Part shown: positions 1 through 64,000 of the stretch, piece after piece
Position numbering within the stretch: the stretch's first letter is position 1
Layout: every line of letters starts with the position of its first letter
Source of the DNA: an uncultured Clostridia bacterium
Lineage (GTDB): Bacteria; Bacillota; Clostridia; UMGS1883
Direction of reading: 5' to 3'
Assembly: GCA_947589005.1 (NCBI GenBank)
Contig: CANPZO010000007.1
Coordinates: forward strand, 1,125 to 65,124
DNA length: 64,000 nt
Notes under the pieces: generated by a model
Told to the model about the DNA's origin: nothing
Seen by the model: only the letters and a program-made list of their open reading frames with translations
Databases searched by the model: none
Translations under genes and position numbers: made by a program

Positions 1-3000
1 GGCTATGGCGATGCCGAACTTAAGAACGAGACATATCTCGATTTCAGCGACAATGGCTATGTAACCTACAATGGCAACGGAACAGACTTTAAAGGCACCG
101 GCGTCGGATATGTAGACCTTCCAGCTTCAATTGTGCAGGCTCTTAACGGTAATTACACAATATCAATGTGGGTAAAACAGGATGGCGGAACAAGTAGTAC
201 CACCGCATTTTGGGATATGTGTCAAGATGATACAGGGAGTAACAATAATAATCGCATTTTTATGCAAAGAACATATGACGGTAAGCTTAACATACGTTAC
301 CGTCCTATAGACGCAGGCCCAAATACAAATATTAATGGTATTAATCAAACCGATGGGAAATGGGCGTTGATTACTGCCTCGTTTGACTTAACAGATACAA
401 AACGGCTCACAACATACGTAAACGGAACCGCATACAAAAACGACCAAGAATGGACAACCAAAAATGCACCTTCCGTAGTATATGATTTAAATAAAGAAAA
501 ACAGGTATTCCACCTTGGCCGCAATCAGTGGGCGAGGGATAGTAGCGATAGTACAAAAACTGCGAATCCCTCCCTTAACGGCAGCATAGCCGACGTGCGC
601 ATTTACAACAGCGCCCTCACCGCGGAGGAAGTCGCCGCGCTTATGGGTGTAAAAAGAACAGCCACCATCAAGTATGTTAGCGGGGATACAGAGATAGCGC
701 CCTCGACGACGGTGGAGACCTTCTCCGACAAGGTCGCTTTCGATATTCCCCAGCAGTTTACTTACAACGACACGATTTATGTTCCGGCAGAGAATAAAGA
801 AAGTGACGAGAAGTCTTACGCCGAGGAGATAAAGGTTCAATACAAAAAGGCCGACGTTGCGGTTGCTGAAGGTTCAAAAGAAATCACCTTGACGTCCGAG
901 ACTATTATCGATGGCAATGTTCCCGCCGCTCAGACCGTGGAAATAACAACAGCCGAAGAAAGCATAAAGTATATCGGCAAGATCGACTGGGAGTCTGTTA
1001 AGGGAGAGCTTAAATACACCGACGGACAGCCCAAAACGGTTATCGCTCCCGTAAAGTCTGACAACGTTCAAGACGGAACCGTAAAGGCGAAAATCAATGT
1101 TACCGTTTTGCCCTGCACGGACGACAGCTTGGCAAAAGAACCCATTGAATCCAGTGCGACCGACACCGGACACGCTTTCAGTCCTGTGGCGGGTAAGGCT
1201 ACTTTTGAATTTGATGTTACGTTTAGCCGGTTGGATGGTATGTCTGCTAATGCTGGCGACCATGGCGTATTTTTCGGTGAAAGGGTATTTACTCTCCCTG
1301 CGTTTACATCTCAGACTCCTGCATTTACTGGCGCCGGTAATGCAATTGGCATACAGGGAACCGCAAAAGGAAAGTTTATATTCAAAAAAGGCAATGGTAG
1401 CGGAGGAGCAGATTCTGCAACTGACAGGGCTTTTAGCGTAAATCTCAATGAAAAGTACAGAATTCTCGTAAATGCTGATACAGAAAATGATAATTACACT
1501 GCTATCATTTATGACAGCGATGGTCAAATCGTTAAGGAAGAAAATGAGGCACTTGCTTTCCGTAAAACTGTTGACAAGCTCGACACCCTTGTTACATCAA
1601 CCAACGCTCACACCGACAGCAGCTTTGTTGTCGAAAACTTCCGTGTTTCATGGACGGACGACGAAAAATACGCCGTTGTAAAGGCGGACTATAAGGCCGA
1701 AGGTGTGGATGGTCTCAACAAGTCTCTCGCAAAGGTAGTTAAGAACGGTGAAACTGCCACGTTTGAGGCCCTTGCTTACAAAGGTGACGCCAAGACAAAT
1801 CCGTCAATAACCGGCAACTATATTTGGAAAGCGCAAGAATGGCAAGAGTCAGTTGGCGAAGATAAGGATATCACGATAGACCTTGTCAAGAATGATAACG
1901 CCAACGCGGGTGATCTCAAAAAGGGTGGCATATATTCTTGGGACGGCAAGGTGTACAGTAAACCATCCAACAAAGAAACACCACTTGACGTTAAAGATAC
2001 CGGCGCAAAGACTTATCGCATAGTCAGTGACAACCTTATCCCCAACGGCACCTTTACTGATGGAACTTTGGGATATTATTATTACAGTGATGGACTTCAG
2101 CCGTTAGGTGCAGAATTCACTGTTGATAACAATGCTATTAGTCCTACTAAGAACGAAGGCCAAGAGTCAAAGTATTCGATCCTTACCGGCTGGGATGTTG
2201 AGAAGGGAAAGACATATCTTTTCACAATGGATGTCAATGCTGATTTCCGTTCCGGAGTAAAAGCATGCTATCATCAATATGGAACATATGAGACAAGCTT
2301 TCCAAAGACAGGCGTTCTTTCTAATACTTTCGGCCCGGAAATAATTAAAGATGGCACATATCATTCTGTACAGACAATCTGTGAAAGCGACAGCAAGATT
2401 TTTGAGATTTCGCTGTATTGGCTGGACGAAAGAGTCAATGCGAGCGGCGGTGAAAATGCAGCACAGGTGTATTATAAGAACTTCGGTCTTTACGAGGTTG
2501 AGGAAATTCCCGCTCCCGAAGCGCCCACTCCTGAGCTTGGCTGGAACGGCGAAAACTTCACCATCAACTTCACCGGCGAGGCCGGACAGACCATAAAGGT
2601 TTATCATGAGAATGACAATGGCGACGGTACAATGATAGAAGTAAAGGATGGTTCCAAAGAACTCACCGAAGGCAATACCACTGTCGCGGTAGTGCCCGGA
2701 AACACCAACCGCATTTACACCGCCACCGTTACCGCCGATGTTGAAGGTGCTGAGGGCGTGAGCATAGAAAGCTTGCAGTCCGAAAAGGCAAGCGTTTACA
2801 GCCTGGTTGTGGACGCGCTTGTCGCGGAGGGCGAGGGCAGCGTTGACTCGAATAAGCTGGAAGCCGTAAACAAGGTTATCAGCTCGGGCGGCGTATACTT
2901 CGAGGGAGATACGCTCGCCGAAGGAACCGAGCTTAAGGAAAAAACGGCGGATATCATGACGGTAACCGCAGAAAATGAAGTTACCATAAATGCCGCTTTG

Positions 3001-3276
3001 ATAGCCCTTAACGTAGGCTTTGTTTACAATGACGGCAATCTGTATGTCGGCACCGGTAAGAATGCCGCGGGTGCAGCTGACGGTACTTACAGCAAGCTGA
3101 CGATTGGCGACGGAACCGTTACTCTTGGCGGCAAAATTGAAAACGGCAAAGTCCAGTCCAATGAGACGGTTACCCTGTCGCTTGACGCGGTAAACATTGA
3201 ATTCGTAGAAACACTCGTCGAGGAACTTGAGGCCAACGGCGTTGACGCCGAAATGGGTCTCACCCCCGAGCTGTAA
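1..3276 (+). CDS. Large secreted/surface multidomain protein, 5'-truncated by the window edge: LamG/ConA-like jelly-roll, Ig/MucBP-like and CBM-like regions
   Basis: Frame is open from base 1. LamG-type motifs (YTISMWVK...W.LIT.S....L.TYVNG...G.IADVRIYN.ALT.EEV) and an NLIPNGTF motif typical of CBM4/9-like modules. Visibly more AT-rich than the core genes. Confidence 0.75.
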   Translation, partial: GYGDAELKNETYLDFSDNGYVTYNGNGTDFKGTGVGYVDLPASIVQALNGNYTISMWVKQDGGTSSTTAFWDMCQDDTGSNNNNRIFMQRTYDGKLNIRYRPIDAGPNTNINGINQTDGKWALITASFDLTDTKRLTTYVNGTAYKNDQEWTTKNAPSVVYDLNKEKQVFHLGRNQWARDSSDSTKTANPSLNGSIADVRIYNSALTAEEVAALMGVKRTATIKYVSGDTEIAPSTTVETFSDKVAFDIPQQFTYNDTIYVPAENKESDEKSYAEEIKVQYKKADVAVAEGSKEITLTSETIIDGNVPAAQTVEITTAEESIKYIGKIDWESVKGELKYTDGQPKTVIAPVKSDNVQDGTVKAKINVTVLPCTDDSLAKEPIESSATDTGHAFSPVAGKATFEFDVTFSRLDGMSANAGDHGVFFGERVFTLPAFTSQTPAFTGAGNAIGIQGTAKGKFIFKKGNGSGGADSATDRAFSVNLNEKYRILVNADTENDNYTAIIYDSDGQIVKEENEALAFRKTVDKLDTLVTSTNAHTDSSFVVENFRVSWTDDEKYAVVKADYKAEGVDGLNKSLAKVVKNGETATFEALAYKGDAKTNPSITGNYIWKAQEWQESVGEDKDITIDLVKNDNANAGDLKKGGIYSWDGKVYSKPSNKETPLDVKDTGAKTYRIVSDNLIPNGTFTDGTLGYYYYSDGLQPLGAEFTVDNNAISPTKNEGQESKYSILTGWDVEKGKTYLFTMDVNADFRSGVKACYHQYGTYETSFPKTGVLSNTFGPEIIKDGTYHSVQTICESDSKIFEISLYWLDERVNASGGENAAQVYYKNFGLYEVEEIPAPEAPTPELGWNGENFTINFTGEAGQTIKVYHENDNGDGTMIEVKDGSKELTEGNTTVAVVPGNTNRIYTATVTADVEGAEGVSIESLQSEKASVYSLVVDALVAEGEGSVDSNKLEAVNKVISSGGVYFEGDTLAEGTELKEKTADIMTVTAENEVTINAALIALNVGFVYNDGNLYVGTGKNAAGAADGTYSKLTIGDGTVTLGGKIENGKVQSNETVTLSLDAVNIEFVETLVEELEANGVDAEMGLTPEL

Positions 3277-3294
3277 TTAAGGAGGCTGAACGAT

Positions 3295-3465
3295 ATGAAA
3301 AAGGAATTTAAAGCCCCTGTTGTGGAAACCAAGGCGTTTAACAGCCCCGAGGATATAATGTTAGGCATTATGCTTACAAGCTCCGGGCAGGGCAACGACA
3401 ATGCAATAACAGTAACCGATGAGGCCATAAACGAGGGTTTCAAAATCTGGAAGGGTTTAAAGTAA
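3295..3465 (+). CDS. 56-aa small protein MKKEFKAPVVETKAFNSPEDIMLGIMLTSSGQGNDNAITVTDEAINEGFKIWKGLK (not in ORF track)
   Basis: TAAGGAGG RBS just upstream of ATG 3295. Sits between the large gene and a terminator. Confidence 0.75.
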   Translation: MKKEFKAPVVETKAFNSPEDIMLGIMLTSSGQGNDNAITVTDEAINEGFKIWKGLK

Positions 3466-3477
3466 CTCAATAACGCG

Positions 3478-3508
3478 AAGGGCTCACCCGTTTGGGTGAG
3501 CCCTTTTT
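3478..3508 (+). terminator. Rho-independent terminator
   Basis: AAGGGCTCACCC-GTTT-GGGTGAGCCCTT followed by a T run. Confidence 0.85.
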
Positions 3509-3509
3509 C

Positions 3510-3535
3510 GGCGGCTTGAGGGCAAGCCGCCCTAC
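3510..3535 (-). repeat. GTAG-type REP-like palindrome (GGCGGCTTGAGGGCAAGCCGCCCTAC)
   Basis: Identical copies at 21370-21395 and 26134-26159. Variants at 26184-26209, 44662-44687 and 44707-44732. Confidence 0.8.
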
Positions 3536-3549
3536 GTCGTCGCGGGGGC

Positions 3550-4140
3550 GAGGCGGGGGAGGTGAGCGGAATAATTGGCGGGTATATATACTTAGTCGTA
3601 TATTTGTTGCCGTATATATGTGTAAGCGGGAGCGCAATGCGCTCCCCTACGGGTGGAGCGGGCTCGGCATCGCGTGTTCCGATTTTAAAAATCGGAACGA
3701 CGGCTCGCCTCGCCGCTCCTCCTTTTCCCAGCAAACAACTTTGTTGTTTGCTGGGGCCCCATGGGAAAAGGCGGGGAGGAAACGGAATAATCGGCAAGTG
3801 TATTTATGTAATCGTATATTTGTTGCCGTATATATGTGTAAGCGGGAGTGCAATGCGCTCCCCTACGTCGTCGCGGGCTCGGCATCGCGTGTTCCGATTT
3901 GAAAAATCGGAACGACGGCTCGCTTCGCCGCTCCTCCTTCTCCCCGCAAACAGCTTTGTTGTTTGCGGGGGCCCCGGGGAAAGGCGGGGGGAGGGTGAGA
4001 GGAATTATCGGTAAGTATATTTATGTAATCGTATATTTGTTACCGTATATATGTGTAAGCGGGAGCGCAATGCGCTCCCCTACGGGTGGAGCGGGCGAGG
4101 CGGGGAACCACGGGGAAAGACGGGGGGAAAGGCGGGGAGG
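3550..4140. repeat. ~216-bp imperfect tandem repeat (about 2.5 copies), each carrying a REP-like palindrome GCGGGAG(C/T)GCAATGCGCTCCCCTAC
   Basis: GGAAT anchors at 3568, 3784 and 4001. Palindromes at 3626, 3842 and 4059, with another copy at 9088. Confidence 0.85.
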
Positions 4141-4180
4141 AAAAAGTTGCCGAGGGAAGCAAAAAAATTTCAAAAAATAC

Positions 4181-4209
4181 TTGACAAGCGGGAGAGAATG
4201 TGGTAAACT
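4181..4209 (+). promoter_or_regulatory. sigmaA promoter for the rpmG-secE-nusG operon
   Basis: TTGACA-N17-TAAACT with extended TG. Confidence 0.75.
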
Positions 4210-4317
4210 ATCATTACCTCGATGAGAAGGCTTTTTTATTGTGCGGCAAAGAGCCCTCCAAGAGGGAATTTAGGTGAAGGCCACCGGCCTTGTGCATAAA
4301 TGAAAGGAATGAACGGC

Positions 4318-4467
4318 ATGAGAGTTAAAGTAACATTGGCGTGCACCGAGTGCAAGCAGCGGAACTACGACACTATGAAGGAAAAGAAGAATACTCCCGA
4401 CAGACTTGAAATGTCAAAGTACTGCCGCTTCTGCCGCAAGCACACCGTACACAGAGAAACTAAGTAA
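4318..4467 (+). CDS. rpmG: 50S ribosomal protein L33, Zn-binding form (not in ORF track)
   Basis: [49 protein letters not shown]; canonical position before secE. Confidence 0.97.
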
Positions 4468-4479
4468 AGGGTGAGTGAA

Positions 4480-4698
4480 ATGGCAGAAGGAGTAAAAAAA
4501 GAGGGGATAATTGCCCGCGCCCGCAAGGGTATCAAAGCCACTAAGTCCGAACTTAAAAAGGTAGTTTGGCCCACAAAGACCCAGCTCGTCAACAATACGG
4601 GCATAGTTATTGCCGCAATCGTTATTTTTGGTATCATTCTTACGGTTTTGGACCTTGGATTTTCACAGCTTATGGCGCTTATCCTGCCTAAGGTCTGA
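4480..4698 (+). CDS. secE: Preprotein translocase subunit SecE
   Basis: KSELKKVVWPT motif plus one TM helix. Confidence 0.95.
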   Translation: MAEGVKKEGIIARARKGIKATKSELKKVVWPTKTQLVNNTGIVIAAIVIFGIILTVLDLGFSQLMALILPKV

Positions 4699-4731
4699 GT
4701 TGAAGGGAGGTCAGGGCAATAGCCCGCTGCG

Positions 4732-5268
4732 ATGATAAGAACAAGCGACGAACTTCGATGGTATGTTGCCCACACCTACGCCGAGTATGAGATGAAGGTC
4801 AAGGACAGCATTGAGAAAACCGTTGACAACCGTAATATCCGCAATCTTATCGCCGAGGTGCGCGTCCCCACGGAGGATGTTGTGGAGGAAAAGGAGGACG
4901 GCCAGAAAAAGGTCGTCCAGAGAAAAATTTATCCCGGCTACGTCTTTGTAAAGATGATAATGACCAACGAAACTTGGTACATCGTCCGCAATACCCGCGG
5001 CTGTACCGGCTTTGTGGGACCGGGAAGCGAGCCTGTGCCGCTGAGCGAAAAGGAAGTCGAGCGCATGGGCGTGGAGGTGCCGACAGTCGAGGTGGACTAC
5101 GCCGTGGGCGATACGGTCCGCATCAACGAGGGCTCCATGGAGGGCTTCATGGGCGAGGTTGTGGATATAAATACCGAGCGCAGGACAGTCAGCGTCATGG
5201 TGACCATGTTCGGCGGACGCGAAATGCAGGTGGATTTCGATTTCCGCCAGGTAGAGCCCCTGGAGTAG
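4732..5268 (+). CDS. nusG: Transcription termination/antitermination factor NusG
   Basis: WYVAHTY, YPGYVFVKM and VRNTRGCTGFVG motifs; KOW domain. Confidence 0.97.
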   Translation: MIRTSDELRWYVAHTYAEYEMKVKDSIEKTVDNRNIRNLIAEVRVPTEDVVEEKEDGQKKVVQRKIYPGYVFVKMIMTNETWYIVRNTRGCTGFVGPGSEPVPLSEKEVERMGVEVPTVEVDYAVGDTVRINEGSMEGFMGEVVDINTERRTVSVMVTMFGGREMQVDFDFRQVEPLE

Positions 5269-5290
5269 TCCCGGGACAGTTAAGTTTTGA

Positions 5291-5360
5291 GTGGGAGGAC
5301 GGCGCAGGAGCGCCGCTTTGGTCCGCTATAGCAGCCCCGCACGGCGCTGCTTAATACCAC
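5291..5360 (+). promoter_or_regulatory. L1-binding autoregulatory leader before rplK
   Basis: GTGGGAGG...ACCAC kink-turn-type motif with a long internal insert. Confidence 0.55.
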
Positions 5361-5386
5361 ATTTTTTCATAGGAGGTGCACTAATA

Positions 5387-5812
5387 ATGGCACAGAAAGT
5401 TACAGGCTACATTAAGCTGCAGATACCCGCAGGCAAGGCCACTCCGGCGCCGCCGGTAGGTCCCGCCCTGGGTCAGCACGGTGTTAATATCGTGCAGTTT
5501 ACCAAGGAATTCAATGAGAGAACGGCTAAGGACGCAGGTCTTATTATCCCTGTTATAATTACCGTTTACGCCGACAGATCCTTCACCTTTGTGACAAAGA
5601 CGCCCCCCGCGGCCGTCCTTATCAAAAAGGCGTGCAAAATCGAAAGCGGCAGCGGCGTGCCCAACAAGACCAAGGTCGCCGCTATCAAAAAGGCCGACCT
5701 TCAGGCCATAGCCGAGCAGAAAATGCCCGACCTTAACGCCGCCAGCCTCGAGGCTGCCATGAGCATGATCGCGGGTACCGCGAGAAGCATGGGCGTAACT
5801 GTTGAAGACTAA
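5387..5812 (+). CDS. rplK: 50S ribosomal protein L11
   Basis: [26 protein letters not shown]; AGGAGG RBS before ATG 5387. Confidence 0.98.
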
Positions 5813-5832
5813 CGCGCTTTGCGCACAAATAA

Positions 5833-5860
5833 GTGGGAGGGAGAAATCCCGTTGACCACC
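5833..5860 (+). promoter_or_regulatory. Second L1-binding site before rplA
   Basis: GTGGGAGGGAGAAATCCCGTTGACCAC. Confidence 0.6.
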
Positions 5861-5878
5861 AAGGAGGTTAATTAAGCA

Positions 5879-6571
5879 ATGAAACACGGTAAGAAATATA
5901 ATGCCGGCGCCAAGCTCATTGAGGCCGGTAAGCAGTATGACCCTGCCGAGGCTCTGGAGCTGGTCGTTAAGACCGCCAGCGCGAAGTTCGACGAGACTAT
6001 CGAGGCCCATATAAAGCTGGGCGTTGATTCCCGCCACGCCGATCAGCAGGTCCGCGGCGCCGTTGTACTTCCCAACGGAACAGGCAAAAAGGTGCGCGTG
6101 CTCGTATTCGCCAAGGGCGACAATGTTGACAAGGCCCTCGCCGCCGGCGCCGACTATGTGGGCGCCGAGGAGTATGTCGCCAAAATACAGAATGAGAACT
6201 GGTTCGATTTTGACGTGGTAATAGCCACTCCCGATATGATGGGCGTAGTTGGCCGTATAGCCCGTATCCTTGGTCCTAAGGGCCTCATGCCCAACCCCAA
6301 GGCCGGTACCGTAAGCCCCGATGTGGCCCGTGCCGTCAACGAGGTTAAGGCAGGTAAAATCGAGTACCGTCTCGACAAGACCAACATCATTCACTGCCCC
6401 ATCGGTAAGGCGTCTTTCGGCGCGGAAAAGCTGGGTGAAAATCTGAACACCCTTATGTCCGCCATAGTCAAGGCTAAGCCCGTCGCCGCCAAGGGCACCT
6501 ATCTCAAGAGCGTTGCTATCGCAAGCACAATGGGCCCGGGCATAAGAGTGAACGGCGCCAGATTTATGTAA
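5879..6571 (+). CDS. rplA: 50S ribosomal protein L1
   Basis: [15 protein letters not shown]; [15 protein letters not shown]. Confidence 0.98.
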
Positions 6572-6599
6572 GTTTTCAGGAATTTTTTTCAAAAAGCTC

Positions 6600-6628
6600 T
6601 TGACAAAACAAAGCTTTTGCGGTATAAT
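6600..6628 (+). promoter_or_regulatory. sigmaA promoter for rplJL
   Basis: Perfect TTGACA-N17-TATAAT. Confidence 0.85.
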
Positions 6629-6639
6629 TGCTACCGTAA

Positions 6640-6750
6640 AAAATATCTTTTCCACAGACAGCGGGCGACAGTAAGTCCCGCCGAGGAAGATTTTCAAAAG
6701 AAGGATTTTCTTAGGGAGTCTTTGCGTCTGTGGCAAAGACTCCATTTTAA
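6640..6750 (+). promoter_or_regulatory. L10 leader RNA
   Basis: CCACAGACAGCGGG...CCCGCCGAGG core upstream of rplJ. Confidence 0.75.
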
Positions 6751-6772
6751 TTTCATGTGAGGTGAAACGTGT

Positions 6773-7399
6773 ATGCCAAGTCAGAAGGTTCTCGATGAGA
6801 AGAAGCAAATCGTTGCCGGCCTTACAGAACAGCTCAAAAACGCGGTTTCCGGCGTGTTTGTAGACTACTGCGGCCTCACCGTTGAGCAGGATACGCAGCT
6901 CAGAAACAAGCTCCGCGCGGCAGGCGTTGAATATAAGGTAGTGAAAAACACCCTTACACGTCTGGCTGTCGACGCGGTTGGCTTTAACGAGCTGGATCCC
7001 GTCCTTAACGGCCCCACGGCTATTGCCGTCAGCATGACCGACGAGGTGGCTCCCGCCAAGGTCATAGCCGATTTCGCAAAGGACAATGAAAAGCTTGAAA
7101 TCAAGAGCGGTTTCCTTGATGGACGTGTAATGAGCATTGACGAGGTCAAGACTCTTGCCGCCACACCTAACCGCGAGACTCTTATCGCAAAAATCATGGG
7201 CAGCCTGAACGCTCCCACCAGCAAGCTGGTCCGCACATTGCAGGCCCTTGTGGACAACGGAGTGGAGCCCGCCGATATCAAGAAGGCGGCCCCCGCCGCA
7301 GACGCCCCCGCCGAAGCTGCCCCCGCCGCAGCCGCCGAGGCTCCCGCTGAGGCTCCCGCGGCCGAAGCTCCCGCCGCTGAGGCCCCTGCCGCCGAGTGA
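6773..7399 (+). CDS. rplJ: 50S ribosomal protein L10 with Ala/Pro/Glu-rich C-terminal tail
   Basis: DYCGLTVEQDTQLR, VVKNTL and GPTAIA motifs. Confidence 0.97.
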   Translation: MPSQKVLDEKKQIVAGLTEQLKNAVSGVFVDYCGLTVEQDTQLRNKLRAAGVEYKVVKNTLTRLAVDAVGFNELDPVLNGPTAIAVSMTDEVAPAKVIADFAKDNEKLEIKSGFLDGRVMSIDEVKTLAATPNRETLIAKIMGSLNAPTSKLVRTLQALVDNGVEPADIKKAAPAADAPAEAAPAAAAEAPAEAPAAEAPAAEAPAAE

Positions 7400-7450
7400 G
7401 CCGGCATTATCAAAGGAAATAATATTTAATAATATTGGAGGTTGTTTATA

Positions 7451-7819
7451 ATGACAATTCAGGAAATTATCGATGCCATAAAAGAGCTTAAGCTGCTTGA
7501 GGTTGCCGAGCTCGTTAAGGCTATGGAAGAGGAGTTCGGCGTAAGCGCCGCCGCTCCCGTTGCCGTTGCCGGCGCTGTTGCCGGAGGCGCTCCCGCCGAG
7601 GAGGAGAAGACCGAGTTCAATCTGGTTCTGGCTGAGGCCGGCGCCGAGAAGATCAAGGTTATAAAGGTTGTTCGTGAGATAACCGGTCTCGGACTTAAGG
7701 AAGCTAAGGCTGCCGTTGACGGCGCTCCCACCACACTTAAGGAAGCCATCAGCAAGGACGACGCCGAGAAGTACAAGGCCCAGCTTGAAGAGGTTGGCGC
7801 TAAGGTAGAGCTTAAGTAA
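7451..7819 (+). CDS. rplL: 50S ribosomal protein L7/L12
   Basis: [10 protein letters not shown]; [20 protein letters not shown]. Confidence 0.98.
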
Positions 7820-7840
7820 GCTGACTTAAAAATGGAACGC

Positions 7841-7862
7841 AGAGGGGCCTTTCGGCCCCTTT
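7841..7862 (+). terminator. Terminator after rplL
   Basis: AGGGGC-CTTTCG-GCCCCT followed by TT. Confidence 0.7.
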
Positions 7863-7900
7863 AGCATAGGTAAAATTCTTGGGCGGCGTTTTGAAGCGAG

Positions 7901-8911
7901 GTGCGGAAAATGACTTACGAGGAGTTTGTAAAGGAAATAAAGGCGGGGCTTCCGTCGTCATTATATCTGCTGACAGGGCCGGAGGACTTTTTGAAGGAAA
8001 AGTGCATCGAACAGGCCAAAAGCAGGCTGGTGACGCCGGGCTTTGAGGACTTTAACTTTCAGAGCTTCAATCAGGTTCCGGATTTTTCCGCGTGCGCCGA
8101 TTTTGTGAACGGTATGCCGATGATGAGCGAACGCAAGCTGCTGGTGCTCAGAAAGTGCGGGTTTTTTGACGCGAAGCTCAAGGGCAAGGCCGACTGGGAG
8201 GGGTTGTTCTCAAATCTGCCCGAGACGGTCTGCGTCTTGCTTTGGGAGCCGGATCCGGAAAAAAAGAAAGCCTCAACCGGCCTGCGGAAGGTATGCGAAC
8301 AGGCCGGCACCGTGGTGGATTTTCAGTACCAGACAGCGTCAAAGCTGGCGCCGTGGATAGCGAAGGCGGCCTCGGCCGGAGGTAAGCTTATCGACCGCGG
8401 CTGCGCCGAATATCTCATCGCCAGCCTCGGACGCAGCATGAGCGTGCTGAAAACCGAGCTGGAAAAGGTGACGGCCTATGCCGCCGGAGAGCAGATAACC
8501 AGGGCGGACATCGACGCGGTGATAATCCTGCCCACGGAGGACAGGGCCTTCAAGCTTATCGACTCCATTATGGATGGGCGAAGGGACCTTAGCTATATGT
8601 ATCTGGGCGAGCTGCGGCAGAACAGGACGGAACCGGTACAGTTTTTGTCGCTGTTTGCCGGTCAACTGCTGACGATTTATCGGGCCAAGCTGCTGTTGGG
8701 AGAAGGAATACAGAGGAGCGCGGCGGCCAAAAGGCTGGGCGTGGCTCCGTTTGTGGCCGATAAATGCGTGGCTAAGGCCGCCCGCGCCTCGGAGGAGGGT
8801 CTGGAGGGATTGATTTCCCTTTGCAGGGACGCTGACCGGGATATAAAGCAGGGCAAAATAGAGCCTTGGACCGCGCTGGAGCTGATAGTGGCCCGGGCAA
8901 AAGTGATGTAA
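7901..8911 (+). CDS. holA: DNA polymerase III delta subunit
   Basis: LYLLTGPEDFL, PMMSERKLLVL, ELEKV and D.DIKQG motifs. Confidence 0.9.
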   Translation: MRKMTYEEFVKEIKAGLPSSLYLLTGPEDFLKEKCIEQAKSRLVTPGFEDFNFQSFNQVPDFSACADFVNGMPMMSERKLLVLRKCGFFDAKLKGKADWEGLFSNLPETVCVLLWEPDPEKKKASTGLRKVCEQAGTVVDFQYQTASKLAPWIAKAASAGGKLIDRGCAEYLIASLGRSMSVLKTELEKVTAYAAGEQITRADIDAVIILPTEDRAFKLIDSIMDGRRDLSYMYLGELRQNRTEPVQFLSLFAGQLLTIYRAKLLLGEGIQRSAAAKRLGVAPFVADKCVAKAARASEEGLEGLISLCRDADRDIKQGKIEPWTALELIVARAKVM

Positions 8912-9178
8912 ACGCCGAAGCAAAATGCTTCGGCGTTTGAGCTTGTCGAAAAACAAAAATGTAGCCTTGAAACTGTAGGGGCGGTCATTGGCCGTCCGCC
9001 ATCAAACGTTTATGTTGACAATGATAAATGATATTACAATCAAATATATTCACAAAATCGTATATTTGTCACCGTAAATCTGTGTAAGCGGGAGCGCAAT
9101 GCGCTCCCCTACAAAATCCGGCAAAGAAATCGACTTTATCGACAGTCTGAAACGCTGAAGCATTTTGCTTCGGCGTTT
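8910..9178. mobile_element. MITE-like insertion flanked by an inverted duplication of the holA terminator hairpin, containing an inverted REP doublet
   Basis: 8910-8938 AAACGCCGAAGCAAAATGCTTCGGCGTTT; 9150-9178 is its reverse complement with one mismatch. Inner ends TGTCGAAAAA / TTTATCGACA. GTAGGGG at 8975 and CCCCTAC at 9106. Confidence 0.65.
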
Positions 9179-9249
9179 TCTTTTTTTTGCATTTGATTTG
9201 TCATCAGTTTTGGGGGACGAAAAAGGTGTGAAAAAAATTTAAAAATATA

Positions 9250-9278
9250 TTGACATTGGAATTTTGGGGTGGTAATAT
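9250..9278 (+). promoter_or_regulatory. sigmaA promoter heading the phage-like operon
   Basis: TTGACA-N17-TAATAT with extended -10 TG. Confidence 0.8.
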
Positions 9279-9291
9279 ATAGCTACACAGG

Positions 9292-9305
9292 CGAACAAAT
9301 GTTTG
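9292..9305 (+). promoter_or_regulatory. LexA/SOS (Cheo) box
   Basis: CGAACAAATGTTTG fits the Firmicute GAAC-N4-GTTY consensus and lies just downstream of the -10. Confidence 0.7.
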
Positions 9306-9330
9306 CGTTTTGAAGCGGGGAGGTAGACAA

Positions 9331-9624
9331 ATGACAAAAAGAAAAAGGCCGGGGGTGAAGTTCTGCATCGTGTGCGGCAGAAAAATACCCGAGTGCAGCA
9401 ACCGGCACAAAATATGCAGCGAACGCTGCGCGAAAAAGAGAAAAAATCTCGCCAGAAACGGGATGGCGGCGCCTTATGAGTACGCAACGGAGCCTCCTAT
9501 CACATATTACTCTCTGGGCGAAATCCAGAGAAGGGCCAGAGCCATGGGGTTGAGCTACGGCCAGTATATGAGCAGGATATACAACGGAGGAATGAGCTTT
9601 GAAGGGATACAAAAGGCTAATTGA
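9331..9624 (+). CDS. Small Cys-rich zinc-finger protein with GLSYGQY motif, putative regulator
   Basis: CIVC...CSERC, basic N-terminus, ARAMGLSYGQY; GGGAGGT RBS before ATG 9331. Confidence 0.7.
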   Translation: MTKRKRPGVKFCIVCGRKIPECSNRHKICSERCAKKRKNLARNGMAAPYEYATEPPITYYSLGEIQRRARAMGLSYGQYMSRIYNGGMSFEGIQKAN

Positions 9625-11164
9625 CGAATACTTCGAGAGGTGCATGGGAGAGGAGCGAGAGGGAAAAAACGGCGAAAATATAAGAGTGAACTCCAAGCCG
9701 CCCACCCTTACGGGACTGGCGCTGGCGTTAGGCTTCAACAGCAAGGCCGAGCTGATGAAATTCGGCAGGAGCAAAAGAGGAAAGGAGTTAGTCGAGAACG
9801 CCAGACTGAAAATAGAAAATTACAACGAGGAAAAGCTGTTCGAAAAGGACTTTGCCAGAAGCGCCATTTTCAATCTCACCAACGCAAGAGAGGATCAGGC
9901 GGCGGAAGAGGAAAGGGAGACGGGCATGAAAATACCGGCGGAGCTGGTAGGCTCGGCCTTTGTGGATCTTTACAGGGACATCGCCGCGGAAGGGCACGGA
10001 GAGTACGTGCTTAAGGGCGGCCGTGGCAGCACGAAATCTTCTTTTGTGGCGCTGGTCATCATTGAAAGGCTCATGAGACGGGAGGACGAGCACGCCGCCG
10101 CCATGCGTCAGGTGGGGGCCACCCTCCGGGACAGCGTTTACGCGAGGCTGTGCTGGGCCATCAACGTACTGGGGCTGGAAAACGAGTTCGAGTGCAGACT
10201 TATGCCGCCGGAGATAATCAGGAAAAGCACAAAACAGAAAATATATTTCAGGGGCGCGGACGACCCCTCAAAGCTCAAGTCGCTGACGCCGTCCTTCGGA
10301 CACATAGGTATGCTGTGGCTGGAGGAGCTGGACCAGTTCGGCGGAGAGGCCCAGGTCAGGAGCATCGAGCAGAGCCTGCTACGGGGCGGGGAGGGGCTGG
10401 TGTTTAAAACCTTTAATCCTCCGCTTTCGAGAAACAACTGGGCCAACAGGTACGCCGCCATGCCGAAAAAGAACCGCATGGTGCATCACAGCACCTATCT
10501 GGACGTGCCGGCCCAATGGCTGGGAAGCCGCTTCATAGAGGAGGCGGAGTTCCTGAAGGAGACAAATCCGACGGCCTATGCTCACGAGTATCTGGGCGAG
10601 TGCGTGGACTGCGGCGGGCTGGTGTTTGAAAATCTCACCGTCAGGGATATAAGCGATGAGGAGATAAGCGGCTTTGAACGTATTTACAACGGCATAGACT
10701 GGGGCTGGTACCCGGACCCCTTCAGATTTTGCCGCTGCGCCTATATCGCCGGAGAAAGGCGGCTGTTCATATTTGACGAAATAAGCGGCAACAAGCTGTC
10801 GAACGGGGATATCGCGGAAAGGCTAAGGGAAAAGGGCATAGGCGGCGGGGACAGGATAACCGCGGACAGCGCGGGCGAGGGCCCCAAGAGCATCGAGGAC
10901 TTAAAGTCGGCGGGCTTTATGATAAGGGGAGCGGTTAAGGGCCCGGGGAGCGTGGAGTATTCCATGAAGTGGCTTTGCGGGCTGAGAGAGATAGTGGTGG
11001 ACGGACGGCGCTGTCCCAACGCCGCCAGGGAATTTGCGGAGTACGAATTTGAACGGGACAGGGACGGTCAGGTCATGGGCGGTTATCCCGACCGTGACAA
11101 CCACAGCATCGACGCGGTGCGCTACGCCATGGAGGAGGTTTGGCGGAAAAGAGGGATAAAGTAG
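9599..11164 (+). CDS. Terminase: small-subunit-like N-terminal domain fused to a PBSX-family large subunit
   Basis: N-terminal PPTLTGLALALGF (DNA-packaging gp3/TerS-like), Walker A GGRGSTKS, Walker B WLEELDQF, FNPP, GIDWG, nuclease DNHSIDAVRYA. GGAGGA RBS before TTG. Confidence 0.9.
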   Translation: MKGYKRLIDEYFERCMGEEREGKNGENIRVNSKPPTLTGLALALGFNSKAELMKFGRSKRGKELVENARLKIENYNEEKLFEKDFARSAIFNLTNAREDQAAEEERETGMKIPAELVGSAFVDLYRDIAAEGHGEYVLKGGRGSTKSSFVALVIIERLMRREDEHAAAMRQVGATLRDSVYARLCWAINVLGLENEFECRLMPPEIIRKSTKQKIYFRGADDPSKLKSLTPSFGHIGMLWLEELDQFGGEAQVRSIEQSLLRGGEGLVFKTFNPPLSRNNWANRYAAMPKKNRMVHHSTYLDVPAQWLGSRFIEEAEFLKETNPTAYAHEYLGECVDCGGLVFENLTVRDISDEEISGFERIYNGIDWGWYPDPFRFCRCAYIAGERRLFIFDEISGNKLSNGDIAERLREKGIGGGDRITADSAGEGPKSIEDLKSAGFMIRGAVKGPGSVEYSMKWLCGLREIVVDGRRCPNAAREFAEYEFERDRDGQVMGGYPDRDNHSIDAVRYAMEEVWRKRGIK

Positions 11165-11232
11165 GGCGAGGAGTTACGGCCGCAAGGCCGATATGTAAAA
11201 AAAGACGGGAAAAATAAACGAGGAGGGAACTT

Positions 11233-12507
11233 ATGTTTTGGAAAAAACGTGAGGAAAACGTACCCGCGGGAAGGGTGAGCACCGGAGCCATGGACGAGGC
11301 CCGGCGGAGATGGAGGTCAATGTATCTCAGCACGAAGGGGCTCCGTCTGCCGGCGGCGGTGGCCGGAGAACTGGCCCGGCTCACCACTGCGGAAATGAAG
11401 GTGAGCATTGGGGGCAGAGACGGAAAATTCCTGGAAAAAACGCTGAACCCCCTGATGGGCAGGCTGCGGCGGGAGCTGGAATACGGTCTGGCCGAGGGCA
11501 GTCTTGTGTTTAAGCCTTATTACGACGGGCGGGAGCTGAGGATTGACGTTGTTAAGGGAGACTGCTTCCGCCCGACGGCCTGGGACAGCGGCGGCGCCGT
11601 GACGGGGGCGGTGTTCGTACAGGAGATAAAAAAGGAGGACGGCTACTATGTGAGAGAGGAAAGGCACAGTCTGGGAGACGGGGCCTACCGCATAGAAAAC
11701 GCCGCCTTCAAGTGCCGTATCCCCGGAGAGGCGGGCAGGAGCATCCCGCTCCACGAGGTGGAGGAGTGGAAGGACATGGCGGAGAGCCTTGTCATAGAAA
11801 ATGTAAACAGGCCGCTTTTCGGATTTTTCCGCACGCCGTCGGCTAACACGACGGACCCCGGGTCGCCCTTGGGAGTATCGGTTTTTGCCGGAGCGGAGGA
11901 GCTGATGGAGGACGCGGACAGGCTGTACAAAAACCTGCTGTGGGAGTTCGAGAGCGGCAAGCGGCGGCTGTACGTGGACGTTACGGCCTTTGAGCGCGAC
12001 CCGAAGGGACGGCCCAAGCTGCCCGACACGGAGCTGTTCAGGACCATAGACGTTAATGACAGCGGCTTTTTCAGCGAGTGGTCGCCGGAGCTGCGGAACG
12101 GGGCCATTCAGTCGGGACTTAATACGGTGCTCCAGAGGGTGGAGTTCAACTGCGGGCTGGCTTACGGTACGGTGTCTCAGCCCTCCTATGTGGAAAAGAC
12201 GGCGGAGGAGATAAGGTCGTCAAAGCAGCGGAGCTACTGCTTTGTGAAGGACCTTCAGCGGGAGCTGGAAAAGGCCCTCAGAGAGCTTATAGACGCTTTG
12301 AGCGTGTGGGCGGAGCTGTACGGACTGGTGGAAAATGGCGAGTATGAGTGCGGCTTCGAGTTCGACGACAGCATTGTGGCAGACCGCCGAACGGAGTACG
12401 AGGAGAGGGTGCGGCTCACGGAACTGGGCGTGCTCAGACCCTGGGAGCTCCGCGCCTGGTATCTGGGCGAGACCGAGACTATGGCGAGGGAGGCCCTCGG
12501 CGAGTGA
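11233..12507 (+). CDS. Phage portal protein (A118/SPP1-like)
   Basis: Follows terminase; SPLGVSVF, WEFESGK, EFNCGLAYG, KTAEEI and FDDSIVAD motifs. Confidence 0.9.
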   Translation: MFWKKREENVPAGRVSTGAMDEARRRWRSMYLSTKGLRLPAAVAGELARLTTAEMKVSIGGRDGKFLEKTLNPLMGRLRRELEYGLAEGSLVFKPYYDGRELRIDVVKGDCFRPTAWDSGGAVTGAVFVQEIKKEDGYYVREERHSLGDGAYRIENAAFKCRIPGEAGRSIPLHEVEEWKDMAESLVIENVNRPLFGFFRTPSANTTDPGSPLGVSVFAGAEELMEDADRLYKNLLWEFESGKRRLYVDVTAFERDPKGRPKLPDTELFRTIDVNDSGFFSEWSPELRNGAIQSGLNTVLQRVEFNCGLAYGTVSQPSYVEKTAEEIRSSKQRSYCFVKDLQRELEKALRELIDALSVWAELYGLVENGEYECGFEFDDSIVADRRTEYEERVRLTELGVLRPWELRAWYLGETETMAREALGE

Positions 12508-12827
12508 AAAAGATAAGGATATTCAGCTATGACAGGGCGGCGGGGGCATACAGCTTCGCCGACTACAACTGCACGGTCGTTCTTCATGACGGACAGGAGC
12601 CGGAAAGCGGTGGGACTTACCGCAAAAACGGAGGCAGCGTCAGGATAATGACAAGTAAGGACGTTGCCGTGAGGCCGGGAGACTGGCTTTCTCTGGACAC
12701 GGGACGCGACAGGCCGGATAAGGACAGGGACAGGCTGGTCACCGAGGTAAGGGACAACAGAAGGGGCGGACTGCCCCATTGGAGGCTGATATTAGATGGC
12801 AGGGCCGGAGTTAGAGTTAACTCTTAA
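12504..12827 (+). CDS. Putative head-closure/stopper protein
   Basis: GTGA overlap with the portal stop, GAGGGAGG RBS; C-terminal VRDNRRGGLPHWRL. Confidence 0.65.
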   Translation: MKKIRIFSYDRAAGAYSFADYNCTVVLHDGQEPESGGTYRKNGGSVRIMTSKDVAVRPGDWLSLDTGRDRPDKDRDRLVTEVRDNRRGGLPHWRLILDGRAGVRVNS

Positions 12828-13158
12828 TCCCACGGAGAACATACTGCGGAAGAGGGGACTGGACAAGGGCGGCGCGGTGCAAAGGGCGGTGGATAAAGCG
12901 GTCATCGACCTATGCGAGCCATATGTCCCCTTTGACACAGGAGCTTTGAAGGAAAGCCCAAAAACCTGTTCCTCGCCGGGAAAGGTGGTCTACGGTATGC
13001 CCTATGCCCGAAAGCAATACTACGAAAACAAGGGCGACGGCGGCCTGAGAGGAGCGAGGTGGTTCGAGCGCATGAAGGCGGACCATATGGGCGACATAGT
13101 CGAAATAGCCGAGGAAACGATGAAAAAAAGCGGCGGGCAAAAGGGCGCGGCGAACTGA
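12796..13158 (+). CDS. Minor capsid/neck protein (HK97 gp10-like)
   Basis: PYVPFDTGAL, PYARKQYY, RGARWFERMKA. Confidence 0.8.
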   Translation: MAGPELELTLNPTENILRKRGLDKGGAVQRAVDKAVIDLCEPYVPFDTGALKESPKTCSSPGKVVYGMPYARKQYYENKGDGGLRGARWFERMKADHMGDIVEIAEETMKKSGGQKGAAN

Positions 13159-13173
13159 AAAAGGGAGGAAAAT

Positions 13174-13494
13174 ATGAAATTTACGTTTGAAAATTTTTCG
13201 AGAGAGGTGGACAACATGGACGTGGCCGTGGTAAAGCGTTATGAGAGCTGCCTTGAGGACTTTTATAAAAGGGTGGCGGGCATAGATATGAAAAAGAAGG
13301 CCAGCGGCATATACGGCGACATATGCGCTGCCGGCGAGGCCATGATGGACGGCTTTTTCGGCGAGGGCGCGGCACGGGAAATGTTCGGCGAGAGCCAGAG
13401 CGTCAGAAAGGTCATGGAGGCGGTCTGCGGGCTCAACGGCTATATGAACGACGTGAGCGGGGTCGTTGACGGCATGAGGAGATTGGGAGCGTGA
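13174..13494 (+). CDS. Putative tail assembly chaperone
   Basis: FFGEGAAREMFG motif; directly upstream of the Gp15-like gene. Confidence 0.6.
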   Translation: MKFTFENFSREVDNMDVAVVKRYESCLEDFYKRVAGIDMKKKASGIYGDICAAGEAMMDGFFGEGAAREMFGESQSVRKVMEAVCGLNGYMNDVSGVVDGMRRLGA

Positions 13495-14033
13495 GCATCC
13501 TGACCCGCGGACTGCCGGAGTTTGTGGTCTGCCGGGGAGAGAGATATGAGATAGAAACAGACTTCCGGGTCTGGATAGATTTTTACGAGCGGGCCCGGGA
13601 GCGGGATATACCGGGGATGCTTAAGGTGTACCGCCGTCTGCCGCCCTCGCTGAGCGAGGCGCTGGAGCTGGCGGCGGAGTTCGGCCGGGGAGGAGCCCTG
13701 CCCTACGGAAGCGGACATAGGGGCGGCCGCGCCCTGCTGGATTACGAGGCCGACGCGGGACTCATATACGCGGCCTTTATGGGTGAGTACGGCATCGACC
13801 TCTGTGAGGCAAGGCTCCACTGGTACAAGTTCTGCGCTCTGCTGGCAGGTCTTGGGGAGGGTCGGGCCCTTTCCAGGGTGATGGCCATCAGGGGCATGGA
13901 CCCGTCGGCCCAGACCGACAGCGGACGCAGAAGCGAGCTGCGGAGGCTCCAGAGGATATACGCCTGTCCGGACAGGCGCAGCCTTGAGGAGCGGGACGCG
14001 GACGCGGCGGCGGTCCTCGGTAAGTTTTATTGA
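13491..14033 (+). CDS. Bacteriophage Gp15-family protein (tail chaperone)
   Basis: IETDFRVWI; DYEADAGLIYAAF..EYGIDL...LHWYKF.ALL. Confidence 0.85.
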   Translation: MSILTRGLPEFVVCRGERYEIETDFRVWIDFYERARERDIPGMLKVYRRLPPSLSEALELAAEFGRGGALPYGSGHRGGRALLDYEADAGLIYAAFMGEYGIDLCEARLHWYKFCALLAGLGEGRALSRVMAIRGMDPSAQTDSGRRSELRRLQRIYACPDRRSLEERDADAAAVLGKFY

Positions 14034-14082
14034 CGTATGGCAGGGAGGGTGGGATAAAAATATTTTGGAAGGAGGGAAAATA

Positions 14083-14472
14083 ATGGACAGAAAATTTTTG
14101 GAGGAAAAGGGCCTCGACGAGGAGGCCATCGACGAGATAATCGCCGAGCATGAGAAGCTAATGGACGAGCTTCGGGTTGAAATGGAGGCCAAAATCTCCG
14201 AAAAGGAGGAAGAGATGGAGGAGCTCCGCAGGGACTTCGACATCGACAGAGAGCTGACCGGACTGGGAGCCAGAAACCATAAGGCGGTAAAGGCCCTGCT
14301 CGACAAGGAGGCTCTCAGAACGGGCGACCCCGAGGAGCTCGTAAAACAGCTGGAAAAGATACGCCGTGAAAACGGATATCTTTTTGCCGGCTCGAATACC
14401 CCCGTGGCCACCGGCCCTACCGCGCCCAGAACCGAAAAGAGCTTCGGGTTTAAGTTTACGGGGGTAAGATGA
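14083..14472 (+). CDS. Capsid scaffolding protein (GP20-like)
   Basis: MDRKFLEEKGL, coiled coil, GARNHKAVKALLD, GYLF; GGAGGG RBS. Confidence 0.85.
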   Translation: MDRKFLEEKGLDEEAIDEIIAEHEKLMDELRVEMEAKISEKEEEMEELRRDFDIDRELTGLGARNHKAVKALLDKEALRTGDPEELVKQLEKIRRENGYLFAGSNTPVATGPTAPRTEKSFGFKFTGVR

Positions 14473-14552
14473 GGGACGGCCGACGTCCCCAAATCGGCGG
14501 CGGGCCTTAAGCGACCCACGGCCGGCCATGAAAAACGAAAGGAGTAAAAATT

Positions 14553-15437
14553 ATGGCAGCACTTAACTATGCGACCGAATACGCGGGCAGTCTTGCCCAG
14601 GCGTATCCCTATGTGCTCAACTTCGGCGCTCTCTACAATACGGAGAACGATCAGCGTTACCGCTGGGTAAACGCTAAAACCATCGAGATACCCAGCATTA
14701 CCACCACCGGCAGGGTGGACGGCGACAGGGACACCATCGCGACGGCAAAGCGCAACTATGACAACGCCTGGGAAATGAAGACCCTTACTCACCACCGCAA
14801 GTGGAGCACTCTCGTACATCCCATGGACATAGACGAGACAAATATGACCGCGTCTATCAGCAACATAACTCAGGTGTACAACGAGGAGCACAAGTTCCCC
14901 GAAATGGACGCCTATACCGTATCGGAGATATACAAGCTCTGGACAACGGACGGCAATACCGCCGACACCACCGTGCTCAAGGCGACAAACGTGCTTTCGG
15001 TATTTGACAAAATGATGGAGGCCATGGACGAGGCCAGAGTCCCCGCCAAGGGAAGGATACTTTACGTGACCCCCGCGGTAAAGACCCTGATCAAAAACGC
15101 GAACCAGCTTTCTCACGTCATTAACAACGGCGACGCCAAGGTGGACCGCAGCGTGGCGGACCTGGACAGCGTGGAGATAGTGGCCGTGCCCAAGAACCTG
15201 ATGAAAACCTCCTACGACTTCACGGAGGGTTGGAAGGTCGGCGGAGATGCCAAGCAGATAAATATGCTGCTCATCCATCCCAGCGCGGTCATAACTCCCG
15301 AAAAGTACACCTTTGCCCGTCTGGACGAGCCCAGCGCCGGAAGCGAGGGCAAGTACATATACTTTGAGGAAAGCTATGACGGGGTGTTCATCCTCAACAA
15401 GAGAATGGGCGGAGTGGCCTTTAACACGGAGGCTTGA
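14553..15437 (+). CDS. Major capsid protein
   Basis: ALNYATEY, IEIPSI, VHPMDIDETN, FPEMDAY, MDEARVP..GRILYVTP; follows the scaffold gene. Confidence 0.9.
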   Translation: MAALNYATEYAGSLAQAYPYVLNFGALYNTENDQRYRWVNAKTIEIPSITTTGRVDGDRDTIATAKRNYDNAWEMKTLTHHRKWSTLVHPMDIDETNMTASISNITQVYNEEHKFPEMDAYTVSEIYKLWTTDGNTADTTVLKATNVLSVFDKMMEAMDEARVPAKGRILYVTPAVKTLIKNANQLSHVINNGDAKVDRSVADLDSVEIVAVPKNLMKTSYDFTEGWKVGGDAKQINMLLIHPSAVITPEKYTFARLDEPSAGSEGKYIYFEESYDGVFILNKRMGGVAFNTEA

Positions 15438-15440
15438 GCC

Positions 15441-15797
15441 ATGAGCTACGAGGAGTATCTGGAAAGATACACCGGAGCGGAGCCTGTGCCGGAGCGGGAA
15501 TTCGGCTTTTACTGCGAAAAGGCGGGCAGGCTCATAGACAGCTTCACCTTCGGGCGCGGGTCGGAGTCGGAGCTGGAGGAGGTGGCTTACGCCCAAGCGG
15601 AGCTGATACAGTATCTCTATGAAAACAGCGGAAGGAGAGGCGTGGTCAGCGAGAGCAACGACGGCCTGAGCGTAACCTATGCCGACGGCGGCTCCGAGGT
15701 CTCGGACGCCAGAGACATTGTGAAGCAGTGGCTCGGCGGTACCGGCCTTATGTACGCCGGAGTGGAGATGGGAGAGAGCTGCGATGGCGGTTATTGA
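15441..15797 (+). CDS. Head-tail connector/adaptor
   Basis: IDSFTFGR, SESNDGLSVTY, L..TGLMYAG. Confidence 0.8.
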   Translation: MSYEEYLERYTGAEPVPEREFGFYCEKAGRLIDSFTFGRGSESELEEVAYAQAELIQYLYENSGRRGVVSESNDGLSVTYADGGSEVSDARDIVKQWLGGTGLMYAGVEMGESCDGGY

Positions 15798-16200
15798 CAG
15801 TGTGAGGCGGTTTTTCGCGGAGTGCCCGCTGCTTGAGGACGGCTGTATAAACGTGAATTATCTGGGAGCAAAAAAAGCGGATTACAGCATAGAGAGCGTT
15901 CCGTCGGAGCCTGTGGTGCGCCGGTACGTGGACGGGGGCGAGCTGAGACAGTACGTCTTTGTTTTCGCCTCCCGTGAATACTACGACGAGGACATGGAGG
16001 ACAATTCCCACACCGCCGGTTTTTATGAGGAGCTGGCGGCATGGATAGAGGACAGCGGCAAAAATGGGAGGCTGCCTGTGCTGACCGGCGGAAAGGCCCT
16101 TGCCATGGAGGTCATGTCCGGCGGCTATGTCCTGTCGGAAAAGGCCGGAACCGCCAGATACCAGATGCAGCTTAGGCTGATATACAAAAAGGAGGAGTAA
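15784..16200 (+). CDS. Tail terminator / minor capsid-type protein
   Basis: YSIE..P....V..YVDG...RQY.F, ARYQMQLRLIY; lies before the tail tube gene. Confidence 0.7.
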   Translation: MAVIDSVRRFFAECPLLEDGCINVNYLGAKKADYSIESVPSEPVVRRYVDGGELRQYVFVFASREYYDEDMEDNSHTAGFYEELAAWIEDSGKNGRLPVLTGGKALAMEVMSGGYVLSEKAGTARYQMQLRLIYKKEE

Positions 16201-16202
16201 AT

Positions 16203-16664
16203 ATGGCACTGGTAAAACGCTGTGAGAAGCTGGCGTTCATGAATGTGGACGGAACTTATCACAGAATGACTAATTTTACGGAGATAGCCGTGGAGAAAAA
16301 CCCCAGGGAATACTCCCGGCAGTACGTGGACGAGGAGTTTGAACGCTCCAGCATTGTGGGCTACAGCACGGCGGTAAGCTACAGCTTCGACTACGACAAC
16401 GAGAACAAGGTCCACAACCTCATAAAGAAGATAACGGACAAGGAACTGCTTGCGGACGAGGCCGTCGTGGAGATAGTTATGGTGGATATCGATAATACCG
16501 AGGGCAAAAATCAGGCGGTGAGCCGCCGTTGGAGCGTTATACCCGAGACCGAGGGCAACAGTACCGACGCCTACACCTACAGCGGAAGCTTCCGCGCCAA
16601 CGGCCCTGCCGCGGATGTCAAGGCGGTATCCGCCGACGGCTGGAAAACCATAACGGTTGAGTAA
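16203..16664 (+). CDS. Major tail (tube) protein
   Basis: NPREYSRQYVDE, YTYSGSF.ANG; position before the tape measure gene. Confidence 0.75.
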   Translation: MALVKRCEKLAFMNVDGTYHRMTNFTEIAVEKNPREYSRQYVDEEFERSSIVGYSTAVSYSFDYDNENKVHNLIKKITDKELLADEAVVEIVMVDIDNTEGKNQAVSRRWSVIPETEGNSTDAYTYSGSFRANGPAADVKAVSADGWKTITVE

Positions 16665-16693
16665 GCGGGACGCCCGTAAGCGGAGGTGAGGCT

Positions 16694-18400
16694 ATGGCGG
16701 GAGACGGAAGTATCGTCATAAATACCGAGCTCGACACCGGAGGTCTGGAAAAAGGGCTGGACAGGCTCAAGGAGCTGGTCAAAAGCCGGTCCGCCGACGC
16801 CGGTGACAGTCTCGGCGGAATATTCGACGGCCTTGAGTCGGCGCTTAAGGGTATCTCGGTGACCGAGGGGATAGGAAAGCTCATCGACAGCGCGAAGGAC
16901 GCGCTGGTGGGCGGCGCGGCGGAGCTCAGCTCCGCCGCCGGCCTGACCGCGAGGGACGCGGCAGAGGGCCTCGGCGCGGGTGATGATAATTTCAGAAAAG
17001 GCGGGAGCGGCCTTGCGGCGGCCGCCGCCGAGGGTCTTTCATCGGGGGAAAACGCTCTTGACGCCGCCGGAAGCTCGGCGGCGGAGAGCGCGGCCTCGGC
17101 CATGAATGTGCCCGGAAATTTCCTTTCCGTGGGGCTGAACCTCATAAACGCCCTGAGAAACGGTTTGGCCTCCGGCGCCGCCGCCCTCTATGCCAAGGCG
17201 TCGGAAATCGCCGGAAGGGTCACGGCTCTGGTAAAGGGCGTGTTCAAGATACATTCTCCCTCGGCGGTGTTCAGAGATGACATCGGTAAGATGCTGATGC
17301 TGGGCCTGCGGGACGGTATCTTGAACAATTCCGAGGCGGTGCTGGCGGCAACGGAGGCTCTGGCGGAGGATATGCTTGAGTCGGAAAAGAGGTATCTGGC
17401 GGAGAAGAAACGGATAGACGAGCTCAACGACCAGGAGGACGAGGCCCGCCGGGTCCGCGAGTACGAAGAAAGGCTCAGCCTGGCCAAGACTCGGGAGGAA
17501 AAGGACGAGCTTATAGAGGAAGAAAGGCTCCGGCTCAGAAAGCGGGCCGACGCCAAGTATCTCGAGCAGCTCAAGTCCGCCGCTGAAAAGGAAAGGGAAA
17601 TAATTGACGGGCTCAAGGAGGACATTACGGCGGCTTACAAGGACATAGCCGAGTATATAGAGAACAGTCTGGAGCCCATAGAGGAGGACCGCAGAGACCT
17701 TGAGGACAAGCTGAAAAAGTACGCCGGAAGCAGCGGCGGTCTGTACACAACGGTGATAGAGCGCAAGGACCGTGACGACCTGGTCTATTACGGTTTGGCG
17801 GACCAGCAGAGGGCCATAGACATTCTGAACAAATACTCCTCGGCGCTCGGCGCCGCCTCGGAACGGATAAAGTCGGCCTTCGGCCCGGAAACGGCAAGGA
17901 GCTTTATGTCCGCCCTGACGGAGATGGACGTGGAGGAGGGCGCGATTTTTGCCGAAACCTTGGCGGCGGCGTCGGACGCGGACTTTGAAAAGTACATTAA
18001 AGACTGGGGAAAGAAGAACACCCTTGCGGAGGAGATATCCCGTCAGCTTTACGGCGAAGCCTTCACCGACGCGGTGGACGACTGCACCGAGTATATGCGC
18101 AGTGAGCTGGAAAAATTGGGGCTTGAGGTGCCGGAGGGCTTTTTCGCCAGCGGCAGCCTCAGCGCAAAGGAGTTCGGCAGAGGCTTTTCCGAGGGGATAA
18201 ATCAGGTCCTTGAGGAGGCGGGAGAGCTGATAAGGAGCTTCGGCGGCTTTTCGACAGCGGCGGCGGCCGGCGGGACGCCGGTGGTGAACAACAACTATTA
18301 CAGCACCTATTCCGTAAACGGAACAAGGAGCACCGCCGCGGAAAGCATCTTTGCCATGGAAGCCGCCGCCGTAATGAACAGATACAGGGGGCTGAACTGA
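16694..18400 (+). CDS. Short tape measure protein (568 aa)
   Basis: DGSIVINTELDT.G N-terminus, Ala/Gly-rich helical region, IHSPS.VF motif. Confidence 0.85.
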   Translation: MAGDGSIVINTELDTGGLEKGLDRLKELVKSRSADAGDSLGGIFDGLESALKGISVTEGIGKLIDSAKDALVGGAAELSSAAGLTARDAAEGLGAGDDNFRKGGSGLAAAAAEGLSSGENALDAAGSSAAESAASAMNVPGNFLSVGLNLINALRNGLASGAAALYAKASEIAGRVTALVKGVFKIHSPSAVFRDDIGKMLMLGLRDGILNNSEAVLAATEALAEDMLESEKRYLAEKKRIDELNDQEDEARRVREYEERLSLAKTREEKDELIEEERLRLRKRADAKYLEQLKSAAEKEREIIDGLKEDITAAYKDIAEYIENSLEPIEEDRRDLEDKLKKYAGSSGGLYTTVIERKDRDDLVYYGLADQQRAIDILNKYSSALGAASERIKSAFGPETARSFMSALTEMDVEEGAIFAETLAAASDADFEKYIKDWGKKNTLAEEISRQLYGEAFTDAVDDCTEYMRSELEKLGLEVPEGFFASGSLSAKEFGRGFSEGINQVLEEAGELIRSFGGFSTAAAAGGTPVVNNNYYSTYSVNGTRSTAAESIFAMEAAAVMNRYRGLN

Positions 18401-19251
18401 TGGAGATAATTTTTAGAAACGCTCTGGGTGCCATAGAAATGGACGGCGGCTCCGGAACGGCGCCCTTTAAAATACTTGGCGCGGAGGGGCTGGGTTACCT
18501 GACACAAAGCGTCAAGACGACGGCCTATCCCTTCATGGCCGGACAGAGGACCCTTTCGCGCAGCCCGGGGGCGAGGCTCGTCACTCTGTCCGCCGAGGCC
18601 GCCGAGGGCGGCGCGAACTACGAAGGCACCGTGGCGGCCATCGCCCACGAAAGCGGACGGCTGGAAATAATACACGGTGAAAAAAGGGTGTACGCCGACT
18701 GCTATGTAAGCGCCCTGAACGTCACCCGGGCCAAGGGCGGAGAGTACGAAAAGTATGTGTTCCAGTTCACTTGCGACTATCCGTATTTCCGTGACATGAA
18801 CGCCGGCGCGGTGAGCCTGTTCCGGAGAAATAAGCTGGTAAAGGGGAGCTTTGTGCTGCCGAAGGTGTTTTCCGAAAGGGTCACCGGCGGAACGGTGACG
18901 GTCAAAGGCGACAGGGAGGTCTATCCTACGGTTTATGTCCGGGGACTGTCTTACGAAACGGAGTTCCCTCTTGAGCTGGAGAACACCGCCACAGGCGCAA
19001 GGCTTAAGCTGACGCTGCCGGCGGGGGAATACGAGCTGATAACCTTTGACCTGCGCAACGGAAGGATAAGCTGCGGCGAAAAGGATTTGAGCAAATATCT
19101 GGACGAGAACAGCTTCATGAGTGATTTTTACCTCTTGAAGGGCGAAAATCGCATCGAGGTCAGAGCCATGGACCTTTCGGTGAACACCTCGGCCTCGGTG
19201 AGCTGTGAAAGCGAGTATTACAGCGCGTGGGAGGACAGAGATGTGCGGTGA
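18400..19251 (+). CDS. Distal tail (Dit)-like protein
   Basis: Follows the tape measure gene; FTCDYPYF and L.KGEN.I motifs. Confidence 0.75.
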   Translation: MEIIFRNALGAIEMDGGSGTAPFKILGAEGLGYLTQSVKTTAYPFMAGQRTLSRSPGARLVTLSAEAAEGGANYEGTVAAIAHESGRLEIIHGEKRVYADCYVSALNVTRAKGGEYEKYVFQFTCDYPYFRDMNAGAVSLFRRNKLVKGSFVLPKVFSERVTGGTVTVKGDREVYPTVYVRGLSYETEFPLELENTATGARLKLTLPAGEYELITFDLRNGRISCGEKDLSKYLDENSFMSDFYLLKGENRIEVRAMDLSVNTSASVSCESEYYSAWEDRDVR

Positions 19252-20185
19252 ACTGATTTTTTACGACTATGAGTTCAATCCTTTGGGAAGGGTGGCGCGG
19301 GCGGCGGACATCTATCACAAGGAGATATACAACGGCATCGGCACATTTGAGGCGGAAATCGACCGTTCGGAGCCAATGGCGGCGGAGCTTTTGAGAAGAG
19401 ATTACACCGTTGTAATATGGGACGGCCTACAGGCGGTGATAACCTCCGTCCAGGCGGAGGAGGGCGAGGAGACGGTGAGGATATACGGACGCACTCCCAA
19501 CTGGATCCTCGGCAAACGGGCCTGTCCCAACTTCGGCCAACGTAACGGAACGCCTCACGCGCTGGCCCACGCTTTGGTGAGCGAGGTCTGGGGCGACAGC
19601 ATCGCCGACGGTCCGGGCGGAGATATCGGGGGCGAGGAGACCACCTTCTGGCGGAACGTGTACAATCCCTTAAGCGAGGTGGTAGCGGACTGCCTTGACC
19701 GTGCCGGAGCGGGACACCGGGTGGTGTTCGACACAAATGATAAGCAGTGGAGGTTCGAGACCTACGAGGGGAGGCTCCTGCCGCTGATGTTTTCGTCGGA
19801 CAGGCGCAACGCTGCCGATATGAGCTGCAGCCACAGCGTGCTGGACCATTTCAACGGCGGCTTTTATACCACCGACGAGGAGAAGGGCACGTGGACGGAG
19901 ATACCCTCGGACAAGGAGGGCATATACCGCTGGACCGCCCGCCTGACAAGCACCGGCGAAAGTTCGGCCAAAAACGAGCTTGAGAAGAAGAAAATAGAAA
20001 ATAAAATCGACTTCAGCACTCTTGATATTCTGCGGGGCAGGGATTACGAGCTGGGTGACCGCGTCCGCGCGGCCATGGACCTTGGCGGAAAGCGGATAGT
20101 GAACGAAATGAGGATAACGGCGGTGGAAAGGTGGGCGTCGTACAATGACAGCGGCGAAAGGCCGCTGTTGGAGGGAATGGAGTGA
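19241..20185 (+). CDS. Siphovirus Gp37-like baseplate hub/tail protein
   Basis: YNGIGTFE and RDYELGDRV motifs; position after Dit. Confidence 0.75.
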   Translation: MCGELIFYDYEFNPLGRVARAADIYHKEIYNGIGTFEAEIDRSEPMAAELLRRDYTVVIWDGLQAVITSVQAEEGEETVRIYGRTPNWILGKRACPNFGQRNGTPHALAHALVSEVWGDSIADGPGGDIGGEETTFWRNVYNPLSEVVADCLDRAGAGHRVVFDTNDKQWRFETYEGRLLPLMFSSDRRNAADMSCSHSVLDHFNGGFYTTDEEKGTWTEIPSDKEGIYRWTARLTSTGESSAKNELEKKKIENKIDFSTLDILRGRDYELGDRVRAAMDLGGKRIVNEMRITAVERWASYNDSGERPLLEGME

Positions 20186-20320
20186 GAAACGCGCGGCGCA
20201 AGCGATATGCGCCGCGGCTCTTTAAGGGCTGTTCTCCACTCTATGACGCGGGGGTACAAGTCCCGCCGGAGCACCGAAGGGCGGGACTTAGGCCCCTATT
20301 GAATTTGCAGAGGTGAAAAA

Positions 20321-21190
20321 GTGAAATATTACTTTGGCGATAATCGGGAATACGGCGCCGCCGACATAAAAAAAGCCTTTGGCGTGTTCGCGGCGCAGGG
20401 AGGCATAGACTTGGGACTAAGCGACGGAAAGCAGCACAGTCCCTCGGATTTGAACCGCATCATAGCCGCGGCGGTGAGCAAGGGCGTCGTCACCGAAAGC
20501 AACAGCTGTCTCAGGCTTGACGAAAAGGACGGCGGCTACTATATCCTGCCGGGCAAGGGAGTGTTTTCCGACGGCGGCATGGCGGAGGTAGAGGAGGAGA
20601 CGAGGGTCGATATAAGCGGAGGGCATTATCTGTACATAGCCTACAGTGAAATGCTGGACGAGGTGTATTTCCTTGTGACGTCGGACCCCCGCACCGACAG
20701 CGTCAGCGAGCTCCTGATACCCATAGCCTACGTGGACGAAAGCGGAAAGCCTCGGGATATGCGGGAATTTGCCAGAGGCAAGCTGCCGGCCCTGCCCTCG
20801 GCCACCTGGAACGTGATGCGCGAGGTGGAGCTGGTGGTGGACGCATCGACCGTAACTCACGGGGAGATAAATTCCGACCGCTATATCGAGGCGAGGCATC
20901 CCATCGACGGCGACATAAACTTTATGATGGTGGAAAGCGAAATATTCATGTCCACCATGAACATAGGCCCTGTCGGCGCCGCCTATCACACGGTGGCGGG
21001 CGGCGGCACCGGATTGCACATCCACACCCACGACTATTTTGGCGTGCATTACAGCGGCAGCTTTTACCGCGCCACCTATCTGGGCGGAGGGAGCGGCTAT
21101 ATAGACCTGCGGTATTATTTCCCCAAAAATCTGGCCGGTGGAAGGTTTTCGTATAAGGCGACGGTGGGGATAAAAAATAACCCTGTGTGA
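20321..21190 (+). CDS. Baseplate/receptor-binding-like structural protein
   Basis: N-terminus (DNREYGAAD...V..GV...PGKG) resembles clostridial phage upper-baseplate proteins; last gene of the module. Confidence 0.55.
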   Translation: MKYYFGDNREYGAADIKKAFGVFAAQGGIDLGLSDGKQHSPSDLNRIIAAAVSKGVVTESNSCLRLDEKDGGYYILPGKGVFSDGGMAEVEEETRVDISGGHYLYIAYSEMLDEVYFLVTSDPRTDSVSELLIPIAYVDESGKPRDMREFARGKLPALPSATWNVMREVELVVDASTVTHGEINSDRYIEARHPIDGDINFMMVESEIFMSTMNIGPVGAAYHTVAGGGTGLHIHTHDYFGVHYSGSFYRATYLGGGSGYIDLRYYFPKNLAGGRFSYKATVGIKNNPV

Positions 21191-21473
21191 GAGACCGGAA
21201 TATTGATCGTCCCATGTCCGCCCGCGCCGCCGGCGATTACGGCGGCGAGCTATATTAAGGGGCAGGAACCGCCAAAAAATCACGGAGGCACTGGGGCTGT
21301 CAAAAAAATCGCGTAGAAAAAAATCGGAACAGGCGTTGCATCGCTTGTTTCGATTTTTTTTACTTTTTCGGCGGCTTGAGGGCAAGCCGCCCTACGGAGC
21401 ACTAACGCAACAAAGTAGAGGTTTCGTTTTTCGCAGCCCCCTTTTTTGTTTTGAAAAATTTTCTGTAAAAATA

Positions 21474-21502
21474 TTGATTTTTGCCCCGGCACGTGGTAAA
21501 AT
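21474..21502 (+). promoter_or_regulatory. sigmaA promoter for rodA
   Basis: TTGATT-N17-TAAAAT with extended TG. Confidence 0.6.
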
Positions 21503-21539
21503 AGAGGGCGAAACAAAAAACGGAAAGGGAGGCGGCGGC

Positions 21540-22721
21540 ATGGAAGAGACGGAAAACACGGAGAACACGGCCGTGGAGCCGGAGCGGGCGGTAAAGCCCA
21601 AAAAGGAAAAGAAAGAAAAAAAGGGCCTGTTTTCCGACGCGGTGGACCACTCGCTGTTGATTTATGTCATACTCGCCTCGCTTTGCGGCATTGTGGCGGT
21701 GAACAGCGCCTCGGCCGGCATAGAGGGGCATTACCGCTATGTGATAGTGCAGTCGGCGGCTTTTCTGCTGGGAATGGCGGCTATGACGGCGCTGACCTTT
21801 TTTAATTACAAATATCTGGACAAGCTCAGATTTGTATTTCTGGGCGCGGCGGTGGCGCTGCTGGCGGTGGTGCTTGTGATAGGCAAAATTCGGGGCGGAA
21901 CTCAGGGCTGGCTTGCCGTGGGCCCGCTGAACCTTCAGCCCGCCGAAATCGCCAAGCTCTGCTTTATAATCACCATGTCCTGCCATCTGGCGCGGGTGCA
22001 TGAAAGCGTAAATAAGCCTAAGACCCTGATTTTCCTGCTGCTGCATTTGGGAATTTACGTGGGGCTGATACTGCTTCAGCCCGACTTCGGCACGGCGATG
22101 GTTTTTGTGGTCATCTTCTGCGCGGAGCTGTTCTTCGCGGGGATAAGCCTTAAGTATGTGTTCGGCACTTTGGGGGCGGCGGCGCTGGCCTCGCCGATAA
22201 TATGGTTCCTGCTAAAGCCCCATCAGAGGGGCCGCCTGCTCAGCTTTATCAACCCCGAAAGCGACCCCACCGGCACCGGCTATCATGTGCTTCAGTCCAA
22301 GCTGGCTATGGGCAGCGGCCAAATCTGGGGCAGGGGCTATCTTAAGGGGCCTCAGACCCAGTACGGTTACCTGCCGGAAAGACAGACGGACTTTATTTTC
22401 TCCTCCATAGGCGAGGAGTTCGGTTTTGTGGGCTGCGTCATAATAGCGGCGCTGCTTTTCCTTATAATATACCGCTGCTTCAAGGACGCGGTGGACAGCC
22501 GCCACGAGCCTATGGGTATGTTTATCTGCGTGGGCGTGGGGGCGATGATGTTTTTCCACACCTTTGAAAATATCGGAATGTGCCTGGGACTTATGCCCAT
22601 AACCGGCATACCTCTGCCCTTTGTGAGCTACGGCGGCAGCAGTATGCTGACCTGCTGCGCCGCCATCGGCCTTGTGCAGAGCGTCATCACGAGGCGGCGG
22701 CGGACAAAATTTGATATATAA
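21540..22721 (+). CDS. rodA: SEDS-family peptidoglycan polymerase RodA
   Basis: QPAEIAK, LQPDFGT, GYHVLQS..A.GSG, TDFIFS.IGEEFG, PITGIPLPFVSYGGSS. Confidence 0.88.
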   Translation: MEETENTENTAVEPERAVKPKKEKKEKKGLFSDAVDHSLLIYVILASLCGIVAVNSASAGIEGHYRYVIVQSAAFLLGMAAMTALTFFNYKYLDKLRFVFLGAAVALLAVVLVIGKIRGGTQGWLAVGPLNLQPAEIAKLCFIITMSCHLARVHESVNKPKTLIFLLLHLGIYVGLILLQPDFGTAMVFVVIFCAELFFAGISLKYVFGTLGAAALASPIIWFLLKPHQRGRLLSFINPESDPTGTGYHVLQSKLAMGSGQIWGRGYLKGPQTQYGYLPERQTDFIFSSIGEEFGFVGCVIIAALLFLIIYRCFKDAVDSRHEPMGMFICVGVGAMMFFHTFENIGMCLGLMPITGIPLPFVSYGGSSMLTCCAAIGLVQSVITRRRRTKFDI

Positions 22722-22796
22722 CACTAATTTTTGATGAAAACATGACAATTGTGAGGGCCTTTGTCCCTTATTGAAAAACATGAGGCGGTGCGCGTT

Positions 22797-23720
22797 TTGG
22801 GAGTTATCTATTCAAAAATACTGTATCTGGGACTGATGATACTGGCCGGATTTATCTGTGAAAAGACCGGCTATGTGGACAGGCTCTGTGACCGCACCGG
22901 CAAGCTGATAAAAAACGTGACCCTGCCGTTGCTGGTGCTTACCAGCGTTACCGGCCAGAACGTGGGCCGGAGCGCGGCGGGGGAGGCCGCCACGGTGGTG
23001 GCCTTCGCTTTCGGCGGCATGGCTTTCCTGGCGGCGGCGGGCTTTGTCACGGCGAAGCTGTTCCGCCTGAGCAAGACCCAGACGCCGGTACATATCTGCC
23101 TCGGCACCTTCGGCAACGTGGTGTTCCTGTGCTATCCGCTGGTGCAGGCGGTGTTCGGGGACAAGGGCATACTTTTCGCCGTGTTTTACGCCATCGCAAA
23201 CGATTCCATGCTCTGGACGCTGGGCGTGGCCTCCGTCAGCGGGGAAAAAGGGCTGAAAAGCCTTAGACACCTCATAAACCCCTGTACCGTTACCTTTGCG
23301 GTCGCCTTGACCATGCTCTGCCTGGGGCTTAGGCTGCCGGGCACGCTCAACGACGCCGCCGCCGCGGTGGGCGCGGCGACCACGCCCCTCTCAATGATGT
23401 TTATCGGGGCGACGCTGGCGGGCATCAGCTTTGCGGGGGCGCTGAAAAAGCCCCAGATATACGTGCTGAGCGTAGTTAAGATGATAATAGTTCCGGTGCT
23501 GGCAATGCTGGTGATAAGGGCCCTGTCCCTTCCCCTCAGCGAGGCGGCGGCAGGAGCCCTGGTGTTCCAGCTTGCGATGCCCTGTCAGACCATATTCGCG
23601 GTGATAGCCTCGGAATATAAGCTGGACACCGCCTACGCCGCGGAGATTATATTCATGACCACAGTTTTTTCGGCGGTCAGCCTTCCGCTGGTATACCGGC
23701 TTATGGAGGTGATACTCTGA
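22797..23720 (+). CDS. AEC (auxin efflux carrier) family transporter; start codon uncertain
   Basis: FGNVVFL.YP and PLSMMFIG motifs; multiple TM helices. Confidence 0.85.
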   Translation: MGVIYSKILYLGLMILAGFICEKTGYVDRLCDRTGKLIKNVTLPLLVLTSVTGQNVGRSAAGEAATVVAFAFGGMAFLAAAGFVTAKLFRLSKTQTPVHICLGTFGNVVFLCYPLVQAVFGDKGILFAVFYAIANDSMLWTLGVASVSGEKGLKSLRHLINPCTVTFAVALTMLCLGLRLPGTLNDAAAAVGAATTPLSMMFIGATLAGISFAGALKKPQIYVLSVVKMIIVPVLAMLVIRALSLPLSEAAAGALVFQLAMPCQTIFAVIASEYKLDTAYAAEIIFMTTVFSAVSLPLVYRLMEVIL

Positions 23721-24334
23721 TGAGGTACAATGTTGAAAATCAAAGGCTTTGGTCCGGTATGCGGCGGGCGGCGGAATATTTTGACACCGATATGGGCGGA
23801 TTGAACAAATACCTCTGCCTGGCCGACGGAACTTTGGAAATGATGGAGGAGTACGGCATCGTCCCCGAGGGCGAGCTGCTCCTAAGGATAGTGCGCTTTT
23901 TGGGCATGACCAGCGGAGAAATAATTTTTGACCGTGAGCCGGAGGCCGGACTGGAGACGCCCCGGCATATCCCCGTCTTTGGCGGTGAGGGCAGGGCGGA
24001 GCTGCTGGGCCGGGTGATGGTGGATCTGCCTCCGGACGACGACAGGGAGTACGTAGGACTTACCGTCAGGGACAGTTCAATGAGCCGTGCCGGTATAATG
24101 GAGGGCGATCTTGCGGTCATACGCCGTCAGGCGGTGGCCGAGGACGGGGACATTGTGGCGGCGGAGGTGGACGGGATCACGGTAGTGAGACGCTTCCGTC
24201 GAAGGGGCCTGCTGTCCTGGCTTGAGGCCGAGGGCTATGTGGGCGGCGAGTCCGATGTCAGCGGCATGACCTCGTCCGGCCCGAGGGTCGCCATATGGGG
24301 CAAGGTCGTTTCGTCCATAAGGAGCTATGAATAG
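23720..24334 (+). CDS. CI/LexA-like protein: degenerate HTH plus S24 domain
   Basis: V.DSSM..AGI.EGD...IRRQ..AEDGDIVAA and GKVV motifs. Catalytic Lys and Ala-Gly cleavage site appear absent. Confidence 0.75.
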   Translation: MRYNVENQRLWSGMRRAAEYFDTDMGGLNKYLCLADGTLEMMEEYGIVPEGELLLRIVRFLGMTSGEIIFDREPEAGLETPRHIPVFGGEGRAELLGRVMVDLPPDDDREYVGLTVRDSSMSRAGIMEGDLAVIRRQAVAEDGDIVAAEVDGITVVRRFRRRGLLSWLEAEGYVGGESDVSGMTSSGPRVAIWGKVVSSIRSYE

Positions 24335-24444
24335 GCAATGAGAAGTAGAACACCGCTCGGTTTAAGGCCGCGCGGCGCCGCATCAAATATAGTAATTTAC
24401 GCCTCTCCCGCTGAATATAATTATCTGTGTGGGGAGGTGTTTTT

Positions 24445-24699
24445 GTGTCCGATTACGGCAATCTTATTTTGGAAAATCGGGAAAAACTCTGTGTTTCGGC
24501 GGTCAGCGACGTGGAAAGCTTTGACGAACGCAAGATAGTCCTGCGGGTGGGCGAGAGCCGCCTTACGGTCCTTGGCAGCGGCCTTCGGCTCAGTCAGGTG
24601 AGCGTGGAGGACGGCGAGGCCACGCTTGAGGGCTTCATCGACAGCTGCGTCTATTCGGCGGCGGGCAAGGGCTCCGTCTGGGGACGGCTGGTGAAATGA
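24445..24699 (+). CDS. yabP: Sporulation protein YabP
   Basis: LILENREKL.VSAV.DVESFDE. Confidence 0.9.
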   Translation: MSDYGNLILENREKLCVSAVSDVESFDERKIVLRVGESRLTVLGSGLRLSQVSVEDGEATLEGFIDSCVYSAAGKGSVWGRLVK

Positions 24700-25181
24700 C
24701 GGTTTCCAGCCTTGAGCAGCTGAGCGCCCTTCTCTACGGCGTGTTGGCCGGCGTAATCTGCGGGGCCGCGGCCTCGGCGGTGAACGGCTTTAGGGAGGAG
24801 CTGAAGTTCCCCACGGCGGTCTCCATGGCGCTGGATCTGCTTTTCTGGGTATTTGCCGGCGCTTTGATGGTGTGGTTCAGCCTGCGCTTCGGCGACGGAG
24901 GGATAAGGGGATATCAGATACTGGCGGCGGTATGCGGCTTCTGCCTGCACGGTCTGTGTCTGTCACGCCTGACGGAAAAGGGGGCGCGGATGCTGGCCCG
25001 GCTGTGCAGGCTGCTCCTGTCTCCGGCGGCCTTCCTGATGAGGGGAGCGAGGCTTTATATTGAAAAAATATATAAAAAAATCACCTTTGCGCTCAAGAGA
25101 GTAAAAAACGGCATAGGCCGTTCGACACAAGCCGACAGAGTCCGAAAAAAAATTCAAAAAAATTACAAAAAAATGCTATAA
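24696..25181 (+). CDS. yabQ: Spore cortex biosynthesis protein YabQ
   Basis: DLLFW and G.IRGY motifs; synteny yabP-yabQ-divIC. Confidence 0.8.
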   Translation: MTVSSLEQLSALLYGVLAGVICGAAASAVNGFREELKFPTAVSMALDLLFWVFAGALMVWFSLRFGDGGIRGYQILAAVCGFCLHGLCLSRLTEKGARMLARLCRLLLSPAAFLMRGARLYIEKIYKKITFALKRVKNGIGRSTQADRVRKKIQKNYKKML

Positions 25182-25249
25182 AATACTTTACAAAACAAAA
25201 AATTTGTTATATACTATAATATGTGCTGTGGTACTTGGAGGGATGCCTG

Positions 25250-25546
25250 ATGAAGTTGTTTGGCAGAGAAATACCTCGCGGAAAGGGTCCGCGTCTTGTG
25301 GTGATGGGAGTTGCCGGCGTTATATTGGCGGCTTTCGTTGTGATGGTTTTTTCTACCGTTATAGGCATCTGGGAGGTACACAGGGATATAAGTGATTGCA
25401 ATGAGGCTATCGCGCAGAAGGAGAGCGAGCTCAATCAACTTGAACAGAAGAAGGCATATTACGAAAGCGACGAGTTTTTTGAGGACGCCGCCCGCAGCAG
25501 CGGATATGTAGGCGAGGATGAAACGGTTTTCGTGGTGGTTGACTGA
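25250..25546 (+). CDS. divIC: Septum formation initiator (DivIC/FtsB family)
   Basis: TM helix plus coiled coil plus E..AR..GYV...ETVF. Confidence 0.8.
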   Translation: MKLFGREIPRGKGPRLVVMGVAGVILAAFVVMVFSTVIGIWEVHRDISDCNEAIAQKESELNQLEQKKAYYESDEFFEDAARSSGYVGEDETVFVVVD

Positions 25547-25585
25547 GCCGGCGGATTACATTTTTGAAAGGAGTCTCATACCTTT

Positions 25586-25996
25586 ATGGCTCTTGAAGTT
25601 GGAAGCATTGTGGAAGGTAAGGTATCGGGCATAACGGGATTTGGGGCCTTTGTGGACCTCCCGGAAAAGAAAACGGGTCTTGTACATATATCTGAGGTGG
25701 CCCGGGATTACGTCAAGGACATACATGAACATCTCACCGTGGGACAGACCGTAAGGGTCAAAATACTGACCATGGAGCCCAACGGGAAGATAAGTCTGTC
25801 CATAAAAAAGGCGGTGCCCCCAAAGCCCAAGCAGCCGGCGGTATTTTCGGGCCGGCCCGCGGAGGTGAGCTTTTCTTCCGGAGGCGGCGAAATGTCCTTT
25901 GAGGACAAGATGGCCAAGTTCAAGCAGACCAGCGACGAGCGTATGCTGGACATAAAGCGCAATGTGGAGTCCAAGCGCGGCAGCAGAAGAAAGTGA
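25586..25996 (+). CDS. S1 RNA-binding domain protein (YabR/YugI-like)
   Basis: GITGFGAFV, GLVHISEVA, SFEDKMAKF. Confidence 0.9.
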   Translation: MALEVGSIVEGKVSGITGFGAFVDLPEKKTGLVHISEVARDYVKDIHEHLTVGQTVRVKILTMEPNGKISLSIKKAVPPKPKQPAVFSGRPAEVSFSSGGGEMSFEDKMAKFKQTSDERMLDIKRNVESKRGSRRK

Positions 25997-26057
25997 GATA
26001 TAAAGCAGGAGCCCGAATGGCCGCAAGACCGTTTGGGGCTCCTGATTTTATTTAAAT

Positions 26058-26275
26058 GGGATATCAAAAAAATTGTGAAGAACGGCGTCGTCGCAAGCCT
26101 CGCTTCGCTTGCGGCGACTTTTTTGATTTTTTCGGCGGCTTGAGGGCAAGCCGCCCTACGGAGCACTAACGTAACAAAGTGGTGTAGGGCGGGCTGCCTT
26201 CAGCCCGCCGCTTATAATGACGGACAAAAAACTCGCAAAAGGTCGGTAGTGAGCCAAAGCCGCAGCGAGGTAAGC
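26058..26275. repeat. Composite intergenic repeat (MITE end plus divergent REP pair)
   Basis: 26086-26124 matches 44612-44650; 26232-26270 matches the reverse complement of about 38192-38230. Confidence 0.75.
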
Positions 26276-26352
26276 CATGTTTCGAGTTTTAATCGAAACA
26301 CGCGATACCGAGTTTGTGACGACGCAGATCTGCGCGATTTTTTGCTTAATCG

Positions 26353-26382
26353 GTATATTCCATGAATTTCCGGCGCATAATA
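26353..26382 (+). promoter_or_regulatory. sigmaG (forespore) promoter for the germinant receptor operon
   Basis: GTATA-N18-CATAATA. Confidence 0.7.
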
Positions 26383-26399
26383 CCCAAGAGGTGATGCGC

Positions 26400-28010
26400 G
26401 TGAAATTCAGGGACTTATTTTTATACAGCCCGGAAAGGGACGAAGGGGTCTTTATTTTGGACGAGCCCAGCTACCCGCCCACGGACTATGACCCCCAAAT
26501 GAACGAGGGCGGGCCGGAGCTGACCGGCAGCTACAAAAAGGACAAGGCCGCCTTTGACCGCGAAATGGAAAAGGACCTGAACGGCGACCTTAAGATAAGG
26601 GAGTTCACCACGAGGGTGGCGGGCAGGGACGTAAAATGCGCCGCCTACTTTTTCGACGGACTGGTGGACAAAAGCGGAGTGAACGACTTCATTCTAAGGC
26701 CGCTTATGCTCGGCAGCCGCGCCACGGAGATACGGTCGTATTCGGACATAATGAACGTGCTTTTGGTACAGAGCGAGGTCAAGGAGACCAATACGATAGG
26801 GACGCTGGCCTTCGATATAAATTTCGGCAGTGTAATTCTCCTTATCGAGGGCTACGGCAAGGCGATTTCCGTTGACGCGAAGGGCTGGGAGCACAGGGGC
26901 ATCGAAAGCCCCGAGGTGGAAAAGGTCATTCGCGGCCCAAACGACGCCTTCAGCGAGCAGATAAGGGAAAGCACCGCCCTCATCCGCCATCTGGTGCGTA
27001 ACAAAAGCCTCATCAGCAGGGAGTTTTCGGTTGGCACCATAAGCCAGACGCCGGTCTCTCTCATGTATATAAAAAATGTGGCCGGAGAGCAGCTTGTCCG
27101 TGAGGTGGAGCGGAGGATAAAATCCATTGAGGTGGACTATCTCTTTTCCTCGGCGGAGCTGGAACAGTATCTGGAGGAAAGCTCCCTCATAACCCTGCCT
27201 CAGTTCATGGCCACCGAGCGCCCCGACCGGGCGGCCAGGGCTCTGCTGCTGGGAAGGGTGGTGGTGCTGGTGGACGGGTCGCCCTTCGCCATCGTAATGC
27301 CCACCACGGTCTTTGAGCTTAATGAGTCCGCCGAGGACCACTACCTGCGCACCCCTTACGTAAACATGATAAGGGGGATAAGGTTCATGGCCTTTCTCTG
27401 CTCGCTGCTGCTGCCGGGCATATATGTGGCGGTGGTGAATTTCCACGGCGAGATACTGCCCACGGATATGCTCATATCCATAGTCGCCGCCCGGGACAAG
27501 GTGCCCTTCCCCACGATAGTGGAGATAATAATAATGGAGCTGTCACTGGAGATAATCCGCGAGGCCGGCGCCAGAGTGCCCACGCCCTCGGGCACCACGC
27601 TGAGCATCGTGGGTGCCCTTATTTTGGGCCAGGCGGCGGTCAGCGCGGGCATAGTCAGCCCCATACTGATAATCATAGTTTCGATAGCGGCCATAGGCTC
27701 CTTCGCCACGCCCAACTATTATCTGGGCATATCGGCGAGAATATTGAGGTTTATTTATATATTCCTCGGCGCGGTGGGAGGCTTCCTCGGCATAACCGCC
27801 GGAGCCTTCGTCAACGCCGTCCTCTGGACCTGCACCTACAGCGTCGGCGTGCCCATGTTTGTGCCCGTGGCGCCCATAACCAAGGGCGGCGTGCCCAAGA
27901 CCCTTGTCTATCCCAGAATATGGAAGCAGGACTATCGAGACGATTACGTCAATCCCCGCCGCCGCCGGAAGCAGCAAAGCGCCAGAGGCTGGAAAAAGGA
28001 TGAAAACTGA
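26400..28010 (+). CDS. Spore germination receptor A subunit (GerA family)
   Basis: TERPDRAA..LL.G, VDGSP, PFP, E..REAG.R.P, IVGALILGQAAV.AG. Confidence 0.93.
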   Translation: MKFRDLFLYSPERDEGVFILDEPSYPPTDYDPQMNEGGPELTGSYKKDKAAFDREMEKDLNGDLKIREFTTRVAGRDVKCAAYFFDGLVDKSGVNDFILRPLMLGSRATEIRSYSDIMNVLLVQSEVKETNTIGTLAFDINFGSVILLIEGYGKAISVDAKGWEHRGIESPEVEKVIRGPNDAFSEQIRESTALIRHLVRNKSLISREFSVGTISQTPVSLMYIKNVAGEQLVREVERRIKSIEVDYLFSSAELEQYLEESSLITLPQFMATERPDRAARALLLGRVVVLVDGSPFAIVMPTTVFELNESAEDHYLRTPYVNMIRGIRFMAFLCSLLLPGIYVAVVNFHGEILPTDMLISIVAARDKVPFPTIVEIIIMELSLEIIREAGARVPTPSGTTLSIVGALILGQAAVSAGIVSPILIIIVSIAAIGSFATPNYYLGISARILRFIYIFLGAVGGFLGITAGAFVNAVLWTCTYSVGVPMFVPVAPITKGGVPKTLVYPRIWKQDYRDDYVNPRRRRKQQSARGWKKDEN

Positions 28011-28033
28011 TTTTTTTAAGGAGGCGAGGCCCT

Positions 28034-29134
28034 GTGAACGGCGGTAAGAAGATAGGCCCGGCATCCACGGCCATACTTTTCCTGAATTTGGCCATGGCAA
28101 AGTATCTGATGGTGCTGCCGCACTTTATGGTCAGCGAGGTGGGCAACAGCGCGTGGATAGTGATTTTTTTGAAGGGCCTTGCGGCGATAGGGCTGTTCCT
28201 GTTGATAGCCGCCCTGTATAAGCCCTATGTGGGCATGGGCTTGGGGGAGCTTACCCGCCGGGCGCTGACGTCTCCTTTGGGCGGGGCGCTGAACTTTATA
28301 ATAGTCTGCGTTATGCTGGTAAGGGGCGGTATGCTGTTCCGTATACTGACCGAGGCTTTGCAGACCCTCGAGACCGACACCGTTACCATCGAATATGTGG
28401 GGCTGTTTGTGCTGATACCGGTGCTGATTTGCGCGCTTAAGGGCTTTAACGCCAATGTGAACGCCAGCATACTCATACTGCCCTTCACCGTGCTTTCCGT
28501 GGTGATTATATCGGTGGCGCTGGCGCCGCACTACGAGGTGGGCAATCTGATGCCCATTTTCGGCGAGGGCGAGGGCAAGATACTCGAGACGGCCTTTCTC
28601 CGCTTCGGCGGCACCTTTGAGCTTATGTACCTGATGACCCTGTCACGGAGCATGGGAGATTACAAGACCTTCAAGCGGGGCGGTCTCATAGGCGTGGGGG
28701 CCATATCGCTTTTCTCCTTTATCTTTACCCTGATATACTGTCTGTCGGTGCCTTATCCCGTGTCAAAGAACTTTTTCTTCCCCCTGTATCAGCTCACAAG
28801 AATGATAAAGGCCGGCTCCTTTTTGCAGAGAATGGAGCCCACGGTCATCTTCGTGTGGACGGGAGTAATAATCTGCGGACTGTCCACCCTCGTAATCGCC
28901 GCGGCGGAGCTGCTGAAAAACACGTCCGGCACAAAGGGCGGAGGGGGCTTTGTGCCCCTGCTGGTAATGATAATTTTCCTCGTCGGAGTGCTGCCCCGCT
29001 CCGAGCTGGACACCTACGGGATATACAAGGTCGTCGTGAACATCAGCCACTACTTCTATATCGGCGTGATTTTGGCGGTGCTGCTCACCGCCCGTCTGCG
29101 GAAGGTGGAAAGGGGGCTCGCTTATGAGGCGTAA
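28034..29134 (+). CDS. Spore germination receptor B subunit (GerAB family)
   Basis: Multi-TM; NLMPIF and FLQRME motifs; synteny. Confidence 0.88.
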   Translation: MNGGKKIGPASTAILFLNLAMAKYLMVLPHFMVSEVGNSAWIVIFLKGLAAIGLFLLIAALYKPYVGMGLGELTRRALTSPLGGALNFIIVCVMLVRGGMLFRILTEALQTLETDTVTIEYVGLFVLIPVLICALKGFNANVNASILILPFTVLSVVIISVALAPHYEVGNLMPIFGEGEGKILETAFLRFGGTFELMYLMTLSRSMGDYKTFKRGGLIGVGAISLFSFIFTLIYCLSVPYPVSKNFFFPLYQLTRMIKAGSFLQRMEPTVIFVWTGVIICGLSTLVIAAAELLKNTSGTKGGGGFVPLLVMIIFLVGVLPRSELDTYGIYKVVVNISHYFYIGVILAVLLTARLRKVERGLAYEA

Positions 29135-30350
29135 GCTGCTGGCGGCGCTGCTGGCGGCGTCGGTGCTTTTGAGCGGCTGCAATATGAGCACCGAGGTCAA
29201 CGACAAGGCGTACGTCATAGCGGTGGGAGTGGACAAGGGCTCCAACGGTCTGCTCAAGGTCACCTTCATGTTTGCTTATCCCAGCGGAGGAGGAGATGAG
29301 GCCGGGGGAGAAAAGGTGGACGAAAAGGACATCGTCACCGTTGAGGCCCCAAGCATTTACAGCGGCATGAGACTGCTGGACACCTTCAAAAGCAAGCGCA
29401 TCGACACCAACCACACCAAGCTGGTGGCCTTTTCTCAGGAACTGGCCGAGGACAGGGGAGTGTTCTCCCAACTGACCGACCTGGTGAACACAAGGGGCTT
29501 CAGGCCCAGCATTTATGTCTGCGTCACTCAGGAATCTCCCTCCAAGCTTTTCAACAGCATGGAGCCAAAGCAGGACGTGTTTATCGAAAAGTTCATCGAG
29601 CACCTGTTTTCCAAGGTGGCCTACAACGCCACCAGCCGCGCCTACCTCTACAACAACTATTTCAGCGCGGTGGTGGAGGACGGCAGCTATATAATGCCGC
29701 TTGTGGGCGTCACCGACAAGGAGAAGGTCAAGGAGGCCGCGGAGGATTATCCCTATAAGAAGCCCGACGATTTTGCCCTTAATTACACCGCCGACGAGGT
29801 GCCGCTCCACGGAGACGGCTCGGCCGCCCTCTGCGGCTACGGAGTTTTTGTGGACAACAAGATGGTTGGCACCCTCGGCATGATGGAGGGCACCATAGTG
29901 AAAATTCTGGAAAAAAATAAAAATGTGGGCCAGTTCTGTGTCCTTTATCCCGACCGCGACAGTTATGCCAACGTAAATTTGCAGCTCACCAACGCCCCTA
30001 TCGTTACTGTTAAGACCGGCGACGCGCCGGAAATCGACATCCGCATCCAGCTCTGGGGCGAATTTACGGGCATAGGACGGACCTTCCGAAACTCCGAGGA
30101 CTACGAAAGCTTTGTCGGCTACATGAGCTCGGCCTTTGAAAGAAAGACGGAGGAGCTTTTGGAGCGCACCCGCGCGGAGTTCGGTGCCGATATTCTCGGA
30201 TTTGGCGACAAGGCCAAGGCTAACTTCCTCCGCTATCGGGAGTGGAAGGACTATAACTGGAAGGAAAAATATAAGGACGCGCGGTTCAGCGTCCATGTTG
30301 AGATAGATATGAACGACTACGGAGAGCTGCGCTTTTCGCAGAGAAAGTAG
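29124..30350 (+). CDS. Spore germination receptor C subunit (lipoprotein)
   Basis: LLSGC lipobox, YVIAVGVD, DILGFG. Confidence 0.9.
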   Translation: MRRKLLAALLAASVLLSGCNMSTEVNDKAYVIAVGVDKGSNGLLKVTFMFAYPSGGGDEAGGEKVDEKDIVTVEAPSIYSGMRLLDTFKSKRIDTNHTKLVAFSQELAEDRGVFSQLTDLVNTRGFRPSIYVCVTQESPSKLFNSMEPKQDVFIEKFIEHLFSKVAYNATSRAYLYNNYFSAVVEDGSYIMPLVGVTDKEKVKEAAEDYPYKKPDDFALNYTADEVPLHGDGSAALCGYGVFVDNKMVGTLGMMEGTIVKILEKNKNVGQFCVLYPDRDSYANVNLQLTNAPIVTVKTGDAPEIDIRIQLWGEFTGIGRTFRNSEDYESFVGYMSSAFERKTEELLERTRAEFGADILGFGDKAKANFLRYREWKDYNWKEKYKDARFSVHVEIDMNDYGELRFSQRK

Positions 30351-30378
30351 CGCGGCGTCATGAAAGGGGGCGGCGGCC

Positions 30379-30561
30379 ATAAATCTGCTGGAATACGTTA
30401 CGGTCATAATTTACGCTCTTGCGGCGGTGCGGAGCTTCTCCTTCGGGGTGTACAATCTCCGTCACGGGCGGAGCGGAGCCTTCGCCCTGACATTGCTGCT
30501 GCTGGCGGCCAGCGCCGTGCTGATGTGGCGGTACGTCATGATAAGCCTGCTGGGGAATTAG
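30379..30561 (+). CDS. Small 2-TM protein, putative germinant receptor D subunit (non-ATG start)
   Basis: GAAAGGGGG RBS 8 nt before ATA; 60 aa with two hydrophobic stretches, directly after the C subunit. Confidence 0.5.
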   Translation: MNLLEYVTVIIYALAAVRSFSFGVYNLRHGRSGAFALTLLLLAASAVLMWRYVMISLLGN

Positions 30562-30616
30562 CGTATATATATAACAAAAAATGTTCACCTCTCATATTAT
30601 AATGAGAGGTGATTTT

Positions 30617-31246
30617 ATGAGCAAATGCAACAACTGCCCCGCCGGGCAGACGCCCTACATTATAAGAAAGGGCGACACAATTTGGGCCCTGTCCCAGACC
30701 TACGCCACCACGGTTCAGGATATACTTAATGTCAATCCCGGCCTTGACCCCGAAAACTTACAGATAGGACAGAGAATATGCCTGCCCTTTGTACCCGTGA
30801 ACTATCCCGCCTGTCCCACGGGCAACTATTATGTGGTGGGCAAGGGCCAGACGTTCCTTAAGATAGCCGCCTATTTCGGAGTGAGCTATGATTTGCTCTA
30901 CAAAAATAACATGGGCATCGACCCCGACGTTCTCTTTGAGGGGCAGGTTCTCTGCATACCCGTGGCCCCCTCGCCGGTGAGGATTCGCATCAGGGACGGC
31001 GTGCTGACCGTTACCCACAAAAACGGAGCCGTTACCAGCTGCGCGGTCAAAGGCAGCTTTACCGGCAGCGCCTGCGTCATCAACAAGCAGCTGGACATCG
31101 GCACGAGCGGCGCGCGCATACTTGACCTTTCAGACGGCGGCGCCATTTCCGGAGAGGCCAGCAGGTACGGCGGCATAGTCGTGGGCAATGAGGATATGGA
31201 TAAGCTGTTCAATCTGGTGCCCGTAGGTACGGAGGTCACCGGGTAA
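30617..31246 (+). CDS. LysM x2 protein with degenerate YkuD (L,D-transpeptidase-like) C-terminus
   Basis: Two LysM repeats; N.DM.KLF.LVPVGT.V. sigmaK/E-like AC-N17-CATATTATA upstream. Confidence 0.8.
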   Translation: MSKCNNCPAGQTPYIIRKGDTIWALSQTYATTVQDILNVNPGLDPENLQIGQRICLPFVPVNYPACPTGNYYVVGKGQTFLKIAAYFGVSYDLLYKNNMGIDPDVLFEGQVLCIPVAPSPVRIRIRDGVLTVTHKNGAVTSCAVKGSFTGSACVINKQLDIGTSGARILDLSDGGAISGEASRYGGIVVGNEDMDKLFNLVPVGTEVTG

Positions 31247-31264
31247 CAGGGGACGCCGCTCCCG

Positions 31265-32620
31265 TCAGCGGCGCGTGACCCAGACCTTCCCGCCGGAGAC
31301 GCCGTGTATCTCGCCGCCCAGGGCGGCTATTTCCGCGAGTGACCGGGCCGACGCCTCCGATATTATTTCGCCGGGGATGAGCTGGGCCGTTCCCGGCGGA
31401 TAGACAACCGCCTCACGGGCGCATATGCGTCCGGCGGCCTCGGACAGCGGCGCCTCCTCCGCCGGTGACATGAAGGCATCCCGTGGGGTCATCGCGGCCT
31501 CGCTTTCGGCAGGGACGAGTATCGCGGCCCTCCTTTCCGGCAGGGCGGCGTCCACCGCCGCAACTGCCTTTTTCAGCTTGACAAGTTCGTCGCGCCGGTG
31601 GAAGGGGCCGGCTATGCACACCACTCCGCCGCCGTAACTGCACTCCACGGAGATGCCGTGCTCCAGCCGCAGCATTTCCGCCCCCATGAAGGGGTCACCC
31701 CTCAAGGGCAGCACGAGGCGGCAGGGGTCCTTGTATTTTACGTGCCTGCCGGGAACGTCCGACTGCTCGGGGAAAATTTCGGCAATGCCACGGACGGCTT
31801 CGGTCCAAAGCGCCTCTCCCTTTTCCTCCATCATTGCCCGCGCCCAGTCCAGCGAGGCCATGAGTATGTAGCTGGGGGAGGAGGTCTGGTGGAGGCGGAG
31901 CGTGTAGTCCAACCTCGGGAAGCTGCCGTTTATGTGCAGATAGGCCGACTGGGTCAGGGCGGGCAGGGTCTTGTGGGCGCTGACCACCGTTATGTCCGCC
32001 CCCAGTCTCACCGCCGGCGGCGGCAGCAGGGGCGACAGGCCGTAGTGGGCCCCGTGGGCCCCGTCGATGAGCAGAGGCACGCCGTGGCCGTGGGCGATTT
32101 CGGCTATTTTTTCCACGTCGGAGGACAGGCCGAAGTAGTTGGGCGATGTTATGTAAACCGCCGCCGCGTCGGGGTTTTCGTCGAGGGCGCGGCGCACGTC
32201 CTCCGGATCGACGCCGCCCCACATCGCGCCGCCCTCCAAGGGCTCGGGCCTTACCCAGACGGGCACGGCCCCGCTTTGGAGCAGGGCGGAGATAAAGCTG
32301 CGGTGGCAGAAGCGGTCGCAGACTATCTTCTGTCCCTCTCTCACGGCCGCCGTTACCATGGCCAGTATGCCCCCCGAGGAGCCGTTCACCAGGAAGCGTG
32401 TTTCACCCGCGCCGAAGAACTCCGCCGCCGCTTTCTGCGCCTGAGCTATGGGGCCGCTGGGGAGGAAGAGGTTGTCGCTTTCGGGAAGCTCGGTTGTGTC
32501 GATTTTAGTCAAATCTCCGAGGCCGGACAGGGCCCGCCCGTCCAGGTGGCCGGGCATATGAAAGCCGAGCCGGTTTTTCGCGCCAAGCTCCATAAGAGCG
32601 TTATAAAGGGGAGCGTACAT
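31265..32620 (-). CDS. Orn/Lys/Arg decarboxylase (YaaO-like, PLP-dependent)
   Basis: FHMPGH, LVNGSS.G, DGAHGAH, SAHKTLPALTQ, TSSPSY. Confidence 0.92.
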   Translation of the reverse strand: MYAPLYNALMELGAKNRLGFHMPGHLDGRALSGLGDLTKIDTTELPESDNLFLPSGPIAQAQKAAAEFFGAGETRFLVNGSSGGILAMVTAAVREGQKIVCDRFCHRSFISALLQSGAVPVWVRPEPLEGGAMWGGVDPEDVRRALDENPDAAAVYITSPNYFGLSSDVEKIAEIAHGHGVPLLIDGAHGAHYGLSPLLPPPAVRLGADITVVSAHKTLPALTQSAYLHINGSFPRLDYTLRLHQTSSPSYILMASLDWARAMMEEKGEALWTEAVRGIAEIFPEQSDVPGRHVKYKDPCRLVLPLRGDPFMGAEMLRLEHGISVECSYGGGVVCIAGPFHRRDELVKLKKAVAAVDAALPERRAAILVPAESEAAMTPRDAFMSPAEEAPLSEAAGRICAREAVVYPPGTAQLIPGEIISEASARSLAEIAALGGEIHGVSGGKVWVTRR

Positions 32621-32648
32621 ATTTTTTCCTCCAAATTAAAAAATGTTA

Positions 32649-32677
32649 TTGACATTTTCTGAAATAAGGGTTAAAAT
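32649..32677 (+). promoter_or_regulatory. sigmaA promoter
   Basis: TTGACA-N17-TAAAAT. Confidence 0.75.
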
Positions 32678-32725
32678 ATAAGTGTAAGGTACAAAATAGA
32701 AATATAAATTATTGGAGGTGTCATC

Positions 32726-32893
32726 ATGAAAAAGAAGAACAACGGCGCCGAGAGACTGGCGCAGCGTATGAATGACCGTGCTTACGCCGAGGCGTATGAC
32801 GTCCCGGAGGAGCAGGTATTGCTTGACGAGGACTACATTCAGGATGACGAGGATTTTGACAGGAACAAGGACGATGAAATAAAGGGGCGGTAG
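32726..32893 (+). CDS. 55-aa acidic small protein (not in ORF track)
   Basis: GGAGGTG RBS and own promoter; MKKKNNGAERLAQRMNDRAYAEAYDVPEEQVLLDEDYIQDDEDFDRNKDDEIKGR. Confidence 0.7.
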   Translation: MKKKNNGAERLAQRMNDRAYAEAYDVPEEQVLLDEDYIQDDEDFDRNKDDEIKGR

Positions 32894-32970
32894 AGCGCCC
32901 GCAAAAATGCCGCGTCCGTTGGAGGGGGCGGAACCTTTTTCGGGCGCTTATGAAAAGCGATGAATTGATT

Positions 32971-32998
32971 AAAATCCCGGGTACGCGCCCGGGATTTT
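32971..32998. terminator. Bidirectional terminator
   Basis: AAAATCCCGGG-TACGCG-CCCGGGATTTT. Confidence 0.75.
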
Positions 32999-33040
32999 AT
33001 GTTTTTTATCGGACTTTAAGCCCGTGGCCGAGGACGCACC

Positions 33041-34126
33041 TCATTCTCCGCCCATCCTGCGCGCCCACTCGGGGCCGCCGGCGTCGCAGCCCCGCTGAGA
33101 ATAGGCGCTTAGCTCGCCGTACTTGCCGAGCACACGTATCACGCTGTCGAAGAAGCGGCGGTTTATGCTGTAATATACGGCCTTGCCGCGGCTGCGGGTC
33201 TTGAGCATATTTGCCTTTATCATCAGGGAAAGGTGATAGTAGGCGTTGGTGCCGGAGAACTTGAGCTCCTGCTCCACGTCCTTGATGGACACCTCGCCTC
33301 GGGTCAGTATCAGATTGAGGATATCTATACGGTTCTTTTCGGCGATGGCCGTGCCGAACACGTCGAGCCGCGGCACTTCGGTCCGGCCGCGCAGGGACGC
33401 GAGCTGGTCGGCGTAGTCCTGACCCAGCAGCAAAAGCGCGTCGCCGCCGCCGATGTCCGAGGCGCGTATGCAGTTTTTGGCGTATACGCAGAATGAAACG
33501 TAGATTTTTTCCCGACGGGACAAATCAAAGGGCCAGCCGGAGAGACTCATGTCACGGTTGAACGGCTCGGGCTCAAAGGAGCTTTTCAACTCCTCGGGCG
33601 TTTTGAGCGTATAGTAAGCGGGGTCCAGCCGAGCCTTGGCGTTTAATTCGCCAATCAGCGTGTCCAGCACCTTTTGAGGGTCTATAAGCAGGGAGTAAAG
33701 GGCGGACCTGAGCCGGTGGTCGCAGCCCGAGGCGCGGATGGCGGCGTTGATTTTTTTCATGCCGTCCGTGGTGGTCGGAGCGTCCTGCGGGCAGTTCAGC
33801 CAAAAATCCGTCGCCGCGCGGGCCATTGTGTCCACGCCGGCAAAAGCGTCTTCCGGCCGGAACTCCTCCAGCACTTCCGGCCCGCTTTTAAAGAGGGAGC
33901 CGGTGATAAGGCTTTTGCCGTCGTCGTTCAGGCGGAAAAAGGGCAGCAGCTCCTCCGGCACGGGGGCGACCGCCTCCCACAGACGCTCCATGAACTCCGT
34001 GTCCTCACGGGCCTTTTCGGGATTGGTAAAATTGGCCAGACAGTGCTCCTTGTTGAAATAAAGCACAAAAAGGAAAAACAAATCGTACCTCCGCCCCGGA
34101 GCGTTTATGAACTCTATCCTTGCCAA
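33041..34126 (-). CDS. Transcriptional regulator with C-terminal ArsR-type winged HTH
   Basis: RIDILNLI...YYHLSLM......RSRGKAVYYS. Confidence 0.75.
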   Translation of the reverse strand: MARIEFINAPGRRYDLFFLFVLYFNKEHCLANFTNPEKAREDTEFMERLWEAVAPVPEELLPFFRLNDDGKSLITGSLFKSGPEVLEEFRPEDAFAGVDTMARAATDFWLNCPQDAPTTTDGMKKINAAIRASGCDHRLRSALYSLLIDPQKVLDTLIGELNAKARLDPAYYTLKTPEELKSSFEPEPFNRDMSLSGWPFDLSRREKIYVSFCVYAKNCIRASDIGGGDALLLLGQDYADQLASLRGRTEVPRLDVFGTAIAEKNRIDILNLILTRGEVSIKDVEQELKFSGTNAYYHLSLMIKANMLKTRSRGKAVYYSINRRFFDSVIRVLGKYGELSAYSQRGCDAGGPEWARRMGGE

Positions 34127-34138
34127 CGCAAAGCCCCC

Positions 34139-35578
34139 TTACTTTATTTTTGAGAGAAGCAGCTCTTTTATTTTTTTGTCTTTTTCGCAGAAATTTTTGG
34201 CCTTGGGCGACAGCAGGGTCACGCCGTTTTCAAGGGGAATGAGCTTAAGTCCCAGACTTGAAACGGGCGTGTCCGCGTCTTTGCCCAGCAGCGCCTTCGC
34301 CGCCGCGGAGGGGAGGTACAGCTCGCCGTCCCTTTCGAATGGAGCCGGTAAGGTTTGTAGCCCGCCCGCGCAGCAGTAATAGCTTTCACAGCCCGCCTTG
34401 ACCGCCCATTTGCCCCACATATGGCGGCGGAGCGAAGCCTCGTTGGCGGGGGTGCCGCCCACGTAACGGGCCGCCTCGCACATGGCCAGCAGAAAGGCTC
34501 CCACGCCGAAGTTGACGGTGCAGTCGTAAGGCGTGGCCTGAGTTGCGTTAGAGCCTATGGGCTGGACGTGGCCCACCTTGCCGTCGGGGTGAAGGGCAAT
34601 ACCGGACAGGTAGCTCAAGGCCCTTTCCGCCGCGGGGAGATAGGTCGCCTCGTCGAGAAGGCCGTAGTTTATGCCCCAGAACAGGCCGTAGGTCAAAAAT
34701 CCGGTGCCGCTGGTCTCGTAGCCCTGGGGATTTTCCTCGCTGAGGGGATAGTCCGCCAGCATGGACTGGGTCCAAAAGCCGTTGCCCTCGGGGTCGGTTT
34801 TTTGACAGGCGATTATGGCCGGGGCCATTTCCATATATGTGCGCTTAAAGTAGCCGTAGTGCTCGTAGTCTTCGGGCATTTCGGCCAGTACCTTCGCCAG
34901 TCCCGCAAATACCCAGCCGTTCCCCCTGGCCCAGAAATTCTTGAACCCGTTTATCTCGCTGCCGACATAGCTGCCGTCCCGGTAGAACAGATGGCTGAAT
35001 TCTCCGCCCACCGGCTCGGGCATACCGTCCTCGCCGTCGTACATCAGTTCCTTGGCAAATTTGAAAAAGCGGTACAGGGCGTCCAGATATTTTTTATCTC
35101 CGAAGGTGCGGTAAAGCTTAATATATACCGGCATAACCATGTACAAGGCGTCCGCCCACCACCAGTAGCCGTTTTCGCCCGTGGAAAGCTGATAGTCGCA
35201 GACGTATTTGGCCCTTTCGATTTTTTCGGGGCGGGGGTCAAGGGCGTACAGGTCCAGATAAGTCTGGAAGCAGGTCTGCCAGTCTCCGAAAAGTACGGCC
35301 TTGGAATTCGGATCCTGACTGTATTTGAAGGTCCACTCCTCCGGCGGGGCCTGGGTGGGATGGCCCCACCAGCCGTTATTTTCGGCCCAAGCCTCGGAAT
35401 ACCTCCGGTAAGCCTCGTCCTCAAGCGTAAAATACGCCTCCATGTTTCCGGTGTGATAGGCCGCCGTATCCCAGAAGGGCACGGGAACCCCGTTGGTCTC
35501 CTGAGCCGGGCCCACGTTCCTTTGCCAGCAGCCGTTGGCGCGGCGTATATTTTCAACGATTTCGTCATATTTCAGCAT
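34139..35578 (-). CDS. Glycoside hydrolase family 88/105 (unsaturated uronyl hydrolase)
   Basis: WWWADALYM, FWARGNGWV, ETSGT, GVGAFLLA. Confidence 0.9.
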   Translation of the reverse strand: MLKYDEIVENIRRANGCWQRNVGPAQETNGVPVPFWDTAAYHTGNMEAYFTLEDEAYRRYSEAWAENNGWWGHPTQAPPEEWTFKYSQDPNSKAVLFGDWQTCFQTYLDLYALDPRPEKIERAKYVCDYQLSTGENGYWWWADALYMVMPVYIKLYRTFGDKKYLDALYRFFKFAKELMYDGEDGMPEPVGGEFSHLFYRDGSYVGSEINGFKNFWARGNGWVFAGLAKVLAEMPEDYEHYGYFKRTYMEMAPAIIACQKTDPEGNGFWTQSMLADYPLSEENPQGYETSGTGFLTYGLFWGINYGLLDEATYLPAAERALSYLSGIALHPDGKVGHVQPIGSNATQATPYDCTVNFGVGAFLLAMCEAARYVGGTPANEASLRRHMWGKWAVKAGCESYYCCAGGLQTLPAPFERDGELYLPSAAAKALLGKDADTPVSSLGLKLIPLENGVTLLSPKAKNFCEKDKKIKELLLSKIK

Positions 35579-35731
35579 CAAATCGCTCCCTTCCCACAAT
35601 ATTCTAAATTTATTATATCAATATCACTCAACGATTGTCAAGACGTAAGGAAAAATAATTTGCGAGACTGTTGATTTTTACGGCAAAATGTGTTAAAATA
35701 CAATAAGAAATTGTGGAAAAGGGGCAATATT

Positions 35732-35837
35732 ATGGAGCGGAAGGAATTGCGCGCCCTGCGCCAGGGGCGTTAGCGTGGTCAACATCGACAGCGGCTGCGG
35801 CGCGGGCTATCCGGCTAACATGATAAACCGTATATGA
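35732..35837 (+). pseudogene. larB: larB remnant: N- and C-termini joined by an internal deletion
   Basis: MERKELRAL, then out of frame GVSVVNIDSGCGAGYPANMINRI*, matching the LarB C-terminal VVNIDNGFGA motif; larC lies nearby. Confidence 0.7.
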
Positions 35838-36568
35838 CAATGAAAAGATATTATATTTTAGACGACATCAGGGGCCTTGCCGTAATAAGCATGGTCCTTT
35901 ATCACCTGACATGGGACATTGTCTATCTGGCGGGGGTAAAACTGAGCTGGTATGAGGCGCTCCCCGGACGGCTTTGGCAGCGGAGCATCTGCCTTACCTT
36001 TATCCTGCTTTCGGGCTTTTGCTGGTCCCTGGGACGGCGCCATGGATTAAGGGGGCTGACGGTGTTTCTGGGCGGCCTGGCGGTTACGGCTGCGACCGCC
36101 TCGTTTATGCCGGAAAACGTGATAGTTTTCGGCATACTGACCCTGCTGGGCAGCTGTATGCTGCTTATGATACCGCTTGAAAAGCTTGCGCGCCGGGTGC
36201 CGGCGCCGGCGGGACTTGTGGTGAGCGCGGCGCTTTTCGCCCTTTTGAGCGAGGCCGAAAACGGAACGGCGGCGTTCGGGCTTGTCAGGCTGCCCGCCGC
36301 GCTGTACAGGGACTGGTTCACGGCCTACCTGGGCTTCCCGCAGGAGGGGTTTTTCAGTGCGGATTATTACCCGCTTATCCCGTGGATTTTCCTTTTCACG
36401 GCGGGTTATTTTCTGTATAGAATATTTGAGCGGCACGGCTGGCTGCGCCCGCTGGAGCGTCGGGGACTCCCTCCGCTGGAATGGACGGGCCGCCATGCCT
36501 TTGAGATATATCTGATACACCAACCTGTTTTAGCTCTATTTTTTTACATTGGAGGTTATTTAAAATGA
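35834..36568 (+). CDS. DUF1624 / HGSNAT-like membrane protein
   Basis: LDDIRGLAV..M..YH, FGIL, DYYPLIPW, GRH.F.IYLIHQP. Confidence 0.85.
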   Translation: MTMKRYYILDDIRGLAVISMVLYHLTWDIVYLAGVKLSWYEALPGRLWQRSICLTFILLSGFCWSLGRRHGLRGLTVFLGGLAVTAATASFMPENVIVFGILTLLGSCMLLMIPLEKLARRVPAPAGLVVSAALFALLSEAENGTAAFGLVRLPAALYRDWFTAYLGFPQEGFFSADYYPLIPWIFLFTAGYFLYRIFERHGWLRPLERRGLPPLEWTGRHAFEIYLIHQPVLALFFYIGGYLK

Positions 36569-37782
36569 AAAAGCTTTACCTTGACTGCGGCATGGGCGCG
36601 GCGGGAGATATGCTCACCGCCGCTCTGCTTGAGCTCCACCCTGACCCCGACGGCTTTGTGGAGCGGTTGAACGGCATCGGCATATCCGGGGTGGAGATCA
36701 GGCGTAATACCCTCACCCGCTGCGGAATTCGCGGCGCCGGTATGAGCGTCCTTGTGAACGGCGTGGAGGAGGACGAAATTCATGAGCACGGCCATGACCA
36801 TGAGCATGACCACGAGCATGAGCACGAGCATCATCATCACCACCGTCACACCGGTATGGACGAAATAAACAAAATAATAGACGGTTTAAAGGTCTCGGAT
36901 AAGGTGAAGTCCGACATAAGGGCGGTCTACGGCCTTATCGCCGCCGCCGAGAGCGAGGCCCACGGTCGCCCCGTGGAGGAGATACACTTCCACGAGGTGG
37001 GTTCCATGGACGCGATCGCCGACATCGCCGCCGTGAGTATGCTCATTGAGGAGCTGGCCCCTGATCGGGTCGAGGCTTCGCCGGTTCATGTGGGCAGCGG
37101 CATGGTTCGGTGCGCCCACGGGATTTTGCCCGTGCCCGCGCCGGCCACGGCTCACATACTTCGGGGCGTGCCGACCTATGGCGGCGAGGTCAGGGGAGAG
37201 CTTTGCACCCCAACCGGAGCGGCACTGCTCAGGCATTTTGCCGACGGGTTTGCCGCCTCGTCAGCCATAAGCGCGGAGAAAATCGGCTACGGCTTCGGCA
37301 AGCGGCAGTTTTTCGCCTCCGACGGCACGGAAATTTTATCCGCAGTCAGGGCAATGCTTGGTGAGGACGGCGCTCGGGACGAGGTGGTTATCCTGTCCTG
37401 CAACATAGACGATATGACCGGCGAGGAGCTCGGCTTTGCCGCCGAGCGGCTCATGGCCGCGGGAGCCAGGGACGTTTTTACCGCGCCGGTTTATATGAAA
37501 AAGGGCCGCCCCGGTGTGCTGCTGACCGTCATTTGCGACAGCGGGACAAAGGATGTCCTTGTCCGGCAGATATTCAGGCACACCGCCACCGTGGGCATCC
37601 GCGAGCAGACCGCCCGCCGTTATATCCTTGACCGCACGGTGGAGGTGCGCCGCACGCCCGACGGCGACGTCAGGGTGAAGAAGTCAACCGGCTACGGAGT
37701 GAGGCGTGAAAAGCCCGAGTTCGAGGACCTGAAGCGAATTGCCCTCGAAAAGGATAAATCAATTGGTGAAATAGACGTGTAA
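36565..37782 (+). CDS. larC: Nickel pincer cofactor biosynthesis protein LarC
   Basis: GAAGDML.AALL, His-rich tract, HFHEVG..DAI.DI, CAHG.LPVPAPAT, MKKGRPG. Confidence 0.95.
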   Translation: MKKLYLDCGMGAAGDMLTAALLELHPDPDGFVERLNGIGISGVEIRRNTLTRCGIRGAGMSVLVNGVEEDEIHEHGHDHEHDHEHEHEHHHHHRHTGMDEINKIIDGLKVSDKVKSDIRAVYGLIAAAESEAHGRPVEEIHFHEVGSMDAIADIAAVSMLIEELAPDRVEASPVHVGSGMVRCAHGILPVPAPATAHILRGVPTYGGEVRGELCTPTGAALLRHFADGFAASSAISAEKIGYGFGKRQFFASDGTEILSAVRAMLGEDGARDEVVILSCNIDDMTGEELGFAAERLMAAGARDVFTAPVYMKKGRPGVLLTVICDSGTKDVLVRQIFRHTATVGIREQTARRYILDRTVEVRRTPDGDVRVKKSTGYGVRREKPEFEDLKRIALEKDKSIGEIDV

Positions 37783-37783
37783 G

Positions 37784-38387
37784 GGGGCTGTAAAAAAATG
37801 GCGCAGACCGGCGTCGTCACAAGCTCGGTATCGCATATTTCGATTAAAAAATCGAAATACGGCTTACCTCGCTGTGACTCCTTTTCCCCACAAAATCGGC
37901 TTCGCCGTTTTGCGGGGACCCCATTTTGGCAGGAAGCCTTTATTTAAGGCAAATGTGAGCGTTATATAATTGTTCGGCAAAAATAAAGTAATTAATGAAG
38001 AAAATTCGCCCTTACGAGCGAATTTTCTCATTTTATGCCCTTGAACTACGAACGAAAATCACCCTCGGCGGCGTCGGGGCAAAGCCAGTCTCCGTTCCGA
38101 CATTTCCTGCGGAAAAGTCGTCGCTCGAAGGCTTGCCCCTCCTTTTTCGCAAAAGGTCACGTTCGCGTCGCCTGCTTCGGGCCTAAAACGGCCCTCGCGA
38201 CGGCTTTGGCTCACTACCAACCTTTTGCGAGATGTGCTGGCAGTGCAACCCACACAAACAACGAAGTTGTTTGTGTGGAAGAGGAGGAGCAACTGAGCGA
38301 GCCAAACGTTGATTTTTGAAAAAAGTCAACGCGAGCGAAGCGATGTTTGCGACGACGACGTTCTGCACGATTTTTTTTGACAGCCCC
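37784..38387. mobile_element. ~600-bp non-autonomous MITE-like element
   Basis: Imperfect ~40-bp terminal inverted repeats GGGGCTGT(A/C)AAAAAAAT.G.GCAGA..G.CGTCGTC; no transposase. Related ends at about 21294, 26058 and 44583. Confidence 0.7.
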
Positions 38388-38427
38388 GTGCCTCCAGATT
38401 ACATAGTGAGTTCTTTTACAACCCCAC

Positions 38428-38982
38428 TTATATACCTTTCACTATAACGGCCGAAATCGGCACGTCGCCGGTACGGTTATAAAACCGCGTCAGCAGCACG
38501 GTGTACCTGCTCGGGTCCAGTCCGGCCAGATATTCTAACAGAACGTCGCGCTCCTCACAGCCGTTGACGCCTCCGTAGTAAATGGACAGGGAAATCTTCC
38601 CGCCGTCTTTAAGCAGCCCCAGCCCCGCCTCGATTGCCGCGACGGTGCTGTCCGGACGGGTGAAAACGGCGTGGTCTCCGCCGGGGAGCCAGCCCAGGTT
38701 GAACACGATAAGGTCCACCGTCCCCGGACGGGCGTATTCGGCCATATTGGCGTGGCTGTCGAGAATGACCGTGCCGTTTTCAAGCCCCCGCTCCGCCAGC
38801 CTGCGCCGGGTGTTTTCCACGGCCCGGGGCTGAATGTCAAAGGCTATGACACGGCCCTCCGGCCCGACCAGCCCGCATAAGGCGGCGGTATCGTGACCGT
38901 TGCCGGCGGTGGCGTCTATGCACAGGCCGCCCGCCGGCACGGACTCACGGAAGAGCTTTTCATTGAGAGAAAGAGTGTTCAT
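38428..38982 (-). CDS. Class I SAM-dependent methyltransferase (YtqB/MnmM-like)
   Basis: IDATAGNGHDT, FDIQ, FNLGWLPGGD. Confidence 0.9.
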   Translation of the reverse strand: MNTLSLNEKLFRESVPAGGLCIDATAGNGHDTAALCGLVGPEGRVIAFDIQPRAVENTRRRLAERGLENGTVILDSHANMAEYARPGTVDLIVFNLGWLPGGDHAVFTRPDSTVAAIEAGLGLLKDGGKISLSIYYGGVNGCEERDVLLEYLAGLDPSRYTVLLTRFYNRTGDVPISAVIVKGI

Positions 38983-40650
38983 TTACTTCGCGGCCTTTTC
39001 AAGCCTGTTAATAGCACTGATGAGGGCGTAAACGGAGGAGGTCATGATGTCGGTGTTCCTGCCCGCGCCCCAGGAGGAGGTCTTGCCGTCGCTTATCTCT
39101 ATGTAGGAGATGGCCCGGCTCTTGCTGCCCTTTTCAAGAGCGTGCTCCTTGTAGGTGGAAACGGAAAATCCGGGGTGGAACCTGTCGCACAGGGCGTTGC
39201 ACACCGCGTCCAGACGGCCGTTGCCGTGACCGGCAAGCACAAGGGTCTCGCCGTTCATCTCAATCGTCACCTCGGCCTCGATGCCGTTGCGCTGAACATA
39301 ATGGCACTCCAAAAGCTTCATGGGCTCGGACACGTTGATAAAGTCGTCCATGAAAATGTTAAGCACCTCTTCGGGAGACAGCTCCTTGTGCAGATGGTCG
39401 GAAACGGACTTGACCGCGTAGCCGAACACCTCTCTCATCTTCGGGGGCAAATCGTAGCCGAACTGCTTTTCCATCAAATAGCCTATGCCGCCCTTTCCGC
39501 TCTGACTGTTGATGCGTATAACGTCGCTTTCGTACTCGCGTCCCACGTCGTGGGGGTCGATGGGCAGATAGGGTACCGACCAGGTGTCCAGATGCTTTTC
39601 CTCCCGCCAGTTCATGCCCTTTGCAATGGCGTCCTGATGGGAGCCGCTGAAGGCAGCGAACACCAGCCGGCCGGCGTAAGGTGTCCGTTCGCCGACGGTC
39701 ATACCGGTAAGGCGCTCGTAGGCGGCGACTATGAAGGGCAGATTTTCCAGATTGAGCCCTGGGTCTACCCCGTGGCTGAACATATTCAGGGCCAGGGTAA
39801 CTATGTCCACGTTGCCGGTGCGCTCGCCGTTGCCGAAGAGGGTGCCCTCGATGCGGTCGCCGCCGGCCAACAGGCCCAGCTCGCTGTCCGCAACGCCGCA
39901 GCCCCGGTCATTGTGGGGGTGCAGGGACAGCACTATGCTGTCGCGGCGGTTCATATGGTCGCTCATGTACTCTATCTGACTGGCGTAAACGTGGGGGAGA
40001 GACATCTCCACGGTGACGGGCAGATTGATGATTACCTTGCGGTCGGGGGTAGGCTCCCACACGTCGATAACGGCGTTGCAGACCTCGAGGGCGTACTCGG
40101 GCTCGGTGCCGGTGAAGCTTTCGGGGGAGTACTCAAAGCGGAAATCCCCCTCCATTTCGGCGGCTATATCCTTCAGCAGCTTGGCGCCGGAAACGGCGAT
40201 TTCGGTTATCTCGTCCTTGCTGCGCTTGAATACCTGCTCCCGCTGAGCCACGCTGGTGGAGTTGTAAAGGTGGACGATGACAGGGGTCTTGCAGCCCTTA
40301 AGGGACTCGAAGGTCTTTCTGATGATGTGCTCTCTCGACTGGGTCAGCACCTGAATGGTCACGTCCTCGGGAATGAGGTTTTTCTCGATAAGCGTGCGGA
40401 CAAATTCGTACTCCGTTTCGCTGGCGGCGGGGAAGCCCACCTCGATTTCCTTAAAGCCCACCTCGACCAGAAGCTGGAAAAACTCCAGCTTTTCCTCAAG
40501 GCTCATGGGCACAACAAGGGCCTGGTTGCCGTCGCGCAAGTCCACGCTGCACCATATGGGCGCGTGGTCGATGTACTCCTTTTTCGCCCATTTCAATTCG
40601 TTGACAGGAGGCATAAAGTAGCCCCTTTGATACTTCCGGTAATTTTTCAT
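38983..40650 (-). CDS. leuA: 2-isopropylmalate synthase
   Basis: WCSVDLRDGNQAL, HPHNDRG, GNGERTGNVD; Leu T-box upstream. Confidence 0.96.
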   Translation of the reverse strand: MKNYRKYQRGYFMPPVNELKWAKKEYIDHAPIWCSVDLRDGNQALVVPMSLEEKLEFFQLLVEVGFKEIEVGFPAASETEYEFVRTLIEKNLIPEDVTIQVLTQSREHIIRKTFESLKGCKTPVIVHLYNSTSVAQREQVFKRSKDEITEIAVSGAKLLKDIAAEMEGDFRFEYSPESFTGTEPEYALEVCNAVIDVWEPTPDRKVIINLPVTVEMSLPHVYASQIEYMSDHMNRRDSIVLSLHPHNDRGCGVADSELGLLAGGDRIEGTLFGNGERTGNVDIVTLALNMFSHGVDPGLNLENLPFIVAAYERLTGMTVGERTPYAGRLVFAAFSGSHQDAIAKGMNWREEKHLDTWSVPYLPIDPHDVGREYESDVIRINSQSGKGGIGYLMEKQFGYDLPPKMREVFGYAVKSVSDHLHKELSPEEVLNIFMDDFINVSEPMKLLECHYVQRNGIEAEVTIEMNGETLVLAGHGNGRLDAVCNALCDRFHPGFSVSTYKEHALEKGSKSRAISYIEISDGKTSSWGAGRNTDIMTSSVYALISAINRLEKAAK

Positions 40651-40669
40651 AACCGTCGCTCCTTTCAAA

Positions 40670-40945
40670 AATGATTTCACAAATAAAGGCTCCGTCTCAA
40701 CATAGAGACGAAGCCGACTGCTCCGCGGTACCACTCTATTTCGCCCAAAGGCGCGCTTTACGGATACTTACATATCCTGCCGCTGTAACGGTCGGCCTCC
40801 GTCTTGACCTATGACCCGGCGAGCCGGGGTTAAGCAAGCGACTCCAAGGCGAGTTCGGACCTTTTCCGCCGCCGGCTCACACCGCCCGCCGGCTCTCTGA
40901 AGGCTTCCCTGGTCTTACTACTCCTTTTCACAGTCTTTGATTTAT
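40670..40945 (-). promoter_or_regulatory. T-box riboswitch with Leu (CUC) specifier
   Basis: Minus strand: AATAGAGTGGTACCGCG T-box, GAA-CTC specifier at 40851-40853, terminator before leuA; TTGCAT-N17-TATAAT promoter upstream. Confidence 0.9.
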
Positions 40946-41033
40946 TTGTGATACCATTATAACACGGAAATTAAAAAATGCAAGAGTTTTTTTGAAAATT
41001 TTCAAATTTTTCAAAAAAATTTTTAAAAAACAC

Positions 41034-41062
41034 TTGACAAATGAAAAAAGCTGTGCTATACT
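41034..41062 (+). promoter_or_regulatory. sigmaA promoter of the ctsR operon
   Basis: TTGACA-N17-TATACT. Confidence 0.85.
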
Positions 41063-41072
41063 CATATCGAAA

Positions 41073-41101
41073 GGTCAAAGAAAGTCAAAGTCAAAATCAA
41101 A
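41073..41101 (+). promoter_or_regulatory. CtsR operator
   Basis: GGTCAAA-GAA-AGTCAAA plus further partial heptads. Confidence 0.9.
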
Positions 41102-41136
41102 CCTTTTGTAAATTACGGGAAAGGACTGGTAGGAAA

Positions 41137-41586
41137 ATGAAGAGCAGTATGTCGGATATGATCGAGCAGATGCTTATCGAGCTCTTGGCCGAGGGTGACG
41201 GCATAGCTCAGATACAGCGCAACATTCTGGCCGATCAGCTGAATTGTGTACCCAGCCAGATAAACTACGTTATCCATACCCGTTTCACGCCTGAGAGGGG
41301 CTATATGATAGAGAGCAGGCGGGGCGGCGGCGGAAGCGTAAAAATCTCCCGCGTTACACCCAGCGGCAGCTACCTGATGCACGTGCTCAACTCCGTGGGC
41401 GGCAGCCTGGATTATGACACGGCAAGGATTTTCACCCAAAATCTCCTGGACTATGAATTTATCTCACCCCGGGAGGCAAAACTTATTTTGGGCGCCCTCA
41501 GAGACAGCGCCCTCCCCGTGCAGAGCACGGTCAAAAATACGCTGAGGGCCAGCATATTTAAGAATATGCTGCTGGCGCTGCAATAA
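41137..41586 (+). CDS. ctsR: Class III stress repressor CtsR
   Basis: CVPSQINYVI.TRF; ESRRGGGG. Confidence 0.95.
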   Translation: MKSSMSDMIEQMLIELLAEGDGIAQIQRNILADQLNCVPSQINYVIHTRFTPERGYMIESRRGGGGSVKISRVTPSGSYLMHVLNSVGGSLDYDTARIFTQNLLDYEFISPREAKLILGALRDSALPVQSTVKNTLRASIFKNMLLALQ

Positions 41587-41611
41587 ATTATATTATATGG
41601 AGGTAATAACT

Positions 41612-42091
41612 ATGAAATGCCAAAAATGCAATAAAAACGAAGCCAATGTTCAGTACAGGGAGTCCATCAACGGTCAGACCCGCGAAATCTGCCTTTGCAG
41701 CCAGTGCGCTAAGGAGAGCGGCCTGCTTAACCACACTTCCGAAATGTTCCGCAATATGGAACGTGAAATGATGAGCGCCTTCACCTTCCCCTTCGGCGGG
41801 AGCATAGGCGCGTCCCTTTTCGGCGGCACGCCCCTCAGCCTGTCACTTTTGGGCGGCGAAAGCCCCTTCGCTCCCGCGCCGGAGCTGGGCGGCTTCTTTG
41901 AAAACGACCCCGTCGAGGGCATGGAGACCGTGGAGCCCGAGAAAAAGACGGACAAAAAGCCGGCCAAAGCCGAAAAGAAGCCCGATACCGTTGACGAGCT
42001 CAAGGCCCAGCTTCTGGACGCCATCGGCGACGAACGCTACGAGGAGGCCGCCAAGCTCCGTGACAGGATAAAAAAGCTTAAAGGAGAGTGA
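41612..42091 (+). CDS. mcsA: McsA-like protein (N-terminal CxxC pair plus UVR domain)
   Basis: CQKC...CSQC and ERYEEAAKLRDRI; central Cys motifs missing. Confidence 0.75.
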   Translation: MKCQKCNKNEANVQYRESINGQTREICLCSQCAKESGLLNHTSEMFRNMEREMMSAFTFPFGGSIGASLFGGTPLSLSLLGGESPFAPAPELGGFFENDPVEGMETVEPEKKTDKKPAKAEKKPDTVDELKAQLLDAIGDERYEEAAKLRDRIKKLKGE

Positions 42092-42097
42092 TTTCCC

Positions 42098-44539
42098 ATG
42101 ATGGAGAACGGATATAACTTTACCGAAAAGGCCCAGACCGCCATTTCTCTCGCCCAGTCCGAGGCGGAGAAGATGGGGGCGGGCTACGTGGGCACCGAGC
42201 ATTTGCTCTGCGGCCTTATAATGGAGGGCAGCGGCCTTACTCAGCAGTTCTTCCGCAAGTGGGGCGTTACCCTCGAGGCGGTGGAGCACCGCATCGAGCA
42301 GTACGGCTCCACCTATTACAGCCAGAACCGCTTCGCCGGCTTTACGCCCAGAACCAAGCAGTGCTTGCAGCTCAGCGCGGACATAGCCTACAGCTTCCGC
42401 TCAAGGCTCATCGGAACCGAGCACATACTCCTTGCCCTCGCCAAAAACAGCGACTGCTCGGCCAACCGCATACTCCGTTCGCTGGGCGTCAACGCCGAAA
42501 AGATGGGCCAGATGGAGGAGGATATCGCCCGGGCCTACCGCAGCGTCCGTGGTCAGGAGGGCGGCGAAAAGAGCAAGACCCCCACGCTGGATAAATTCGG
42601 ACGGGATTTGACCGCCATGGCCCGTGAAAGCAAGTTCGACCCCGTAATCGGCCGTGAGCAGGAGATAGCCCGTGTGACCCAGATACTTTCCCGCCGCACC
42701 AAGAACAACCCCGTCCTTCTGGGCGAGCCCGGCGTGGGCAAAACCGCCGTCGTGGAGGGTCTCGCCCAGGAGATAGCCGCGGGCAACGTACCGGAGCTGC
42801 TCCGTGACAAGAGGATAGTTTCTCTTGACATGGGCGGTCTTTTGGCCGGCAGCAAGTACCGCGGCGAGTTTGAGGAGCGCCTTGAAAAGGCCATGGAAGA
42901 GGTCGTCAAGAGCGGAAACGTCATTCTCTTCATCGACGAGCTCCACACCATCATCGGCGCGGGAGCCGCCGAGGGCGCCGTGGACGCCGCCAATATACTT
43001 AAGCCTAATCTGGCCCGCGGCGAAATGCAGATAATCGGCGCAACCACCCTTAACGAATACCGTAAATACATCGAAAAGGACGCGGCCCTCGAGCGCCGTT
43101 TCCAGCCCGTGACCGTGGGCGAGCCCTCCCAGGAGGACACCGAGAGTATTCTCCGGGGCATCCGCGAGAAGTACGAGGCCCATCACGGCGTAAAGATAAC
43201 CGACGAGGCGATTTCCGCCGCCGTAAAGCTCAGCGGCCGCTATATCACCGACCGCTTTATGCCCGACAAGGCCATCGACCTCATCGACGAGGCTTGCAGC
43301 CGCGCAAGGCTGGGCTCTCTCACCATGCCCGAGGAGCTTAAGGAGCTGGAGTCGAGAGTTTCCGCCGCCGCCGCCGAAAAGGATATAGCCATAAACAATC
43401 AGGAGTTTGAGCGGGCCGCCGCCCTCCGTGACGCGGAGCGGGCGCTACGGGCCGAGCTTGAGGACAAAAAGGACGACTGGAAGCAGTCGAGCGACGGCAA
43501 GACCCTCTCTATAGGCCGGGCCGAGATAGAGGACATAATTTCTCAGTGGACCGGTATCCCCGTCAAAAAACTGGCGGAGGAGGAGAGCGAGCGTCTGCGC
43601 AACTTGGAGGAAGTTCTCCACAAGCGCGTGGTCGGTCAGGACGAGGCTGTCGTGGCCGTGTCCAAGGCCGTGCGCCGCGGCCGCGTGGGTCTCAAGGACC
43701 CCAAGCGTCCCATCGGCTCCTTCATTTTCCTCGGACCCACCGGCGTGGGCAAGACCGAGCTGTGCAAGGCTCTGGCCGAGGCTCTGTTCGGTGACGAAAA
43801 CGCCATGATACGTGTAGATATGAGCGAATACATGGAGAAGCACTCCGTGTCCAAGCTCATCGGTTCGCCTCCGGGCTATGTGGGCTTCGAGGAGGGCGGC
43901 CAGCTCACCGAGCAGATACGCCGCAAGCCCTACAGCGTTGTGCTCTTTGACGAGATAGAAAAGGCGCACCCCGATGTGTTCAACATGATGCTTCAGATTT
44001 TGGACGACGGCCGCCTGACCGACAGCCAGGGCCGGAGGGTGGACTTCAAGAATACCGTCATCATCATGACCAGCAACCTTGGCGGCCGCAATATCACCGA
44101 GCCAAAGAGCCTTGGCTTCAACACCGGCGAAAGTCGGGCCGACGTGGATAAGGATATAAAGAAGAGCGTCATGGACGAGCTTAAAAAGGCTTTCCGTCCG
44201 GAGTTTTTGAACCGTGTGGACGACATAATCGTGTTCAACCGCCTCACCGACGGGGACATCAAGAAGATAGCCTCCATTATGCTGGAAAGCTTTAACAAGC
44301 GGCTTGCCTCCAACGGCATCACCTGCACCTTTGAGGACAGTGCTCTGGAGCTTTTGGCCAAGGAGGGCTTCGATCCCGTATACGGCGCGCGGCCTCTGCG
44401 CAGGGCTATTCAGAGCCGGGTGGAGGACGTGTTCGCCGAGGAAATGCTGGACGGCAAGGTTAAGCCCGGCGACCGTGTGACGGTTTCCGCCGAGGACGGG
44501 CAGATAAAGATTAAGGCGGCCGAGCCGGTAACGGCGTAA
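42098..44539 (+). CDS. clpC: ATP-dependent Clp protease ATPase ClpC
   Basis: ClpN repeats, two AAA+ domains ([16 protein letters not shown]), UVR. Confidence 0.96.
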
Positions 44540-44582
44540 GGGGAGACTGTAAAAAAATAGCGCCATGTAATCTGGATACATG

Positions 44583-44740
44583 AGGGCTGTCCAAAAAAAT
44601 CGCATAAACCGACGTCGTCGCAAGCCTCGCTTAGCTTGCGGCGACTTTTTTAAATTTTTTCGGCGGGCTGAAGGCAGCCCGCCCTACGCTACTTTGTTAA
44701 GGTAGTGTAAGGCGGCTTGCCCTCAAGCCGCCGAAAAATT
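44583..44740. repeat. Composite intergenic repeat (MITE end plus REP pair)
   Basis: GGGCTGTCCAAAAAAATCGC end; REP copies at 44662 and 44707. Confidence 0.7.
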
Positions 44741-45023
44741 AATTCAAAAATTTTCCCCTTATACCCCTTGACAAAGCTTGACTTTTGTGATAAATTAATA
44801 TACTGCCCTATACTGAGGCATTATGCCCAAAAGGGCAAAAAATACAGGCGCAACAGTTGATATATTTTGTGTTTTCTCCACATTCTATGGGGAAACGCGG
44901 CATGTGGGAACAATTCTATCCCCGGTGCCGTTCGGGTACATTCTATGCTCGGGCGGCAGGTAGCTTGACCGTTGCTCGTCACAAACAGGCAATGAAATTA
45001 TTGAATTTGATGAGGTGATTTTA

Positions 45024-48800
<3,777 letters not shown>

Positions 48801-48817
48801 AGGGAGGAATTGAAATT

Positions 48818-52732
<3,915 letters not shown>

Positions 52733-52800
52733 ACCTTGTTCGCCCCGGCTGACTGTAAAAGCGGACGGGATCGAAATGAGGAAAATCGTAAATTAATGAG

Positions 52801-52826
52801 AAATCCGCCCTCAAGGGGGCGGATTT
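52801..52826. terminator. Bidirectional terminator between rpoC and nth
   Basis: AAATCCGCCC...GGGCGGATTT. Confidence 0.7.
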
Positions 52827-52875
52827 CCTTCGTTTATTATCCTTTGGTCAATTATCCCGCGGGGCGGCTTGACCG

Positions 52876-53508
52876 CTATTTAGTTTTTAGCGTGCCGCAT
52901 ATCGCGCAGGCCGGACAGATTTCGCATTTGGGCCTTCTCGCGTCGCAGACGTCCCGGCCGAACAATACCAGCCTGTGGCAGAAGTCCGACTGCTTTTCCC
53001 GGGAAATAAGGGGCGAAACGTCAAATTCCACCTTTGTGGGGTCGGTCTCCTTTGTGAGGCCGACTCTTTTTAATATCCGCTTGGCGTGGGTGTCTATGAC
53101 CATGCCTCCCTTGTGGAACACGTCGCCCAAAATCAGATTGGCGGTCTTGCGGCCAACTCCCGGGAGGCTCAAAAGGTCCTCCATGGTGTCGGGCACCCGA
53201 CCGCCGTAGACGTCAATGAGCCTCCGGCAGCAGCCGATGATGTTCTTCGCCTTATTGTGGTAAAAGCCCGTGGACTTTATGTCCTGCTCAAGCTCGCTCA
53301 GCTCCGCTCCCGCAAAGGCGTAAACATCGGGATATTTTTTGAAAAGCGTTTTTGTGACTATATTCACCCGCGCGTCCGTACACTGGGCCGCCAGCTGTAC
53401 CGAGATGAGCAGCTGCAAAGGATTTTCACACTCCAGCGAGCAGACCGCGTCGGGATAGGCCGTCTCCATTATTTCGACAAATTTATCGGCAAGTTCCTGT
53501 CTTTCCAT
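52876..53508 (-). CDS. nth: Endonuclease III
   Basis: AQCTDARVN, LPGVGRKTAN, C-x6-C-x2-C-x5-C. Confidence 0.95.
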   Translation of the reverse strand: MERQELADKFVEIMETAYPDAVCSLECENPLQLLISVQLAAQCTDARVNIVTKTLFKKYPDVYAFAGAELSELEQDIKSTGFYHNKAKNIIGCCRRLIDVYGGRVPDTMEDLLSLPGVGRKTANLILGDVFHKGGMVIDTHAKRILKRVGLTKETDPTKVEFDVSPLISREKQSDFCHRLVLFGRDVCDARRPKCEICPACAICGTLKTK

Positions 53509-53680
53509 ATAATTCCCCTCGGTTCGTCATTTTATATCTTCTTTCATGATTATAAGTCAAAATTCCTTTCGTGTCAAGACAAAAAAATTCAAAAAATTCA
53601 CACAAAATACTTGTAAATATGATAAAAAAATATTATAATAAGACTGAATGTGTTTCCAAATTTTATTCGGAGGTAAGACT

Positions 53681-54919
53681 ATGTATAACATTGACAAGGT
53701 AAAAGCCTTTGATCCCGAGGTGGCCGCGGCCATAGAAGCCGAGGTTAACCGCCAACGCTCCAAGATCGAGCTTATCGCCAGTGAAAACTTTGTCAGCGAG
53801 GCCGTTATGGAGGCCATAGGCACCCCCCTTACAAATAAGTACGCCGAGGGTTATCCCGGCAAACGCTACTACGGAGGCTGCGAGTTTGTTGACGTGGTGG
53901 AAAATCTGGCCATTGAAAGAGCCAAGGAGCTTTTCGGGGCCGAGGCGGCCAATGTTCAGCCCCACAGCGGCGCTCAGGCGAATATGGCGGTGTTCTTTGC
54001 CTGCCTTGAGCCGGGCGACACGGTGCTGTCCATGAGCCTTGCCCACGGTGGACACCTTTCCCACGGCAGCCCGGTGAATATGAGCGGAAAATACTTCAAT
54101 ATAGTTCCCTACGGCGTTACCGAGGACACCCAGACCATCGACTATGACGAGATACGCCGCCTCGCGCTGGAGTGCAGGCCCAAGCTTATTTTGGCGGGGG
54201 CTTCCGCTTATCCGAGAGAGATAGATTTTGCCCGCTTCGCGGACATAGCCAAGGAAGTGGGCGCGTACTTCCTTGTTGACATGGCGCATATAGCCGGCCT
54301 TGTGGCCGCGGGCCTTCACCCCAATCCCGTGCCCTTTGCCGACTTTGTCACCACCACCACCCACAAGACCCTTCGGGGGCCGAGGGGCGGACTTATCCTC
54401 TGCAAGGAGGAGCACCTCAAGATGATAAACAAGGCCATATTCCCCGGCATACAGGGCGGCCCCCTCATGCACACCATCGCCGCCAAGGCCGTGTGCCTGA
54501 AAGAGGCTCTGTCTCCCGAATTCAGGGAATATCAGCTTCAAATAAAGAAAAACGCCGCGGCTCTGGCCGGCGCTCTCACGGAAAGGGGCTTCAGCCTGGT
54601 AAGCGGCGGCACCGACAACCACCTCATGCTCGTTGACCTGCGCGACAAGGGCGTTACCGGCAAGGACGCCGAACGTCTCCTTGACGAGGTGGGCATTACT
54701 GTGAACAAAAACGCCATACCCTTCGACCCCCAGAGCCCCTTCATCACCAGCGGCATACGTATCGGCACTCCCGCCGTTACCACTCGGGGCATGAAGGAGG
54801 AGGACATGGCCGAGATAGCCGAGCTTATACGCCTCACTCTCACCGAGCTTGAGGGCAGACGCGGCGAGATAGTCGGCCGCGTGGCGGCTCTGTGCCAAAA
54901 GTATCCCCTTTACCGGTGA
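53681..54919 (+). CDS. glyA: Serine hydroxymethyltransferase
   Basis: [28 protein letters not shown]. Confidence 0.98.
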
Positions 54920-56199
54920 TGGACGCCGTGAATTCACCGCTGGCGGACAGACTCCGCCCGCGCTCGCTTGACGAGGTCGTGGGACAGAGGCACCTTCTCG
55001 GCGAGGGGAAGGTGCTCCGCCGTGTTATCGAGAGCGGCAACATACCCAATATGATTTTTTACGGTCCCAGCGGCACCGGCAAGACTACCGTGGCCAACAT
55101 CGCCGCTGAAAAAGCCGGCAAGCGCCTTTTCCGGCTTAACGCCACCACCGCCTCGGTCGCGGACGTGCGGCGGGTGCTGGCTGAGGCCGGCGGCATAATG
55201 GGGGCCGGCGGAGTGGTTCTTTATCTGGACGAGATACAGAACTTCAACAAAAAGCAGCAGCAGTCCCTGCTGGAGTTCATCGAGGACGGACGGGTCACCC
55301 TCATTGCCTCGACCACCGAAAACCCGTATTTTTACGTATATAACGCCATTCTCTCCCGGTCTACCGTCTTTGAGTTTTTGCCTGTGGAGGATGAGGAGAT
55401 AGAAAAGGCCCTGCTTCGGGGCGTGGAAGCACTCCGCGCCGGATACGGCCTGACCGTGGCGCCCGAGGCGGTGGAGCACATAGCGGCCTGTTCCTGCGGA
55501 GACGTGCGCAAGGCCCTGACCTCGCTTGAGGTGGCGGTCATGTCCGCCGCGCCCTCGGCCGACGGAAGCATAACCGTGAGCTTGGCGGAGGCCGAGGCGG
55601 TTACGGCCAAAAAAGCCTTTCGCCATGACCGTGACGGGGACAGCCATTACGACGTGCTGAGTGCTTTTCAGAAGTCCATACGGGGCAGCGACCCCAATGC
55701 CGCCCTCCACTATATGGCAAGGCTTGTGGAGGCGGGGGACCTGCAATCCATCTGCCGCCGCCTGCTGGTGATCGCCGCCGAGGATATCGGCCTTGCCCAT
55801 CCTCAGGCTATCGTCGTGACCAAGGCTTGCGTGGACAGCGCCTTTCAGCTGGGCCTGCCCGAGGCGCAGATACCCTTGGCCGAGGCGGTTATATTCCTGG
55901 CCGTTTCGCCAAAGAGCAACAGCGCCGTCACTGCCATAGGCGCGGCGCTTGACGACCTTCGCGGCGGCGCCGCCGGAGAGGTGCCGCTCCACCTTAAGGA
56001 CACCCACTACGCCGGGGCCGAAAAGCTTGGCCGCGGCGGATATAAGTACCCTCACGACTATCCCGGCAGCTACGTCGAGCAGCAATATTTGCCGGACAGG
56101 ATAAAGGACAGGGAATATTATTCCCCGGGAAATAATAAAATGGAACAAGCCGCCGAGGCTTATTGGAAAACAATTAAGAATAAAGGAGATGGGCGATGA
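54919..56199 (+). CDS. rarA: Replication-associated recombination protein A
   Basis: PLADRLRP, GPSGTGKTT, TTENP, SAFQKSIRGSD. Confidence 0.95.
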   Translation: MDAVNSPLADRLRPRSLDEVVGQRHLLGEGKVLRRVIESGNIPNMIFYGPSGTGKTTVANIAAEKAGKRLFRLNATTASVADVRRVLAEAGGIMGAGGVVLYLDEIQNFNKKQQQSLLEFIEDGRVTLIASTTENPYFYVYNAILSRSTVFEFLPVEDEEIEKALLRGVEALRAGYGLTVAPEAVEHIAACSCGDVRKALTSLEVAVMSAAPSADGSITVSLAEAEAVTAKKAFRHDRDGDSHYDVLSAFQKSIRGSDPNAALHYMARLVEAGDLQSICRRLLVIAAEDIGLAHPQAIVVTKACVDSAFQLGLPEAQIPLAEAVIFLAVSPKSNSAVTAIGAALDDLRGGAAGEVPLHLKDTHYAGAEKLGRGGYKYPHDYPGSYVEQQYLPDRIKDREYYSPGNNKMEQAAEAYWKTIKNKGDGR

Positions 56200-58370
56200 T
56201 GCTCCCTGTAGTGATTGCAATCTTTTTTGTGATTGCCGTATTGTTCGGCGTTTGCCTGTTTGTGTTTATCAGGAGCTATAAGAGCTACAGCAGTGAGGAC
56301 GACGAGCTTTACGATGATATTCCCGAGGAGAAGCCGCGGGGCAAAAGACCCGCGTCCGAAGCCTCGGAAAAGGTAAAGGCGAAGGGGACCGGCCCGGAGA
56401 CCAAATCAAAGGCCGGGGCAAAGTCCGCCACTAAGACCGGAGCCGCGCCCGAGCCCAAGACCGTGGCAAAGCCCGCTACGAAGGCGGAGGCCAAGCCCGT
56501 GCCGAAGGCCGAGACCAAGCCTGAACCGAAGGCGGAGACAAAGCCGGACAGCAACGGCTTCAGCAAACCCGCCGGAGACGAGCTCGGCGGCTTTGACACG
56601 AGGGTCGCCACCAAGGACGAGATGCGTATGCTTCGGAGCGCCGCCGCCGAAAAGTCGGCCGCCGGCGACTCCGCCGGACATACGGCTGCGGCGGACTCCG
56701 GCGCCAAGACCTCCGTGCCCGCGGCCAAGACCGCTTCCGCGCCGGCGAAAATCACGGCGGCGGGGCCCTCGGCTGAGACAACCGCCAAAAAGACGGACGG
56801 GGCGGGGGAGAAGAACTCCAAGCTTGTGCCCATAGTTACGGCGGTGGCGGCTTCGGTGGCCATAATCTGCATAGCGGCGCTGGCCTTTGTGCTGATAAGC
56901 TCGCGGACGCCGAGTGACGACGAGGGCGACGACAGGCCCGAGACAATAGCCCTCTCCTATGAGGATGTGGAGGACGTCCGTGAGGACGAGTACAAAATCA
57001 CCAGTCCCGCCACGCTGACGGCGGTGTTTGCCGCAGACAGCAAGATAACGGACGTCAAGGTTGAGGAAGGCGATTTCGTAAAGAAGGGCGACGCGATATA
57101 TGAGCTTGACGGCACGAGCTGTCAGGAAATGATAGACCTCCTTGAGGAAAGGCTCGAATCCATAGATCTGAGCGGGGCCGCGAGGAACGTCAACGTTTCC
57201 GCGGGCGCCTCCGGCGTTGTTACGGATGTGAGGGTTTCGGTGGGCTCCACGGTCACCTCGGGTATGGTGATTGCCGAGATAACCGGCTCGGCTCGCCACT
57301 CCCTGTCCGTAACGGTCGGCTCGCCTCTGTCCGTGGGCGACGATATAAACGTCACCTCCGGCGGAGTGACCGCTCATGGCACCGTAACGACGGTAAGACC
57401 CGTGTCTCCCGCCCCCTCTGACGAGGAGGACGGGGACGGCGGCGAGGACGGAGACGAAACCGGCGACGGCGGCGAAAGCGGCGATGACGCGGACGGCGGC
57501 GAGGACGATGAGGAGACCGCGTGGGCCGCGGTAATAAGCTTTTCCTCCGCCGGCAATGTGGGCGCGACGGGTACCGTCACGGTTGACGGAAAGAGCTATA
57601 CCGGTCAGGTGACCAGGGGACGCGGCAGCGTTTCCAATGTCACCGCCACCGCCTCCGGCACCGTTGCCGACCTTGACATTCGCCCCGGGGACACCGTTGA
57701 CGCGGGCGACACCGTTGCCGAAATAGAGACTCCCGCCTCCGCCCAGTATGCGGATAACGAGTTTGAGGCCAAGGAAACCCAGATACAGCTTGACGAATAC
57801 AGACAAAAGCTTGAAAACTACACCGTAAAGGCCGTGGCCGACGGCTATGTTCAGGAGCTCTTCCATAAGAAAGGCGAGACGGTGGCCAGGGACATGAAGG
57901 CCGTCACCATCGTTCCCCAGGACAGCCTTGCCCTTGAGGTAAAGCTGGACGCCGAGACCGCGGAGAACATGACCCTGCCCGCGCCGGTGAGCTTCAAGGT
58001 TAAAAAGACCTCCGATTTCCCCGAGGATGTTTGGGAAAATCTCAGCCCCGACGACAAGTTCAATTACACCATAGACTCTCTCGCTCCCGCCGATGACGAC
58101 AGCGGCGTCTATGTGGGCTACGTGGCCCTTACCGACGACGACCAGAGTCTGTTCCGCAGCGGCATGACCGTGGACGCCTCGGTGGTAGTTTATTACCGGT
58201 ACAACGCTCTCGTAATTCCCGAAAATCTTGTCAAAAAGGGTAAGGTCAAGGTAATGGACGAAAACGGCGAAATAAAGGAGGTCGCGGTCGAAACCGGAGT
58301 CAGGAACAAGACCGGCGGCATAGAGATAAGAGACGGTATAGAGCGCACTTACAGACTGGTGACCGACTGA
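56196..58370 (+). CDS. Membrane-anchored membrane-fusion/HlyD-like adaptor with low-complexity linkers
   Basis: Two TM helices, AETKP repeats, repeated barrel-sandwich motifs (V.V.EGD.VKKGD), V.V.TG......EI..G C-terminus. Confidence 0.65.
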   Translation: MMLPVVIAIFFVIAVLFGVCLFVFIRSYKSYSSEDDELYDDIPEEKPRGKRPASEASEKVKAKGTGPETKSKAGAKSATKTGAAPEPKTVAKPATKAEAKPVPKAETKPEPKAETKPDSNGFSKPAGDELGGFDTRVATKDEMRMLRSAAAEKSAAGDSAGHTAAADSGAKTSVPAAKTASAPAKITAAGPSAETTAKKTDGAGEKNSKLVPIVTAVAASVAIICIAALAFVLISSRTPSDDEGDDRPETIALSYEDVEDVREDEYKITSPATLTAVFAADSKITDVKVEEGDFVKKGDAIYELDGTSCQEMIDLLEERLESIDLSGAARNVNVSAGASGVVTDVRVSVGSTVTSGMVIAEITGSARHSLSVTVGSPLSVGDDINVTSGGVTAHGTVTTVRPVSPAPSDEEDGDGGEDGDETGDGGESGDDADGGEDDEETAWAAVISFSSAGNVGATGTVTVDGKSYTGQVTRGRGSVSNVTATASGTVADLDIRPGDTVDAGDTVAEIETPASAQYADNEFEAKETQIQLDEYRQKLENYTVKAVADGYVQELFHKKGETVARDMKAVTIVPQDSLALEVKLDAETAENMTLPAPVSFKVKKTSDFPEDVWENLSPDDKFNYTIDSLAPADDDSGVYVGYVALTDDDQSLFRSGMTVDASVVVYYRYNALVIPENLVKKGKVKVMDENGEIKEVAVETGVRNKTGGIEIRDGIERTYRLVTD

Positions 58371-58390
58371 GCAGAAGAGGGGTGAGTGAG

Positions 58391-58888
58391 ATGCCTTCCG
58401 CAAGGCGGGATAAACATAATTATTATCTGGACATAGCGGAGTCCGTCATCGAGCGCGGCACCTGCCTGCGCAGGAACTACGGCTCCATAATAGTGAACAA
58501 CGACGAGATAATCTCCACCGGCTACACGGGCGCCCCGAGGGGCCGCCAAAACTGCATTGATTTGGGGTTTTGCCGCAGAGAAATGCTGAATATACCCAGA
58601 GGTCAGCGATATGAGCTGTGCCGCAGCGTCCACAGCGAGGCCAACGCCATTATCAGCGCCCCCCGCAGGGACATGATAGGCGCCACCCTTTATCTGGTGG
58701 GCCGCGACTGCAAGACCGGCGAGCTGGTGCCCGACGCGTCAAGCTGCGCAATGTGCAAGCGCATGATAATCAATGCGGGCATCGCCAAGGTAGTGGTACG
58801 CAACACCCGTGACAGCTATACGGAAATAGACGTCCGGCGGGACTGGATAGACAACGACGACAGCCTCGGCGACATGATGGGATATTGA
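58391..58888 (+). CDS. dCMP deaminase / ComEB-like
   Basis: TGYTGAPRG, HSEANA, CAMC. Confidence 0.9.
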   Translation: MPSARRDKHNYYLDIAESVIERGTCLRRNYGSIIVNNDEIISTGYTGAPRGRQNCIDLGFCRREMLNIPRGQRYELCRSVHSEANAIISAPRRDMIGATLYLVGRDCKTGELVPDASSCAMCKRMIINAGIAKVVVRNTRDSYTEIDVRRDWIDNDDSLGDMMGY

Positions 58889-59088
58889 GACGGGGGAGAC
58901 CGGCTCCGCCTTATCCCCGGGGCTCCATAAAAGCCGCTATAAAATAGGTTTAAAATCCCGAGCCTCGGCTCGGGATTTTCGCGAAAAACGGCGGAAAATA
59001 TGCGGACATGACGGGCGGGGCCGCCCGGCGGCCCTATGGGGCGGCGCCTCAAATTATTAAAAAATTGTAACAATCTTTAAAAAACCTC

Positions 59089-59117
59089 TTGACAACCTTG
59101 GACAAAATGTATAGAAT
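59089..59117 (+). promoter_or_regulatory. sigmaA promoter of the SLH protein gene
   Basis: TTGACA-N17-TAGAAT. Confidence 0.7.
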
Positions 59118-59177
59118 ATAAATGTGTTAGTTTGCGTTACAAGACTATCATACAATTTTTTTAAGGAGAGATAAGCA

Positions 59178-62100
59178 ATGAGGAGATTTAAACCGATACT
59201 TTCCCTTGTTCTTGCCCTCGCCATGGTTTTCTCGTGCTTTACGGCCTTTGCGGCCGACGGGGACGGCGACGATGAAGAACAGGAGTTAACTACAAGGTTT
59301 TCCGACGTGGATCCCAACTCCACCTTGGGCAAGGCCGTAACCGATTTGGCCATGTTCGGCATAATCACCGGCTATCCCGATGGGACCTTTGGCCCCGAGG
59401 GTAATATCACCCGCGCGGAGTTCGCCACCATCTGCGTTCGTCTTGCAAAGCTTGACGACGCTCTCGCCGCGGACGCGGTAACCGGTTTCCCCGATGTGGA
59501 TGCCGACGAAAACTATAAATGGGCCCGACCCTATATACTTATGGCTAAAAATCAGGGCGTAATCAACGGCTACAGCGACGGCACTTTCCAGGCCGGCAAG
59601 ACCGTCAACTATGCCGAGGCCGTAAAGATGCTCATGTGCCTTCGCGGATGGGGCCCCGCCTGCGAGGCCGAGACCAAGGCCAACCCCAACGCCCAGTGGT
59701 ACGACAGCTATATCAGGAACGCCAATCAGCAGGGCCTTACCAAAAACGCCCTCGGCGGCCAGAGCAATCCCACCCAGCCCGTAAACAGGGGTACGGTTGC
59801 CATCCTTGCCTATAATTCTTACGATGTAAAGGGCCTGGTGGAGACGGTTGACCCCGACACCGGTGAGCTGGCATGGAGACAGGACAACGGCGGCGGCAAG
59901 GGCAGCGACGACAACGAAATAAAGAGCTCCATCGTCAGGGGCGTCGTAACGGGCACATACCTCTCCCGCATCTCAAGCTCCGACAATGATCTGAGCAGCA
60001 ATGAGATAATGGTCGGCAGCGACGTTTACACCTTGAGCGGCAGCGTCTCCAAGAAAATCGACCTGTACGACATACTCGGCAAGACCGTAAGCATGAAGTA
60101 CGACGAGTCTGACGACTATGTGACCAGCCTTGAGATAACCAGCGGGAAGTCTACCGACATTTATTCCGGCTATGTCGGCAACAAGGAGAAGTTCATCATA
60201 GGCGTGGAGAACGGCAGGATACTTTACGCTACCGACCCCGAGACCTATAAGGAGTCCTCCGTGACAATGCCCGACGATGTTGTTTACAACGGCAAGTATA
60301 TAGAAGATTTCGACGTTGACGACCTTATGGACCCCGACAGCCCCTACTTCCTTAAGACCGGCGTTATTCAAATCTTCGACGACAGCAGCAAGTATGAGTT
60401 TGCCAAGATAACCAACTACGATACTTATGTCGTAAAGGGCACCAGCTCCAGCCGCGGCAAGGACAGCATCAACTTTATGTACAGGACCGGCGACGAGTAT
60501 AAGATGGAATTCCCCACCGCGAATTCCGCCGACTACTTCATATTCCGCAGGGGCAGCACCGAAATTGACTCCCGCAGCGACCTCAAGCAGTTCGACGTGC
60601 TCAACATCGTCCGTTCGCCCGAGGATGCCGACGGCCCCGACATAATGATAATCGACGTTTCCAGAAACAGCGTAACAAAGCAGAAGGTCACCTCTGTCAG
60701 CTACAACGACAATACCATGTTCGAGATGGGCGACCGGTACTATCAGTATAATTACGACTATCAGAATATACCCGAGGATACCAACGACGAGGTGCCCGGG
60801 CTTTCCCGCGGTACCGACGGCGTAAACCTCTATCTCGATAAAATCGGCCTTATAGCCGCCGTTTCCGTATCCAGCACCTCCGATTCCACCGGCTCCTACT
60901 CCTACGGATATCTGCTGAGCGTGCGTCAGAACGACGACAAGAGCGACTATGACCTGGAGTTCTATATGCTTGATATGTCCGGCTCTACCGTTAAGGAGGC
61001 TGAGCTTGGCACCGGCAACTCCATACAGATAGACGGCAAGAGATACAACACCGATGACGACGATATACTCGATATCCTCGAGGAGTCCGCCAGCGACGTA
61101 AACGACTCCTACCGGAGCATGGGCGGCGATATCGAAAACGACATTTATCAGCAGCCCGTAAGGTATAAGCTGAACGCGAGCAAGCTCGTCACCGCCATAG
61201 ATACCATCAACAAATCCAATGTGGGCGGCGACCTTGAGCTTTCCGCACCCATGAACGACGGCAGCACCGACGACGACGGCCGCCGCACCTACAACAGGTC
61301 CAGCGGCTTCACATACTACGATTCCGAGGGTGACAAGGCGTACTTCCAGGTGGCCAGCGACACGAAGATACTGTTCGTTCCCGACAACAGGGCCGACTAC
61401 GACAGCTACACCAAGATGACCTACAGCAGCTTCACCAGCGGCAACAAGTATTATGTTGAGGGCTTCAACATAGGCTCCACAAGGGCCAACCGGGCCGACC
61501 TTGTGCTTGTTTACAAGACCAACGACAACCTGGTATTCAACCACACCACCCCCTTCCTTATCGTAAGCGATTACGGTCTGGACGAGGACGACGAGGAGTA
61601 TATCACCGGTTACAAGGGCTCCTACAGCGGCGGCGTTTCCACCACGGCCAACACCACCGTTCACGTTAACTACAGCAAGCTTCCCGACGAGGCCAAGGAC
61701 GCCTATAACAACCTGGGACGCGGCGATATCGTCCGTTACCTGGCGGGCTCCGACGGCAGAGTCATTGACCTTGAGCTGTGGCTCGACGCCTCCGACCCCG
61801 TTCAGGAGCAGAGCGTAAGCGACATCAGCGAGGCTATCGAGAACCGTATCCTCGCCATCAGGAGCAATTCCGCCGAGCCCGTAAACGGCGACGCCTATAA
61901 CGCGGCCTTCCGTCTGGCCTACGGCACCGTCCTTCGCATCGAGGACGATATCAAGACCGTGACGGTTACTCCCACCCTTGATGTTGACTTCGAGGATAAC
62001 GGCCTTGAAATGGCCGAGGGCGGCACCGGCGTTGTGGCCCATATGTACAACAGCAACACCAAGGTGTTCATTTACAACGACAGCAAGAAGGGCGCCGAGT

Positions 62101-62240
62101 ATGTAAGCGGCATAGAGGCGTTCGACGAGATATCCTCTTATGAGGATGCCGAGTCCGGAGCAAGCGTGGTAGTTACCTTCACAACAGGCGACACCACCTC
62201 AAGCGCAAGTCCCTTCAGAATGATTTATATCGTTCGGTAA
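59178..62240 (+). CDS. S-layer homology (SLH) domain protein, probable S-layer protein
   Basis: Signal peptide; GIITGYPDGTF.P...ITRAEF; second SLH GVINGYSDGTF. Confidence 0.9.
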   Translation: MRRFKPILSLVLALAMVFSCFTAFAADGDGDDEEQELTTRFSDVDPNSTLGKAVTDLAMFGIITGYPDGTFGPEGNITRAEFATICVRLAKLDDALAADAVTGFPDVDADENYKWARPYILMAKNQGVINGYSDGTFQAGKTVNYAEAVKMLMCLRGWGPACEAETKANPNAQWYDSYIRNANQQGLTKNALGGQSNPTQPVNRGTVAILAYNSYDVKGLVETVDPDTGELAWRQDNGGGKGSDDNEIKSSIVRGVVTGTYLSRISSSDNDLSSNEIMVGSDVYTLSGSVSKKIDLYDILGKTVSMKYDESDDYVTSLEITSGKSTDIYSGYVGNKEKFIIGVENGRILYATDPETYKESSVTMPDDVVYNGKYIEDFDVDDLMDPDSPYFLKTGVIQIFDDSSKYEFAKITNYDTYVVKGTSSSRGKDSINFMYRTGDEYKMEFPTANSADYFIFRRGSTEIDSRSDLKQFDVLNIVRSPEDADGPDIMIIDVSRNSVTKQKVTSVSYNDNTMFEMGDRYYQYNYDYQNIPEDTNDEVPGLSRGTDGVNLYLDKIGLIAAVSVSSTSDSTGSYSYGYLLSVRQNDDKSDYDLEFYMLDMSGSTVKEAELGTGNSIQIDGKRYNTDDDDILDILEESASDVNDSYRSMGGDIENDIYQQPVRYKLNASKLVTAIDTINKSNVGGDLELSAPMNDGSTDDDGRRTYNRSSGFTYYDSEGDKAYFQVASDTKILFVPDNRADYDSYTKMTYSSFTSGNKYYVEGFNIGSTRANRADLVLVYKTNDNLVFNHTTPFLIVSDYGLDEDDEEYITGYKGSYSGGVSTTANTTVHVNYSKLPDEAKDAYNNLGRGDIVRYLAGSDGRVIDLELWLDASDPVQEQSVSDISEAIENRILAIRSNSAEPVNGDAYNAAFRLAYGTVLRIEDDIKTVTVTPTLDVDFEDNGLEMAEGGTGVVAHMYNSNTKVFIYNDSKKGAEYVSGIEAFDEISSYEDAESGASVVVTFTTGDTTSSASPFRMIYIVR

Positions 62241-62258
62241 CTCAACGAAAAAAGCGGT

Positions 62259-62289
62259 CACCCGGACAGTTCGACTGACTGTCCGGGTG
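62259..62289 (+). terminator. Stem-loop after the SLH gene
   Basis: CACCCGGACAGT...ACTGTCCGGGTG (no clear T tract). Confidence 0.55.
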
Positions 62290-62317
62290 TAACTGTATTA
62301 AAAGGAGACAACAGTTT

Positions 62318-63082
62318 ATGGTAGAAAAGGACATCTCTCTGCTGGAGAAAAGGATGGGCTACGACTTTGCCGAGCCCAAGCTCCTGCTGACGGCCCTTAC
62401 TCACAGCTCATATGCCCACCAGTTCGGGGTGGAAAGCTATGAAAGGTTAGAGTTCTTGGGCGATGCTATACTTGGCCTTATCATCGCCCAAGAGCTTTAT
62501 CTGGACAAAAAGTTCCCCGAGGGCATATCCACCCGTATCCGCGCGGCTCTGGTCTGCGAGGATACTTTGGCGGAGCTGGCCGCGGAGATAGGGATAGACG
62601 AGTTCGCGCGTCTGGGCACCGGGGCGGAGAGCTGCGGCGAAAGACGGCGCAAGTCCATATTGGCGGATATGTTCGAGGCTCATCTGGCCGCCCTGTACCT
62701 CGAGACCGGCCTTGACTTCACCCGCGGCTACGTGCTGAGGGTCTATGGCGACAGGATAAAAAATATCACGGAGGGCGGTCACTTCGTGGACAACGATTAT
62801 AAGAGCCGCCTTCAGGAAAAGCTCCAGAGCAAGGGCGGCAACGTGACCTACGAGGTCGTCGACGAGCGCGGCCCCGTCCACGACTGCGTCTTTACCGTGG
62901 CTGCCGTCATCAACGGCCGCCGCATAGGTCAGGGGATTTCCAACAGCAAGAAAAAGGCCCAGCAGCTTGCGGCCTTTGAGGCCATGCGGAAAATTGAGAC
63001 CATTGAAAAGGACCTTAAGAAAAGAGGCGTTTCTCCGGACCACGACGCCATAATCGGGGCCCTTTTGGGGGCGGAAAAATGA
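62318..63082 (+). CDS. rnc: Ribonuclease III
   Basis: ERLEFLGDA, ADMFEA, dsRBD DYKSRLQE. Confidence 0.97.
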   Translation: MVEKDISLLEKRMGYDFAEPKLLLTALTHSSYAHQFGVESYERLEFLGDAILGLIIAQELYLDKKFPEGISTRIRAALVCEDTLAELAAEIGIDEFARLGTGAESCGERRRKSILADMFEAHLAALYLETGLDFTRGYVLRVYGDRIKNITEGGHFVDNDYKSRLQEKLQSKGGNVTYEVVDERGPVHDCVFTVAAVINGRRIGQGISNSKKKAQQLAAFEAMRKIETIEKDLKKRGVSPDHDAIIGALLGAEK

Positions 63083-64000
63083 ATATCCCCATATTTGTGC
63101 CCCATGTGGGCTGTCCCAATGACTGCGCCTTTTGCAATCAACGCTCCATAACCGGAGTGACGGAGGCCCCCGCCCCCGAGTCGGTAGGGAGCATCGCCGA
63201 CGAGTACCTTTCCGGCGGCGGGGCCGGAGAAAACACCATCGCCTTTTTCGGCGGCAGCTTCACCGGCATAGAACCTTCGCTTCAGCGCCGGTATCTGGCC
63301 GAGGCGAAGAAATATCTTGACGCCGGAAAAATCTCCGGTATTCGCCTTTCCACCCGTCCGGACTATATAGACGCGGACGTATTGAAGCTTTTGGGGGAGT
63401 ACGGCGTTACCAACATAGAGCTTGGGGCGCAGTCCATGGACGACGGGGTGCTGGCCGCCTCCGGCCGGGGCCATGACTCCGGGGCCGTCCGCAGGGCGGC
63501 GGGCATGATAAGGGAAAGGGGCTTTACTCTGGGCCTTCAGATGATGACCGGCCTGCCGCTGGACACGCCGGAAAAGTCCCTTGCCACCGCGGAGGAGTTC
63601 ATCCGCTTGGGCGCCGCCGAGACCCGTATATACCCCACTCTCGTAATGGAGCGCACCCGCCTGGCCGATATGTACCGCGCCGGTTTATACCGCCCTCAGA
63701 CAGTGGAGGAGGCGGCGGAGCTGGGCGCGGCTCTCTACGGAAAATTCCGTGACGCCGGGGTGAAGGTGCTGCGCGTCGGCCTCAGCGACAGCGAGGAGCT
63801 TAAGGGAGGCTGCGTGGCCGGGCCCTACCATCCGGCCATGGGCGAGCTGGTCATAAGCCGCTTCGTCAGGAACCAGCTTGAGGCCCACGCCGAGGAGGGC
63901 GCTCTCCGCATCTCGGCCCCCAAAAAATATTTCAGCAAGATTGTCGGGCCAAGGCGCTGCAACGCCCGATACTTTCGGGAAAAGGGCGTGTATTTTTCCC
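63079..64000 (+). CDS. Radical SAM protein (Elp3/YhcC-like), 3'-truncated (not in ORF track)
   Basis: MNIPIFVPHVGCPNDCAFCNQ (CxxxCxxC), FFGGSFT, STRPD, ELGAQS; ATGA overlap with rnc. Confidence 0.9.
   Translation, partial: MNIPIFVPHVGCPNDCAFCNQRSITGVTEAPAPESVGSIADEYLSGGGAGENTIAFFGGSFTGIEPSLQRRYLAEAKKYLDAGKISGIRLSTRPDYIDADVLKLLGEYGVTNIELGAQSMDDGVLAASGRGHDSGAVRRAAGMIRERGFTLGLQMMTGLPLDTPEKSLATAEEFIRLGAAETRIYPTLVMERTRLADMYRAGLYRPQTVEEAAELGAALYGKFRDAGVKVLRVGLSDSEELKGGCVAGPYHPAMGELVISRFVRNQLEAHAEEGALRISAPKKYFSKIVGPRRCNARYFREKGVYFS

Follow-up and report, generated by a model that had tools for sequence, protein, structure and literature searches.

A two-locus, vertically inherited siphovirus-type particle system, probably GTA-like or PBSX-like, in a genus of uncultured gut Clostridia

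The window analysed here is a stretch of 64,000 nucleotides from an uncultured Clostridia bacterium (genome G000), in which positions 9250–21361 form one operon of siphovirus packaging, head and tail genes. This operon is probably locus I of a two-locus, vertically inherited and purifying-selected particle system ("viriform") that resembles gene transfer agents (GTAs) or PBSX. More tentatively, we consider that it could be the first siphovirus-type GTA in Clostridia whose parts are all defined, namely a head-tail operon of 16 genes and, unlinked to it, an operon for fibre, holin and endolysin. Such a GTA would have co-speciated with its genus, would carry a private 28-nt promoter element in both operons and would have its head-tail operon gated directly by host LexA, DNA damage causing a subpopulation of the cells to export random chromosome fragments.

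The earlier note on this DNA named no described GTA of A118/PBSX-type architecture in Clostridia. A clostridial GTA has meanwhile been described, the FpGTA of Faecalibacterium prausnitzii, which is podovirus-like and reportedly found only in Faecalibacterium (PMC12946183, Nat Commun 2026). It has 10 ORFs in 10.5 kb and heads of ~40 nm holding 8.4–8.9 kb, and GTA-like packaging is reported there to be common in gut Oscillospiraceae and Ruminococcaceae (PMC12946183). In recent virome work, packaging of random host DNA into capsids is reported for many gut Clostridia; in the description followed here, Faecalibacterium is the only one with a validated gene cluster, and a candidate is proposed for Coprocola. 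As described, FpGTA is like the present system in its Gram-positive gut Clostridia host, in being structural-only without integrase or replication genes, in being near-ubiquitous in one genus, and in its division into one operon for packaging/head and another for fibre/RBP, holin and endolysin, the last being a likeness of layout only. Compared by description, the present element differs from the podovirus-like FpGTA in its 16 ORFs and in a complete siphovirus tail with tape measure, Dit and Tal, as well as in a conserved LexA box and a two-locus promoter signature, neither of which is mentioned in the description of FpGTA followed here. The system is a complete, evolutionarily validated GTA candidate from a lineage other than Faecalibacterium and of a different morphotype, it offers two testable regulatory elements (the LexA operator and the promoter signature common to both loci), and it shows that metagenome assemblies alone are enough to satisfy the evolutionary criteria for GTAs (co-phylogeny, purifying selection, host control). 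If the reading is true, the so far "orphan" GTA-like packaging signals reported from gut Oscillospiraceae-like bacteria would acquire both a gene set and a signature in cis for their regulation, and if the particles move host DNA on SOS induction, gene flow in these bacteria would be raised directly by antibiotics and other DNA-damaging stresses.

The operon contains 16 intact open reading frames, all on the plus strand (9331 to 21190) and named by Pfam and PHROG matches; the earlier note had counted 15 co-oriented, uninterrupted frames, of which the orientation and the intactness of the structural genes stand and the number does not. It is bounded by a single promoter (9250–9278) and a single intrinsic terminator (plus strand, 21316–21361; a 20-pair stem, then a T run), and its flanks are, as had been noted, housekeeping genes with boundaries of their own: upstream holA (7901–8911) and downstream rodA, the true start of which is near 21541 and which has its own promoter (21474–21502). 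Neither Pfam nor PHROG revealed an integrase, a replication, repressor or immunity gene, a holin or a lysin among the 16 operon genes, nor any regulator family such as Xre- or Xpf-like regulators. A minor head gene is absent from the operon, no tRNA gene was found in positions 1–30000, and the repeat search found no att-like bracketing direct repeat of at least 14 nt around the operon, in agreement with the original observation that integrase, replication and immunity genes and att repeats are missing from this locus. The GC content of the operon is 0.576 as compared with 0.550 for the genome (86th percentile of 12-kb windows). All 16 genes are of phage-derived structural or packaging type, and modules for replication, integration or lysogeny are lacking, as is characteristic of GTAs.

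The first gene (g01, 9331–9624) encodes a basic zinc-ribbon protein of 97 amino acids with weak treble-clef matches only, which is a candidate DNA-recognition subunit or activator. Only 27 homologues (53–93% identity) were found among 5.8 billion proteins; the gene is intact in 7 species with a dN/dS of 0.11–0.19, and its product is, like that of g16, a lineage-specific protein. In the terminase (g02, 9599–11164; dN/dS 0.12–0.15) a TerS-like N-terminal domain (approximately residues 6–93) is fused to a large terminase made up of an ATPase and an RNaseH-like nuclease (Pfam GP3_package, Terminase_3, Terminase_3C; phrog_606, phrog_3717), which with 123.7 bits against TIGR01547 (cut-off 105) belongs to the PBSX family. 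The portal protein (g03, 11233–12507; phrog_533, E 9e-102; dN/dS 0.07–0.19) matches the A118-type portal model TIGR01542 below the family cut-off. The next gene (g04, 12504–12827), the start of which was placed at a GTG overlapping the portal stop codon, encodes a small protein with a weak Pfam DUF6751 match and occupies the position where phages usually have the minor head protein. It is conserved in 9 species and has the highest dN/dS of the operon (0.3–0.6), partly because the analysed frame overlapped the end of the portal gene.

Then follow a head-closure or Minor_capsid_2 protein (g05, 12796–13158; Pfam PF11114; phrog_556 positions 54–166), which is displaced, its homologue in related prophages being located after the capsid gene, and two proteins that are probably the first and the second tail assembly chaperone: a DUF6673 protein (g06, 13174–13494; Pfam PF20378, phrog_4450; dN/dS 0.05–0.14) and a Phage_Gp15 protein (g07, 13491–14033; Pfam PF06854, E 1e-27; phrog_706). 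The gene for the latter is displaced upstream of the scaffold gene, whereas in related prophages it is found between the tube and tape-measure genes. The scaffold protein is short (g08, 14083–14472, ~129 aa; Pfam Phage_scaffold positions 74–163 of 170, phrog_194), its start being set to where the cross-species alignments begin. The major capsid protein (g09, 14553–15437; phrog_422, E 1e-102; dN/dS 0.04–0.06) is 83–92% identical across 8 sister species. It is 66% identical to, and of the same length as, the capsid proteins of phiC2-group C. difficile phages, the genomes of which are 44–56 kb, and therefore one head might hold the whole 12-kb operon. A head-tail adaptor (g10, 15441–15797; phrog_541, weak Phage_connect_1 match) completes this part of the operon. 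F-type tailocins have lost their heads, and such a tailocin was rejected as a candidate since the operon has kept the genes for terminase, portal, scaffold and capsid intact and under strong constraint.

The tail part begins with a tail completion (neck) protein (g11, 15784–16200; phrog_3266, E 5e-44) and a probable tail tube protein (g12, 16203–16664; dN/dS 0.07–0.15), the latter assigned from its position before the tape measure, its match being to a family with unnamed function (phrog_3099, E 2.5e-33). The tape-measure protein (g13, 16694–18400; ten PHROG families matched, mostly tape-measure) is short, with 568 amino acids as compared with 1398 in the prophage on contig C18 of the same genome. 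Downstream are the genes for a distal tail protein (Dit; g14, 18400–19251; phrog_33, weak SPP1_Dit match) and for a Tal or Sipho_Gp37-type baseplate hub (g15, ORF bounds 19205–20185; Pfam PF14594, E 1.7e-14; phrog_538), the true start of which may be the ATG at 19241. The last gene (g16, 20321–21190) encodes a lineage-specific baseplate or fibre-adaptor protein of 289 amino acids without a match in Pfam, PHROG, PADLOC or PDB sequences and with only 19 homologues among 5.8 billion proteins; a distant homologue (29% identity) lies between Tal and fibre in the C18 prophage, and others are found downstream of the capsid genes in two other prophages. A tape measure, a Dit and a Sipho_Gp37-type Tal together with the lack of any sheath family in the operon indicate a non-contractile tail, which is not that of PBSX.

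The element is related to temperate Firmicutes phages of the A118/phiC2 type and to prophage loci (L037–L052), with which it shares homologous capsid (51–70% identity), portal, terminase, Gp15, connector and tape-measure proteins. The annotated phages of this type, however, are complete genomes of 44–56 kb, and the 14 related prophage loci have the shared genes in canonical order, both unlike the operon. In these 14 loci tblastn found no match for g01, g04, g06, g14, g15 and g16. The true prophages in the same genome carry integrase, Erf and DnaB genes, and the Erf gene is found in none of 10 sister species. That the operon itself is a functional temperate prophage was rejected, there being no integrase, immunity or replication modules and no att sites.

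Locus I is preceded by a strong sigma-A type promoter (plus strand, 9250–9278), which is the best promoter-like site within 8800–21700: an A-rich stretch, the −35 hexamer TTGACA (9250–9255), a spacer of 17 nt and the TG-extended −10 hexamer TAATAT (9273–9278). It is kept in all seven species for which upstream sequence is available, the surrounding DNA being unalignable. Positions 9251–9278 contain a 28-nt signature, T[TG]ACA-N-GG-N-A-N-TTTT-N-GG-N-TG-N-TA-NN-AT, that is common to the promoters of locus I and locus II. At up to one mismatch it has 14 matches in 87 genomes of the order, every one of them at a promoter of locus I or locus II; the reversed signature as control has none in the same genomes, and none of the 14 related prophage loci has the promoter/LexA signature. 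A predicted LexA (SOS, Cheo-type) box, CGAACAAATGTTTG, is located 13 nt downstream of the −10 hexamer (plus strand, 9292–9305) and reads GAACAnATGTTC(G) in the other six species. A sigma-A promoter followed by a LexA box is thus found at 7/7 visible locus I promoters, the combination being found in none of 19 related prophage loci scanned. The genome encodes a canonical lexA, and the predicted box type is validated at its SOS genes: recA, uvrB and lexA, as well as a radical-SAM repair gene and a yneA-like gene, have similar boxes in their promoters. Expression would accordingly be under a host regulator (LexA) rather than a phage switch, as in GTAs.

Holin and endolysin genes had been thought to be missing, which is correct for locus I; they are supplied, together with a tail fibre, by a co-occurring locus II. 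In the genome studied this locus lies outside the window (G000:C4:10359–13651). Its promoter bears the 28-nt signature of locus I and is followed by the genes for the tail fibre, a holin and an Amidase_2+SLH endolysin. It was found in 8 of the 9 carriers of locus I and in neither of the two non-carriers; the carrier in which it was not found (G001) has an assembly that is 86% complete, and in G010 no endolysin adjoins the holin. A LexA box is present at locus II only in G004 and G008, whereas in the other species the holin-lysin operon has a near-consensus promoter without such a box, a point against the two-locus reading. The fibre is the most variable part; like the lysin part it is a mosaic with prophage genes, and what ties the two loci together is therefore their co-occurrence and their common promoter. 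In 8/8 genomes with both loci these are on different contigs (of metagenome assemblies), and in G008 no locus II promoter was found within 34 kb of locus I on the same contig. The split-locus property expected of GTAs is only partly borne out.

The genus was sampled with 11 species of uncultured gut Clostridia, all of them metagenome assemblies. Nine of them share the 16 genes and their unusual order, with one copy per genome, all 16 frames being intact in up to 8 other species and complete wherever the contig covers them; the operon was not found in G006 and G007, in neither of which metagenome assemblies an empty site was recognized. A scan of 185,579 species genomes yielded no capsid protein more than 70% identical outside the genus. 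The derived gene order (g05–g07 moved between portal and scaffold, a short tape measure, no minor head gene) is common to all copies and found in 0/14 related prophage loci, which argues for a single origin.

Two checks that the earlier note had proposed, a dN/dS below 1 and a tree congruent with that of the host, both gave the result anticipated there. The element tree (3983 columns) agrees with the host tree (rpoB+secA+gyrB, 2839 columns), with all six inner branches of the element tree starred; the sole exception is G003, the support for whose node in the host tree is only 74/74. Overall, dN/dS is about 0.04–0.5 and thus well below 1 for all 16 genes; for example, it is 0.04–0.30 for 16/16 genes in the pair G009–G010 and 0.04–0.41 for the 11 genes available in the pair G004–G008. 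Synonymous divergence is 0.1–1 in the closest species pairs and above 1 in others. Judged from these trees and rates, the system is inherited vertically since the last common ancestor of the genus and, as expected of a GTA, under purifying selection. A phage satellite (PICI or cf-PICI) was rejected in view of vertical inheritance and because an integrase, a replication initiator or att sites are found in or beside no copy. The same structural-only set in 9/11 species, the intact genes, the congruent trees and the low dN/dS support well, as originally proposed, long-term selection for particle production and not random prophage decay.

In the two-locus system as we picture it, DNA damage would via RecA-stimulated self-cleavage of LexA lead to de-repression of locus I, the PBSX-family headful terminase of which would fill heads, chiefly with chromosomal DNA, as there is no replication module to amplify the element. 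Co-expression of locus II would come about via the common promoter element, for which a locus I factor such as g01 may be responsible (in G004 and G008 locus II has a LexA box of its own). Locus II would supply the receptor-binding fibre and lyse the producer cell, whereupon the released particles would attach to related cells and pass host DNA on to them. Since the loci are unlinked and there is neither an integrase nor a replicon, the system could not spread as a phage. It is similar to the RcGTA type of Alphaproteobacteria, which has a siphovirus-like head-tail cluster of 14–15 kb with fibre and lysis loci elsewhere, has co-evolved vertically with its host and is regulated by the host (CtrA, GafA, quorum sensing; LexA indirectly). 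The likeness comprises a head-tail cluster plus further loci, vertical co-evolution, host regulation and an influence of LexA. It should be noted, however, that the two are of independent origin and from different host phyla, and that for RcGTA a small T=3 head has been shown experimentally.

A different function is exemplified by PBSX of Bacillus subtilis, which is induced by the SOS response, does not propagate and has retained the functions for packaging, head, tail and lysis in one contiguous element of ~28 kb with a contractile tail, its own repressor Xre and the sigma-like activator Xpf. Although PBSX keeps terminase and portal, it is best known as a killer particle, and conserved packaging genes are therefore no proof of DNA delivery. 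By analogy, the present particle could be an SOS-induced, phage-like bacteriocin that uses its variable fibre to bind and harm competing strains, packaged DNA being a by-product that is not productively transferred. We regard this as unlikely, albeit with arguments in its favour: the large terminases of both fall into one NCBIfam family (TIGR01547) and both hosts are Firmicutes, the inferred SOS control matches the behaviour of PBSX, the fibre is variable and mosaic as expected of a targeting module under diversifying pressure, and vertical inheritance with purifying selection would fit equally well. Against it are the non-contractile tail without a sheath gene and the fact that capsid, portal and terminase are among the most constrained proteins (dN/dS 0.04–0.19), which is not easily accounted for if the tail alone is of importance. 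Furthermore, the own repressor, late activator and lysis genes in one contiguous element that define PBSX were not found at locus I; the present system has two loci with separate lysis genes and LexA apparently acting directly at the structural operon.

The operon could also be a still-mobile, helper-dependent structural cassette that relocates or spreads via resident prophages or its own transduction, which we consider very improbable. This bears on the claim that the cluster is fixed between holA and rodA, which did not hold up: the position differs in almost every species, the rodA side being common to G000 and G001 only and the other species having other housekeeping flanks (housekeeping genes in all 8 copies with flanking sequence; the contig of G004 has none). 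Even the sisters G009 and G010, which have the hisD side in common, differ on the other side, and the varying position could also point to occasional movement. In addition, interspersed repeats are found at both borders in G000, and functional-looking prophages co-reside with the operon, with one of which the locus II fibre has recombined. However, the element tree equals the host tree with full support, there is a single copy per genome, and at no copy was an integrase, a transposase, an att repeat or a tRNA found. Flank sharing tracks relatedness (G000/G001 at rodA, G009/G010 at hisD, G000/G009 in the context of locus II), and when other flank genes of G008 were queried, none was syntenic in its relative G007; gene order, by this indication, is generally scrambled.

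Least credible of all is that the operon is an inert, not yet decayed prophage remnant or that its proteins are co-opted for a non-particle role such as interference with infecting phages, for although remnants are common and two species of the genus lack the operon, none of 10 proteins matched PADLOC defence models, 16/16 frames are intact across synonymous divergences from 0.1 to above 1, promoter and operator are conserved amid otherwise unconserved intergenic DNA, and the genes that remain form a full and coherent complement for packaging, head, tail, fibre and lysis.

Locus I of the uncultured Clostridia bacterium (genome G000; 2.1 Mb in 38 contigs, 93.5% complete; the window is contig C7, 1125–65124) comprises 16 ORFs of one orientation at window positions 9331–21190, flanked by holA (7901–8911) and rodA (true start near 21541) and closed by a terminator at 21316–21361. 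Pfam, PHROG and NCBIfam profiles identify a 97-aa zinc-ribbon protein (g01), a TerS-like domain fused to a PBSX-family large terminase (g02; TIGR01547, 123.7 bits versus a cut-off of 105), a portal (g03; phrog_533, E = 9e-102), a DUF6751-like protein (g04), a Minor_capsid_2/head-closure protein (g05), a DUF6673 protein (g06), a Phage_Gp15 protein (g07), a scaffold (g08), the major capsid protein (g09; phrog_422, E = 1e-102), an adaptor (g10), a tail-completion protein (g11), a tube-like protein (g12; phrog_3099), a tape measure of 568 aa (g13), Dit (g14) and Tal of the Sipho_Gp37 type (g15); g16 (289 aa) has no family name and no match among PDB sequences (best E 0.25). With the same profiles no integrase, repressor, replication protein, holin or lysin was found among the 16 genes. 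No tRNA was found in window 1–30000, and no direct repeat was found to bracket the locus. An earlier note had described a co-oriented cluster of 15 structural ORFs lacking integrase, replication and lysis genes and att-like repeats, a description which the profile and repeat searches confirm in all but the ORF count. Locus I has a GC content of 0.576 (genome, 0.550) and a tetranucleotide usage at the 87th percentile of G000's own 12-kb windows, and thus deviates less than a species-specific prophage region does (GC 0.506, 95th percentile). In the sister species G004 (locus copy L023, contig C129, 3786–4517) the g12 frame runs open beyond its usual stop to the contig end (244 versus 153 codons).

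The genus is represented by 11 species, every one an uncultured metagenome assembly. The capsid gene is present with 83–92% identity in eight of the ten other species; searches of G006 (86% complete) and G007 (91% complete) did not find it, and terminase and tape-measure queries detected the cluster in neither genome, the one hit in G007 being an unrelated TerL, 37% identical. In the other carriers all 16 genes are intact, collinear and near-identical in length wherever the contig extends far enough. A capsid pattern scan of one genome per species (185,579 species) returned the eight copies of the genus and no other above 70% identity. At 14 more distant loci (capsid identity 51–70%) homologous genes stand in canonical phage order (TerL, portal, scaffold, capsid, g05-like, g11-like, tube, Gp15), with a tape-measure match 2.5–5 kb past Gp15, and g01, g04, g06, g14, g15 and g16 have no tblastn match there. 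The order of locus I is derived, with a short tape measure and with g05–g07 shifted to a place between the portal and scaffold genes, and since all copies have this order in common, a single origin is indicated.

The tree of the 16 locus I genes (3983 columns; full support on all six inner branches), ((G005,(G002,(G004,G008))),((G000,G001),(G003,(G009,G010)))), agrees with the host tree from rpoB, secA and gyrB (2839 columns), ((G005,(G002,(G007,(G004,G008)))),(G006,(G003,((G000,G001),(G009,G010))))). The congruence that had been proposed as a test thus holds with the sole exception of G003, which is represented by gyrB alone and placed at a weak host node (74/74). G006 and G007 are nested inside the host tree, and their lack of the cluster is therefore read as losses or assembly gaps. 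Nei-Gojobori dN/dS ratios, which were expected to lie below 1, do so in three species pairs (0.04–0.50 overall): 0.04–0.30 for all 16 genes of G009–G010 (dS 0.1–0.86), 0.04–0.41 for the 11 genes available for G004–G008, and 0.06–0.50 for the 14 available for G000–G001, where dS is near saturation.

The DNA upstream of the operon cannot be aligned between species except for a block of about 75 nt, which is kept in all seven species with contig coverage. It contains an A-rich stretch, TTGACA (window 9250–9255), a 17-nt spacer, a TG-extended −10 element (9273–9278) and, 13 nt beyond the latter, a predicted LexA box, CGAACAAATGTTTG (9292–9305), which in the other six species reads GAACAnATGTTC(G). 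The box fits the Gram-positive LexA-box consensus. Similar boxes are found in the G000 promoters of recA, uvrB (exact match), a radical-SAM repair gene and lexA, and none of the 19 related prophage loci scanned has the combination of promoter and box. Two to three such boxes also lie in the promoter of a gene outside the window (contig C33, 100–530) for a small membrane protein with a LysM-like region, which is probably a YneA-like SOS cell-division inhibitor. G000 has a canonical lexA gene (contig C15, 52410–53024; 224 bits) located elsewhere than the LexA-like S24 peptidase gene at window 23720–24334, 2.5 kb downstream of the operon. This paralogue evolves fast (33–58% identity within the genus), has a non-canonical N-terminus and occurs in 9 of 11 species; its distribution led to its rejection as a dedicated repressor, as the non-carrier G007 has it and no copy was found in G009, a carrier.

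A search for lysis genes led to a second locus (locus II) on a different contig, which in G000 (contig C4, 10359–13651) encodes a 703-aa tail fibre, a Phage_holin_4_1 holin and an Amidase_2+SLH endolysin between a transaldolase-like and a cation-efflux gene, a host context shared with G009. A fibre with the same N-terminal domain is found in eight of the nine carriers, and the complete fibre-holin-lysin cassette in G000, G002, G004, G005, G008 and G009. In G003 the fibre genes alone are seen, because its contig is short. In G010 no lysin adjoins the holin, which is directly followed by a Sir2-like gene in place of the endolysin (L126, contig C14, 12099–13447); its lysin may have been lost or may be encoded at another site. 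Locus II was not found in the carrier G001 or in either non-carrier. Each copy is preceded by TTTACA-N-GG-N-A-N-TTTT-N-GG-N-TG-N-TA-NN-AT, with the spacer and extended −10 pattern of the locus I promoter. Allowing one mismatch, this signature has 14 matches in 87 genomes of the order, all of them in this genus and at locus I or II promoters (reversed-pattern control, 0 matches); allowing three, it has four matches in G000, the best two being loci I and II, and none in five shuffled genomes. An exact LexA box follows the −10 hexamer of locus II in G004 and G008 and in none of the other species, and no further SOS-box lysis cassette was found in G000. The fibre tree (N-terminal 160 residues) is mostly unresolved and bears neither way on vertical descent of locus II.

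G000 also carries two ordinary-looking prophage regions outside the window. The one on contig C18 (27700–46000) encodes TerL, portal, a ClpP-like protease, a 392-aa capsid protein, a 1398-aa tape measure, fibre and lysin; its order, Tal, g16-like, fibre, ..., lysin, indicates that loci I and II together correspond to a single phage late region, split after g16 and before the fibre. In its C-terminal parts the G000 locus II fibre is 93–98% identical to the fibre of this prophage, which suggests that receptor-binding modules have been exchanged between a domesticated element and a prophage. The other region (C4, 79000–102956) comprises integrase, Erf, ParB-like, exonuclease and DnaB-like genes downstream of a promoter that carries a LexA box of its own (C4:97673). 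Its early module, which adjoins a g06-like gene and resembles part of an ordinary prophage, was rejected as the missing half of the element because Erf was found in none of the ten sister species.

Domestication of the phage genes is strongly supported at the sequence level, where gene content, co-phylogeny, selection and a conserved predicted operator and promoter signature are established. A domesticated particle system of a GTA-like or PBSX-like kind fits the data: it is structural-only, is inherited vertically under purifying selection, is split over two loci and appears to be wired to the SOS response of the host. In such a system LexA would bind the predicted box at locus I, the operon would be induced by the SOS response, locus II would be co-expressed, perhaps via g01, host DNA would be packaged by a headful mechanism, and lysis of the producer would be followed by delivery.

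GTA-like packaging is described for gut Ruminococcaceae, Oscillospiraceae and Christensenellaceae in one article, which also reports that the Faecalibacterium GTA (FpGTA) is podovirus-like and has two operons, and that it was found in neither Gemmiger nor Subdoligranulum (PMC12946183). A preprint proposes a Coprocola candidate in which a 14-kb cluster carries phage structural genes and both terminase genes, large and small, and a 3.6-kb cluster carries holin and lysin; it found no cluster for Pelethomonas (10.64898/2026.07.08.737213). The element here resembles FpGTA in its two-operon layout, but the podovirus-like type of FpGTA differs from the siphovirus-type tail genes found here. The literature search found no siphovirus-type, LexA-gated, co-speciating element in Clostridia, and the supplements of both sources may list more candidates. 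The two-locus element is a GTA candidate.

Against a strict GTA reading weigh the lack of any sign of a small head (the g09 capsid is 66% identical to capsids of C. difficile phages of 44–56 kb), the silencing of locus II in six species, which is not accounted for, and the mosaic fibre and lysin; in addition, the scaffold of locus I is short and a minor head gene is missing. A PBSX-like killer particle is the first rival, and the PBSX-like form of a domesticated particle system fits the same data. A second rival, a helper-dependent mobile cassette, has to be set beside the ordinary prophages of G000 on the one side and the host-congruent locus I tree on the other. An inert remnant, or a role unrelated to particles, is the third, and PADLOC, with matches to none of 10 proteins, speaks against such a role.

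The proposal that the cluster is fixed between holA and rodA is wrong, since its neighbours differ between species. G001 has the rodA side in common with G000, yabQ-divIC-S1 lies 4 kb downstream in G009, and a histidinol dehydrogenase gene lies upstream in both G009 and G010; other neighbours are rpsL, an rsmD-like gene, a PTS transporter, phosphoglycerate mutase, a ComF-like gene and a large glycoside-hydrolase-like protein. Gene order in the genus, judged from these assemblies, is generally unstable, and the shifting position is therefore read as rearrangement around an operon kept whole by selection. The rival is that the cluster itself moves between sites; no integrase or transposase was found in the flanks checked. 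Among the G008 genes that flank the cluster, within about 17 kb on its upstream and 5 kb on its downstream side, only the ComF-like gene was located on matching G007/G006 contigs, without synteny, and no empty site was identified by this route. A contig joint omitting the cluster (9147 to 21284; metagenome run X5) was rejected as an empty site, because repeat families at both borders explain it.

The left-border repeat (about 215 bp, window 8938–9152, between holA and the operon promoter) is bracketed by hairpins at 8910–8938 and 9150–9178 and contains a promoter-like site and a GC hairpin, with a terminator-like hairpin at its end. At least 15 further copies (88–96% identity) lie on other G000 contigs, three partial ones (3596–3650, 3810–3866, 4027–4083) lie in the 3.4–4.3 kb intergenic region, and in metagenome contigs the repeat leads to breaks and to depth peaks of roughly 7-fold. 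The right border (21284–21420) has other short repeat families (about 30–130 bp, dozens of genome copies). At 4732–8911 the nusG-rplKAJL block is followed by holA and not by rpoB, which lies about 37 kb further (45081–48533); the phage-like operon, rodA, and sporulation and germination genes are interposed, an unusual interruption of a normally conserved gene string. An Rfam scan of window 1–30000 yielded nothing besides an L10 leader (RF00557, 45.6 bits), which lies at 6634–6758, in its expected place upstream of rplJ.

Follow-up and report, generated by a model that had tools for sequence, protein, structure and literature searches.

The DNA analyzed here, a 64,000-nucleotide stretch of contig CANPZO010000007.1 from an uncultured Clostridia bacterium (the window), contains an operon of 16 genes (9331-21190, 11.9 kb) with siphovirus-type packaging, head and tail genes. 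Host genes lie on both sides of the operon, holA on the left and ftsW/spoVE on the right. Annotation with PHROGs, Pfam and NCBIfam assigned no integrase, repressor, replication or lysis function to any of the 16 genes. All features described below, for this operon or cassette, are on the + strand.

The first gene (9331-9624) encodes a 97-aa basic zinc-ribbon protein with weak matches only (phrog_1271, E 4.7e-4; DUF2116, below the cut-off). It was found upstream of none of 54 distant related terminases, and its dN/dS was 0.04-0.14; the protein also matches viral hypothetical-protein clusters. The next gene (9599-11164) encodes a terminase in which a small-subunit-like N-terminal domain (residues ~6-93) is fused to a PBSX-family large subunit. 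The assignment comes from Terminase_3 (131.9 bits), GP3_package (29.6 bits, cut-off 29.4), phrog_606 and, for the large subunit, the PBSX-family model TIGR01547 (123.7 bits, cut-off 105). Seven relatives in the genus have terminase open frames of 506-591 aa. Downstream lie the genes for the portal protein (11233-12507; phrog_533, E 9e-102), a 107-aa protein (12504-12827; tblastn shows it to be conserved in 7 other genomes, with a weak, sub-cut-off match to DUF6751) and a minor capsid or connector protein (12796-13158; phrog_556; Minor_capsid_2, 38.2 bits). They are followed by two genes at 13174-13494 (DUF6673) and 13491-14033 (Phage_Gp15), which probably encode relocated tail assembly chaperones, because their counterparts in the related phage-like cluster L045 lie between the tail tube and tape measure genes.

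The remaining head genes encode the scaffolding protein (13984-14472; phrog_194, E 1e-15), the major head protein (14553-15437; phrog_422, E 1e-102; 83-92% identity in 8 genomes of the genus) and the head-tail adaptor (15441-15797; phrog_541). The tail genes encode a tail completion protein (15784-16200; phrog_3266), a 153-aa protein (16203-16664; phrog_3099) that gene order places in the major tail (tube) position, a tail length tape measure protein of 568 aa (16694-18400; several tape-measure PHROGs), the distal tail protein Dit (18400-19251) and a Sipho_Gp37-like minor tail protein (19205-20185). The last gene (20321-21190), possibly for a receptor-binding or baseplate protein, encodes 289 aa and gave no match in family searches. 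Weak Atlas leads (0.87) to receptor-binding and baseplate clusters were recorded for the same protein.

A preliminary description of this DNA had placed a sigma-A promoter with an extended -10 and a LexA-type box just ahead of the first gene, and both were confirmed. The -35 hexamer TTGACA (9250-9255), identical to the sigma-A consensus, is followed by a 17-nt spacer (9256-9272) and the -10 hexamer TAATAT (9273-9278), which is extended by TG at 9270-9271 (TGgTAATAT, 9270-9278). After a further 13 nt (9279-9291) comes the box, CGAACAAATGTTTG (9292-9305), 25 nt 5' of the first ATG at 9331. The box fits the palindrome GAAC-N4-GTTC/T, the LexA motif of B. subtilis and Clostridium (PMC4234289), and is predicted to be a single LexA operator of the Cheo type. 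Promoter geometry predicts transcription to start at the A at 9285, 7 nt 3' of the -10, and the operator would then span about +8 to +21 of the transcript. A search of sequencing runs for this DNA yielded 12, with no RNA run among them containing it. Immediately 5' of the -35 is an A/T-rich tract (9241-9249), a putative UP element, and a ribosome-binding site, GGGGAGG (9317-9323), lies 7 nt ahead of the ATG.

In a consensus scan of 7800-22000, the cassette promoter ranked first among 10 promoter-like sites (10/12 hexamer matches plus TG), with shuffled sequences yielding 5.5 +/- 2.4 sites. A fuzzy search of the genome with up to 7 substitutions returned the known site only, and no second operon with the same promoter. 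Upstream, an intrinsic terminator with a T-run (9149-9190; a 14-pair stem and then CTTTTTTTTG; fold z-score -4.87) ends a repeat element of ~210 bp and shields the cassette promoter from transcription that reads through from holA. At the other end, a strong intrinsic terminator (21316-21361; a 20-pair stem and then a T-run) closes the operon before ftsW/spoVE. A role for the intergenic piece 8938-9152 as a cassette regulatory RNA was considered and rejected, the piece being one copy of a dispersed, many-copy genomic repeat; Rfam searches of the window found a T-box and an L10 leader only, both away from the cassette promoter. The segment 9241-9305 is the sole visible control region of the 16-gene operon.

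We compared the box with the SOS operators of the same genome. These are AGAACATTTGTTCG at recA, directly 3' of the -10; TGAACATTTGTTTG at lexA (gene on contig C15, about 52404-53066); CGAACTTTTGTTCG at uvrB, between the -35 and the -10; CGAACATTTGTTTG at a radical-SAM/HhH repair gene; and three boxes at a yneA-like LysM gene. A matrix was trained on six canonical operators from this set (recA, lexA, uvrB, radical-SAM, yneA-like) with the cassette site left out. The cassette site scored 20.78 bits, third in the 2.1-Mb genome and higher than 4 of the 6 training sites. Sites of at least 20.7 bits numbered three (recA, the cassette and one at a prophage-like element), against a chance expectation from base composition of ~0.06 per genome and none in 5 Markov-simulated genomes. 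Exact CGAAC-N4-GTTYG occurs just 5 times genome-wide, 4 times near a promoter. The bare motif class, with one mismatch at most, shows no enrichment in the window: it has 4 matches against 8.67 expected, and the cassette site accounts for two of the 4, one on each strand. One half-site is weaker in this genome, with GTTT where six relatives have GTTC. The position of the box, 13 nt 3' of a 10/12-consensus promoter, resembles the arrangement at recA, the transcription start being predicted. The cassette operator cannot be told apart from the recA, lexA and uvrB operators, and it matches the radical-SAM/HhH and yneA-like operators as well.

A gene at 23720-24334, 2.5 kb downstream of the operon, encodes a LexA-like protein with an S24 autopeptidase domain, which has the usual Ser and Lys motifs, and an N-terminal part without family assignment. 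In principle the palindrome could be the operator of another repressor, with this protein as the candidate, and not of LexA; in Caulobacter, the LexA-like protein RogA represses activators of gene transfer agent (GTA) production (PMC9632790). Such a role is very improbable here. Given an operator indistinguishable from those of recA, lexA and uvrB, LexA would be expected to bind regardless. Moreover, the S24 paralogue and the cassette are on different contigs in 5 species, and the paralogue is present in the cassette-less genome G007 but has no close match in the cassette-bearing genome G009. The same findings, a lack of linkage in 5 species and an occurrence that does not follow that of the cassette, led us to reject the S24 gene as a dedicated regulator.

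The promoter and box are kept at the same place in all seven orthologous cassettes with assembled upstream DNA; two further cassette-bearing genomes were left out of this assessment at contig ends. In an alignment of 132 columns, all 40 invariant columns fell inside 9241-9305, with 0 in the 36 columns upstream and 0 in the 31 columns downstream. Invariant in the seven species are AAAAA at 9241-9245 (columns A37-A41), ATTGAC of the -35 region, the spacer positions 9263-9265 and 9267-9271, and the A at 9285 (column A81), the predicted start. The conserved spacer stretch TTTnGGGTG (9263-9271), with the TG of the extended -10 at its end, may be the binding place of a second factor. Its conservation exceeds the need of a sigma-A spacer. 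Each cassette promoter has one box only, and the promoter pattern occurs in one copy per genome in each of the seven genomes. It is absent from the whole assembly in G001 and G004; in G001 there is no box in the 83 nt upstream of the first gene, where the contig ends.

Outside the genus, none of 134 related phage loci had such a box directly ahead of the terminase gene. In 54 loci of distant TerL relatives (425 kb), matches of at least 17 bits were found in the viral contig L111 only, ~3-4 kb upstream of TerL, and 80 metagenome loci of major-head relatives (58-69% identity, 852 kb) contained none. Scanning metagenomes with the major head protein retrieved only relatives of at most 69% identity, boxless and with standard phage gene order, and the exact promoter-operator pattern had 0 matches in metagenome contigs.

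The cassette was found in 9 of the 11 species of the genus and in 0 of 53 genomes from six other genera of the family. The two genomes of the genus without it are G006 (86% complete) and G007 (91% complete). Gene order is colinear across the cassettes, and all genes are intact in at least 6 species. Fifteen genes, each compared in at most 3 species pairs, had dN/dS of 0.04-0.29 (terminase and portal, 0.07-0.17), comparable to 0.11 for the flanking ftsW; between most species, synonymous sites had reached saturation (dS about 1 or higher). The trees of the cassette and of RpoB were congruent at every supported split (7 taxa; G003 and G004 left out). The cassette is inherited vertically and under selection within the genus. 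Purifying selection by itself is compatible with an active phage too.

The surroundings of the cassette are less constant. The right flank (ftsW-transporter-S24) is common to G001 and the genome studied here, G000, and the left flank to G009 and G010, flanks thus being shared by sister species; the immediate flanks differ among more distant species, and synteny is poor genus-wide. The ends of the cassette showed no repeat pair. Each species examined has different DNA 3' of holA, and no empty site defining the insertion ends was recovered. The cassette may have moved between sites. The domestication proposed in the preliminary description is supported by the lack of lysogeny, replication and lysis genes in the cassette, its host-gene flanks, its presence in most species of the genus, purifying selection and congruence with RpoB.

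LexA-type boxes do occur in phage DNA. GIL01 is an example of a phage under direct control by host LexA (PMC6182141, PMC4551915); the viral contig L111 carries strong boxes ahead of its genes; and an integrase-bearing element in the same genome carries the identical 14-mer at its early operon. The operon might then be a decaying prophage remnant, in which the box and promoter are left over from a LexA-using ancestral phage and have no present role. We regard this as quite improbable. It is at odds with genes that are all intact in at least 6 species under the dN/dS values above, with non-coding conservation restricted to the promoter and operator despite saturated synonymous sites, with the RpoB-congruent distribution over 9 of 11 species, and with the lack of a box immediately in front of the terminase gene in all 134 related phage loci.

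Neither a holin nor an endolysin is encoded in the cassette. The genome contains 8 candidate cell-wall hydrolase genes, with no matrix match above 11.6 bits within 4 kb of them, and no LexA-controlled lysis locus was found elsewhere in the genome. Two other terminase genes in the genome imply prophages that could supply lysis. The integrase-bearing element, on contig C4 and here called C4, has a box identical to CGAACAAATGTTTG ahead of its early operon. Besides the integrase, it encodes Erf, a ParB-type nuclease, an exonuclease and a DnaB-type helicase behind this box, and inspection of 19 kb revealed no structural genes.

The cassette might be a structural-only partner in a helper/satellite relationship, supplying capsids and tails to an element such as C4, or being moved and lysed out by a resident prophage. 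The box and gene content of C4 and the differing flanks in distant species would fit this arrangement, as would the prophages implied by the two other terminase genes. It is nonetheless improbable: the Erf gene of C4 is present in 1 of the 11 genomes of the genus, whereas the cassette is present in 9; the cassette tree follows the host tree; and the cassette has no integrase and no visible repeat pair at its ends. C4 as an obligatory partner was rejected on the distribution of Erf.

The reading that we favor, and consider likely though well short of certain, is that of a LexA-repressed, SOS-induced, domesticated operon for GTA- or PBSX-like particles. Since the promoter is near the sigma-A consensus (TTGACA, 17 nt, TGnTAATAT, an upstream A-tract), it would be expected to fire strongly without any phage activator. 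A single LexA dimer on the Cheo-type palindrome would hold it shut. Upon DNA damage, activated RecA would promote the self-cleavage of LexA, and with LexA lost the entire operon would be transcribed. The cell, probably one of a subpopulation, would then assemble DNA-packaging tailed particles. As the cassette comes without replication, integration or lysis genes and without a packaging partner, the particles should carry host DNA, presumably packaged by the headful mechanism as in a GTA or PBSX, with lysis functions encoded elsewhere. A promoter predicted to be blocked by a LexA-type site ahead of an inherited head-tail operon points to production of phage-like particles that is probably triggered by DNA damage; the particles are possibly gene-transferring. 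In this model we infer LexA binding, damage induction, the transcription start, particle formation, the packaged DNA and its delivery. The earlier proposal that particle production is wired into the host SOS response agreed with the sequence checks made here (operator identity, conservation and domestication), the role as a LexA target being predicted.

If working as read, the cassette would tie DNA damage directly to host-DNA export across a genus of gut anaerobes, would be a clean example of a host replacing the phage regulatory cascade on domesticating structural genes, and would make the promoter-operator a search handle for further domesticated particle operons. With a consensus promoter and a single predicted LexA operator, it is a compact candidate with a switch testable in one step. 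A narrower claim, that a gut Clostridia genus independently tamed a siphovirus into a GTA with LexA as the single on-switch, is tentative, and we lean somewhat against it. If true, DNA-damaging stress, including SOS-inducing antibiotics, would turn part of the population into exporters of chromosomal DNA through the simplest regulatory wiring known among GTAs, and the gut Firmicutes would harbor a second, unrelated GTA lineage alongside FpGTA of Faecalibacterium prausnitzii.

Two features expected of a GTA are present, namely a structural cluster without its own replication, integration and regulation genes, and vertical inheritance with purifying selection across host species; a co-regulated lysis or release function is absent from the cassette, and the 8 candidate hydrolase genes elsewhere have no LexA-type site above 11.6 bits within 4 kb. 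The tail of PBSX, the defective prophage of Bacillus subtilis, is contractile, and PBSX brings its own repressor (Xre), a late sigma-like factor and lysis genes. It is Gram-positive, SOS-inducible and non-propagating and packages host DNA, properties that the present cassette would share. The same regulation could serve PBSX-like particles that are released on SOS and kill or compete with related strains, with packaged DNA as a by-product. We think this unlikely. In its favor, the large terminase fits the PBSX-family model, and no sequence feature indicates DNA delivery. The cassette, however, has no sheath, regulator or lysis family, its tail is of the Dit/tape-measure siphovirus type, LexA control would act directly at the structural promoter, and killing would not need a terminase and portal under strong purifying selection. 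For gut GTA-like particles, the FpGTA report, which names PBSX as GTA-like, leaves open the choice between DNA delivery and PBSX-like action (PMC12946183).

For direct LexA control of virion genes, the closest comparison is the late promoter P3 of GIL01, a temperate tectivirus of Bacillus thuringiensis, where host LexA binds directly at the virion-maturation promoter (Fornelos et al. 2018, PMC6182141). The view in the preliminary description that phage late genes normally escape direct LexA control is to be qualified by this precedent. Both systems are in Firmicutes and have DNA damage as the trigger and LexA at a virion-gene promoter, here as a prediction (PMC6182141). P3, however, has tandem boxes, requires the co-repressor gp7 and does not fire without the activator gp6 (PMC6182141), whereas the cassette has one box, a consensus promoter expected to be activator-free and no recognizable regulator gene in the operon. 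GIL01 is also described as an autonomously replicating phage (PMC6182141), in contrast to a non-replicating cassette in the chromosome.

FpGTA, with P3 the nearest published case, resembles the cassette in being an operon for phage-derived particles that lacks replication and integration genes, in its near-ubiquity within one gut Clostridia genus, and in a TerS-like function with no evident DNA-binding domain (Borodovich et al. 2026, PMC12946183). FpGTA I, however, is a podovirus-like operon of ten ORFs spanning 10.5 kb, with baseplate, fiber and lysis genes in a second operon (PMC12946183), whereas the present cassette has 16 genes of the siphovirus type (tape measure, Dit) with no second locus found; the two are set apart by architecture. 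Among 31 TerL-related genome loci, none was titled Faecalibacterium. The words 'LexA' and 'promoter' do not occur in the main text of the FpGTA paper, so a LexA switch is not described in that text (PMC12946183). Among the best-ranked full-text literature matches, no paper reports a Firmicutes GTA-like structural operon with a LexA box. GTA-type packaging is reported to be prevalent in gut Ruminococcaceae and Oscillospiraceae, with most of the producing taxa still lacking an identified gene cluster and the triggers unidentified for all (PMC12946183).

The alphaproteobacterial RcGTA and CcGTA resemble the cassette as vertically inherited head-tail clusters that stand under host control and are connected to the DNA-damage network. 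R. capsulatus needs LexA to produce its GTA, the effect being indirect, via CckA (PMC9638019); the Caulobacter activators GafYZ are repressed by a LexA-like protein that lacks catalytic residues (PMC9632790). In the present cassette, by contrast, LexA would act as the repressor of the structural operon directly, without intervening activators.

Re-reading the DNA ahead of the phage-derived cassette reproduced the promoter layout given in the preliminary description. A -35 hexamer, TTGACA (9250-9255, + strand), is separated by a 17-nt spacer from the -10 hexamer TAATAT (9273-9278), which is preceded by TG at 9270-9271; the box CGAACAAATGTTTG (9292-9305) lies 13 nt past the -10, and the first gene comes next. 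GGGGAGG (9317-9323) stands ahead of the ATG of this gene, at 9331. In a consensus scan of 7800-22000, this promoter (10/12 hexamer matches plus the TG) was the top one of 10 promoter-like sites, and shuffled sequence gave 5.5 +/- 2.4 sites. Terminator-like hairpins were found in the same region at 9149-9179, just 5' of the promoter, and at 21316-21361. The bare box motif was not enriched in the window (4 matches with at most 1 mismatch versus 8.67 expected), 2 of the 4 being the box at 9292-9305 counted on both strands. The spacer from holA to the promoter is filled by a structured repeat of ~210 bp, with one copy at 8938-9152, bracketed by a pair of nearly identical terminator hairpins (8913-8940, 9153-9179), and partial copies at 3583-4083; more than 15 copies (88-96% identity) are spread over many contigs.

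The box agrees with the Firmicute and Clostridium LexA operator, GAAC-N4-GTTC/T, as described in PMC4234289. The genome has 1 lexA and 1 recA gene, each with an operator upstream: TGAACATTTGTTTG for lexA and AGAACATTTGTTCG, five bases past a TATAAT, for recA. A LysM (yneA-like) gene has three boxes. Only 5 exact matches to CGAAC-N4-GTTYG occur in the 2,107,127-base assembly, of which 4 are promoter-proximal: the cassette site, uvrB (box between -35 and -10), a radical-SAM/helix-hairpin-helix repair gene and, on contig C4, the early operon of a prophage-like element. The fifth is in GC-rich, apparently coding DNA. Employing a 16-nt matrix trained on the sites of recA, lexA, uvrB and the radical-SAM gene and two yneA boxes, with the cassette site excluded, we carried out the comparison with the recA and lexA boxes that the preliminary description had proposed. 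The cassette site scored 20.78 bits, ranked 3rd genome-wide and outscored 4 of the 6 training sites; a gap in score follows the top eight genome sites (18.76 bits or more). Three sites of 20.7 bits or more were observed versus 0.06 expected by base composition, and five Markov-simulated genomes contained none.

Conservation of the box at orthologous clusters, also raised in the preliminary description, was borne out: the same promoter-box architecture was present in all seven species with the upstream DNA assembled, six of them with the perfect palindrome CGAAC-N4-GTTCG. All 40 invariant columns of a 132-column alignment fall within 9241-9305, with 0 among 36 columns upstream and 0 among 31 downstream; they cover an A-tract, ATTGAC, TTT.GGGTG within the spacer, parts of the -10, an A at 9285 (the predicted transcription start) and the box. 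Synonymous sites are saturated between most species, yet the invariance is confined to this segment. Each promoter has a single box, and each genome a single promoter of this kind. The spacer sequence TTTnGGGTG (9263-9271), invariant in the seven species, goes beyond what a sigma-A spacer requires and may reflect either a preference in the -16 region or binding by a second factor. No box was found in the 83 nt available upstream of the first gene in G001, one of the ten other species of the genus (G001-G010); in other species the distance from box to start codon is as much as ~110 nt, farther than this stretch reaches.

Behind the promoter, 16 tightly packed genes, all on the + strand, occupy 9331-21190. 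They encode a 97-aa zinc-ribbon protein (9331-9624), terminase (9599-11164), portal (11233-12507), a conserved 107-aa protein (12504-12827), a minor capsid protein (12796-13158), two probable tail chaperones (DUF6673 and Phage_Gp15; 13174-14033), scaffold (13984-14472), major head protein (14553-15437), head-tail adaptor (15441-15797), tail completion protein (15784-16200), a probable tube protein (16203-16664), a 568-aa tape measure (16694-18400), Dit (18400-19251), a Sipho_Gp37-like tail protein (19205-20185) and a 289-aa protein with weak leads only, to receptor binders (20321-21190). None of the 16 matched integrase, repressor, replication or lysis families. The GC content of the cassette is 57.6%, versus about 55% for the contigs. 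Host genes lie upstream (nusG, rplK, rplA, rplJ, rplL, holA) and downstream (ftsW/spoVE, transporter, S24 protein, yabQ, divIC, S1 protein, gerA). Rfam matches were a ribosomal L10 leader (6634-6758, +) and a T-box leader (40701-40940, -), both ordinary features.

The N-terminal ~90 residues of the terminase match the small-subunit families GP3_package and phrog_606, and the rest is a PBSX-family large subunit (TIGR01547). In 8 species, a single open frame covers this small-subunit-like domain (residues ~6-93) and the large subunit; more distant relatives either match it in two separate pieces (loci L106, L107 and L110 and contig C4 of G010) or lack the N-terminal part. At 12796-14033, the gene order departs from that of related phage clusters. 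In all cassette copies, the minor capsid/connector gene and both probable tail chaperone genes come before scaffold; in relatives (L045 and many metagenome major-head loci), the three follow the head genes and adjoin tube and tape measure.

As controls, 54 loci with more distant relatives of the terminase (25 from genomes, 29 from viral contigs; 425,103 bases) were scored. Matrix sites of at least 17 bits occurred in L111 alone, ~3-4 kb upstream of the terminase there, with matches of 15-17 bits in L092 and L103. The zinc-ribbon first gene is missing from all 54. A further 80 loci, from metagenomes and with relatives of the major head protein at 58-69% identity (852,015 bases), gave no site reaching 17 bits; their gene order is standard. 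Given the conservation and these controls, the promoter, box, first gene, terminase fusion and moved chaperone genes mark a genus-level clade.

The major head protein was found in 8 of the ten other species (83-92% identical); G006 and G007 (86% and 91% complete, respectively) gave no match, nor did any of 53 genomes from six other genera of the family (E <= 1e-60). All 15 query genes are colinear in G002, G005, G008, G009 and G010; the copy in G003 runs up to a contig end, that in G001 is split over two contigs, and G004 has a partial contig. The cassette is flanked by host genes in every species, and the flanks differ among more distant species; G001 and the source genome (G000) have the right flank ftsW-transporter-S24 in common, and G009 and G010 the left flank. 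Synteny in the genus is generally poor: DNA past holA differs in both species examined (G009 and G003), and holA does not adjoin rplL in G002, G005 or G008. The cassette may have moved between sites.

Nei-Gojobori dN/dS, computed for 15 genes in the pairs G000-G001 and G009-G010 and for 12 genes in G000-G003, was 0.04-0.29, comparable with flanking genes (ftsW, 0.11; transporter, 0.07), with dS at ~0.1-0.8 for G009-G010 and saturated for the other pairs. Every supported split agreed between the RpoB tree and a cassette tree of nine concatenated proteins from seven taxa, built without G003 (no RpoB match) and G004 (partial cassette). Both separate {G002, G005, G008} from the rest and pair G009 with G010; the cassette tree also pairs G000 with G001.

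Besides the cassette itself, G009 (C1, ~429700-438600) and G010 (C4, ~28500-37200) carry a second, more distant relative, whose major head protein shows 70% and 64% identity, respectively. The G010 copy has separate small and large terminase genes and, in 35 kb scanned, one match to the GC-spacer motif ~6 kb downstream of them; no such match lies in the 22 kb scanned in G009. Both relatives are probably ordinary prophages belonging to the lineage that gave rise to the cassette.

Every functional statement on the cassette is inferred. With a near-consensus promoter, no activator should be needed, and RNA polymerase would be blocked by a LexA dimer sitting at about +8 to +21. RecA-stimulated self-cleavage of LexA is the established route of SOS derepression and would release the cassette promoter. 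The operon would yield a tailed, DNA-packaging particle unable to carry or replicate its own genes, and thus GTA-like or PBSX-like. The cassette contains no lysis gene, and within 4 kb of 8 Amidase_2, Amidase_3 or GH25 genes no LexA-type site exceeds 11.6 bits. Two other terminase genes in the genome suggest further phage-like elements. The organisms concerned are uncultured gut bacteria, and a search of sequencing runs turned up no RNA data for this DNA.

The integrase-bearing element on contig C4 of G000 (~84000-102956, locus L077) carries at C4:97619 a 14-mer identical to the cassette box, behind a TTGACT-N17-TATAAT promoter. Its early operon encodes two unknown proteins, a phosphohydrolase-like protein, Erf, ParB-type nucleases, an exonuclease and a DnaB-type helicase; the Erf gene occurs in 1 of 11 genus genomes. 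It is the second unit of phage origin in this genome that host LexA apparently controls, a GIL01-like arrangement. In addition to the true lexA (contig C15), a fast-evolving LexA-like S24 autopeptidase protein, its N-terminal domain without a family, is encoded at 23720-24334; 9 of 11 genus genomes have it (33-58% identity), and only in G000 and G001 is it linked to the cassette.

The preliminary description held that phage late genes are normally not driven directly by LexA; this needs qualification, for direct LexA control has a published precedent in the GIL01 late promoter P3. As described in PMC6182141, P3 has tandem boxes, the co-repressor gp7 and the obligatory activator gp6, whereas the cassette has a single box and should need no activator. 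Elsewhere, LexA acts indirectly and positively on RcGTA (as reported in PMC9638019), and in Caulobacter the LexA-like RogA represses the activators of CcGTA (as reported in PMC9632790). FpGTA, a GTA-like element of Faecalibacterium, also of the gut Clostridia, is described in PMC12946183 as podovirus-like with two operons, whereas the cassette is siphovirus-type; the main text of that paper does not address regulation ('LexA' and 'promoter', 0 occurrences each). We file the cassette as an independent, siphovirus-type, genus-restricted domesticated particle operon, whose putative LexA wiring is the simplest possible.
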